Source: a virus (lineage: Duplodnaviria; Heunggongvirae; Uroviricota; Caudoviricetes). Taken from it: a stretch of 21,852 bases of DNA. The position numbers were made by a program, and so were the translations under genes. The notes beneath the pieces are model-generated. The model worked only from the letters and a program-made list of their open reading frames with translations. It had not been told where the DNA came from and ran no database searches. This document shows positions 1 through 21,852 of the stretch, piece after piece; positions within the stretch are counted from its first letter, which is position 1, and each line of letters opens with the position of its first letter. The DNA is taken from the IMG/VR virus record IMGVR_UViG_2690316278_000008; one strand, given 5' to 3'.

Positions 1-457
1 AATAAATGGTAATGACTTCACCGTCGTAAGTTGCTGCTGCCGCGAAAATATCTCCCTGAATCTCCTGAATGATATTCAGCCCTGTCATCGGGCCACTGTC
101 CAGCGTGCCAACATCAATCTTGAATGTTCCGGGTTCGCCGTTGAACTCCCACCACTCAGACACGCGAATGAGGTATCCCAGCGGCTCAATGGCCCGTCGC
201 AGGGCGCTGATGGTTCCTTTGTGTCGGTGTATCAGCCATGCATCACGAATCACCTGTCGCTTTGTCTCTTCCGGCCAGTTGCGATCCCAGCGGTCAACGG
301 AAAACGCCCAGGCGAGATAAGGCAGCAGATGCACCGGGCAGGTGTCCGGCGACCACAGCGTGTTGAGGTCTGCCGGAATGTCTGTAATGCGTGTTCCGAC
401 GGCTTCGGCACAACGCATGAAATTGCTGGCTGATGGTGGTAACAGTGAATTACTCAT
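1..457 (-). CDS. I: Tail/baseplate protein, P2 gpI-like; 3' end cut by window start
   Basis: Minus-strand ORF starting at ATG 457-455, translating MSNSLLPPSASNFMRCAEAVGTRITDIPADLNTLWSPDTCPVHLLPYLAWAFSVDRWDRNWPEE... and open to position 1. Its ATG overlaps the upstream J stop (aATGagTAA). Position after J matches the P2 V-W-J-I order. Family call from memory. Confidence 0.75.
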   Translation of the reverse strand, partial: MSNSLLPPSASNFMRCAEAVGTRITDIPADLNTLWSPDTCPVHLLPYLAWAFSVDRWDRNWPEETKRQVIRDAWLIHRHKGTISALRRAIEPLGYLIRVSEWWEFNGEPGTFKIDVGTLDSGPMTGLNIIQEIQGDIFAAAATYDGEVITIY

Positions 458-1467
458 TACGCCCACCTTCGCTGATGGTGAATGACTCACAGCGCGCCGC
501 CTGTATGTCGCTGATGGCCATATTCTGTGTGGGTTCGATTATCTCCACGCGTTGCACACCGTGCACATGCAGTGCGGCAGCAATGGCGGACAACGCCACG
601 TCCTGACCGATAAGCCCCTGCTCAGCCAGCCACTTCCTGNNNNNNNNNNNNNNNNNNNNNNNNNNNNNNNNNNNNNNNNNNNNNNNNNNNNNNNNNNNNN
701 NNNNNNNNNNNNNNNNNNNNNNNNNNNNNNNNNNNNNNNNNNNNNNNNNNNNNNNNNNNNNNNNNNNNNNNNNNNNNNNNNNNNNNNNNNNNNNNNNNNN
801 NNNNNNNNNNNNNNNNNNNNNNNNNNNNNNNNNNNNNNNNNNNNNNNNNNNNNNNNNNNNNNNNNNNNNNNNNNNNNNNNNNNNNNNNNNNNNNNNNNNN
901 NNNNNNNNNNNNNNNNNNNNNNNNNNNNNNNNNNNNNNNNNNNNNNNNNNNNNNNNNNNNNNNNNNNNNNNNNNNNNNNNNNNNNNNNNNNNNNNNNNNN
1001 NNNNNNNNNNNNNNNNNNNNNNNNNNNNNNNNNNNNNNNNNNNNNNNNNNNNNNNNNNNNNNNNNNNNNNNNNNNNNNNNNNNNNNNNNNNNNNNNNNNN
1101 NNNNNNNNNNNNNNNNNNNNGCCGGAGTGATAACCAGGCGCTTTGTGTTCATATTGCCCGCGAGGTTGTCCNNNNNNNNNNNNNNNNNNNNNNNNNNNNN
1201 NNNNTCTGTTCCGGCGCTGTGGCTCAACATGCAGGCGCGTGCGGCCTCATTGACCCGCTGGCGTAACAGCATTTCACGAAACGACATGGTTTGAGCGATA
1301 ACGTTCAGGGGTTCCGATTCCAGTTCCAGTGCGGCGGAGACGACTTCACGCTGTTCGGCGGGATAAGCTGCAATCATCATGGCCTTTGTGTCAGCCAGAA
1401 TTGCCTCAAAGTCAGGCTCCGCGATGATGGCGGGTTCCGGTAACTGGGAAAGGTCAACGGCAGGCAT
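450..1467 (-). CDS. J: Baseplate assembly protein J (P2 gpJ-like)
   Basis: ATG at 1467, N-terminus MPAVDLSQLPEPAIIAEPDFEAILADTKAMMIAAYPAEQREVVSAALELESEPLNVIAQT... resembles gpJ. Interior is N-masked (640-1120, 1172-1204). After the mask the frame that stays open and reads like protein (RKWLAEQGLIGQDVALSAIAAALHVHGVQRVEIIEPTQNMAISDIQAARCESFTISEGGRNE*) ends at TAA 452-450, not at the 622 stop in the ORF track; span is not a multiple of 3, so mask length is not frame-preserving. Confidence 0.75.
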
Positions 1468-1470
1468 GAT

Positions 1471-1821
1471 TTACTCCCTCAGCGTGATGGTTAATTCAAC
1501 ATTCTGCATGGTCTGCATGACAGTGCCCGACAGCGTCACCCCGGCGTGGCCTCCTGCCTTCCAGACAACGTCGATGGCGTTCAGGGCAATGCGTGGTTCC
1601 CATCGTGTCAGTGCAATCACGGTAGCACTCATGCATTGCAGACGCGTGGTGTTATTCATGGGTTCGTCAATCAAATCAGGCACAAGGCTGCCATATTCCC
1701 GTCGCATAACCCGGCTTGCCAGCGGGGTGGTCAGGATGTCCCTGACTGACTGTTTCAGGTGCGCCATATCGTTCAGGTTTCCCGTCCCGTCCGGGTTCAT
1801 TCCTGTGTAGCGGGTTGTCAC
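1471..1821 (-). CDS. W: Baseplate protein W (GPW/gp25 family)
   Basis: 116 aa ORF MTTRYTGMNPDGTGNLNDMAHLKQSVRDILTTPLASRVMRREYGSLVPDLIDEP...; length matches P2 gpW (~115 aa); start overlaps V stop; fully unmasked. Confidence 0.85.
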   Translation of the reverse strand: MTTRYTGMNPDGTGNLNDMAHLKQSVRDILTTPLASRVMRREYGSLVPDLIDEPMNNTTRLQCMSATVIALTRWEPRIALNAIDVVWKAGGHAGVTLSGTVMQTMQNVELTITLRE

Positions 1822-2399
1822 TGCGGGCCTCCTGTCGAATCGCTGCCACCTTTAACGCCACCGTGCTTATGCGTATGCACTGTGATGCCGTTTGAGGTGA
1901 AATCGCCGCCGCTGTGCGTGATATTGCCGCTCATCGTTCCCCCTTTTGTGACGTCAAGCGTCGCTGTTCTCAGAAGGTCTGTGCATTCCACGACAGGCGT
2001 GTTCAGTGTCACGCTGATGGATGCCTGCAAAGTGGCCGTTTTCATGCCGCTTGCGCTCAGTGCGCCTGCGTCCGCGTCGTAGCGGAACACCGCGCCGTCC
2101 GGCGCGCTGACCACGATTTCTTTCAGGCTTTTGCCGGGTGCCGGAATGGCATCACTCCACAGGCTGCCGATTATCATGGCGGTTTCCGGGTTGCCGCCGA
2201 TGCAGGCAATTGCCACCTGTTCGCCTGGTGATGGCGGAAACCACACGTTGAAGTCTCCCGCGCGCGTGGTGTTCCAGCGCAGCCAGCCTGTTTCCAGTTC
2301 GCCGCTGCGAACGCGCACGCACCAGGATTCCTCATCAACTTCAGAGATGATCCCGGTGCGGATGATATTGCTCAGCAGTCGCATGAGTTCTGCGCTCAT
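1818..2399 (-). CDS. V: Baseplate spike/assembly protein V (P2 gpV-like)
   Basis: 193 aa ORF MSAELMRLLSNIIRTGIISEVDEESWCVRVRSGELETGWLRWNTTRAGDFNVWFPPSPGEQVAIACIGGNPETAMIIGSLWSD...; ATG 2399 overlaps S stop (ATGA); fully unmasked. Confidence 0.85.
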   Translation of the reverse strand: MSAELMRLLSNIIRTGIISEVDEESWCVRVRSGELETGWLRWNTTRAGDFNVWFPPSPGEQVAIACIGGNPETAMIIGSLWSDAIPAPGKSLKEIVVSAPDGAVFRYDADAGALSASGMKTATLQASISVTLNTPVVECTDLLRTATLDVTKGGTMSGNITHSGGDFTSNGITVHTHKHGGVKGGSDSTGGPQ

Positions 2400-3031
2400 C
2401 GTACAGCCTCCGCAATCCGGCCCAGCACCGTGTTATAAATCAGGCGCTCATCTGCCTGGCTGATACCCAGCAGCTCACGTACCGGGTAATCGGTGAAAAT
2501 GCCCGGCGCAACCTGATCGCGCTCACCGAACTGATGAACGCGTGCAATACGTGCGGCCACGCCGCTGTAACCCACCGTCACACCGGAAGCATCTGCACGG
2601 GCTTTCAGGTAGCGGGCGGTGCGCAGTTTTACGAACATGGAGACGCGCCTGGTGCTGTCCTGGTTGATGCGCCGGGTGCGTATTTCCAGAAAACGGTCGA
2701 TGTCATCCCGGTAAAACGTGCGGATATTGTTTTTATCCTCATCCCACCCGGTGATGGTTCGCCCGTATTTCCCCGTGTCGTGATGCCAGTTTTTCAGCGT
2801 GCGTGCTTCGTTATTCCAGATAAAGCGAATGCGCTCCTGTATCCGGGTTACGCGGCGTCTGCGTGGTGTCCATGCGGTCCCGTCCGGCGCTTTCTGTGAC
2901 CGGATACGCGCCTGCTGGGCGCGGCGTAAATCCTGTGCCAGCTTTCTGGCGATGTTATTAATGGCCTGCTGATTCAGGCTGTCGCGGATAGCCTCAAAGG
3001 TTTCATCCACGCGGGTGAATGCCTTATCCAT
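2396..3031 (-). CDS. S: Tail completion / virion morphogenesis protein S-like
   Basis: 211 aa ORF MDKAFTRVDETFEAIRDSLNQQAINNIARKLAQDLRRAQQARIRSQKAPDGTAWTP...; sits between R and V as in P2. Longer than P2 gpS (~150 aa), so the true start may be internal. Confidence 0.65.
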   Translation of the reverse strand: MDKAFTRVDETFEAIRDSLNQQAINNIARKLAQDLRRAQQARIRSQKAPDGTAWTPRRRRVTRIQERIRFIWNNEARTLKNWHHDTGKYGRTITGWDEDKNNIRTFYRDDIDRFLEIRTRRINQDSTRRVSMFVKLRTARYLKARADASGVTVGYSGVAARIARVHQFGERDQVAPGIFTDYPVRELLGISQADERLIYNTVLGRIAEAVR

Positions 3032-3491
3032 CGCTTTCCCCCCACGTCACATCCTGGAATACATGCGACCAGTCGCCTTCGGAAGAGGGCAGGCGGGGTT
3101 TTGGCTCCGGCAGGTGTTCTGCCTGCGGTGTGCCCTGACTGCTGCGCGTGATGCGAACGCGTTCCCGCAGGGGGAGCGTAAACAGGAGATCGGCGCTGTC
3201 ATCGTCATTGATAACGGCGGAAAATTTGATGTCCTGATTACGCTCCGGATTGAGCAACAACTGTGGCTGATTTTCGGATAACCACGCCAGCAGCGGCAGC
3301 GTGAGGTCGTCCAGCTCTCCGGCGTAATCCATGACAAACATCACTATCTGATAGCGGTAAACAAACGATGGGGTTTCTCCGGTCGTTTCAATGTTGCCGC
3401 TCTCCACGAAAATGGTGAATTTTTCCGGGTTGGCATGACACCACCGGCATGAACGGGTCATGGCTTCACGCAGGGAATCAGTTTTCAGCAT
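3024..3491 (-). CDS. R: Tail completion protein R (P2 gpR-like)
   Basis: 155 aa ORF MLKTDSLREAMTRSCRWCHANPEKFTIFVESGNIETTGETPSFVYRYQIVMFVMDYAGELDDL...; same length as P2 gpR; ATG at 3491; overlaps S start. Confidence 0.75.
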   Translation of the reverse strand: MLKTDSLREAMTRSCRWCHANPEKFTIFVESGNIETTGETPSFVYRYQIVMFVMDYAGELDDLTLPLLAWLSENQPQLLLNPERNQDIKFSAVINDDDSADLLFTLPLRERVRITRSSQGTPQAEHLPEPKPRLPSSEGDWSHVFQDVTWGESDG

Positions 3492-4149
3492 GGTTGTTGT
3501 CCTCGTTGTTCAGTCGTTGCNNNNNNNNNNNNNNNNNNNNNNNNNNNNNNNNNNNNNNNNNNNNNNNNNNNNNNNNNNNNNNNNNNNNNNNNNNNNNNNN
3601 NNNNNNNNNNNNNNNNNNNNNNNNNNNNNNNNNNNNNNNNNNNNNNNNNNNNNNNNNNNNNNNNNNNNNNNNNNNNNNNNNNNNNNNNNNNNNNNNNNNN
3701 NNNNNNNNNNNNNNNNNNNNNNNNNNNNNNNNNNNNNNNNNNNNNNNNNNNNNNNNNNNNNNNNNNNNNNNNNNNNNNNNNNNNNNNNNNNNNNNNNNNN
3801 NNNNNNNNNNNNNNNNNNNNNNNNNNNNNNNNNNNNNNNNNNNNNNNNNNNNNNNNNNNNNNNNNNNNNNNNNNNNNNNNNNNNNNNNNNNNNNNNNNNN
3901 NNNNNNNNNNNNNNNNNNNNNNNNNNNNNNNNNNNNNNNNNNNNNNNNNNNNNNNNNNNNNNNNNNNNNNNNNNNNNNNNNNNNNNNNNNNNNNNNNNNN
4001 NNNNNNNNNNNNNNNNNNNNNNNNNNNNNNNNNNNNNNNNNNNNNNNNNNNNNNNNNNNNNNNNNNNNNNGTCTGAATGTCTGCCAGAGTGTTATGGTCA
4101 GCAGCGTGAGGACGGTCAGTGCCATCATCAGGATGTAACGCACTTTCAT
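3478..4149 (-). CDS. lysB: Lysis accessory region: Rz-like i-spanin (LysB-like), interior masked; may also hold an embedded o-spanin (LysC/Rz1-like) or a lysA-like gene
   Basis: ATG 4149 preceded by GGAGG; N-terminus MKVRYILMMALTVLTLLTITLWQTFR is a single TM anchor typical of a type II membrane spanin. 3521-4070 is masked. Two frames stay open to just before R (stops at 3478 and 3485). Position between endolysin and R matches P2 lysA/lysB/lysC. Confidence 0.45.
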   Translation of the reverse strand: MKVRYILMMALTVLTLLTITLWQTFRXXXXXXXXXXXXXXXXXXXXXXXXXXXXXXXXXXXXXXXXXXXXXXXXXXXXXXXXXXXXXXXXXXXXXXXXXXXXXXXXXXXXXXXXXXXXXXXXXXXXXXXXXXXXXXXXXXXXXXXXXXXXXXXXXXXXXXXXXXXXXXXXXXXXXXXXXXXXXXXXXXXXXXXXXXXXXXXXXXXXXXXXQRLNNEDNNHAEN

Positions 4150-4234
4150 GACTGGCCTCCGGTGTCACGTAAGCACCATGCACGAAAATCAGTACGACGG
4201 TTAACCAGTCCCTGTGAGCGTTCGCCGCCGCTGT

Positions 4235-4509
4235 TCACGAAGTCAGTCTGTTGCACATGTCAGGCCAGTTGTGCGCCTGTGCATGTTTCCAGATAGTGGT
4301 GCGGTGGTAGTTACGGTTCTTATCCCTGAACCACATAAGATTTCTGCATCCAAGATTAAAGGCGGCATCTGTCATTGCCTCAAACGCGGACTGTGGCATG
4401 GCGTTGCCGCTGAAGTTCTGATTTATGCAGTTTTCTGCATGTTGCATATCATTAACCCAGCGCCCGGCGACTTCCGTTTCGGTGTACAGACGATTTTCCA
4501 CATGCCCGG
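4235..4509 (-). CDS. Endolysin, lysozyme-like (only C-terminal ~88 aa visible; 5' end masked)
   Basis: Visible C-terminal translation ...NQNFSGNAMPQSAFEAMTDAAFNLGCRNLMWFRDKNRNYHRTTIWKHAQAHNWPDMCNRLTS* resembles the C-terminal helical region of phage GH24 lysozymes such as P22 gp19. Stop at 4235. Upstream is masked from 4510, so the start is unknown; this is the P2 K position. Confidence 0.5.
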
Positions 4510-4870
4510 NNNNNNNNNNNNNNNNNNNNNNNNNNNNNNNNNNNNNNNNNNNNNNNNNNNNNNNNNNNNNNNNNNNNNNNNNNNNNNNNNNNNNNNNNNN
4601 NNNNNNNNNNNNNNNNNNNNNNNNNNNNNNNNNNNNNNNNNNNNNNNNNNNNNNNNNNNNNNNNNNNNNNNNNNNNNNNNNNNNNNNNNNNNNNNNNNNN
4701 NNNNNNNNNNNNNNNNNNNNNNNNNNNNNNNNNNNNNNNNNNNNNNNNNNNNNNNNNNNNNNNNNNNNNNNNNNNNNNNNNNNNNNNNNNNNNNNNNNNN
4801 NNNNNNNNNNNNNNNNNNNNNNNNNNNNNNNNNNNNNNNNNNNNNNNNNNNNNNNNNNNNNNNNNNNNNN

Positions 4871-4963
4871 GCTGCATGGCGGTTTCCATCAGGCGGCGAT
4901 GTCGCCAGGCATGTAATGCAGACAGAGAACCGAGTAACAACCCGGCAAGGGCGATTTTTTCAN
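4871..4963 (-). CDS. Possible holin fragment (island between masked runs)
   Basis: Minus-strand translation of the 93-nt island: EKIALAGLLLGSLSALHAWRHRRLMETAMQ, a hydrophobic helix followed by a basic segment, lying where holin Y would be upstream of the endolysin. Frame and boundaries cannot be verified. Confidence 0.3.
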
Positions 4964-6068
4964 NNNNNNNNNNNNNNNNNNNNNNNNNNNNNNNNNNNNN
5001 NNNNNNNNNNNNNNNNNNNNNNNNNNNNNNNNNNNNNNNNNNNNNNNNNNNNNNNNNNNNNNNNNNNNNNNNNNNNNNNNNNNNNNNNNNNNNNNNNNNN
5101 NNNNNNNNNNNNNNNNNNNNNNNNNNNNNNNNNNNNNNNNNNNNNNNNNNNNNNNNNNNNNNNNNNNNNNNNNNNNNNNNNNNNNNNNNNNNNNNNNNNN
5201 NNNNNNNNNNNNNNNNNNNNNNNNNNNNNNNNNNNNNNNNNNNNNNNNNNNNNNNNNNNNNNNNNNNNNNNNNNNNNNNNNNNNNNNNNNNNNNNNNNNN
5301 NNNNNNNNNNNNNNNNNNNNNNNNNNNNNNNNNNNNNNNNNNNNNNNNNNNNNNNNNNNNNNNNNNNNNNNNNNNNNNNNNNNNNNNNNNNNNNNNNNNN
5401 NNNNNNNNNNNNNNNNNNNNNNNNNNNNNNNNNNNNNNNNNNNNNNNNNNNNNNNNNNNNNNNNNNNNNNNNNNNNNNNNNNNNNNNNNNNNNNNNNNNN
5501 NNNNNNNNNNNNNNNNNNNNNNNNNNNNNNNNNNNNNNNNNNNNNNNNNNNNNNNNNNNNNNNNNNNNNNNNNNNNNNNNNNNNNNNNNNNNNNNNNNNN
5601 NNNNNNNNNNNNNNNNNNNNNNNNNNNNNNNNNNNNNNNNNNNNNNNNNNNNNNNNNNNNNNNNNNNNNNNNNNNNNNNNNNNNNNNNNNNNNNNNNNNN
5701 NNNNNNNNNNNNNNNNNNNNNNNNNNNNNNNNNNNNNNNNNNNNNNNNNNNNNCCCGCTGAAATNNNNNNNNNNNNNNNNNNNNNNNNNNNNNNNNNNNN
5801 NNNNNNNNNNNNNNNNNNNNNNNNNNNNNNNNNNNNNNNNNNNNNNNNNNNNNNNNNNNNNNNNNNNNNNNNNNNNNNNNNNNNNNNNNNNNNNNNNNNN
5901 NNNNNNNNNNNNNNNNNNNNNNNNNNNNNNNNNNNNNNNNNNNNNNNNNNNNNNNNNNNNNNNNNNNNNNNNNNNNNNNNNNNNNNNNNNNNNNNNNNNN
6001 NNNNNNNNNNNNNNNNNNNNNNNNNNNNNNNNNNNNNNNNNNNNNNNNNNNNNNNNNNNNNNNNNNNN

Positions 6069-6791
6069 TGCGGAATCGGCTTTTTTCAGGGCGCGGGAAA
6101 GGGTTGCAATCTCGCGNNNNNNNNNNNNNNNNNNNNNNNNNNNNNNNNNNNNNNNNNNNNNNNNNNNNNNNNNNNNNNNNNNNNNNNNNNNNNNNNNNNN
6201 NNNNNNNNGTGATGAGGCCATGCTGTCCGCATCGCTCAGGCCACGGCGGGCAAAGGCGCACGCCTTGCATAATTTGGCGCGCACTTCGTCCGGCATATCC
6301 TGGTTGGCGACAATTTCCCAAAGTGTGTCCAGTGGTTCGATAAAGACGGACAAATCCGCGTCGGCATCCGTCCCGGCCTGCGTCAGTACCGGATTGCAGA
6401 TTTCTTCGGTCAGCACTGTGGCAGCAGTACGGCCAAAGTTATCCGGCATGATGAGGTTGTGACGGACCGCATACGCACCAATACGCAGCGCAAGCGGAAG
6501 ATCGCCGCAGTCAATCGCCCACACCATCAGCGTGGCAATCACTTCGTCCTGTTGCCCGCCGTCAGCCTCCAGCGTTCCCTCAATCCAGCCGGAAAAGTCC
6601 GGCAACAACGCTTTTTTGATGTCGGCTTTCGCGCTTCTGGCCTGTACGCCCTTAAGCCGGGCCTGTGCCAGACGCAGACGATACAGCACCTCTTCATGCG
6701 CGGTACGCGCGGCGTGGTCCACACCTTCATTCGCCCGGCCTGCGCGCTGTGCCATCACGTTCTGCCAGTGTTGCTGTGCAGGAGTAATCAT
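6069..6791 (-). CDS. M: Terminase small (endonuclease) subunit, P2 gpM-like; 3' end masked
   Basis: ATG 6791 preceded by GGAGA; MITPAQQHWQNVMAQRAGRANEGVDHAARTAHEEVLYRLRLAQARLKGVQARSAKADIKKALLPDFSGW...DMPDEVRAKLCKACAFARRG resembles gpM. The same frame resumes in island 6069-6115 (REIATLSRALKKADSA). The 779 aa track ORF 4452..6791 is a masking artefact spanning M, L, X, Y and K. Confidence 0.8.
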
Positions 6792-6808
6792 TTTTTCTCT
6801 CCGTTACA

Positions 6809-6827
6809 GGCGGGCATGATGCCCGCC
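6809..6827. promoter_or_regulatory. Perfect inverted repeat between capsid gene N and terminase gene M (possible mRNA hairpin)
   Basis: ggcgggcat-g-atgcccgcc: 9-bp arms, 1-nt centre. On the minus-strand mRNA it lies 9 nt after the proposed N stop and about 10 nt before the M ribosome-binding site. No U-tract follows. Confidence 0.3.
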
Positions 6828-6836
6828 GTGAGTTGA

Positions 6837-7969
6837 TTAGCTGTCGGCGAANNNNNNNNNNNNNNNNNNNNNNNNNNNNNNNNNNNNNNNNNNNNNNNNN
6901 NNNNNNNNNNNNNNNNNNNNNNNNNNNNNNNNNNNNNNNCAGTGACCATCGCGCACTTGCCATAGTCTTCAACGACATAAGCGTCATTGATGGACTGGTA
7001 GGTGGCGATGCGGTTGTATTCCGGTTCGTCTTTCATCAGACGACGCATTGAACCTTTCTGCCAGTAAATCGACAGGTTGTTGAATGAGGTGATCAGCATC
7101 GTTGCATCCGGGAAGAACGGTGCAAGGAACACACCCAGCCCGCCAATGGTGCGCGATGACAGGATGAGCTGCCCGGCAAGTAATTCCGCATTGGGATTCT
7201 GGCCGCTGATGCTGTTCAGCACTGGCAGACGCAGCGAGTTAAACAGGTTGCGCCCCATAATCACCACGAGGTCGTCAGCTTCCTTGTGCCATTCATCCAG
7301 CAGAGATGAGCGCGCGTCCTGTACCAGTGCATCAGGGTTCGCGTATTTACCCGCGTGCGCCACGGTGTTGTCCATGTTGCGGGAAGTCAGCGTCACGTCA
7401 TTCATTACGCGCTCGCTGGCATTGGTTCTGATGTGCTCCAGCCACCCCACGTTAACGTCCTGAAGCAGCTTGTTGGTGCTGAAGTTGGACTCATCCGCGT
7501 GAGATGTGCCGTTGAAACCGATCATGATGCGGTCAAGTGCCACCTGTCGGGCAATCTGTGCGCTGATGCGGGACTGAAAATCGCTGTGTGCCGACCAGGC
7601 ATCAAGCTGCGGATACGAAATAAACGTGTCGTAGTTCACCTGTTCGCACTGGTATTTGCGGTTTTTCAGATCAACCACGTTATTCGGGTTACGGCGTTTT
7701 GTTCCGTCATAACTGGTATTTGTGCGTGCAATCGGTCCTGTGGTGTCCAGGAGGATTTTTTCGCCTTTCTGGTCGGTCACGCCGATCACGTTAATTTTTT
7801 TTGTAAGTTCGGTGCTATCCTTTGAGGCGTTTTCAAAACGTTGCTGCACCGCAGGTTCCACGGTAAATCGCGATACCAGTGCAGAAACCGGGATATTGTT
7901 AAGCGACGCCTGCTGCGCCATATAGCAACCCAGCTTGTTGCGGGTAATATCTGACATCACCAGATTCAT
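6837..7969 (-). CDS. N: Major capsid protein (P2 gpN-like)
   Basis: ATG 7969 preceded by GGAG; ...SRFTVEPAVQQRFENASKDSTELTKKINVIGVTDQKGEKI...MIGFNGTSHADE...GWLEHIRTNASERVMN...NLSIYWQKGSMRRLMKDEPEYNRIATYQSINDAYVVEDYGKCAMV resembles gpN throughout. 6852-6939 is masked; the proposed stop is TAA 6839-6837 (reads ...FADS*), not the 6788 end given by the track. Confidence 0.85.
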
Positions 7970-7992
7970 AAAAAATTTGCTCCTTTGTCTTA

Positions 7993-8829
7993 TCAGAAGT
8001 CAGCCAGCTGGTCGGAGGCTGCGCCCGTTGCGGTGAACCGGTTCTGCGGATCGCCGTCCTGCGTGCGCAGTTTTTCCTTCAGTGCTGTCAGCTCCGTGGT
8101 CAGTAAAGTGATTTTCTGGCTGTCCTGCTGATGGCGTGTTTCCAGCGCATTAAAACGGTCGATAATGTCGGCCTGTGACGTTGCGACGCTTTCCACCGCT
8201 TCCTGAATACGGGAGAAACTGGCGTCATCCGCTTTGCGGCCACGACCAATAATCCCCATTACGCGGTTAAACCACTGGGTGCCTTCTTCCTGGCGTTGTT
8301 CTGCCATTTCGATGATTTCAGACTCGATGGCTTCGGAGATAAGCGGTGCTTCACCCTGGATACTGTTGAACGTCATCACCGCCTGACGTTGCTGTGCCGT
8401 GAATTTCAGGCGCTCAGTGCCCAGGCTTGCCGGGGTGTCGGTCATCGCCAGCCCGACCAGATAGGCGCGCCCGTTAACGGAGAACTGCGGGTGCAGTTCG
8501 ATACTGGAATAGATTTTCTTGCCGTCCGCGACAAGCTGCTTCATGCGCTCGGTCGGTTCGATTTCTGCATACAGCGCAGTACGTCCGGCCAGCGGACCTT
8601 CCGTAATGTCTTCCGTACTCAGTGCGGTGACATCGCCCATTGCGGAAAATTCGCTTGACGGGCATGGCGAGAGATAGTGCTCAACGTTCACGCGGGCAGC
8701 GTAAACATCCGGGTTGAAGTTCTCGGCGGCTTCACGCAGATGCACCGGACTGATTTCACGGCCATCAACAGTTGATCCGGAGACAGCCACGCGAAACTTT
8801 TTGCGGGATGTCTTTTTTTCATTAGCCAT
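7993..8829 (-). CDS. O: Capsid scaffolding protein (P2 gpO-like)
   Basis: Proposed start ATG 8829 (MANEKKTSRKKFRVAVSGSTVDGREISPVHLREAAENFNPDVYAARVNVEHY...) preceded by GAGGGG; the track's upstream start at 8862 adds 11 residues not expected for gpO. Contains ...YLVGLAMTDTPASLGTERLKF.... TGA at 7995-7993. Confidence 0.85.
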   Translation of the reverse strand: MANEKKTSRKKFRVAVSGSTVDGREISPVHLREAAENFNPDVYAARVNVEHYLSPCPSSEFSAMGDVTALSTEDITEGPLAGRTALYAEIEPTERMKQLVADGKKIYSSIELHPQFSVNGRAYLVGLAMTDTPASLGTERLKFTAQQRQAVMTFNSIQGEAPLISEAIESEIIEMAEQRQEEGTQWFNRVMGIIGRGRKADDASFSRIQEAVESVATSQADIIDRFNALETRHQQDSQKITLLTTELTALKEKLRTQDGDPQNRFTATGAASDQLADF

Positions 8830-8950
8830 AGTTTTTGCCCCTCTGACTGGTTCTTCAGTCATGATGGCAAAGCGTAACAGGCTGATACAAAGGGCTTTTG
8901 TTGTAAGAAAACGGCCAGAACAGGGGGTTAAGGAGAACGGTTTCGCGCGC
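8830..8950. promoter_or_regulatory. Divergent O/P intergenic region (expected late promoters); only partly visible
   Basis: Non-coding stretch between the O start (8829, minus) and the masked 5' region of P (plus). P2-like phages place back-to-back late promoters here. No clean TGT-N12-ACA activator site found in the visible part; a strong AAGGAG at 8929-8934 faces the mask. Confidence 0.3.
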
Positions 8951-9757
8951 NNNNNNNNNNNNNNNNNNNNNNNNNNNNNNNNNNNNNNNNNNNNNNNNNN
9001 NNNNNNNNNNNNNNNNNNNNNNNNNNNNNNNNNNNNNNNNNNNNNNNNNNNNNNNNNNNNNNNNNNNNNNNNNNNNNNNNNNNNNNNNNNNNNNNNNNNN
9101 NNNNNNNNNNNNNNNNNNNNNNNNNNNNNNNNNNNNNNNNNNNNNNNNNNNNNNNNNNNNNNNNNNNNNNNNNNNNNNNNNNNNNNNNNNNNNNNNNNNN
9201 NNNNNNNNNNNNNNNNNNNNNNNNNNNNNNNNNNNNNNNNNNNNNNNNNNNNNNNNNNNNNNNNNNNNNNNNNNNNNNNNNNNNNNNNNNNNNNNNNNNN
9301 NNNNNNNNNNNNNNNNNNNNNNNNNNNNNNNNNNNNNNNNNNNNNNNNNNNNNNNNNNNNNNNNNNNNNNNNNNNNNNNNNNNNNNNNNNNNNNNNNNNN
9401 NNNNNNNNNNNNNNNNNNNNNNNNNNNNNNNNNNNNNNNNNNNNNNNNNNNNNNNNNNNNNNNNNNNNNNNNNNNNNNNNNNNNNNNNNNNNNNNNNNNN
9501 NNNNNNNNNNNNNNNNNNNNNNNNNNNNNNNNNNNNNNNNNNNNNNNNNNNNNNNNNNNNNNNNNNNNNNNNNNNNNNNNNNNNNNNNNNNNNNNNNNNN
9601 NNNNNNNNNNNNNNNNNNNNNNNNNNNNNNNNNNNNNNNNNNNNNNNNNNNNNNNNNNNNNNNNNNNNNNNNNNNNNNNNNNNNNNNNNNNNNNNNNNNN
9701 NNNNNNNNNNNNNNNNNNNNNNNNNNNNNNNNNNNNNNNNNNNNNNNNNNNNNNNNN

Positions 9758-10943
9758 GTCGCGTCGTCAGGCGTTCCAGTTTAAAAGCATTATTCAGAAG
9801 GCCGCGGCTGAAGTCGATGTGGAGCTGAAAGGGGGCGATAAAATCATCCTCTCCAACGGCGCAGAGATGCATTTTCTCGGCACTTCTGCTGCGACGGCGC
9901 AATCTTACACGGGCAATTTTTATTTTGATGAATTTTTCTGGGTCAGTCGCTTTGCTGAACTGCGCAAGGTGGCTGGCGCTATGGCAACCCTCAGCGGACT
10001 GCGGCGCACCTGCTTCTCCACGCCATCCACCGAAACGCACGAGGCATACGCCTACTGGAACGGCGACCGCTGGAACGAGAAAAAGGCCGCGCATAAACGC
10101 CAGCGTTTTTCTGTGGACTGGAAAACGCTGCATAACGGGCTTATCTGCCCTGACCGGACGTGGCGGCAAATTGTCACGCTGGAAGATGTGGTTAATCACG
10201 GCTGGAAACACACCGATATTGATGAAATTCGTGATGAAAACACCGAAGACGAGTTCCGCAATCTCTATATGTGTGAGTTTGTCCGCGAAGGGGAATCGGC
10301 ATTTAACCTGAATATCCTGATTGGCTGCGGTGTTGACGGATACGACGACTGGAAAGACTGGAAACCCTTTGCCCCCCGCCCGATGGGGAATCGTCCGGTA
10401 TGGATTGGGTATGACGCAAACGGCAGCAGTGGTAACGGCGACAGCGGCGCTGTGTCCGTGGTGGTTCCTCCGGCTGTTCCTGGTGGTCGTTTCAGAACGG
10501 TGGAGACGCGACGCGTTCAGGGGCTGGAATTTGAAGAGCAGGCCAGAGTTATTGAAGAGTTCACGTATCGCTACAACGTGGAACACATCGGCATTGATGC
10601 GACGGGAGGGCACGGGGATGCCGTCTATCAGATAGTGAAACGGTTTTTTCCCGCCGCCATCCCTTACACCTTCACGCTGTCATCAAAACGGTCGCTGGTA
10701 CTGAAAATGCTGCAAATAATGCGTGCCGGGCGGTGGGAATACGATCGCGCCGAACGCGAGCTGGTTGCGGCCTTTAACGCCGTGCGTAAGGTGAAAACAC
10801 CGGGCGGTTTTATCACTTACGAAACGGACCGCGCGAGGGGGATCAGCCACGGCGACCTTGCGTGGGCAACCATGCTTGCTGTCATTAACGAACCGATTGG
10901 CGGCGAAGGAGAAAACGAGCGTTTCACGGTTATGGAGTTCTGA
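9758..10943 (+). CDS. P: Terminase large (ATPase) subunit, P2 gpP-like; 5' part masked, visible portion given
   Basis: Frame is open from the mask edge at 9758 to TGA 10941-10943. Translation ...GNFYFDEFFWVSRFAELRKVAGAMATLSGLRRTCFSTPSTETHEAYAYWNGDRW...NLYMCEFVREGESAFNL...WIGYDANGSSGNGDSGAVSVVVPP...IGIDATGGHGDAVYQIVKRFFP... is the terminase large-subunit C-terminal nuclease region. True start lies in mask 8951-9757 (about 9170 if P2-sized). Stop overlaps Q start (TGATG). Confidence 0.85.
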
Positions 10944-11989
10944 TGAGCAGAAAAAATAAAAAAGTGCGCATGAGTTCACGCATTGATCTCGCTGATGCGC
11001 TCAGGAAAGAATCGTCGCTCAGTGCATTCACATTTGATGGTCCTTACCGCCTGACCGGGCATGACCTGCTGGACAATATGTACTGTGCTGATAACGGGCG
11101 GTGGTATGAAACCCCGGTGGACTGGTACGGTCTGGCAAGAGCTGCCCGGCAAACGTCCTGGCATCAGTCTGCGCTTTACTTTAAGCGCAATGTATTGCTC
11201 GGCTGCTATATTCCGCACCCGCTGCTTTCCCGGCAGGATTTCTCGGCGCTGGCGCTGGACTGGTTTGTGTTCGGTAACGCATTCCTTGAGCTTCGGAGCA
11301 ATATGCTCGGCGAACCGCTTAAATTACGGCACGCCCTGGCGAAATACATGCGACGCGGAAGCGATCTTGAATCATGGTGGTATGTGCAGGATGGCAAGGA
11401 TGCGTTTCAGTTTCGTCCTGGCAAAGTGTGCCACCTGATGAATCCGGATATTAACCAGGAAATCTACGGCATGCCGGAATATCTTGGCGCATTACTCTCG
11501 GCCAGCCTTTCTCATTCGGCGGACATGTTCAGAAAACTGTACTACGACAACGGATCCCACGCCGGGTGCATCATCTACATCGGTGCAGCGCAGGTAAACC
11601 GCGAAAGCATGGACTCCCTGAAAGAAACGCTACAGGGGGCACGTGGTGGTGGTGCGTTTAAAAACGTGCTCATTCATGCGCCCAACGGGGGCAAAGAGGG
11701 GGTGCAAATTTTGCCGTTCCAGCAGATCACCGCAAAGGATGAGTTCATGAATGTTAAGGCGGCATCCCGTGATGATGTGCTGGCTGCGCACCGCGTTCCG
11801 CCGCAACTGATGGGGGCGATGCCGGGCGAAAAAAGTGCGTTTGGTGATGTGGAGAAGGCCGCGCGGGTTTACGCAATTAACGAGCTGATGCCCGTCATGG
11901 AGGCCATGAAGCACATCAATGACTGGCTTGGCGAAGAGGTGATCCGCTTTAACCCTTACGCACTGTTAGACACCCAGCCCACATCCTGA
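10943..11989 (+). CDS. Q: Portal protein (P2 gpQ-like)
   Basis: 348 aa, fully unmasked, ATG 10943 preceded by GGAG: MSRKNKKVRMSSRIDLADALRKESSLSAFTFDGPYRLTGHDLLDNMYCADNGRWYETPVDWYGLARAARQTSWHQSALYFKRNVLLGCYIPH...; length and content match P2 portal (~344 aa). Confidence 0.9.
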   Translation: MSRKNKKVRMSSRIDLADALRKESSLSAFTFDGPYRLTGHDLLDNMYCADNGRWYETPVDWYGLARAARQTSWHQSALYFKRNVLLGCYIPHPLLSRQDFSALALDWFVFGNAFLELRSNMLGEPLKLRHALAKYMRRGSDLESWWYVQDGKDAFQFRPGKVCHLMNPDINQEIYGMPEYLGALLSASLSHSADMFRKLYYDNGSHAGCIIYIGAAQVNRESMDSLKETLQGARGGGAFKNVLIHAPNGGKEGVQILPFQQITAKDEFMNVKAASRDDVLAAHRVPPQLMGAMPGEKSAFGDVEKAARVYAINELMPVMEAMKHINDWLGEEVIRFNPYALLDTQPTS

Positions 11990-12015
11990 CGCGCTTCGCT
12001 TGTCTGCTGCTTCGC

Positions 12016-12040
12016 CGGGGCATAAAAAATTTATGCCCCG
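12016..12040. terminator. Perfect 25-bp palindrome 27 nt downstream of portal stop (candidate terminator or structured element)
   Basis: cggggcataaa-aaa-tttatgccccg: 11-bp perfect arms. No U-tract follows on either strand, so intrinsic-terminator status is uncertain. Confidence 0.35.
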
Positions 12041-12326
12041 ACTCTCCAGCTCCTGTATCAGTCAGATAATTTCACGACGCTTTCCTGCTGATTGCCATCA
12101 TCGACAGTCAGACTCTTACGCAATCCCACCTCGTTGACTGCATATTCTCGCCGTCTCAGTGCGATTTTGACGGCCTTACCTTTCACCCCATCAAATCAAA
12201 AGCCCTCACGTCTTTTTCACGCTCAGCGTGAGAAATACAGCCATTCTGTTGTATCTCTGCGACATCGTTCAGGGAATGCTATTTACCCCCTGAAACGCGG
12301 GCTGTTCCCCCGTCACCTGCGCGCAG

Positions 12327-12460
12327 AAAAAACGCGTTTTTTTGTGCATGCACGGATCCTTGACGGATCCAGCCGCCACGCGGGCCGGAAGGGCAAAAAG
12401 TCGTTCAAAAAAATTGTGCAAATTTGTGCACTATTGTGCATTTATAAAATCAACTAAAAA
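12327..12460. other. Candidate cos/packaging-recognition region: phased TTGTGCA repeats, A6-CGCG-T7 palindrome, GC-rich block
   Basis: TTGTGCA at 12414-12420, 12424-12430 and 12434-12440 (exact 10-bp phasing) with a fourth copy at 12342-12348; palindromes aaaaaacgcgttttttt (12327-12343) and gtgcatgcac (12345-12354); direct repeat acggatcc (12352-12359, 12363-12370); GC-rich gccgccacgcgggccggaagggc (12372-12394). Lies between convergent Q and the accessory operon, where cos sits on the P2 map. No exact match to the remembered P2 19-nt cohesive end. Confidence 0.25.
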
Positions 12461-12480
12461 ACACCTAGTGTGACTTACCT

Positions 12481-12666
12481 CTACCACTCGATCGGCACGT
12501 AGTCATTAAGTTCCGGAGACCAATTGCACTTTTCACATCTGTGTTTTCCATTCTGGCAGATACATAAACGATAACGGCCACAATGCGGGCACCCATTTTC
12601 ACCATTATCATAATCACCGAGCGACCATTCCTGCATAAGCAGCTCTTCTTCATCATCATTTAGCAT
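12481..12666 (-). CDS. Small Cys-rich zinc-ribbon protein (61 aa), function unknown; third gene of accessory operon
   Basis: ATG 12666 preceded by GGGGG; MLNDDEEELLMQEWSLGDYDNGENGCPHCGRYRLCICQNGKHRCEKCNWSPELNDYVPIEW has six Cys (CxxC...CxC...CxxC) and an acidic N-terminus. Starts 14 nt after the previous gene's stop. Not recognised as Ogr or any known family. Confidence 0.55.
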   Translation of the reverse strand: MLNDDEEELLMQEWSLGDYDNGENGCPHCGRYRLCICQNGKHRCEKCNWSPELNDYVPIEW

Positions 12667-12680
12667 TAATCCCCCTTGAG

Positions 12681-12920
12681 CTATTTACTCTTCTCGGCCC
12701 TCAAAATCATACGAGAACCATCATCCAGCTCCCAATTAATTTCACCGCCTTCTGCCATGACTAGATGCCAAACGAGTTGAGCGGCCTCGTTGGTTACATC
12801 GCGACCGCGATCATTTCCTACGCGGCGTTTTGTTCCGTCTCCTAAGTCACGCATTTTTGCCAATACGATGGTTTTTGATAGCGGTGAAAAACCAAGCTGT
12901 AGTCGTGCTGAATTACTCAC
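12681..12920 (-). CDS. Hypothetical protein (79 aa); second gene of accessory operon
   Basis: GTG 12920 overlaps the upstream gene's TGA (GTGA) and is preceded by GGGGG; an in-frame ATG 63 nt downstream is an alternative start. MSNSARLQLGFSPLSKTIVLAKMRDLGDGTKRRVGNDRGRDVTNEAAQLVWHLVMAEGGEINWELDDGSRMILRAEKSK. No recognisable motif. Confidence 0.5.
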   Translation of the reverse strand: MSNSARLQLGFSPLSKTIVLAKMRDLGDGTKRRVGNDRGRDVTNEAAQLVWHLVMAEGGEINWELDDGSRMILRAEKSK

Positions 12921-13441
12921 TGGCTGCCCCCTTTGTACTGTGTTAACTCTTCCTGCTCCTGCATCATGCGATTGACCTGAACGCGTGTGCGTCGAACGGC
13001 AAAATTAAATTGAAACATGAGCCGGAACATTTCTGATGCTTCCGTGTGAGCATCACGGATAGGTGACAGGCGGTACAGTTCTGCCTCCGTAGCTTGTTGA
13101 ATCAATGACAGATCAAATTGAAGTGCGGGTCTGGTACATTTTGCACATCTGGCAGCAAGCTCCGGTATTAGTCTCTTAACGAAGGTGTTTTGCACCGCTT
13201 TGTTGATTTGTGTCTGCATCCAAATCGCAAATTTCAGCGAACGCATAAGTTTGATAGCCTCGGGCAGCGGCAGATAGATCATGCTGGTAGATTTGGGTGG
13301 TTGGTGAACCATCTTCACGGATACGCGATTTCGCAGCGTTCGGAAAATCGTGTTCCCAACAACAGCTTCTACGGATACAGGACAGGGAGCCAGACCAGCC
13401 CGCAGTGCTTCTTTCATTAGCATGTATTCGTATTTTTTCAT
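12917..13441 (-). CDS. Hypothetical protein (174 aa); first gene of accessory operon
   Basis: ATG 13441 preceded by GAGGA; MKKYEYMLMKEALRAGLAPCPVSVEAVVGNTIFRTLRNRVSVKMVHQPPKSTSMIYLPLPEAIKLMRSLKFAIWMQ...LAARCAKCTRPALQFDL...RLMFQFNFAVRRTRVQVNRMMQEQEELTQYKGGSQ. No Walker or nuclease motif seen. Fully unmasked; lies 60 nt downstream of parR on the same strand. Confidence 0.6.
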   Translation of the reverse strand: MKKYEYMLMKEALRAGLAPCPVSVEAVVGNTIFRTLRNRVSVKMVHQPPKSTSMIYLPLPEAIKLMRSLKFAIWMQTQINKAVQNTFVKRLIPELAARCAKCTRPALQFDLSLIQQATEAELYRLSPIRDAHTEASEMFRLMFQFNFAVRRTRVQVNRMMQEQEELTQYKGGSQ

Positions 13442-13501
13442 CGTGTTTTCCTCGTGCGGGGCGACAGTGCACCCCGATAAAATTAAAAGCCGTCAAATTC
13501 G

Positions 13502-13813
13502 TCATTCAGGAAATAATGCCCGGATATTCCCTGCTATCTGACTGGTTATCTGTGCGGTTGGTACTGGCTGTGGCACGGGGCGTTCTGTCCTGGTTTGTGT
13601 CACCGATAACGCCTCATCGTCAGCCCATGCAGCCAGTCGGTAAGCCTCTGCTGGATTCATTTTCAGAAGTGCCAGCCCGGCCAGAAAAGCCACGCGTTGG
13701 CCGCTTTTGCGGGCTTCTGGTGTAAGGCTGCCCAGCCAGGCGCATGCTTCGCTTTCGTTCTTGACGGCCGCAGGCTTCAGATAGAAACTTATCCGTCTGG
13801 TTGGTGTCGTCAT
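13502..13813 (-). CDS. parR: ParR-like centromere-binding adaptor (type II partition, RHH family)
   Basis: Proposed start ATG 13813 (AAGGAG upstream, 7 nt after parM stop): MTTPTRRISFYLKPAAVKNESEACAWLGSLTPEARKSGQRVAFLAGLALLKMNPAEAYRLAAW...IAGNIRALFPE. Resembles plasmid R1 ParR (RRTIAFKLNP...RAALTAGLALY...RSLFPKE). The track's longer ORF from 13948 overlaps parM and is rejected. Confidence 0.6.
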   Translation of the reverse strand: MTTPTRRISFYLKPAAVKNESEACAWLGSLTPEARKSGQRVAFLAGLALLKMNPAEAYRLAAWADDEALSVTQTRTERPVPQPVPTAQITSQIAGNIRALFPE

Positions 13814-13817
13814 TGGT

Positions 13818-14777
13818 TTACTCCTTGTCCATTGCGTACAGCCCATTAACCAGAGCAAACTGTGGCACCCCGTCCGCGATGAAAGTCGCATTAACTCCGC
13901 AGGCTTCGCGGATAGCGGGTGCCACAATCTCCGCCCCTCCACCGACAACCATCACCCGCCCGTAACCCGAAAAACCCGCCAGCGCGCGGATCACGCGTTG
14001 TTTCAGTGTTTCTTCCTTTTCACGAATAACCGCCATCAGGCTGGCGTAATGCGCGTCATTGTGGATGTGCTGGCGCAGCCAGGCTTCATCATGGCGATGT
14101 TCGATAATGGTATTGGCGATGTGGTGACTGGTGCGCATACCGTTAGTGGCCATCACCGACAGTACGGCATCGGCCATCAGAGAAACGCCTACGTGTGGAT
14201 CGCAAAACACCTGGCTGATACCTGCCAGTTGCCCCTGAACCTTTGCCACATCCAGCGTGGTTCCGCCCAAATCCACAATCAGCAGGGATTCAAACGGACT
14301 CATGTCAGCCAGTGCCTTAAAGCCAGCCGGAATGGATTCAGGCATAACCCGCACGTTACGGATAGTGAATGCTTCGCCGTTCTGGTACTCCACCGGGCGC
14401 ATAACGTTCGCTTTTTTGCGGTTGATGTTGGCCATGTCCGGCTGTGCGTTTGTGTCGAAATACTCGCTCAGTGGCAGGGTGACAACCACATCCACCTCCT
14501 GTGGCGTGATGCCTGATTTGACCAGCGCGTGATGAATGGCAATGACATTTACATCGCTGTACTGGTATTGCGTGTCGGTTGTCTGGACAAAGCGATCGCT
14601 GACCGGATCAAAACCATAGCGCACGCCATCAAGCATGTAGTTCGCGGGCTGCATGCCACCGAACGGCGCAGACCATTCCGACTTGAAGCTGTTCGGGCTG
14701 ATGGCGTTGCGGCGTTCGCCGTTCTCAGTCCATGCCAGCTTGATGTTGGTGGAGCCGTCGTCGATACAAATTTTCAT
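13818..14777 (-). CDS. parM: ParM/StbA-like actin-type segregation ATPase (type II partition)
   Basis: 319 aa, fully unmasked, ATG 14777 preceded by AGGAA: MKICIDDGSTNIKLAWTENGERRNAISPNSFKSEWSAPFGGMQ...VNVIAIHHALVKSGITPQEVDVVVTLPLSEYFD...VMPESIPAGFKAL...LLIVDLGGTTLDVAKVQGQLAGISQVFCDPHVGVS...VMVVGGGAEIVAPAIRE...ALVNGLYAMDKE. Resembles plasmid R1 ParM (MLVFIDDGSTNIKLQW..., 320 aa), including the phosphate-binding DDGSTNIK and DLGGTTLD motifs. Confidence 0.85.
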   Translation of the reverse strand: MKICIDDGSTNIKLAWTENGERRNAISPNSFKSEWSAPFGGMQPANYMLDGVRYGFDPVSDRFVQTTDTQYQYSDVNVIAIHHALVKSGITPQEVDVVVTLPLSEYFDTNAQPDMANINRKKANVMRPVEYQNGEAFTIRNVRVMPESIPAGFKALADMSPFESLLIVDLGGTTLDVAKVQGQLAGISQVFCDPHVGVSLMADAVLSVMATNGMRTSHHIANTIIEHRHDEAWLRQHIHNDAHYASLMAVIREKEETLKQRVIRALAGFSGYGRVMVVGGGAEIVAPAIREACGVNATFIADGVPQFALVNGLYAMDKE

Positions 14778-14808
14778 GTCGCTTTTCCTTATGTTGATTA
14801 ATTAATCG

Positions 14809-14920
14809 TTTACGGGATTCTGAAATCCCGTTTTTGCCTGTTTTGTGCGCGCTTCATATATCGCTGCGCGTTTTTTGCTCATTTACGGGATTCGTGAGTC
14901 CCGTTTCTGTCTGTTTTTTG
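14809..14920. repeat. Two ~39-bp direct repeats, each with a hairpin-forming palindrome, upstream of parM (candidate parC centromere/operator)
   Basis: Repeat A 14809-14847 tttacgggattctgaaatcccgtttttgcctgttttgtg (perfect 8-bp palindrome acgggatt/aatcccgt, 14812-14831); repeat B 14882-14920 tttacgggattcgtgagtcccgtttctgtctgttttttg (6-bp arms, 14885-14904); about 33/39 identical. Repeat A begins 32 bp upstream of the parM ATG and overlaps a plausible promoter (TTCAGA ... TAATTA). Confidence 0.4.
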
Positions 14921-15028
14921 TTTCCACTGGTCAGGCCACCCCGCAGCAGGTCTGCTTTGCGGCGGGCGCGTTCAGTGGTTTCACTGATTCTCTGTGCGTG
15001 CTCTGCGTCGCGGATGGCGCGCAGCATG

Positions 15029-17965
15029 TCAGAAAGCACGGTAACGGGTGTTTTCATGGTGTTCTGGTCCTGCTGAAGTGTGGATGCCAGGCGTGNGTGC
15101 GGCGGCTTCAGGGTCTGATGCCCCCAGCTGTGTCAGATAGCTGGCGACCGGGTTATGGCGGATCTCCGTGCTGCTTACGCCATGATTACGGCTCAGGCGC
15201 TGCCAGAGCTGCGTGATTCGGCTGTCCGGGCGGGTATCCGGTTTGCGTACAATTTCAAATCCCTGCGGTGCAATGATGCTGCCGTCAACGTACAGACTGC
15301 CGCCCCGTAACAGGTGCTGCATCTGTTGTTCACCGATATGCAGGCCGAGAGATTCAGCAGACTCCCGCCATTCTTTAGCGAGTAATTCGTGGTTATCAGG
15401 CAAAGGCCGCTGCTGTTTGCGGCTCTGTGTCCAGCTCTGCATTTCATCACTGCTGTTTTTTGCCTGTTTGTCACGAAGCGAACGCATCAGCGCCCGGCGT
15501 TCGTGCCGTTTCAGTGAGCGCATCCATTCATCCACATCAACGCCGTCAGGGAGCTGCGGCCACGGTGCTGGCCGTTCTTCCGGCTGTTCTGTCCCGTTGT
15601 TGTCCGTTTCCTGTACACGGGGACAGTTATTGCCACGAGTCCAAGGGGCGGCAGGGCCGCCCTGAAGGTCAAAACCATTTTCGCGGGCGCTGTCTTCCGC
15701 TTCCGGTTTGCGTCTTACCAGCNNNNNNNNNNNNNNNNNNNNNNNNNNNNNNNNNNNNNNNNNNNNNNNNNNNNNNNNNNNNNNNNNNNNNNNNNNNNNN
15801 NNNNNNNNNNNNNNNNNNNNNNNNNNNNNNNNNNNNNNNNNNNNNNNNNNNNNNNNNNNNNNNNNNNNNNNNNNNNNNNNNNNNNNNNNNNNNNNNNNNN
15901 NNNNNNNNNNNNNNNNNNNNNNNNNNNNNNNNNNNNNNNNNNNNNNNNNNNNNNNNNNNNNNNNNNNNNNNNNNNNNNNNNNNNNNNNNNNNNNNNNNNN
16001 NNNNNNNNNNNNNNNNNNNNNNNNNNNNNNNNNNNNNNNNNNNNNNNNNNNNNNNNNNNNNNNNNNNNNNNNNNNNNNNNNNNNNNNNNNNNNNNNNNNN
16101 NNNNNNNNNNNNNNNCTTCAGCCGTTGCGGGCCTTCCGGGTTGCGTGCCATCTGGCTGGCAAGGCGGCGCAGTTCACGCCATACCTGGCGGGAGGGGATG
16201 CCAAAGAACTGGAACTGGCGGACCCGGTGAAGGCGCGCCCAGCCGATGGCGCGTTCCACGCTCTCGGCCATTGATTTTCCGGTTTCGTGGTCAACGCGTG
16301 GCTTGCCCGTTTTCGGGTCGATGCCATCCACGGCGCGGCTGTCCAGGTTTTTCCCGATGTAGGTGGCGATGTAGCTGGTTGGCGTGCCTTTTGAGCCGTC
16401 TACATACTCCGCCTTAAAGCGCGGAGTTATGTCATCGCCCAGCTCGTGACGATCTTCCTGAATGGCAATATCGCGGGTGTGGGACACAATGGTGTCGATT
16501 TCTTCCGGATGAGCAAAGACCATCATATGCCAGTGCACGGTGCCGTCATGGTGAGGCTCCGCCGTGCGGATGCCATACCAGCGCAGGCCGTCGCGGTTCA
16601 GTTTTTTGCGGACCGTCGCAAAAAACGTGTTAACCAGGTAATCGCTGGAGTCGCGCATTGTGGCCCCGTTCCATTTGGGATTCGGATGACCGTTCTCCGT
16701 TGTGGCGTGGTATTTTGACGGGCAGGTGACAGTCAGAAACACCGCTTTGTCGCCACGGGCTTCGGCCAGAAGTTCCAGCCCCTTCATGGTGGCCATCATT
16801 TCTGCCTTACGGTGAACCGGGTTACTTACTCCCGCGTAATACACCGTCTCGAGATCAATCGTGAACCCGTCTTCATTTTCCAGCATGAAACTTTTCAGGA
16901 AATCGCGTGTTTTCTCGCGCTGTGCGCGAAACTCGCTTAACGCGTCCTGGCTCAGATAGGGCGATGTTTTTCTGGAAACCAGACAGGCGGCGCGAAGTTG
17001 TTCTTCTCTCCACTCGCAACGTAACAGCCACAGTTTGCGTTTCCANNNNNNNNNNNNNNNNNNNNNNNNNNNNNNNNNNNNNNNNNNNNNNNNNNNNNNN
17101 NNNNNNNNNNNNNNNNNNNNNNNNNNNNNNNNNNNNNNNNNNNNNNNNNNNNNNNNNNNNNNNNNNNNNNNNNNNNNNNNNNNNNNNNNNNNNNNNNNNN
17201 NNNNNNNNNNNNNNNNNNNNNNNNNNNNNNNNNNNNTGTAACGCCATGCGGGCCAGCATCTGATACGCCTTCAGCGTTACATCCATGNNNNNNNNNNNNN
17301 NNNNNNNNNNNNNNNNNNNNNNNNNNNNNNNNNNNNNNNNNNNNNNNNNNNNNNNNNNNNNNNNNNNNNNNNNNNNNNNNNNNNNNNNNNNNNNNNNNNN
17401 NNNNNNNNNNNNNNNNNNNNNNNNNNNNNNNNNNNNNNNNNNNNNNNNNNNNNNNNNNNNNNNNNNNNNNNNNNNNNNNNNNNNNNNNNNNNNNNNNNNN
17501 NNNNNNNNNNNNNNNNNNNNNNNNNNNNNNNNNNNNNNNNNNNNNNNNNNNNNNNNNNNNNNNNNNNNNNNNNNNNNNNNNNNNNNNNNNNNNNNNNNNN
17601 NNNNNNNNNNNNNNNNNNNNNNNNNNNNNNNNNNNNNGGCGAATAAGCGGATCGCGCAGATAGGACGGCAGCAGGCGCAGCGAGGCCATGGCTTCATCCA
17701 CCGCGCCGCGTGCCTGTTTTCTGGCGTCTCCTGCCAGTGTGATGGTTTTGTCCTGTTTTTCCTGTGCGTCCAGGCTTTTATTAATCAGGTTGCCCAGTGG
17801 CGTGGCGGAGAACGCCGCATCAGCCATTTCCTGGCGGCGCTCGTTCTCTGCCCGGTGGGCATCCAGCCAGGAGGAAAGCGCGGATTCAGGAGCGGGGATC
17901 CCCGTTCCTTCACGCCCCACTGCGTGGCGCGGTTGTTGCCAGTCCCTGATGTACTCTGCCGTCAT
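15029..17965 (-). CDS. A: Replication initiation endonuclease, P2 gpA-like (HUH rolling-circle initiator); interior partly masked
   Basis: ATG 17965. Block 16116-17045 translates ...LRWYGIRTAEPHHDGTVHWHMMVFAHPEEIDTIVSHTRDIAIQED...SYIATYIGKNLD..., containing the HUH motif (HWHMMVF) of P2 A-type initiators. After mask 15723-16115 one frame stays open from 15722 to TGA 15031-15029, so the four track ORFs in this interval are treated as one gene broken by non-frame-preserving masks. Nominal span is longer than P2 A (~761 aa); length is uncertain. Single n at 15096. Confidence 0.75.
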
Positions 17966-17971
17966 AGTGAT

Positions 17972-18337
17972 TTACTTCGTCATGCCATTCAGGGTGTCGC
18001 GGCAGACTGTAGCCAGCCGCTGAATTTCCAGCACGGTGTCTTCTGTGTCGGCATGGCGATGTGTGATGCGGATGCTGTCGGCAATCACATCGACGATTGC
18101 AGAGGATGGGCGCTGGTAAATGCCAATAACGGACGGGGTGCCACCTTCAATGCGGTAAAGCCTGTAATTTCCCTCGTGGCTGTCAATCATGTAGCGACCA
18201 TCAATAACAATCTTTCCGTCAGCGAGCTGCGGTACAGGCAGGGATTTCAGGTACATGTCATAACGATCACGCACGCGAGCGGCAAGATCACGCTCTGTGT
18301 TGAGCAGGTATTCAAGAAAGTCGTTGGCGAGAATCAT
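17972..18337 (-). CDS. Hypothetical early protein (121 aa) directly upstream of A
   Basis: ATG 18337; MILANDFLEYLLNTERDLAARVRDRYDMYLKSLPVPQLADGKIVIDGRYMIDSHEGNYRLYRIEGGTPSVIGIYQRPSSAIVDVIADSIRITHRHADTEDTVLEIQRLATVCRDTLNGMTK; stop 6 nt before A start; fully unmasked. Family not recognised. Confidence 0.55.
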   Translation of the reverse strand: MILANDFLEYLLNTERDLAARVRDRYDMYLKSLPVPQLADGKIVIDGRYMIDSHEGNYRLYRIEGGTPSVIGIYQRPSSAIVDVIADSIRITHRHADTEDTVLEIQRLATVCRDTLNGMTK

Positions 18338-18478
18338 TGCGGCAATCCTCTTGTTACAGATGTGCGAAGGCCTCCCGCCGCAAGGTGCAGGAAAGGCCCG
18401 GAACAGGAATTAATGGAGTTTGTTTTGCTGCCGGATGAGCTGCTGAAGCCCGACGTGGTTTCCGGCAGTTGGAGGTGC

Positions 18479-18724
18479 TCATGCTCTGATTTCCCTCAGT
18501 AGCTGGTTGAACATCTGGGTTAGTGGGTTGCTACACCCAAACGGCATCAGGTTTACCTGATAAGAAAAGCGACCGCCTGTTTTGCGCTCTTTTCTTGTGA
18601 CTAAACCGCTGCGCCAGAGACGGCGTAGCTCCGCATTAATGGTTGTGGTTGGTGTATTCAGTGCTGCGGCGATTTCTCCACTGCTACAACCCGGATTGGC
18701 AGCGATGTAGTCCAGAATGGTCAT
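18479..18724 (-). CDS. Small winged-helix/HTH DNA-binding protein (81 aa)
   Basis: ATG 18724 overlaps the upstream gene's TGA (ATGA). MTILDYIAANPGCSSGEIAAALNTPTTTINAELRRLWRSGLVTRKERKTGGRFSYQVNLMP... has a helix-turn-helix plus wing pattern (SGEIAAALNTP ... LWRSGLVTRK). Confidence 0.55.
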   Translation of the reverse strand: MTILDYIAANPGCSSGEIAAALNTPTTTINAELRRLWRSGLVTRKERKTGGRFSYQVNLMPFGCSNPLTQMFNQLLREIRA

Positions 18725-18924
18725 CTGCGTGACTCCTGTACCTGTCTGATAAGATTCACCTGCACCACGTTGGTGGCGCAGAAGTAAGTGCCGTCAGTGA
18801 GATAGATATGATGTGCATCCTTTTCTGAACGGTGTTTGTCGATTGTGGTAATCAGGCGTTCGTCAACTTCGTATTCACGTCCTCTGGAGGTGAAACGAAC
18901 GACAGGAAAATGCTTAATTGCCAT
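18721..18924 (-). CDS. Hypothetical small protein (67 aa), translationally coupled to the downstream HTH gene
   Basis: Proposed start ATG 18924 with strong RBS AAGGAGG 5 nt upstream; the track's start at 18975 is a non-ATG codon without an RBS. MAIKHFPVVRFTSRGREYEVDERLITTIDKHRSEKDAHHIYLTDGTYFCATNVVQVNLIRQVQESRR. Confidence 0.45.
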   Translation of the reverse strand: MAIKHFPVVRFTSRGREYEVDERLITTIDKHRSEKDAHHIYLTDGTYFCATNVVQVNLIRQVQESRR

Positions 18925-19436
18925 TACGCCTCCTTGGCGTGTGCGAATACCTCCGCGAATGCGGATTGTTTTCACATTTTCTTATTTAACCTGGGGTCTT
19001 ATTTGCGCGGTTATTCTTCAGTGAAAAAGCGTTCAATCTTTTTTACTGAATTAATAATTCGCATAANNNNNNNNNNNNNNNNNNNNNNNNNNNNNNNNNN
19101 NNNNNNNNNNACCACCGAAATAATCAGAACAAGCCATGAAATAAATANNNNNNNNNNNNNNNNNNNNNNNNNNNNNNNNNNNNNNNNNNNNNNNNNNNNN
19201 NNNNNNNNNNNNNNNNNNNNNNNNNNNNNNNNNNNNNNNNNNNNNNNNNNNNNNNNNNNNNNNNNNNNNNNNNNNNNNNNNNNNNNNNNNNNNNNNNNNN
19301 NNNNNNNNNNNNNNNNNNNNNNNNNNNNNNNNNNNNNNNNNNNNNNNNNNNNNNNNNNNNNNNNNNNNNNNNNNNNNNNNNNNNNNNNNNNNNNNNNNNN
19401 NNNNNNNNNNNNNNNNNGCCCATCACAACGCCCTTT

Positions 19437-19759
19437 AATCTGCTTTCTGTATTTCAGCTTCTGAATCCATACAAATAATTTCGATATAGGGTTCATCGCC
19501 ATTAACCTGGCGTGCCTTTTCATCTTCGCTGNNNNNNNNNNNNNNNNNNNNNNNNNNNNNNNNNNNNNATGATTTCTCGTACGGTCTGGTACGGAAGTTC
19601 CACAAGCAGTCGCGTGCCGTTCAGATAAACGTAAGTGGCTTCGTCGGCTCCGTTTTTACCCGCCGGAGTCACTCCGTCAATAGCGGATGCACGTAATAAC
19701 AGTTCACCGCGAAAATCAATAAAACGGATAAATACACCTTGTGCATTGTCTTTGGTCAT
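19437..19759 (-). CDS. Hypothetical early protein; interior masked, boundaries approximate
   Basis: ATG 19759 preceded by AGGTG: MTKDNAQGVFIRFIDFRGELLLRASAIDGVTPAGKNGADEATYVYLNGTRLLVELPYQTVREI, then mask 19532-19568. Beyond it one frame reads ...SEDEKARQVNGDEPYIEIICMDSEAEIQKAD* to a stop near 19437; the overlapping basic track frame (MKRHARLMAMNPISK..., 19523) is considered less likely. Span is not a multiple of 3. Confidence 0.35.
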
Positions 19760-19769
19760 AAAGCACCTG

Positions 19770-20108
19770 TTATAAATCAGCCTGTTTAATAAAACTTTGC
19801 CCGCGAAGCAGACGATCAACCGTGCGAAGTGCTTCGTATAATGTGAAATCCTGCCCGAACTGATTGTCGCCACAGCTCAGTGCAAAAATGCGGTTTCCGG
19901 TAAACGGATTGCGTGGGCATTTGTGGATCACGATTCCAGCTTTCTCAATCAGCCAGGCGTGCTCGCCGATTTGTTTTACTGGGTAGCCATCCGGCGTTGC
20001 GTGTGTATCACTCAGGCTGTAGCGGATGTTGCTGCGTGATGCACTGGTAGTGAAACGGTTAGCGTGGCGTTCTGTTCCGGTACAAAAATTACGGCGTTGC
20101 TTCAGCAT
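19770..20108 (-). CDS. Hypothetical early protein (112 aa), second gene of early operon
   Basis: ATG 20108 preceded by GAGGT; MLKQRRNFCTGTERHANRFTTSASRSNIRYSLSDTHATPDGYPVKQIGEHAWLIEKAGIVIHKCPRNPFTGNRIFALSCGDNQFGQDFTLYEALRTVDRLLRGQSFIKQADL; fully unmasked. Family not recognised. Confidence 0.5.
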   Translation of the reverse strand: MLKQRRNFCTGTERHANRFTTSASRSNIRYSLSDTHATPDGYPVKQIGEHAWLIEKAGIVIHKCPRNPFTGNRIFALSCGDNQFGQDFTLYEALRTVDRLLRGQSFIKQADL

Positions 20109-20122
20109 AAAATGACACCTCG

Positions 20123-20401
20123 TTATTTTGTCATCTGCACGTATTTCTCTGCGTTTCTGATGGTTTTCAGGAAAATTGCGAAGAGATTTACTTTGCGTTT
20201 TGTGTTTCTTCCTTCTTGAGTAACGGGAATTACCGATCTATCAGCCTGCCTTCTTACAGCGAGAATGCTTTGATTTGTGCGTTTCGCATAATCCTCTAGG
20301 CTTTCTTCAAGTACCGGTAGCCCATGTTCATTACGGTATGGGTAGAACGCCGCCAAACGCTCAAAATCCGCTTGTTCGTATGTGTTAAGGACTTTTGCCA
20401 T
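20123..20401 (-). CDS. First gene of the early operon, divergent from repressor C (Cox-position regulator; not sequence-similar to P2 Cox as remembered)
   Basis: ATG 20401; 92 aa MAKVLNTYEQADFERLAAFYPYRNEHGLPVLEESLEDYAKRTNQSILAVRRQADRSVIPVTQEGRNTKRKVNLFAIFLKTIRNAEKYVQMTK. Role inferred only from its position divergent from C at the head of the early operon. Confidence 0.45.
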   Translation of the reverse strand: MAKVLNTYEQADFERLAAFYPYRNEHGLPVLEESLEDYAKRTNQSILAVRRQADRSVIPVTQEGRNTKRKVNLFAIFLKTIRNAEKYVQMTK

Positions 20402-20496
20402 GGTGTGATAACCTATTCAATCTGGTGCTATTTGTGGCTCTTTGTAGCGTCAAGTGGTACTCAACTGATAACCAATATAGTATTCAGGTGCACACC
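20402..20496. promoter_or_regulatory. Divergent early/repressor promoter-operator region (Pe/Pc equivalent)
   Basis: 95-bp gap between divergent cox-position gene (start 20401, minus) and C (start 20497, plus). Direct repeats TGATAACC at 20406-20413 and 20466-20473; -10-like TATAGT at about 20476-20481. The P2 immunity switch lies in this arrangement. Confidence 0.45.
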
Positions 20497-20808
20497 ATGT
20501 CAATAGAGATATCAAAGAAGCTAAAAGCAATTCGAGAATCTGAGGGGCTTAGTCAGGCAAAGTTCGCGGATTCAATAGGTATTGCGGTTGGTACGGTTAA
20601 GCAATACGAGACTGGTATTCGAGGTGTGGGAACGGAGGTTTTACTGAAAATCACAATGCACCCGGAATTTAAAAAATACACTACGTGGTTGATGAGTAAC
20701 GAAACAAATGAGGCTGCTGGGCAGATCAGTCCTTCTCTCTCCCCTGATGGGCCAGAAAACACATCGTCTTCTCAAAAATCCCGCAAGACTGGCACACAGC
20801 CCGGCTAA
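20497..20808 (+). CDS. C: Immunity repressor, P2 C-like (HTH)
   Basis: Proposed start ATG 20497 preceded by AGGTG: MSIEISKKLKAIRESEGLSQAKFADSIGIAVGTVKQYETGIRGVGTEVLLKITMHPEFKKYTTWLMSNETNEAAGQISPSLSPDGPENTSSSQKSRKTGTQPG. Resembles P2 C from memory (...TPQFTKYTLWFMTNQIAPESGQIAPALAHFGQNETTSPHSGQKTG). The track's upstream start at 20395 is rejected. Confidence 0.8.
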   Translation: MSIEISKKLKAIRESEGLSQAKFADSIGIAVGTVKQYETGIRGVGTEVLLKITMHPEFKKYTTWLMSNETNEAAGQISPSLSPDGPENTSSSQKSRKTGTQPG

Positions 20809-20857
20809 TCATGGAACGCTGGGGGCATGGTGGTCTTGTAACGCTGGGGCTTCACGA

Positions 20858-21835
20858 ATGAGCATAAAATCAATTCCGGGAGGGTATCTTCTTGACATGC
20901 GTCCTGAGGGGCGTAAAGGCAAACGCATTCGCAAAAAATTTAAAACGAAATCGGATGCAGTTTTATATGAGCGGTGGGTGCTGGCGCAACAGCATAACAA
21001 TGAGTGGAAAGGAAACTCCATTGATCGCCGTCCGCTGTCAGTGCTTATTGACTTGTGGTGGAAATACCACGGCCAGCTAATGAAGTCAGGGCATAACACG
21101 CGCCTTAAATTGCTGCGCTTGAGTGAGGCAATGGATGACCCGTGCGTGCATAAACTTAATACAACGATGCTCACCGAGCTACGTGTGTCCAGGATAGAGC
21201 AGGGGATACAGCCCAGCACCATAAATCGAGAGATTGGGGCGTTAAGCGCGATGTTTACCGCACTCATCTCATCCGGCCATTTTCTTAACGATAACCCCGT
21301 TCAAGGCCTTAAAGGAATGAAGGTTAACGAGCGTGAAATGGGATATCTGAGTAAGTCTGAATGTGTTCAGTTGCTGGATGCACTGGCTGAAAATCCCGAT
21401 GAACGGCTGGCCGTCGAAATCCTTCTGTCGACCGGGGCGCGATGGGGCGAGGTAGCGGCACTGGAGCAGCGCCGTGTTCTTCATTGTCGAATCACTTTTT
21501 CAAAAACGAAGAACAGCAAAAACCGTACCGTTCCTATTTCTGAAAGCCTGTTTGAAAAGATCAAAAAACGGGGCGGGAAACTGGTGTTTCCGACGCTGGA
21601 TTATTCATTGGTTCGCGATGTCATCAAAACGGTCGCACCTGATGTTCCTGACGGCCAGGCTGTTCATGCGCTGCGCCACACCTTCGCCAGTCATTTCATG
21701 ATGAACGGCGGCAATATTCTGACGCTCCAGAAAATTCTGGGGCACGCAAAGATTCAGACAACGATGATTTATGCCCATCTTGCGCCGGATTACTTGCAGG
21801 ATGCGGTGAGGTTTAATCCCTTGGGAGGAATGTAA
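20858..21835 (+). CDS. int: Tyrosine integrase, P2 Int-like
   Basis: Proposed start ATG 20858: MSIKSIPGGYLLDMRPEGRKGKRIRKKFKTKSDAVLYERW...LSTGARWGEVAALEQRRV...HALRHTFASHFMMNGGNILTLQKILGHAKIQTTMIYAHLAPDYLQDAVRFNPLGGM, carrying the R...HxxR...Y tyrosine-recombinase catalytic signature and collinear with P2 Int as remembered. The track's start at 20708 lies inside C in another frame. The att site should lie just past the window end. Confidence 0.9.
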   Translation: MSIKSIPGGYLLDMRPEGRKGKRIRKKFKTKSDAVLYERWVLAQQHNNEWKGNSIDRRPLSVLIDLWWKYHGQLMKSGHNTRLKLLRLSEAMDDPCVHKLNTTMLTELRVSRIEQGIQPSTINREIGALSAMFTALISSGHFLNDNPVQGLKGMKVNEREMGYLSKSECVQLLDALAENPDERLAVEILLSTGARWGEVAALEQRRVLHCRITFSKTKNSKNRTVPISESLFEKIKKRGGKLVFPTLDYSLVRDVIKTVAPDVPDGQAVHALRHTFASHFMMNGGNILTLQKILGHAKIQTTMIYAHLAPDYLQDAVRFNPLGGM

Positions 21836-21852
21836 CTATGGAAATAAAAAAA

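What the first reader, a model, noticed from the sequence alone, without database searches (positions are those of the whole stretch)
12327..12460. Helically phased TTGTGCA repeats and palindromes in the long non-coding gap after the portal gene (candidate cos / terminase-recognition site)
The 490-bp gap between convergent Q and the accessory operon is unusually long. It contains three TTGTGCA copies at exactly 10-bp spacing (12414, 12424, 12434), a fourth at 12342, an A6-CGCG-T7 palindrome, gtgcatgcac, and a GC-rich block. Same-face phased repeats suggest cooperative protein binding, as for terminase small-subunit sites, and cos is expected here on the P2 map. I could not match the remembered P2 19-nt cohesive end, so the exact cos cut site is unresolved.
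Basis: partly seen in the sequence, partly recalled or inferred. Interest (0 to 1): 0.5.

Follow-up and report, generated by a model that had tools for sequence, protein, structure and literature searches.

The report
Cos packaging site with phased repeats
The flagged stretch is part of the DNA-packaging (cos) site of a P2-like prophage, and its evenly spaced TTGTGCA repeats are this lineage's version of repeats that sit at the same fixed distances from the cut site in P2, 186, satellite P4 and distant relatives, so they most likely guide the packaging enzyme.

Summary
TTGTGCA occurs at 12342, 12414, 12424 and 12434, and no shuffle produced a phased triple. The window is a P88-like (Xuanwuvirus) prophage of the P2 family. 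The gap after the portal gene aligns almost without gaps to the P2/186/P4 cos junction.

The homologue of the 19-nt cohesive end lies at 12299-12317 on the minus strand (GGTGACGGGGGAACAGCCC). That is just left of the flagged interval.

The repeats correspond to TGCA-core repeats at fixed positions in relatives. One or two lie about 29-35 nt from the cut and three lie about 101-124 nt away. Proximal-to-distal spacing is 72/82/92 nt in three lineages. Two of those lineage sets were chosen by cohesive-end sequence alone.

P4-like satellites keep the repeats. So do satellite-like elements that have no portal or terminase gene beside cos.

Similarity among close relatives ends exactly at 12440, where variable cargo starts.

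The motif differs by lineage (TGCAT, TGCACAA, yGCAGrr) while the positions hold. This favours a phage-encoded binder, most likely terminase.

The A6-CGCG-T7 and gtgcatgcac palindromes are not conserved. Binding and cleavage remain untested.

Verdict: a new member of a known kind of site, with a testable conserved geometry.

The parts
10943..11989 (+). Portal gene Q, transcribed towards cos as in P2.
   Evidence: Pfam Phage_portal, E=4e-18. P88 annotation.
12016..12040 (.). Perfect 11-nt-arm hairpin just after the Q stop codon, at the position of P2's tQ terminator. It has no T tail and the terminator scan did not call it.
   Evidence: Inverted repeat I5. P2 tQ annotation. Scan result.
12281..12298 (.). 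Left (Q-side) flank of cos. Similarity to the satellite-like element L125 begins here. The bases CCC and CGCG are conserved.
12299..12317 (-). Inferred homologue of the 19-nt cohesive end (nicking region). The minus strand reads 5'-GGTGACGGGGGAACAGCCC, pointing towards Q.
   Evidence: Aligned to P2 GGCGAGGCGGGGAAAGCAC and to 3LV2017-like GGCGAGGCGGGGGAGCAAG; SEN4 starts GGCGAGGCGGGGGAACGAG (compared by eye). 91-99% conserved. Cut positions were not measured.
12318..12324 (.). Conserved TGCGCGC flank on the right-arm side of the nicking region.
   Evidence: 90-100% conserved..
12325..12337 (.). It is lineage-specific and not conserved.
   Evidence: 15-60% conserved, with one column at 90%. Replaced by GACATTTGCTTCG in Novemvirus-like relatives.
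12338..12348 (.). T-run plus the proximal TTGTGCA repeat, 25-31 nt from the inferred cut region. It corresponds to P2's TTTTAATGCA.
   Evidence: 97% conserved. Alignment. TGCA at -29/-31 in 93-99% of junctions.
12349..12404 (.). Spacer of fixed length with variable sequence. It holds small GC-rich dyads (CCGC-cac-GCGG at 12374-12384; relatives have CGCCAG..CTGGCG) and a lineage-specific ACGGATCC direct repeat.
   Evidence: Constant 72-nt proximal-to-distal distance.
12405..12413 (.). TCAAAAAAA A-tract abutting the distal repeats. It is conserved in the P88, Novemvirus and 3LV2017 lineages but not in P2.
12414..12440 (.). Three distal TTGTGCA repeats at exact 10-nt spacing, 97-123 nt from the inferred cut region. 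The last base is the edge of the conserved backbone.
12441..12464 (.). Start of the variable cargo hotspot. Identity among close relatives falls from 96-99% to about 25-50% here.
   Evidence: The hotspot next to cos is described in PMC9122126.

Best explanation
This is the cos (cohesive-end) packaging site of a P88-like prophage of the P2 family. The functional unit spans about 12281-12440. Terminase nicks within 12299-12317, by homology to P2's 19-nt 5' overhang. The TTGTGCA heptamers are recognition elements on the right-arm side of the cut: one proximal (12342-12348) and three distal (12414-12440). The distal copies are held 72, 82 and 92 nt from the proximal copy, about 7, 8 and 9 helical turns, so all lie roughly on one face of the helix. 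I infer that a phage-encoded protein binds this array cooperatively. The most likely candidate is an oligomer of the small terminase subunit gpM, which would wrap or loop the fixed-length spacer and position the large subunit gpP at the nicking site. The array may also define which DNA is packaged, so that satellites carrying the matching array are packaged by the helper. What is shown: homology and position of cos, conservation, fixed geometry, retention in satellites, and a lineage-specific motif. What is inferred: which protein binds, the looping, the exact cut positions, and whether the array acts at initiation (like lambda cosB) or termination (like lambda cosQ).
For: (1) Context: P, Q, O, N and M genes of the P2 type flank the gap. 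(2) MAFFT aligns 12270-12455 almost gaplessly with the reverse-complemented P2, 186 and P4 junctions. Cohesive end, T-run plus TGCA, GC dyad and three distal repeats all fall in register. (3) In 108 P2/186/P4-type junctions chosen only by the cohesive-end 18-mer, TGCA sits at -29 (0.94-0.96), -35 (0.81-0.82), -101 (0.61-0.72), -111 (0.57-0.62) and -124 (0.29-0.44). The background is 0.011 per position. (4) Proximal-to-distal distances of 72/82/92 nt recur in all three lineages: SEN4/3LV2017 40, 34 and 28 of 45 representatives; P2 type 49, 43 and 17 of 69, with 23 more at 95; P88 type 27, 27 and 26 of 31. (5) A reciprocal test holds. Loci chosen by the triple alone have a cos core at the expected distance in 113 of 117 cases. 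Loci chosen by the core alone have the phased triple in 93 of 94 cases. In metagenomes chosen by the 19-mer alone, 80 unique sites have the triple; I read the 9 without it as GC-rich chance matches. (6) In a sample chosen by Q, 77 of 78 loci keep the triple, and identity collapses exactly after 12440. (7) Eighteen loci with no Q beside cos, 14 of them with Psu next to cos (P4-like satellites), keep TGCA at -29 (18/18), -35 (15), -101 (16), -111 (16) and -124 (15). P4 itself does the same. The papers read here state that P4 and P2 share homology only at cos. (8) Two elements with an N-like capsid gene, no Q within 2.5 kb on the Q side of cos and no terminase family among the ORFs scanned keep the full P88-type array. 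(9) RSA1, whose cos ends were determined experimentally (PMC5694545), has TGCAT at -29, -35, -100, -110 and -129. (10) phiCTX has yGCAGrr at -28, -37, -99 and -109. Positions are therefore kept while the motif changes by lineage. P2-type and P88-type motifs both occur in E. coli phages, which argues for a phage-encoded rather than a host binder. (11) Replacing a P4 packaging signal with one that has longer flanks around cos raised cosmid transduction by more than 1000-fold (PMC9594776).
Against: No binding, cleavage or end-mapping data exist for this lineage. Identity of the inferred cohesive end to P2's is only 13 of 19. None of 115 metagenome loci clearly ends at the predicted end. One locus, L680, stops 3 nt beyond it, and I did not verify that this is a contig end. 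The P88_4B11 record starts at window 12395/12396, inside the spacer and not at the inferred cut; this start is probably arbitrary, but that is not proven. The P88-type sample partly consists of loci chosen by the triple. The direction of packaging relative to the array was not established, so the analogy with lambda cosB may be wrong in detail. The first two distal repeats plus the A7 tract also form a weak terminator-like hairpin on the minus strand.
Confidence: 0.7

Rival explanations
1. The repeats belong to cos but are bound by something other than terminase. Candidates are a host nucleoid or architectural protein, or another late phage protein, that bends the DNA, protects the end, or helps the ends rejoin after injection.
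For: The conserved geometry and A-tract fit any architectural binder. In lambda cos, a host factor (IHF) acts between terminase sites (my own knowledge).
Against: The motif differs between lineages that share E. coli as host: TGCAT in P2/186/P4 and TGCACAA in P88. phiCTX differs again. A host factor would be expected to keep one motif. The TCAAAAAAATTG stretch misses the IHF consensus spacing by one base (read from the sequence).
Confidence: 0.12
2. The distal repeats plus the A7 tract act mainly as an intrinsic terminator for the minus-strand cargo operon, which runs into cos.
For: The scan finds a 5-pair stem GTGCA-N6-TGCAC followed by T7 on the minus strand at 12431-12416. The cargo operon ends at 12465 with no other obvious terminator.
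Against: The stem has only 5 pairs, and the scan found 2 sites where shuffles give 0.8. TGCA is self-complementary, so any two copies can pair. In P2 the neighbouring gene old is transcribed away from cos, and P2 has no T-run there. Many relatives carry their own strong terminator immediately outside the third repeat. The terminator idea does not explain the proximal copy or the 72/82/92 geometry.
Confidence: 0.05
3. The repeats are a recombination boundary or target that mediates swapping of the adjacent cargo (defence) hotspot.
For: Similarity among close relatives breaks exactly after the third repeat. Hotspots next to cos are known, and cos-end recombination has been proposed (PMC9122126).
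Against: A sharp boundary is equally expected if the repeats are simply the last essential bases of cos. The fixed distance to the cut site and the proximal copy are not explained. No recombinase gene is consistently adjacent.
Confidence: 0.05
4. The repeats are a parC-like centromere bound by the ParR/StbB-like protein of the nearby ParM partition module.
For: ParM (13818-14777) and a Plasmid_stab_B protein (13502-13948) are encoded 1-2 kb away. ParR-type centromeres are phased iterons (my own knowledge).
Against: ParM was found in only 66 of 120 loci carrying the triple. P2, 186, P4 and SEN4 have the equivalent repeats next to unrelated genes (old, orf97, psu, a hypothetical protein), and RSA1 and phiCTX have them with no gene annotated in the last 300 nt. 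The array lies downstream of the operon, not upstream of parM. It tracks cos and Q, not the cargo.
Confidence: 0.01

Closest known systems
cos sites of P2, 186 and satellite P4 (19-nt 5' cohesive ends and a 55-bp conserved core; Ziermann and Calendar 1990, as cited in PMC5694545 and PMC9122126)
   Same: Same map position between Q and the variable right end. The G-rich cohesive-end sequence is alignable. The same T/A-run plus TGCA lies 29-35 nt from the cut. A GC dyad sits in the spacer. Three TGCA-core repeats lie about 100-124 nt from the cut, with the same 72/82(/92) spacing.
   Different: The cohesive-end homologue matches P2's at only 13 of 19 positions. Relative to SEN4 it appears to lack 2 nt in the G-run. 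The repeat unit is TTGTGCA (TGCACAA) at a strict 10/10 nt spacing, not (A/G/T)TGCAT at 10/13. An A7 tract abuts the distal array. The flanking TGCGCGC lies on the right-arm side instead of the Q side.
Phage lambda cosB (R3-I1-R2-R1 sites bound by the small terminase subunit gpNu1, with an IHF bend)
   Same: Several short repeats lie beside the nicking site. One is near and the others are farther away across a spacer that is probably bent. The presumed role is to anchor terminase for nicking and packaging.
   Different: There is no sequence similarity. No IHF consensus is present. Which side of the cut is packaged first was not established here. P2-type terminase is reported to prefer circular monomers (my own knowledge, not tested here).
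SPP1 pac site (pacL and pacR boxes bound by the small terminase G1P, looping the DNA to expose pacC)
   Same: Phased repeats bound by a small-terminase oligomer that loops the intervening DNA (described in PMC7617512).
   Different: SPP1 uses headful packaging with sites on both sides of the cut. Here both sets of repeats lie on one side of a cos-type staggered cut.

Membership tests
P2-family cos site | Located between the 3' end of portal gene Q and the variable, non-essential right end of the genome | tested here: met
   Q spans 10943-11989 and the variable cargo starts at 12441. The P2 layout is shown.
P2-family cos site | G-rich cohesive-end sequence of about 19 nt, homologous to GGCGAGGCGGGGAAAGCAC and oriented towards Q | tested here: met
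   The minus strand of 12299-12317 reads GGTGACGGGGGAACAGCCC. It aligns to P2 (13/19) and to the intermediate 3LV2017-like sequences, and by eye to SEN4's start. This rests on homology only.
P2-family cos site | Conserved core on the right-arm side (the 55-bp core: TGCA..TGCATTAAAACC plus a GC-rich flank plus the cohesive end) | tested here: met
   TTTTTTTGTGCA at 12337-12348 aligns with TTTTAATGCA. TGCA lies at -31 and -35 here, against -29 and -35 in P2. The GC-rich flank has a different sequence.
P2-family cos site | Cognate terminase genes (gpM small subunit, gpP large subunit) present in the same element | tested here: met
   Terminase_6N/6C domains at 9819-10943, and Phage_term_smal in the ORF at 4452-6791. 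Both genes are partly N-masked in the window.
P2-family cos site | Staggered cleavage in vivo giving complementary 5' single-stranded ends on virion DNA | not testable with these tools
   No virion end data are available. Metagenome contigs do not clearly end at the site.
Lambda-type cosB | Repeated sites bound by the small terminase subunit | not testable with these tools
   Repeats are present and conserved. Binding cannot be tested. No solved structure matches M by sequence.
Lambda-type cosB | IHF site between the repeats | tested here: not met
   TCAAAAAAATTG has 5 rather than 4 bases between TCAA and TTG (read from the sequence). No other match was seen.
ParMRC centromere (parC) | Iterons upstream of parM that co-occur with ParM and ParR | tested here: not met
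   The array lies downstream of the operon. ParM is found in only 66 of 120 loci that carry the triple. P2, 186, P4, SEN4, RSA1 and phiCTX have equivalent repeats with no par gene annotated beside them.
Intrinsic terminator | Stable GC-rich hairpin followed by a T-run, conserved in relatives | tested here: inconclusive
   A 5-pair stem plus T7 lies on the minus strand. It is weak, and its form is not conserved in the P2-type sites.

The most novel reading that the evidence does not exclude
The distal phased repeats may be a general second recognition module of P2-family cos sites that has not been functionally defined. They lie outside the 55-bp core and are locked 72/82/92 nt from the proximal site. 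Their lineage-specific motif (TGCAT, TGCACAA, yGCAGrr) would then set packaging specificity between helpers and satellites. On this reading, P4-like satellites match P2/186-type helpers. A separate, apparently undescribed kind of element would match P88-type helpers: it carries an N-like capsid gene (and an Ogr/Delta-like gene in L393), has no portal gene beside cos and no terminase family among the ORFs scanned.
Probability: 0.3. Interest if true: 0.6.

Novelty: new member of a known kind. Interest (0 to 1): 0.4.

Why it matters
The result fixes where this widespread prophage family is cut and packaged, and it defines the exact inner edge (12440/12441) of the cargo and defence hotspot next to cos. 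It gives a concrete, testable packaging signal of about 160 bp for building cosmids or transducing particles based on P88-like helpers. The fixed 72/82/92-nt geometry, combined with lineage-specific motifs, offers a simple handle on how P2-type terminases recognise DNA. It may also explain how satellites match their helpers, a point the papers I could read do not address beyond the 55-bp core.

Tried and rejected
1. A first pairwise local alignment with P2 paired CTGCGCGC..TGACGG with P2's left flank. This was a misalignment. The multiple alignment with intermediate lineages placed the cohesive end at 12299-12317.

2. The start of record LR595891 (window 12395/12396) was considered as a possible virion end. 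It has no terminal redundancy and falls in the non-conserved spacer. It was not adopted.

3. ParR centromere: rejected on co-occurrence.

4. Sigma-70 promoter for the cargo: the scan found none in 11990-12464, and the cargo genes converge on the repeats.

5. Ogr/Delta late-promoter site (TGT-N12-ACA): no match when the repeats were read by eye.

6. Rfam: only a sub-threshold chance hit.

7. ORFs 12092-12457(+) and 12269-12421(-) as genes: judged unlikely. They span the cut site, conservation is block-like, and close relatives differ by 1-nt indels.

8. The metagenome scan for contigs ending at the predicted end was inconclusive.

9. The genome-contig scan returned mostly unrelated TTGTGCA repeats, for example in Bryobacteraceae. 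Twenty Enterobacterales-type hits were usable, one of them titled Vagococcus.

10. Ziermann and Calendar 1990 and the 2016 P2 review are not in the library. I could not check whether their deletion endpoints already include the distal repeats.

11. No solved structure matches gpM by sequence. Structure prediction was not run because it would not decide binding.

Full report
**Observation**

TTGTGCA lies at 12342, 12414, 12424 and 12434. These are four of only five copies in the window. A shuffled window holds about 4.7 copies in total, so only the clustering is unusual. The phased triple did not occur in any of 100 shuffles, even with three mismatches allowed. The A6-CGCG-T7 palindrome (12327-12343), gtgcatgcac (12344-12353) and a GC-rich block are present. 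The non-coding gap runs from 11990 to 12464, which is 475 nt.

**Context**

The window is a prophage of the P2 family, closest to Escherichia phage P88 (Xuanwuvirus). The gap is 92-97% identical to 16 phage records.

- The large terminase subunit and portal gene Q lie on the plus strand, ending at 11989.
- Scaffold O and capsid N lie on the minus strand.
- The small terminase subunit M lies further left, and an integrase is at 20708-21835.
- To the right of the gap are minus-strand cargo genes, then a ParM/StbB-like module and a gpA-type replication gene.
- Parts of the window are masked with N. This creates artefactual long ORFs such as 4452-6791. The focal region is not masked.

**Where cos is**

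A search for the phased triple in viral contigs returned several divergent lineages with the same layout. One Klebsiella 3LV2017-like lineage carries CTCCCCCGCCTCGCC at the aligned position. This is the reverse complement of the start of P2's cohesive end, GGCGAGGCGGGG.

A MAFFT alignment was built from window 12270-12455, the reverse-complemented P2, 186 and P4 junctions, and six intermediate sequences. It is almost gapless. The correspondences are:

- P2's 19-nt end aligns with 12299-12317, whose minus strand reads GGTGACGGGGGAACAGCCC.
- P2's TTTTAATGCA aligns with TTTTTTTGTGCA.
- The GC dyad CGCCAG..CTGGCG aligns with 12372-12388.
- The three distal ATGCA copies align with the three TTGTGCA copies.

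The Salmonella phage SEN4 record starts with GGCGAGGCGGGGGAACGAG, which bridges P2 and the window. The cut region therefore lies just left of the flagged interval. The exact cut positions were not measured.

**The repeats are a family-wide, position-locked part of cos**

In 108 unique P2/186/P4-type junctions chosen only by the cohesive-end 18-mer, TGCA occurs at fixed positions. The background is 0.011 per position.

| Position relative to the cohesive end | Frequency of TGCA |
|---|---|
| -29 | 0.94-0.96 |
| -35 | 0.81-0.82 |
| -101 | 0.61-0.72 |
| -111 | 0.57-0.62 |
| -124 | 0.29-0.44 |

The reference genomes agree. In the window the TGCA cores lie at -31, -35, -103, -113 and -123.

The distance from the proximal copy to the distal copies is 72, 82 and 92 nt in all three lineages.

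| Lineage | Representatives with a proximal TGCA | Count at 72 nt | Count at 82 nt | Count at 92 nt |
|---|---|---|---|---|
| SEN4/3LV2017 | 45 | 40 | 34 | 28 |
| P2/186/P4 | 69 | 49 | 43 | 17 (23 more at 95 nt) |
| P88/Novemvirus | 31 | 27 | 27 | 26 |

The P88-type sample partly consists of loci chosen by the triple itself.

RSA1 is a Ralstonia phage whose ends were determined experimentally (PMC5694545). It has TGCAT at -29, -35, -100, -110 and -129. Pseudomonas phage phiCTX has yGCAGrr at -28, -37, -99 and -109. The positions are kept while the motif changes with lineage.

**Non-circular tests for the P88 type**

- Loci chosen by the triple alone have a cos-core-like sequence at the expected distance in 113 of 117 cases. 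The other four are unrelated tandem repeats.
- Loci chosen by the core alone have the triple in phase in 93 of 94 unique cases. The variants are TTGTGCG, TTGCGCA and CTTGCA.
- Metagenome loci chosen by the 19-mer alone gave 80 unique sites with the triple. Reading their sequences, the nine without it look like chance matches in GC-rich DNA.
- Loci chosen by the portal protein keep the triple in 77 of 78 cases.

Among 72 close relatives, identity is 96-99% up to 12440 and then collapses within one base to about 25-50%. The last repeat is therefore the edge of the conserved backbone. This fits the published cargo hotspot directly adjacent to cos (PMC9122126).

Footprinting across 20 representatives sharing under 85% identity shows three conserved blocks:

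- 12296-12324, the cos core
- 12338-12348, the T-run plus proximal repeat
- 12405-12440, TCAAAAAAA plus the triple

The A6-CGCG stretch, the second half of gtgcatgcac and most of the GC block are not conserved.

**Satellites**

Eighteen P2-type loci have no Q beside cos, and 14 of them have Psu next to cos (P4-like satellites). They keep TGCA at -29 (18/18), -35 (15), -101 (16), -111 (16) and -124 (15). The papers read here state that P4 and P2 share homology only at cos. Retention of the distal repeats outside the 55-bp core therefore points to packaging.

Two further elements carry the full P88-type array: L125, from a viral contig, and L393, from the Apirhabdus apintestini chromosome. Both have an N-like capsid gene and a partner gene. 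L393 also has an Ogr/Delta-like gene. Neither has a Q homologue within 2.5 kb on the Q side of cos, and none of the ORFs scanned there matched a terminase family. L125 resembles the window only across 12281-12440. This bounds the likely functional unit at about 160 bp.

**Mechanism**

The best-supported reading is as follows. Terminase recognises the array on one face of the helix and wraps or loops the fixed-length spacer. It then nicks within 12299-12317.

A phage-encoded binder is favoured because P2-type and P88-type motifs differ although both phage groups infect E. coli. The small subunit gpM is the obvious candidate, but nothing here tests binding.

Replacing a P4 packaging signal with one that has longer flanks around cos raised cosmid transduction by more than 1000-fold (PMC9594776). 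That result is consistent with this reading but is not specific to the repeats. I did not establish whether the array acts at initiation or termination, or which end is packaged first.

**Rivals**

- A host or other architectural binder remains possible. The lineage-specific motifs count against it.
- A weak minus-strand hairpin followed by T7 (12431-12416) could terminate cargo transcription. It is only marginally above chance, its form is not conserved in the P2-type sites, and it does not explain the geometry.
- A ParR centromere is contradicted by co-occurrence. ParM was found in 66 of 120 loci, and the P2, 186, P4, SEN4, RSA1 and phiCTX ends examined have no par gene annotated beside the repeats.
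- No sigma-70-like promoter was found in the gap.
- No Rfam family matched.

**Weak points**

- The cohesive-end assignment rests on homology (13/19 identity to P2).
- The P88_4B11 record starts at 12395/12396, not at the inferred cut.
- No metagenome contig clearly ends at the predicted end. One locus, L680, stops 3 nt beyond it, and this was not verified as a contig end.
- I could not read Ziermann and Calendar 1990. I therefore cannot say whether the distal repeats were already shown to be required. None of the papers I could read mentions them.

**Verdict**

The finding is the cos site of a P88-like prophage, a new member of a known kind of site. Its added value is a precisely bounded signal and a conserved 72/82/92-nt repeat geometry that can be tested directly.

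Noticed in passing
L125 (IMGVR_UViG_2734482779_000006, locus 1198-4200) and L393 (Apirhabdus apintestini CP138906.1, locus 4118-7090): Two related elements carry a P2-family capsid gene (35-39% identical to the window's N, 47% to each other) and a partner gene (29% identical to each other). L393 also has an Ogr/Delta zinc-finger gene and L125 has MazF. Both have a complete P88-type cos with the repeats. Neither has a portal gene within 2.5 kb on the Q side of cos, and none of the ORFs scanned matched a terminase family. They look like satellites that encode their own capsid protein and borrow a P88-like helper's terminase.
   Followed up: partly
window 13502-14777 (minus strand): A ParM (StbA_N/ParM) gene and a Plasmid_stab_B (ParR/StbB-like) gene lie between the gpA-type replication gene and the cargo. 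ParM was found in 66 of 120 related loci and is annotated in P88. This is a plasmid-type actin partition module inside an integrating P2-like phage. Its centromere was not located.
   Followed up: partly
window about 801-1200, 3601-4000, 4401-6000, 8801-9600, 15601-16000, 17201-17600, 18801-19600: These stretches have near-zero GC because they are masked with N. They produce artefactual long ORFs on both strands (for example 4452-6791, 779 aa) and they split the terminase genes P and M.
   Followed up: yes
window 12465-12920 (minus strand): The cargo next to cos in this particular prophage is a 64-aa Cys-rich (zinc-ribbon-like) ORF and a DUF7446 protein. Close relatives carry entirely different genes at this position, which is the known hotspot next to cos.
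   Followed up: partly
LR595891.1 (L003 and L004): The deposited P88_4B11 genome starts at the position equivalent to window 12395/12396. This is inside the non-conserved cos spacer, with no terminal redundancy. The record start is probably arbitrary rather than a physical end.
   Followed up: partly
L680 (metagenome locus): A Novemvirus-like locus stops 3 nt beyond the inferred 19-nt cohesive end (...GGTGACGGGGGAACAGCCCacg). If this is a true contig end from virion DNA, it would be the only physical hint of the cut position. This was not verified.
   Followed up: no
L593 (phiCTX right end, record 35260-35385): Several copies of ATTACC(T)TT lie 170-290 nt from the phiCTX right end, outside the cos-associated yGCAGrr repeats. 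Their function is unknown.
   Followed up: no
Genome-contig loci L329-L408 (e.g. Bryobacteraceae MAGs): The same TTGTGCA-N3 triple pattern occurs many times in Bryobacteraceae/Bryobacterales genomes, often several times per genome. None of these loci passed the cos-core filter applied. They are probably an unrelated dispersed repeat.
   Followed up: no
window 12016-12040: A perfect 11-nt-arm hairpin (CGGGGCATAAA/TTTATGCCCCG) follows the Q stop codon at the position of P2's tQ terminator. It has no T tail on either strand, and the terminator scan did not call it.
   Followed up: partly

What the first reader, a model, noticed from the sequence alone, without database searches (positions are those of the whole stretch)
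13502..14920. Complete ParM/ParR partition module with upstream repeats inside a P2-like phage that also carries an integrase
A ParM-type actin-like ATPase (319 aa, DDGSTNIK and DLGGTTLD motifs) followed by a ParR-like adaptor, preceded by direct repeats, is the classic plasmid R1 parC-parM-parR layout. P2-type phages lysogenise by integration, and this element also carries a P2-type int and C. A partition system in the old/tin position could mean a phage-plasmid lifestyle, stabilisation of an excised episome, or a repurposed cytoskeletal module.
Basis: partly seen in the sequence, partly recalled or inferred. Interest (0 to 1): 0.7.

Follow-up and report, generated by a model that had tools for sequence, protein, structure and literature searches.

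The report
ParM/ParR partition cassette in P88-like prophage
A common P2-type E. coli prophage (phage P88 group) carries a plasmid-style actin-like DNA-segregation cassette right after its replication gene; the cassette is intact and conserved, but it is already annotated and discussed in the literature, and these phages are almost always integrated in the chromosome rather than living as plasmids.

Summary
On the minus strand the window holds parM (13818-14777, 319 aa), parR (13502-13813, 103 aa) and two 42-nt repeats (14806-14847, 14879-14920). ParM is 47% identical to R1/R100 ParM. ParR is a PF10784 (StbB/ParR) protein.

The element is a phage P88-like (Xuanwuvirus) P2-type prophage, and the genes are already annotated as ParM/partition protein in GenBank and RefSeq. 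Rousset 2022 and Pfeifer 2021 already suggested that these phages might be kept as plasmids.

What this analysis adds:
- Each repeat holds an 18-bp box, CGGGAyT-N4-AATCCCG. The pair lies 72-73 bp apart in three phage lineages whose ParM proteins are only 60-63% identical.
- parMR is linked one-to-one with the P88-type gpA gene and lies directly downstream of it, with no promoter or same-strand terminator found between them.
- parM is under strong purifying selection (dN/dS 0.03-0.13).
- ParR keeps the family's C-terminal tail motif.
- In complete E. coli genomes, 1789 of 1791 copies are chromosomal. One 34-kb circular record exists.

Best reading: a functional, minimal ParMRC that acts on the transient circular phage DNA. 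The nearest tested parallels are SrpMRC of SXT/R391 ICEs and AlpAC of prophage CGP3. It is not a stable plasmid lifestyle. The function is untested.

The parts
13818..14777 (-). parM: 319-aa actin-like ATPase of the StbA/R1 ParM family.
   Evidence: Pfam PF06406 at 2.7e-82 and PF21523 at 1.3e-68. PDB 1mwk R1 ParM at E 8.5e-93, aligned over residues 2-316. 47% identity to R100 ParM, with IDDGSTNIKL, VMPESIPAG, DLGGTTLD and GGGAE conserved. dN/dS 0.03-0.13 against relatives.
13502..13813 (-). parR: 103-aa ParR/StbB-family adaptor. It starts 4 nt after the parM stop and has its own AAGGAG Shine-Dalgarno sequence.
   Evidence: Pfam PF10784 at 2e-23 and phrog_2515 at 2.3e-56. 32% identity to R100 StbB over the N-terminal 56 aa. 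The N-terminal TRRISFYLKP segment is invariant, the linker is variable, and the C-terminal NI(R/Q)xLFPE is conserved. That C-terminus aligns with the C-terminal tail motif of plasmid ParRs. An AF2 monomer model, at low confidence, shows helices 20-61, a disordered stretch 63-84 and a helix 86-100.
14813..14830 (.). Box 1: palindrome CGGGATTTCAGAATCCCG (minus-strand reading), 36 nt upstream of the parM ATG. Candidate ParR binding site (half of the parC-like element).
   Evidence: The arms are conserved and the 4-nt centre varies across 10 loci. The same box type is found at the same position in the distant lineages L014 and L015.
14886..14903 (.). Box 2: CGGGACTCACGAATCCCG (minus-strand reading), 73 bp upstream of box 1 and inside the 3' end of gpA.
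   Evidence: In L006 the gpA stop codon falls inside the box, and in L014 the box lies 11 nt before the gpA stop. Its conservation is therefore not explained by gpA coding constraint.
14806..14847 (.). Repeat unit 1 (42 nt): box 1 plus an A-rich 5' flank on the minus strand (T-rich on the plus strand).
   Evidence: the repeat finder family D1. On the plus strand the unit looks like an intrinsic terminator.
14879..14920 (.). Repeat unit 2 (42 nt, 81% identical to unit 1): box 2 plus the flank.
14786..14790 (-). Shine-Dalgarno sequence AAGGA of parM, 8 nt before the ATG.
   Evidence: Read directly from the sequence. Conserved across loci.
14854..15535 (-). 3' part of the P2-type replication endonuclease gene gpA (context). 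The ORF is broken by a single N at 15097. parM follows it after 76 nt.
   Evidence: phrog_6857 at 3.8e-65 and 3.8e-42, and phrog_91 'nicking at origin of replication'. P88 annotation.

Best explanation
This is an intact type II (ParMRC-type) DNA segregation cassette that forms a fixed part of the replication module of the P88-like branch of P2-type phages.

Proposed mechanism:
- ParR dimers bind the two 18-bp boxes upstream of parM through an N-terminal ribbon-helix-helix (RHH) fold. The RHH fold is inferred from family membership; the boxes as ParR sites are inferred from position and conservation.
- The conserved C-terminal tail of ParR recruits ParM. This is inferred from homology to the R1 ParR tail.
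- ATP-ParM filaments then push apart, or position, the circular copies of the phage genome.

The cassette follows the rolling-circle initiator gene gpA with no detectable promoter or terminator in between. It is therefore probably expressed with the early (replication) operon. That would make it active when the phage DNA is extrachromosomal, that is after infection and before integration, or after excision or induction. It would be silent in the repressed, integrated prophage.

Its likely benefit is one or both of two things: keeping the few circles from being lost at cell division, or organising replication. It does not serve to maintain a stable plasmid prophage.

Shown here: homology, intactness, purifying selection, a conserved paired cis element, linkage to gpA, and chromosomal residence. 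Inferred: ParR-box binding, timing of expression, and the phenotype.
For: Homology and intact motifs:
- ParM and ParR family matches and conserved ParM motifs.
- The ParR C-terminus aligns with the family's C-terminal T(R/K)xNAxx(L/M)F tail, including R100 StbB ...TKKNAMKLIN.

Selection and age:
- parM dN/dS is 0.03-0.13 at dS up to 0.61; parR dN/dS is 0.2-0.5, with the N-terminal part more constrained.
- Three further P2-like phage lineages carry parMR between gpA and portal: L014, L015 and L016. ParM is 60-63% identical among the window, L014 and L015 lineages and 46-50% identical to R100 ParM. L014 gpA is 55% identical to P88 gpA. This points to long retention in phages.

Cis element:
- The two boxes lie 72-73 bp apart in the window, L005/L006, L014 and L015. 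They are the only matches to the full box pattern in the whole 34-kb phage record L002.
- The ParR N-terminal segment TRR(I/V)SFYL is conserved in the lineages that share the box.
- The more distant L016/L017 lineage has different repeats.

Linkage:
- The 14 phage records with P88-type gpA (at least 85% identity) are the same 14 that carry this ParR.
- No sigma-70-like promoter, and no minus-strand terminator, was found between gpA and parM.

Lifestyle:
- 1789 chromosomal against 2 plasmid places in complete E. coli genomes.
- A 99%-identical relative is integrated beside pheL/pheA.
- One 34,461-bp circular record is the whole phage including int. An identical phage is integrated in a sister strain.

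Precedents:
- SrpMRC of the integrating, rolling-circle-replicating SXT/R391 ICEs. Its centromere has four repeats, it is expressed only around excision, and it stabilises the excised form (PMC4489591).
- AlpAC of the integrated prophage CGP3, which is needed for normal copy number of the induced phage DNA (PMC4446434).
Against: - There are no experimental data for this cassette. ParR binding to the boxes, filament formation and any phenotype are all untested.
- There are only two boxes. R1 parC needs ten iterons for full activity (own knowledge: Dam and Gerdes 1994), so centromere function with so few sites is uncertain.
- The boxes plus their T-rich plus-strand tails also look like two tandem intrinsic terminators for antisense transcription.
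- The absence of a promoter rests on a simple consensus scan. A weak ParR-regulated promoter between the boxes, as in R1, is not excluded, so expression in lysogens is possible.
- A phage that lyses the cell has no obvious need for faithful segregation, so the selective benefit remains an inference.
Confidence: 0.55

Rival explanations
1. Facultative phage-plasmid. The phage can persist for many generations as a low-copy circular plasmid prophage, with parMRC providing stable inheritance, in addition to integrating. This is the hypothesis of Rousset 2022 and Pfeifer 2021.
For: - The partition cassette is complete.
- One 34,461-bp circular 'plasmid' record (NZ_CP148288.1) is the entire phage including int.
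- The only other phage in the collection with this ParM type is D6, a 91-kb phage annotated with a StbA-type plasmid stability protein and known to me as a plasmid prophage.
- Published suggestions.
Against: - 1789 of 1791 places in complete E. coli genomes are chromosomal; an independent query gave 1544 of 1546.
- Most of the other 'plasmid' records in PLSDB are very large replicons of 0.2-1.4 Mb. One is a linear, IS-broken fragment.
- The same phage as the circular record is integrated in a sister strain, so that circle may simply be an induced replicative form.
- int was present in every full element examined: the window, P88, L002 and the EA2 prophage.
- Under repression of the early promoter, gpA would not be made. 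There is then no evident way to replicate as a plasmid (inference from P2 biology).
Confidence: 0.15
2. The cassette acts only in the lytic cycle. ParM filaments position or spread the monomeric circles produced by gpA rolling-circle replication, so replication and packaging are more efficient and segregation to daughter cells plays no part. This is AlpAC-like or PhuZ-like. It overlaps with the best explanation in mechanism and differs in the benefit.
For: - The position directly after gpA, with no promoter found.
- The AlpAC precedent: a 2-fold drop in phage copy number without AlpA or AlpC, and filaments that are not suited to segregation.
- One-to-one linkage with one gpA clade.
Against: - Most P2-like phages replicate well without any such system. 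The other records with a gpA match (368 of the 382, all under 60% identical to P88 gpA) lack this ParM.
- There are no data on the timing of expression.
Confidence: 0.2
3. The two repeats are not a centromere. They are tandem intrinsic terminators on the plus strand that stop antisense transcription (for example read-through from the late P-Q operon) from entering gpA. ParR would then bind elsewhere or nowhere.
For: On the plus strand both boxes form 8-bp hairpins (-10 to -11 kcal/mol) followed by T-rich tails, and they are called terminator-like. The C/T variant in box 2 keeps a G-U pair only in the plus-strand RNA.
Against: - The arm sequences, not just the pairing, are conserved, while the loop varies.
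- In lineage L014 the paired boxes (GCGGGACAACAAAAACCCG) keep the 72-bp spacing, but they have only a 4-bp stem with a 10-nt loop and do not look like terminators.
- The position immediately upstream of parM matches that of the centromere in the characterised type II loci (R1; SXT/R391 srpC).
- A dual role is possible.
Confidence: 0.07
4. The cassette is accessory cargo of the gpA-gpQ hotspot, with a defence or competition role. It might act against competing phages, or destabilise resident plasmids through partition incompatibility.
For: It lies in the region that Rousset 2022 define as a hotspot rich in anti-phage systems.
Against: - No PADLOC model matches.
- It is invariant next to gpA while the genes downstream of parR vary between relatives. 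It behaves as backbone, not as cargo.
- tblastn with this ParR finds no genuine plasmid homologue at E<=1e-3. All 7 PLSDB hits also match the parMR-gpA DNA of this phage at about 95% identity or more. Cross-talk with plasmid centromeres is therefore unlikely.
Confidence: 0.03

Closest known systems
ParMRC (StbA/StbB) of plasmids R1/R100, type II partition
   Same: - Same gene order: cis site, then parM, then parR.
- ParM is 47% identical over its full length, with the nucleotide-binding motifs kept.
- ParR belongs to the same Pfam family, with a similar N-terminal domain (32% identity) and the same C-terminal tail motif.
   Different: - The host replicon is an integrating phage, not a low-copy plasmid.
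- The cis site is two 18-bp palindromic boxes 73 bp apart, not two sets of five 11-bp direct iterons around a clear promoter.
- No consensus promoter was found.
- ParR is shorter (103 against 116 aa) and lacks the middle helix TTxxxIxxxxxSVxP that is present in plasmid ParRs.
SrpMRC of SXT/R391 integrative conjugative elements (Carraro et al. 2015, PMC4489591)
   Same: Both are integrating elements with a tyrosine recombinase, transient rolling-circle replication of the excised circle, an actin-type partition locus and a small cis site (four 13-bp repeats in srpC). SrpMRC is co-regulated with excision and replication and was shown to stabilise the element only in its transient excised state.
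   Different: SrpMRC belongs to a conjugative element, not a virus. SrpM and SrpR are only distantly related to R1 ParM and ParR, and SrpR has no recognisable ParR domain. The phage proteins, by contrast, are clear R1-family members. SrpMRC function is demonstrated; the phage cassette is untested.
AlpAC/alpS of Corynebacterium glutamicum prophage CGP3 (Donovan et al. 2015, PMC4446434)
   Same: An integrated prophage that encodes an actin-like ATPase and a DNA-binding adaptor. The adaptor binds repeats in the upstream region of its own operon. The genes are induced early after excision and are needed for normal phage DNA copy number.
   Different: The gene order is reversed (adaptor first), the host is Gram-positive and the actin-like lineage is unrelated. 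CGP3 is a large cryptic element.
Escherichia phage D6 (P1-like plasmid prophage) StbA-type partition
   Same: It is the only other phage among 50,697 records with an R1-type ParM, at 47.8% identity.
   Different: D6 is a 91-kb extrachromosomal plasmid prophage (own knowledge: Gilcrease and Casjens 2018). It does not rely on integration, and its ParR was not detected with the P88-type ParR.
Phage P88 / PhiSM / Xuanwuvirus annotations, and the 'P2 hotspot partition system' of Rousset 2022
   Same: This is the same cassette. ParM is 99.7% identical and ParR 93% identical to those of P88, and the genes are annotated as ParM and partition protein. [quoted passage not shown] P88 is listed as a possible phage-plasmid.
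   Different: The cassette itself is not different. The window carries a different set of small genes downstream of parR than P88 does.

Membership tests
Type II (ParMRC) partition system, R1/StbAB family | Actin-fold ATPase ParM with intact nucleotide-binding motifs | tested here: met
   PF06406 at 2.7e-82 and PF21523 at 1.3e-68. R1 ParM structure matched at E 8.5e-93 over residues 2-316. IDDGSTNIKL, VMPESIPAG, DLGGTTLD and GGGAE are conserved against R100 ParM.
Type II (ParMRC) partition system, R1/StbAB family | Small adaptor ParR (DNA-binding N-terminal domain) encoded immediately downstream of parM | tested here: met
   PF10784 at 2e-23. The gene starts 4 nt after the parM stop. 32% identity to R100 StbB over residues 6-61. 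The RHH fold itself was not confirmed: the AF2 monomer model has mean pLDDT 58.
Type II (ParMRC) partition system, R1/StbAB family | C-terminal ParR tail that binds ParM | tested here: inconclusive
   The C-terminal ..IAGNIRALFPE aligns with the conserved C-terminal T(R/K)xNAxx(L/M)F motif of plasmid ParRs, including R100 ..TKKNAMKLIN. N96 is nearly invariant, and a helix is predicted at 86-100. Binding to ParM was not tested. That this tail binds ParM in R1 is from my own knowledge (Gayathri et al. 2012).
Type II (ParMRC) partition system, R1/StbAB family | Centromere parC: an array of ParR-binding repeats upstream of parM, overlapping its promoter | tested here: inconclusive
   Two conserved 18-bp boxes lie 72-73 bp apart upstream of parM in three diverged phage lineages. 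There are only two sites, they are palindromic rather than tandem iterons (compare), and no promoter was detected. ParR binding is untested.
Type II (ParMRC) partition system, R1/StbAB family | Stabilises a low-copy extrachromosomal replicon | not testable with these tools
   This needs a plasmid stabilisation assay.
Phage-plasmid (temperate phage maintained as a plasmid prophage) | The prophage resides as an autonomous extrachromosomal replicon in lysogens | tested here: not met
   1789 chromosomal against 2 plasmid places in 5,426 complete E. coli genomes, and 1544 against 2 with another query. A close relative is integrated at pheA. Only one phage-sized circular record was found.
Phage-plasmid (temperate phage maintained as a plasmid prophage) | A plasmid-type replication and partition module is present, and usually there is no reliance on integration | tested here: inconclusive
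   A partition module is present. Replication is by the P2-type gpA rolling-circle initiator. An integrase is present in the window and in the relatives examined.
Anti-phage defence systems of the P2 gpA-gpQ hotspot | Similarity to known defence proteins, and variable presence as swappable cargo | tested here: not met
   No PADLOC hit for ParM, ParR or the three downstream proteins. parMR is fixed next to one gpA clade, while the genes downstream vary.
Peduoviridae, genus Xuanwuvirus (P88-like P2-type phages) | Nucleotide and protein similarity and synteny with phage P88 | tested here: met
   95-99% nucleotide identity to P88 and related phages over parMR and the gpA end. P2-type capsid, scaffold, terminase, portal, tail and gpA genes are in P2 order.

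The most novel reading that the evidence does not exclude
A whole branch of integrating P2-type phages has kept, over long evolutionary time, a minimal two-box ParMRC as part of its rolling-circle replication module. The phage uses actin-like filaments to segregate or position its transient circular genomes, either between infection and integration or after excision. This would be the first such system in a Gram-negative integrating virus. It would be a natural 'minimal centromere' and the phage counterpart of SrpMRC in ICEs. In some hosts it might allow a facultative plasmid state.
Probability: 0.4. Interest if true: 0.55.

Novelty: already known. Interest (0 to 1): 0.3.

Why it matters
About a quarter of complete E. 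coli genomes carry DNA of this cassette, yet nobody appears to have tested what a plasmid partition machine does in a phage that integrates. If it acts on the transient circular form, it would extend to viruses the idea that integrating elements need active partition while they are excised, as shown for SXT/R391 ICEs. It would also provide a very small natural centromere (two boxes) for studying how ParR caps ParM filaments. As a discovery, though, the presence of the cassette and the plasmid-maintenance hypothesis are already in the databases and the literature.

Tried and rejected
- My first ParR translation (13502-13815) used the wrong frame. The correct start is the ATG at 13813.
- NCBIfam gave only sub-threshold hits.
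- The PDB sequence search with ParR found nothing, even at E<=1.
- The promoter scan found no sigma-70 consensus near parM. By eye I found only weak candidates between the boxes, and they are not conserved in the Salmonella and L014/L015 relatives.
- Rfam had no match in the window.
- The AF2 model of ParR is of low confidence (pLDDT 58), so I ran no fold search on it.
- I first thought that the phage ParR C-terminus (NIRALFPE) matched the internal R100 motif NILRSLFPKE, and that the ParM-binding tail was therefore missing. The wider family alignment shows that it aligns with the true C-terminal tail motif, so I dropped that idea.
- The 26.8-kb Shigella 'plasmid' hit is a linear, IS-broken prophage fragment, not an episome.
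- Several literature hits for 'ParM' were false matches to author names such as Parma and Parmley. The paper on chromosome-encoded ParMs does not mention phages.
- The genome-contig scan found only 3 species-level loci, one of them in a 'Vagococcus' assembly that is probably contaminated.
- I considered and rejected the idea that the cassette is a decaying plasmid remnant, because of the strong purifying selection and the conservation across lineages.
Full report
**What is there.** The finding's interval holds three things, all on the minus strand.
- parM (13818-14777) encodes 319 aa with DDGSTNIK and DLGGTTLD.
- parR runs from the ATG at 13813 to the stop at 13502 and encodes 103 aa. The 148-aa TTG ORF in the mechanical ORF list merely extends this frame upstream into parM.
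- Two 42-nt direct repeats lie at 14806-14847 and 14879-14920. They are 81% identical and 73 nt apart, and each contains an 18-bp palindrome.

ParM matches Pfam StbA_N (2.7e-82) and the ParM C-terminal domain (1.3e-68). ParR matches PF10784 Plasmid_stab_B (2e-23). Both also match PHROG 'partition protein' families. ParM aligns end to end with the solved R1 ParM (1mwk, E 8.5e-93). It is 47% identical to R100 ParM, with the segments IDDGSTNIKL, VMPESIPAG, DLGGTTLD and GGGAE conserved. ParR is 32% identical to R100 StbB over its N-terminal 56 residues. The one correction is that the upstream repeat lies inside the last codons of the preceding gene.

**Context.** The gene upstream of parM is the 3' end of a P2-type replication endonuclease gene, gpA (phrog_6857 and phrog_91). 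Downstream of parR come three small genes: a 174-aa protein with no family match, a DUF7446 protein and a 61-aa zinc-ribbon protein. After them comes the portal gene on the other strand. P2-type capsid, scaffold, terminase and tail genes, an HTH repressor and a tyrosine integrase fill the rest of the window.

Megablast shows that the element is a close relative (95-99%) of Escherichia phage P88, PhiSM and other Xuanwuvirus members. In those records the two genes are already annotated as 'plasmid segregation protein ParM' and 'partition protein'.

**Prior art.**
- Rousset et al. 2022 analysed the gpA-gpQ region of 18,150 E. coli P2-like prophages. [quoted passage not shown] Their tables list StbA + Plasmid_stab_B arrangements.
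- Pfeifer et al. [quoted passage not shown]
- I found no paper that tests the cassette.

**Is it a plasmid prophage?** In 5,426 complete E. coli genomes, the parMR-gpA junction region matches 1,375 genomes, with 1,544 places on chromosomes and 2 on plasmids. A 14-kb query gave 1,789 chromosomal places against 2. A 99%-identical relative lies in the E. coli EA2 chromosome with int next to pheL/pheA.

In PLSDB, 7 records carry this ParR:
- Five are replicons of 0.2-1.4 Mb.
- One is a linear, IS-broken fragment.
- One, NZ_CP148288.1, is a 34,461-bp circle that is the whole phage, including int.

A phage 100% identical over the 14.5-kb segment compared is integrated in the chromosome of a sister isolate. 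That circle could be an induced replicative form or a rare episomal state; the data cannot distinguish these. As a habitual lifestyle, plasmid maintenance is not supported.

**Is the cassette functional and old?** Against relatives, parM has dN/dS of 0.03-0.13, with dS up to 0.61. parR has 0.2-0.5, with the N-terminal half more constrained.

A profile search of 1.84 billion representative proteins found only 36 ParR relatives. Looking up the genomic context of the nearest distant ones gave three further P2-like phages (L014, L015 and L016), each with parM-parR between gpA and portal. One further relative, L018, sits among toxin-antitoxin and relaxosome genes, which suggests a plasmid. ParM is 60-63% identical among the window, L014 and L015 lineages and 46-50% identical to R100 ParM. 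L014 gpA is 55% identical to P88 gpA.

Among 50,697 phage records, the 14 with P88-type gpA (at least 85% identity) are exactly the 14 with this ParR. The only other phage with an R1-type ParM is D6. tblastn with ParR finds no genuine plasmid homologue at E<=1e-3.

The cassette therefore behaves as conserved backbone of the replication module of one branch of P2-type phages. It does not behave as swappable hotspot cargo. The variable genes begin after parR.

**The cis element.** I aligned the gpA-parM junction from 10 loci. The arms CGGGAyT / AATCCCG are conserved and the central 4 nt vary. In the Hafnia-like loci L005 and L006, the gpA 3' end is otherwise strongly diverged and the gpA stop codon falls inside box 2.

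The distant lineages L014 and L015 again have exactly two boxes of the form YGGGM-N8-WCCCR, 72 and 73 bp apart. The upstream box again overlaps the end of gpA in L014. The pattern occurs nowhere else in the window or in the complete 34-kb phage L002. The pattern was derived from these same sites, so the independent evidence is its uniqueness and the constant spacing, not the matches themselves.

Lineages that share the box also share the ParR N-terminal segment TRR(I/V)SFYL. The more distant L016/L017 lineage has a different pair of 19-20-nt inverted arms. R100 parC is quite different: two sets of 11-bp direct iterons around a promoter.

I therefore read the two boxes as a minimal parC-like ParR site. 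A rival reading exists. On the plus strand each box plus its T-rich tail looks like an intrinsic terminator. The L014 boxes keep the spacing but not the hairpin, which argues for a protein site. A dual role is not excluded.

**ParR anatomy.** Across alleles, residues 1-62 are conserved, residues 63-92 are highly variable, and the last eight residues NI(R/Q)xLFPE are conserved. parM and the boxes can be nearly identical (dS 0.05-0.08) while the rest of parR is anciently diverged (dS 0.7-1.9). The break lies near codon 18. This indicates recombination that swaps parR alleles along with the downstream cargo.

A family alignment places the phage C-terminus on the conserved C-terminal T(R/K)xNAxx(L/M)F tail of plasmid ParRs, including R100 ...TKKNAMKLIN. 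In R1 that tail is the ParM-binding peptide (own knowledge: Gayathri et al. 2012). The Xuanwuvirus ParR lacks the middle helix that plasmid ParRs and the L014/L015 ParRs have. A low-confidence AF2 monomer model is consistent with this layout: helices, then a disordered linker, then a C-terminal helix.

**Mechanism proposed.** parM follows gpA after 76 nt. No sigma-70 consensus and no same-strand terminator lie between them. parR is translationally close-coupled to parM.

I infer co-expression with the early replication operon. The system would then be on when the genome is an extrachromosomal circle replicating by the gpA rolling-circle mechanism, and off in the repressed integrated state.

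Two experimentally studied systems show that this logic works in integrating elements:
- SrpMRC of SXT/R391 ICEs has four repeats, is expressed with excision, and stabilises only the transient excised form.
- AlpAC of prophage CGP3 is induced early and gives a 2-fold effect on phage DNA copy number.

The data cannot tell which benefit applies here: retention of circles at cell division before integration or after excision, or organisation of lytic replication.

**Verdict.** It is already annotated, and the phage-plasmid idea is already in print, so novelty is low. Genome-wide evidence argues against a stable plasmid lifestyle and favours a role for the transient circular form. The new details offered here are:
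- the two-box element with fixed 72-73-bp spacing across lineages;
- the one-to-one linkage with a gpA clade;
- the mosaic parR alleles with a conserved tail;
- the near-exclusive chromosomal residence.

These are modest but testable.

Noticed in passing
window 13502-13813 (parR), break near 13759: parR exists as at least three deeply diverged alleles (52-74% aa identity) joined to nearly identical parM and boxes. Nucleotide similarity to the phages carrying the second allele stops about 55 nt into parR. The left recombination boundary of the variable gpA-gpQ hotspot therefore seems to lie inside parR.
   Followed up: partly
window 12481-13441, minus strand: Three small genes lie between parR and the cos/portal side: a 174-aa protein with no Pfam, PHROG, NCBIfam or PADLOC match (12917-13441), a DUF7446 protein (12681-12920) and a 61-aa zinc-ribbon protein (12481-12666). 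This cargo differs from that of P88 and other relatives. Its function is unknown.
   Followed up: partly
window 14854-17700 (gpA) and L001 11164-13986: P88-type gpA is 940 aa long. All other P2-like gpA proteins in the phage collection are 43% identical or less, and their tblastn alignments stop at about residue 796. The last ~145 residues, next to the par boxes, may therefore be specific to this clade.
   Followed up: no
L002 (NZ_CP148288.1, whole record) and NZ_CP148378.1 2669387-2683854: A 34,461-bp circular 'plasmid' from a cat E. coli isolate is a complete P88-like phage including int. A phage 100% identical over the 14.5 kb compared is integrated in the chromosome of a human isolate from the same series.
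   Followed up: partly
window 14791-14806 (minus strand GATTAATTAATCAACA); L014 3009-3023; L015 263-277: A short motif, ATTAAyCAA, lies between box 1 and the parM Shine-Dalgarno sequence. It is conserved in three lineages whose surrounding sequence has diverged. Its role is unknown; it could be a -10-like element, a binding site or a translation signal.
   Followed up: no
window 14848-14878: Between the two boxes, a short direct repeat CGCGCA ... GCGCGCA flanks GATATAT. In the Hafnia-like loci both copies read CGTGCA, the same C-to-T change in both. This could be a second protein site or chance.
   Followed up: no
window, many stretches (for example 15700-16100, 16950-17600, 19070-19420) and the single N at 15097: The window contains long runs of N that mask parts of gpA and the early genes. 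A single N splits the gpA reading frame into two apparent ORFs. The long 'X' ORFs in the ORF list are artefacts of this masking.
   Followed up: no
L009 (NZ_JBQPOM010000071.1, 'Vagococcus sp. WN89Y'): A contig labelled as Vagococcus (a Gram-positive genus) carries a 91%-identical ParR and a 98%-identical ParM in the same phage context. Contamination of that assembly with enterobacterial DNA is likely.
   Followed up: no
L003 (GCA_008711365.1 contig VXJO01000004.1): This is a decaying copy of the prophage. gpA is split into fragments, IS/transposase genes follow parR, and parR residues 37-60 look frameshifted. parM is still intact at 98% aa identity.
   Followed up: no

What the first reader, a model, noticed from the sequence alone, without database searches (positions are those of the whole stretch)
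14809..14920. Two ~39-bp direct repeats with palindromic cores upstream of parM: centromere/operator or tandem terminators
Repeat A (14809-14847) and repeat B (14882-14920) are about 85% identical, each with a palindrome followed by a T-rich run on the plus strand. Their position over the putative parM promoter fits ParR-bound parC iterons with autoregulation. Read on the plus strand they also look like tandem intrinsic terminators, yet no plus-strand gene runs into them. A minus-strand ORF (14854-15057, 67 aa) reads through repeat B and overlaps the end of gene A, so a small gene cannot be excluded.
Basis: seen in the sequence. Interest (0 to 1): 0.5.

Follow-up and report, generated by a model that had tools for sequence, protein, structure and literature searches.

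The report
Probable partition centromere in P2-like prophage
The two repeats are most likely the DNA sites where a phage-borne plasmid-type segregation machine (ParM/ParR) grips the phage genome: an expected part of such a system, but with an unusual palindromic layout, and not a small gene.

Summary
There are two 42-nt direct repeats (14806-14847 and 14879-14920), 81% identical and 73 bp apart. Each holds a 20-bp palindrome that occurs nowhere else in the window or in the whole phage P88 genome.

The window is a P88-like (Xuanwuvirus, P2-like) prophage. On the minus strand the order is replication gene A, then parM, then parR. The "67-aa ORF" is only the tail of gene A, which reads into repeat B.

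The evidence is comparative:
- The repeats travel with parMR across a recombination junction.
- They survive in a Hafnia relative, where gene A stops inside palindrome B.
- The spacing is 73 bp in 72 of 75 haplotypes.
- The GGGA/AATCC cores are invariant, while the palindrome centres and the spacer vary.
- A-tracts are helically phased.
- The overlapped gene A codons show no synonymous bias.

The best reading (about 0.72) is a parC-type ParR-binding centromere, and possibly an operator. It is built from two palindrome-bearing modules instead of R1-style 11-bp iterons. No promoter could be shown. Plus-strand terminators or mRNA hairpins are not excluded. No binding was tested. This is a new variant of a known kind, of modest interest.

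The parts
14879..14920 (-). Repeat/module B (42 nt). It lies inside the last 21 codons of replication gene A.
   Evidence: The junction of homology with the variant phage L043 falls at 14918, at the outer edge of this repeat.
14885..14904 (.). Palindrome B, ACGGGAyTCNNNGAATCCCGT. This is a proposed ParR-binding core.
   Evidence: GGGA (14902-14899) and AATCCC (14892-14887) are invariant or nearly so in 69 haplotypes, while the centre is variable.
14848..14878 (-). Spacer between the modules. It contains the stop codon of gene A (TGA, 14856-14854). If a parM promoter exists, it would be expected here.
   Evidence: The stretch 14848-14869 is as variable as parM third codon positions. No promoter-like site was found.
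14806..14847 (-). Repeat/module A (42 nt), in the 76-bp gene A/parM intergenic region.
14812..14831 (.). Palindrome A, ACGGGATTTCAGAATCCCGT on the minus strand. This is a proposed ParR-binding core.
14798..14805 (.). TTAATTAA, invariant in 69 haplotypes, between palindrome A and the parM ribosome-binding site. Its role is unknown.
14786..14790 (-). AAGGA ribosome-binding site of parM.
   Evidence: Read from the sequence. It is invariant.
13818..14777 (-). parM, an actin-like segregation ATPase of 319 aa.
   Evidence: Pfam PF06406 at 2.7e-82 and PF21523 at 1.3e-68. It is 53% identical to IncL/M ParM and 47% to R1 ParM.
13502..13813 (-). parR, the centromere-binding adaptor of 103 aa, R1 ParR/StbB family.
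   Evidence: PF10784 at 5e-23, scored on the longer ORF. It is 31% identical to the R1 ParR N-terminus. A family profile hits the pB171 ParR structure 2JD3 at E=0.002. Start as annotated in P88.
14854..15092 (-).
   Evidence: The P88 annotation gives a single 940-aa CDS. The 4-nt insertion GTGN at 15093-15096 breaks the frame in this window.
15456..15469 (-). Third partial copy, AAACAGGCAAAAAA, of the A-rich arm, with no palindrome next to it. It is unexplained and may not belong to the element.
   Evidence: 3 matches against 0.03 expected. It sits at the other junction of the segment replaced in L043 and is not conserved there.

Best explanation
The two 42-nt modules together form the cis-acting centromere (parC equivalent) of a type II ParM/ParR partition cassette. 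The cassette is carried in the early operon of a P88-like (P2-like) prophage. The following steps are inferred, not shown. ParR dimers recognise the GGGAT...ATCCC palindromes and the phased A-tract/AAAC motifs next to them. The two modules lie on the same face of the helix, since 73 bp is 7.0 turns. Together with intrinsically bent A-tract DNA they let ParR assemble one wrapped nucleoprotein complex, which captures the growing ends of ParM filaments so that phage DNA copies are pushed apart. If a weak promoter lies in the 31-bp spacer, the same complex would also repress parMR. Module B happens to lie in the last codons of gene A. The upstream gene simply reads into the site until it meets a stop.
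For: The genes are right: parM and an R1/pB171-type parR lie immediately downstream. In R1, IncL/M and about 40 other ParM relatives, the repeated cis site sits in exactly this position.

The repeats belong to the parMR module and not to gene A. In L043 the 3' part of gene A is replaced, and a separate 155-aa ORF appears. Homology resumes at 14918, the edge of repeat B.

In a Hafnia relative (ParR 74% identical, ParM 94%), gene A stops inside palindrome B. Both modules are still kept, as GGGATTCATGAATCCC and GGGATTTGAAAATCCC, with 73 bp between repeat starts.

Spacing is 73 bp in 72 of 75 two-palindrome haplotypes.

The palindrome cores are invariant, while their centres and the spacer vary as freely as synonymous sites. 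The gene A codons that overlap the site show no synonymous bias: segregating columns are 0.50 at position 3 against 0.40 at positions 1 and 2, whereas parM gives 0.52 against 0.04-0.07.

Both hairpins share one sequence in E. coli and in Hafnia. That fits one sequence-specific protein better than structure alone.

AAAC/A-tract motifs occur at offsets 0, 10, 32, 43, 73, 83 and 105 bp, with a periodicity peak at 10.5 bp (p=0.009). This resembles the A-rich 11-bp iterons of R1.

The site is unique in the whole P88 genome.

The ParR N-terminal DNA-binding part is invariant across variants that share the repeats. A sister clade of P2-like phages in Serratia has a diverged ParR and different repeats in the same position.
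Against: No binding, stabilisation or incompatibility data exist, and none were found in the literature searches. The layout differs from every characterised parC I could compare: two composite palindromic modules instead of 2x5 direct 11-bp iterons. No sigma-70 promoter was detected between the modules, so the operator role is unsupported. On the + strand the sites also satisfy a terminator scan, and the T-tails are conserved. One natural haplotype (L206) carries a single hybrid module, so two copies may not be essential. These phages are almost always integrated, with 1439 chromosomal places against 2 on plasmids, so the need for a centromere is not obvious.
Confidence: 0.72

Rival explanations
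1. The repeats are tandem Rho-independent terminators acting on the + strand. They would stop antisense transcription that enters from the parM side before it runs into replication gene A.
For: Both hairpins pass the terminator scan on the + strand only. Stems fold at -10.2 and -11.4 kcal/mol. The T-rich tails pass the criterion in 54 of 69 haplotypes for A and 69 of 69 for B.
Against: No + strand gene or promoter-like site lies upstream. The nearest + strand gene (the portal gene) ends at 11989, about 2.8 kb away. The tail of B, TTCTGTCTG, is a poor U-tract. Terminators have no need for identical stem sequences, a fixed 73-bp register or helically phased A-tracts. The T-run is simply the complement of A-rich motifs, like those that form the R1 iterons.
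Confidence: 0.1
2. The repeats are stem-loops in the sense (minus-strand) early mRNA. They would flank an RNase processing site, protecting the 3' end of the gene A message and the 5' end of the parMR message, or tuning parM translation.
For: The hairpins fold equally well in the sense RNA, at -9.0 and -11.6 kcal/mol with z-scores of -3.2 and -3.4. They flank an AU-containing spacer. In hairpin A the common variants keep pairing as G-U on the minus strand, with 98.7% of cells paired.
Against: Hairpin B shows the opposite strand preference: 93.8% paired on the minus strand against 99.5% on the plus strand. There are no compensatory double changes at all. In Hafnia the outer C-G pair is lost in both hairpins while the GGGATT/AATCCC sequence is kept. 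There is no Rfam match. The hairpin does not occlude the ribosome-binding site.
Confidence: 0.08
3. The repeat reflects a small protein-coding gene (ORF 14854-15057), or a duplicated coding segment.
For: An ATG-initiated 67-aa ORF exists in this window and reads through repeat B.
Against: It is the in-frame tail of gene A in P88. The apparent separate start is created by the GTGN insertion. The stop position changes between relatives: in Hafnia it lies inside the palindrome, in L043 a different ORF reads into the repeat, and in L206 the stop falls in TTAATTAA. There is no synonymous bias and no Pfam hit. Repeat A is non-coding.
Confidence: 0.02
4. The repeats are a functionless leftover of a local duplication or a recombination scar at a module boundary.
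For: Module junctions fall at the edge of repeat B. One natural deletion between the repeats exists (L206).
Against: Both copies are retained with the same spacing in E. coli, Salmonella, E. albertii and Hafnia. The cores are invariant while neighbouring bases vary.
Confidence: 0.06

Closest known systems
parC of plasmid R1/NR1 (type II ParMRC; Dam and Gerdes 1994, cited from memory; sequence read here in L086)
   Same: The cis site lies directly upstream of parM, with parR next. The proteins are homologous: ParM is 47% identical and the ParR N-terminus 31%. There are two repeat clusters separated by a spacer, with A-rich motifs phased at about one helical turn on the parM sense strand.
   Different: R1 has 5+5 direct 11-bp iterons (AAAACAAACCC-like), a register of 94 bp, and a clear TTGACA promoter between them. 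Here there are two 42-nt modules, each with a 20-bp palindrome, 73 bp apart, with no recognisable promoter, and one module lies inside the upstream gene.
parMR/parC of IncL/M plasmids (pOXA-48-like; L003)
   Same: Among the plasmid hits listed, IncL/M ParM was the nearest to the phage gene at DNA level, at 66%; it is 53% identical in protein. Its two iteron clusters also repeat with a 73-bp register.
   Different: It has T-rich direct iterons (GTATTTTTCT) flanking a TTTACA...TAATAAT promoter. Its ParR is 147 aa and cannot be aligned to the phage ParR by BLASTP.
pB171 par2 ParR (PDB 2JD3, 'StbB protein')
   Same: It is the only solved structure hit by the phage ParR family profile, at E=0.002 over residues 9-73. 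From memory, this is a ribbon-helix-helix centromere binder.
   Different: The pB171 centromeres are arrays of short direct repeats (from memory, not checked here). The sequence similarity is weak.
AlpAC/alpS of the Corynebacterium glutamicum prophage CGP3 (PMC5539076)
   Same: An integrated prophage encodes an actin-like filament former, a DNA-binding adaptor and repeated adaptor sites (alpS, TTAAnnG) in the promoter region of its own operon. The system is used for phage DNA transport and efficient replication rather than for plasmid inheritance.
   Different: The proteins are not homologous to R1-type ParR, and the host phylum and the repeats differ. The analogy to function in P88-like phages is my inference.
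Sister clade of P2-like prophages in Serratia (L094, L144-L146)
   Same: The gene order is the same, gene A then parM then parR (PF05840, PF10784). The ParR has the same ISFYLKP strand. Sites rich in A-tract plus CGGGA lie upstream of parM.
   Different: The repeats form a long inverted repeat (GGGAACGAnAnAGAAAAAT arms about 30 nt apart) plus GCCGTTTAAACGGC. They are not two direct palindrome-bearing modules.

Membership tests
Type II (ParMRC) partition locus | An actin-like ATPase ParM is encoded next to the site. | tested here: met
   PF06406 at 2.7e-82 and PF21523 at 1.3e-68, both full length.
Type II (ParMRC) partition locus | A ParR adaptor of the R1/pB171 (StbB) family is encoded directly after parM. 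| tested here: met
   PF10784 at 5e-23. It is 31% identical to the R1 ParR N-terminus, E=1e-7. A family profile hits 2JD3 at E=0.002.
Type II (ParMRC) partition locus | ParR has the ribbon-helix-helix fold. | tested here: inconclusive
   The AlphaFold2 monomer model has mean pLDDT 54, with two helices after a disordered N-terminus. This quality is too low for a fold search. The fold normally forms only in the dimer.
parC centromere (R1 type) | Repeated sequences lie immediately upstream of parM and are inherited with parMR. | tested here: met
parC centromere (R1 type) | There are arrays of about 10 direct 11-bp iterons in two clusters. | tested here: not met
   There are only two 42-nt modules with palindromes. 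Seven helically phased AAAC motifs could be degenerate iterons, but they do not form an R1-like array.
parC centromere (R1 type) | The parM promoter is embedded between the repeat clusters and is repressed by ParR. | tested here: not met
   No site with 9 or more matches out of 12 lies in or near 14778-14930, in the window or in P88. By eye, the Hafnia spacer has TGAACA-16-TATAAG. Repression cannot be tested here.
parC centromere (R1 type) | ParR binds specifically, and the site confers plasmid stabilisation and incompatibility. | not testable with these tools
   This needs EMSA or footprinting and plasmid-loss assays.
Intrinsic terminator | A G+C-rich hairpin is followed by a U-tract. | tested here: met
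   Met on the + strand only.
Intrinsic terminator | The hairpin lies at the end of a transcription unit on the same strand. | tested here: not met
   No + strand gene ends there. The nearest ends at 11989.
Small protein-coding gene | An independent, conserved reading frame shows synonymous-biased substitution. | tested here: not met
   The ORF is in frame with gene A in P88. The stop position is variable. Variation at codon position 3 against positions 1 and 2 is 0.50 against 0.40.
Known RNA family (Rfam 15) | A match to a curated covariance model. | tested here: not met
   The only matches (E=1.4 and 6.1) lie outside the repeats and far below their gathering scores.

The most novel reading that the evidence does not exclude
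An integrating P2-like phage family uses a plasmid-type ParMRC machine during replication or establishment, to move phage genomes rather than to maintain a plasmid. This parallels AlpAC/alpS of the Corynebacterium prophage CGP3. The family is present in 1302 of 5426 complete E. coli genomes. Its centromere has a non-canonical, palindrome-based two-module design that is partly embedded in the 3' end of the rolling-circle initiator gene A.
Probability: 0.3. Interest if true: 0.6.

Novelty: new variant of a known kind. Interest (0 to 1): 0.35.

Why it matters
Every ParMR system needs a centromere, so finding one upstream of parM is expected. Three things are less ordinary:
- The layout consists of two palindromic 42-nt modules instead of iteron arrays.
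- One module overlaps the end of the replication gene.
- The carrier is an integrating P2-like prophage found in about a quarter of complete E. coli genomes, almost always on the chromosome.

If ParR binds here, this gives a compact, testable centromere for asking why an integrating phage keeps a plasmid partition machine. It also raises the question of whether chromosomal copies of such a centromere, up to three per genome, have any effect on the host.

Tried and rejected
- **ParR against the PDB, single sequence:** no hit. Only the family profile reached 2JD3.
- **AlphaFold2 of monomeric ParR:** pLDDT 54. I made no fold search, because matches to such a model would be meaningless.
- **BLASTP of phage ParR against IncL/M ParR:** no alignment.
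- **Rfam:** nothing relevant.
- **Promoter scans:** nothing at the site. My by-eye candidates (TGAGCA-15-TATATG, TTCAGA-16-ATTAAT) are weak and not conserved between alleles, so I dropped them.
- **Strand test of hairpin pairing:** hairpin A favours the minus strand and hairpin B the plus strand, with no compensatory changes, so it does not discriminate.
- **U-tract conservation:** this did not discriminate against the terminator reading.
- **P2-type replication origin:** considered, then rejected because the site is inherited with parMR and not with gene A, and because copy A lies outside gene A.
- **Ogr/delta late-promoter dyads, Cox boxes and an IHF site:** considered from memory. The sequences do not fit, and I ran no test.
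- **P0029 contig look-up:** gave no upstream sequence.
- **Literature searches:** found no description of the P88 parMR cis site.

Full report
**What is there.** The repeat finder gives one family of two 42-nt direct copies, 14806-14847 and 14879-14920. They match at 34 of 42 positions and start 73 bp apart. Each contains a 20-bp palindrome, at 14812-14831 and 14885-14904. A degenerate pattern with up to three mismatches finds only these two sites in the window, against 0.12 expected and none of 100 shuffles reaching the count. Only the same two sites appear in the complete 35.8-kb genome of phage P88. On the + strand both pass a hairpin-plus-T-run scan. The hairpins fold at -9 to -11.6 kcal/mol on either strand.

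**Context.** The region is 95-99% identical to phage P88 and 13 other Xuanwuvirus (P2-like, Peduoviridae) records. The P88 genome runs int, C repressor, then cox and an early operon that ends with replication endonuclease A, parM, parR and a few small genes. This operon converges on the portal gene. In the window these genes are on the minus strand:
- parM is at 13818-14777 (PF06406 at 2.7e-82, PF21523 at 1.3e-68).
- parR is at 13502-13813 (PF10784 at 5e-23).

The ParR N-terminus is 31% identical to R1 ParR. A profile of the phage ParR family hits the pB171 ParR structure 2JD3 at E=0.002. The window file contains long masked runs of N, and a 4-nt insertion (GTGN, 15093-15096) relative to P88.

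**The 67-aa ORF.** In P88 and its relatives, gene A is one 940-aa CDS whose stop is the TGA at 14856-14854. The ORF 14854-15057 is its C-terminal tail. It looks separate here only because of the GTGN insertion. Repeat B thus lies in the last 21 codons of gene A, and repeat A lies in the 76-bp A/parM intergenic region.

**Does the repeat belong to gene A or to parMR?** I collected 80 IMG/VR loci, genome loci and plasmid-borne copies. Three natural variants bear on the question.
- In L043 the 3' part of gene A is replaced. A ends early (783 aa) and a separate 155-aa ORF follows. High identity to the window stops at 15450 and resumes at 14918, the outer edge of repeat B. The unrelated ORF therefore acquires the same last residues...TNPVNEQKTRSDI*.
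- In a Hafnia MAG (ParR 74% identical, ParM 94%), gene A stops at a TGA in the centre of palindrome B. Both modules are nevertheless present, as GGGATTCATGAATCCC and GGGATTTGAAAATCCC, with 73 bp between repeat starts.
- In L206 a recombination between the two repeats has left a single hybrid module.

Across 75 distinct haplotypes with two palindromes, the spacing is 73 bp in 72 and 71-74 in the rest. The repeat therefore travels with parMR, and the upstream gene merely reads into it.

**Pattern of constraint.** The figures come from 69 distinct haplotypes.
- The cores GGGA and AATCC(C) are invariant or nearly so.
- The four central bases of each palindrome, and the spacer 14848-14869, vary as much as parM third codon positions. 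The fraction of columns with a minor allele in at least two haplotypes is 0.50-0.55, against 0.29 for parM third positions.
- The A-rich arm next to palindrome B and the stretch 14870-14884 are strongly conserved. The arm next to palindrome A is only slightly less variable than parM third positions.
- Within the 21 gene A codons that overlap the site, third positions are no more variable than first and second positions (0.50 against 0.40). In parM the contrast is 0.52 against 0.04-0.07.

**Is it RNA structure?** All changes in the stems are one-sided transitions, and there are no compensatory pairs. Hairpin A keeps pairing better on the minus strand (98.7% against 92.8% of cells). Hairpin B keeps it better on the plus strand (99.5% against 93.8%). 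In Hafnia the outer C-G pair is lost in both hairpins, while the GGGATT/AATCCC sequence is kept. Rfam has nothing. Two hairpins that keep the same sequence in two genera point to a sequence-specific DNA-binding protein rather than to structure alone.

**Comparison with characterised and related centromeres.** I read R1 parC in L086. It has 5+5 direct 11-bp A-rich iterons on the parM sense strand, flanking a promoter that contains TTGACA, with a 94-bp register. IncL/M plasmids carry a parM 66% identical to the phage gene at DNA level. They have T-rich direct iterons around TTTACA...TAATAAT, with a 73-bp register. About 40 other enterobacterial relatives show the same classic design.

The phage region shares several of these features:
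- the position directly upstream of parM;
- the two-cluster layout;
- A-tract motifs in helical phase, with AAAC at 0, 10, 32, 43, 73, 83 and 105 bp, and a periodicity peak at 10.5 bp (p=0.009 against dinucleotide shuffles).

It differs in having two composite modules with 20-bp palindromes, and in lacking a recognisable promoter between them.

A sister clade of P2-like prophages in Serratia has the same gene A, parM, parR order and a ParR with the same ISFYLKP strand. It carries yet another arrangement, a long inverted repeat plus GCCGTTTAAACGGC, also with AAAACGGGA motifs. So the repeat type changes as ParR diverges, as expected for a coevolving protein-site pair. This comparison rests on few lineages.

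**Most likely mechanism (inferred).** ParR dimers bind the palindromes and adjacent phased motifs of both modules, which lie on one face of the helix (73 bp is 7.0 turns). They bend the DNA into a single complex that caps ParM filaments. If a weak promoter exists in the spacer, it would be repressed at the same time. Otherwise parMR is simply read from the early promoter together with gene A. I put this at about 0.72. The gene content, position, co-inheritance and constraint pattern are shown. Binding, filament capture and any regulation are inferred.

**Rivals.**
- *Plus-strand terminators (0.10).* The form is there and the T-tails are conserved. However, no + strand unit ends there, and the fixed register and shared sequence are not explained.
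- *Sense-mRNA hairpins for processing or stability (0.08).* These are possible, but there is no covariation and the strand signals conflict.
- *Leftover duplication (0.06).* This is contradicted by retention across genera.
- *Small gene (0.02).* Rejected, as described above.

**Distribution and biology.** The 153-bp site occurs in 1302 of 5426 complete E. coli genomes. There are 1439 places on chromosomes and 2 on plasmids, with up to 3 per genome. Among GenBank phages, ParM relatives occur only in this Xuanwuvirus group and in the plasmid-prophage D6. One 34,461-bp circular 'plasmid' record appears, on the 13.5 kb examined, to be a P88-like phage genome. I found no paper describing this cis site. 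The P88 and Citrobacter phiSM papers only list the partition genes. A functional precedent for an actin-like segregation system in an integrated prophage is AlpAC/alpS of CGP3, used for phage DNA transport and replication. Whether P88-like phages use ParMR in the same way is open.

**Verdict.** The centromere reading is the best supported, while autoregulation is unproven and the small gene is refuted. This is a new architectural variant of a known kind of element, of modest interest.

Noticed in passing
window 15093-15096 and N runs (e.g. 15723-16115, 17046-17236, 17288-17637): The window carries 4793 N in long masked runs. It also has a 4-nt insertion, GTGN, relative to P88 that breaks the gene A frame. 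The apparent fragmentation of gene A into several ORFs is therefore largely an artefact.
   Followed up: partly
L043 2075-2860, corresponding to window 15450-14918: This is a variant phage in which the 3' end of gene A is replaced. Gene A ends at 783 aa, and a separate 155-aa ORF follows with CxxC...CxxC motifs (CRQCG...CCRC) and no Pfam hit. That ORF reads into repeat B.
   Followed up: partly
window 15456-15469: A third copy of the A-rich arm, AAACAGGCAAAAAA, lies inside gene A (3 matches against 0.03 expected). It has no palindrome next to it. It sits at the left junction of the segment replaced in L043 and is not conserved there.
   Followed up: partly
L206, 200 nt upstream of parM: This natural haplotype has a single hybrid module. 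The 73 bp between the repeats is deleted, apparently by recombination between them. Gene A would then stop in TTAATTAA.
   Followed up: no
window 13502-13813 versus L085 2883-3197: ParR exists in at least two allelic forms. They share the first 55 or so residues and the C-terminal NI(R/Q)xLFPE motif, but differ in the linker (52% identity overall). The parM gene and the repeats are the same in both.
   Followed up: partly
E. coli complete genomes (collection search): The 153-bp site is present in 1302 of 5426 genomes, with 1439 chromosomal places against 2 on plasmids, and up to 3 copies per genome. P88-like prophages are also found integrated in large IncC and other plasmids.
   Followed up: partly
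L004 (NZ_CP148288.1, 34,461 bp, circular): This record is deposited as a non-mobilizable plasmid. On the 13.5 kb examined, it appears to be a P88-like phage genome. It could be an episomal state or assembled induced phage DNA.
   Followed up: no
L208 (P88) 34928-35068: P88 is annotated with a hok/gef-family (MokW-like) host-killing gene. This is a second plasmid-maintenance-type module in an integrating phage. I did not check whether it lies in this window.
   Followed up: no
window 12681-12920 (-) and 12416-12431 (-): Downstream of parR there is a DUF7446 ORF (9.7e-17). There is also a minus-strand terminator-like hairpin, GTGCACAAATTTGCAC followed by AATTTTTTTG, that could end the early/parMR transcript. 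The cargo between parR and the portal gene differs between relatives.
   Followed up: no
L094, L144-L146, upstream of parM: Serratia-type P2-like prophages also carry gene A, parM and parR. Their upstream repeats differ: a 17-19-nt inverted repeat GGGAACGAnAnAGAAAAAT, GCCGTTTAAACGGC, and the direct repeat ATTTCATGACC.
   Followed up: partly
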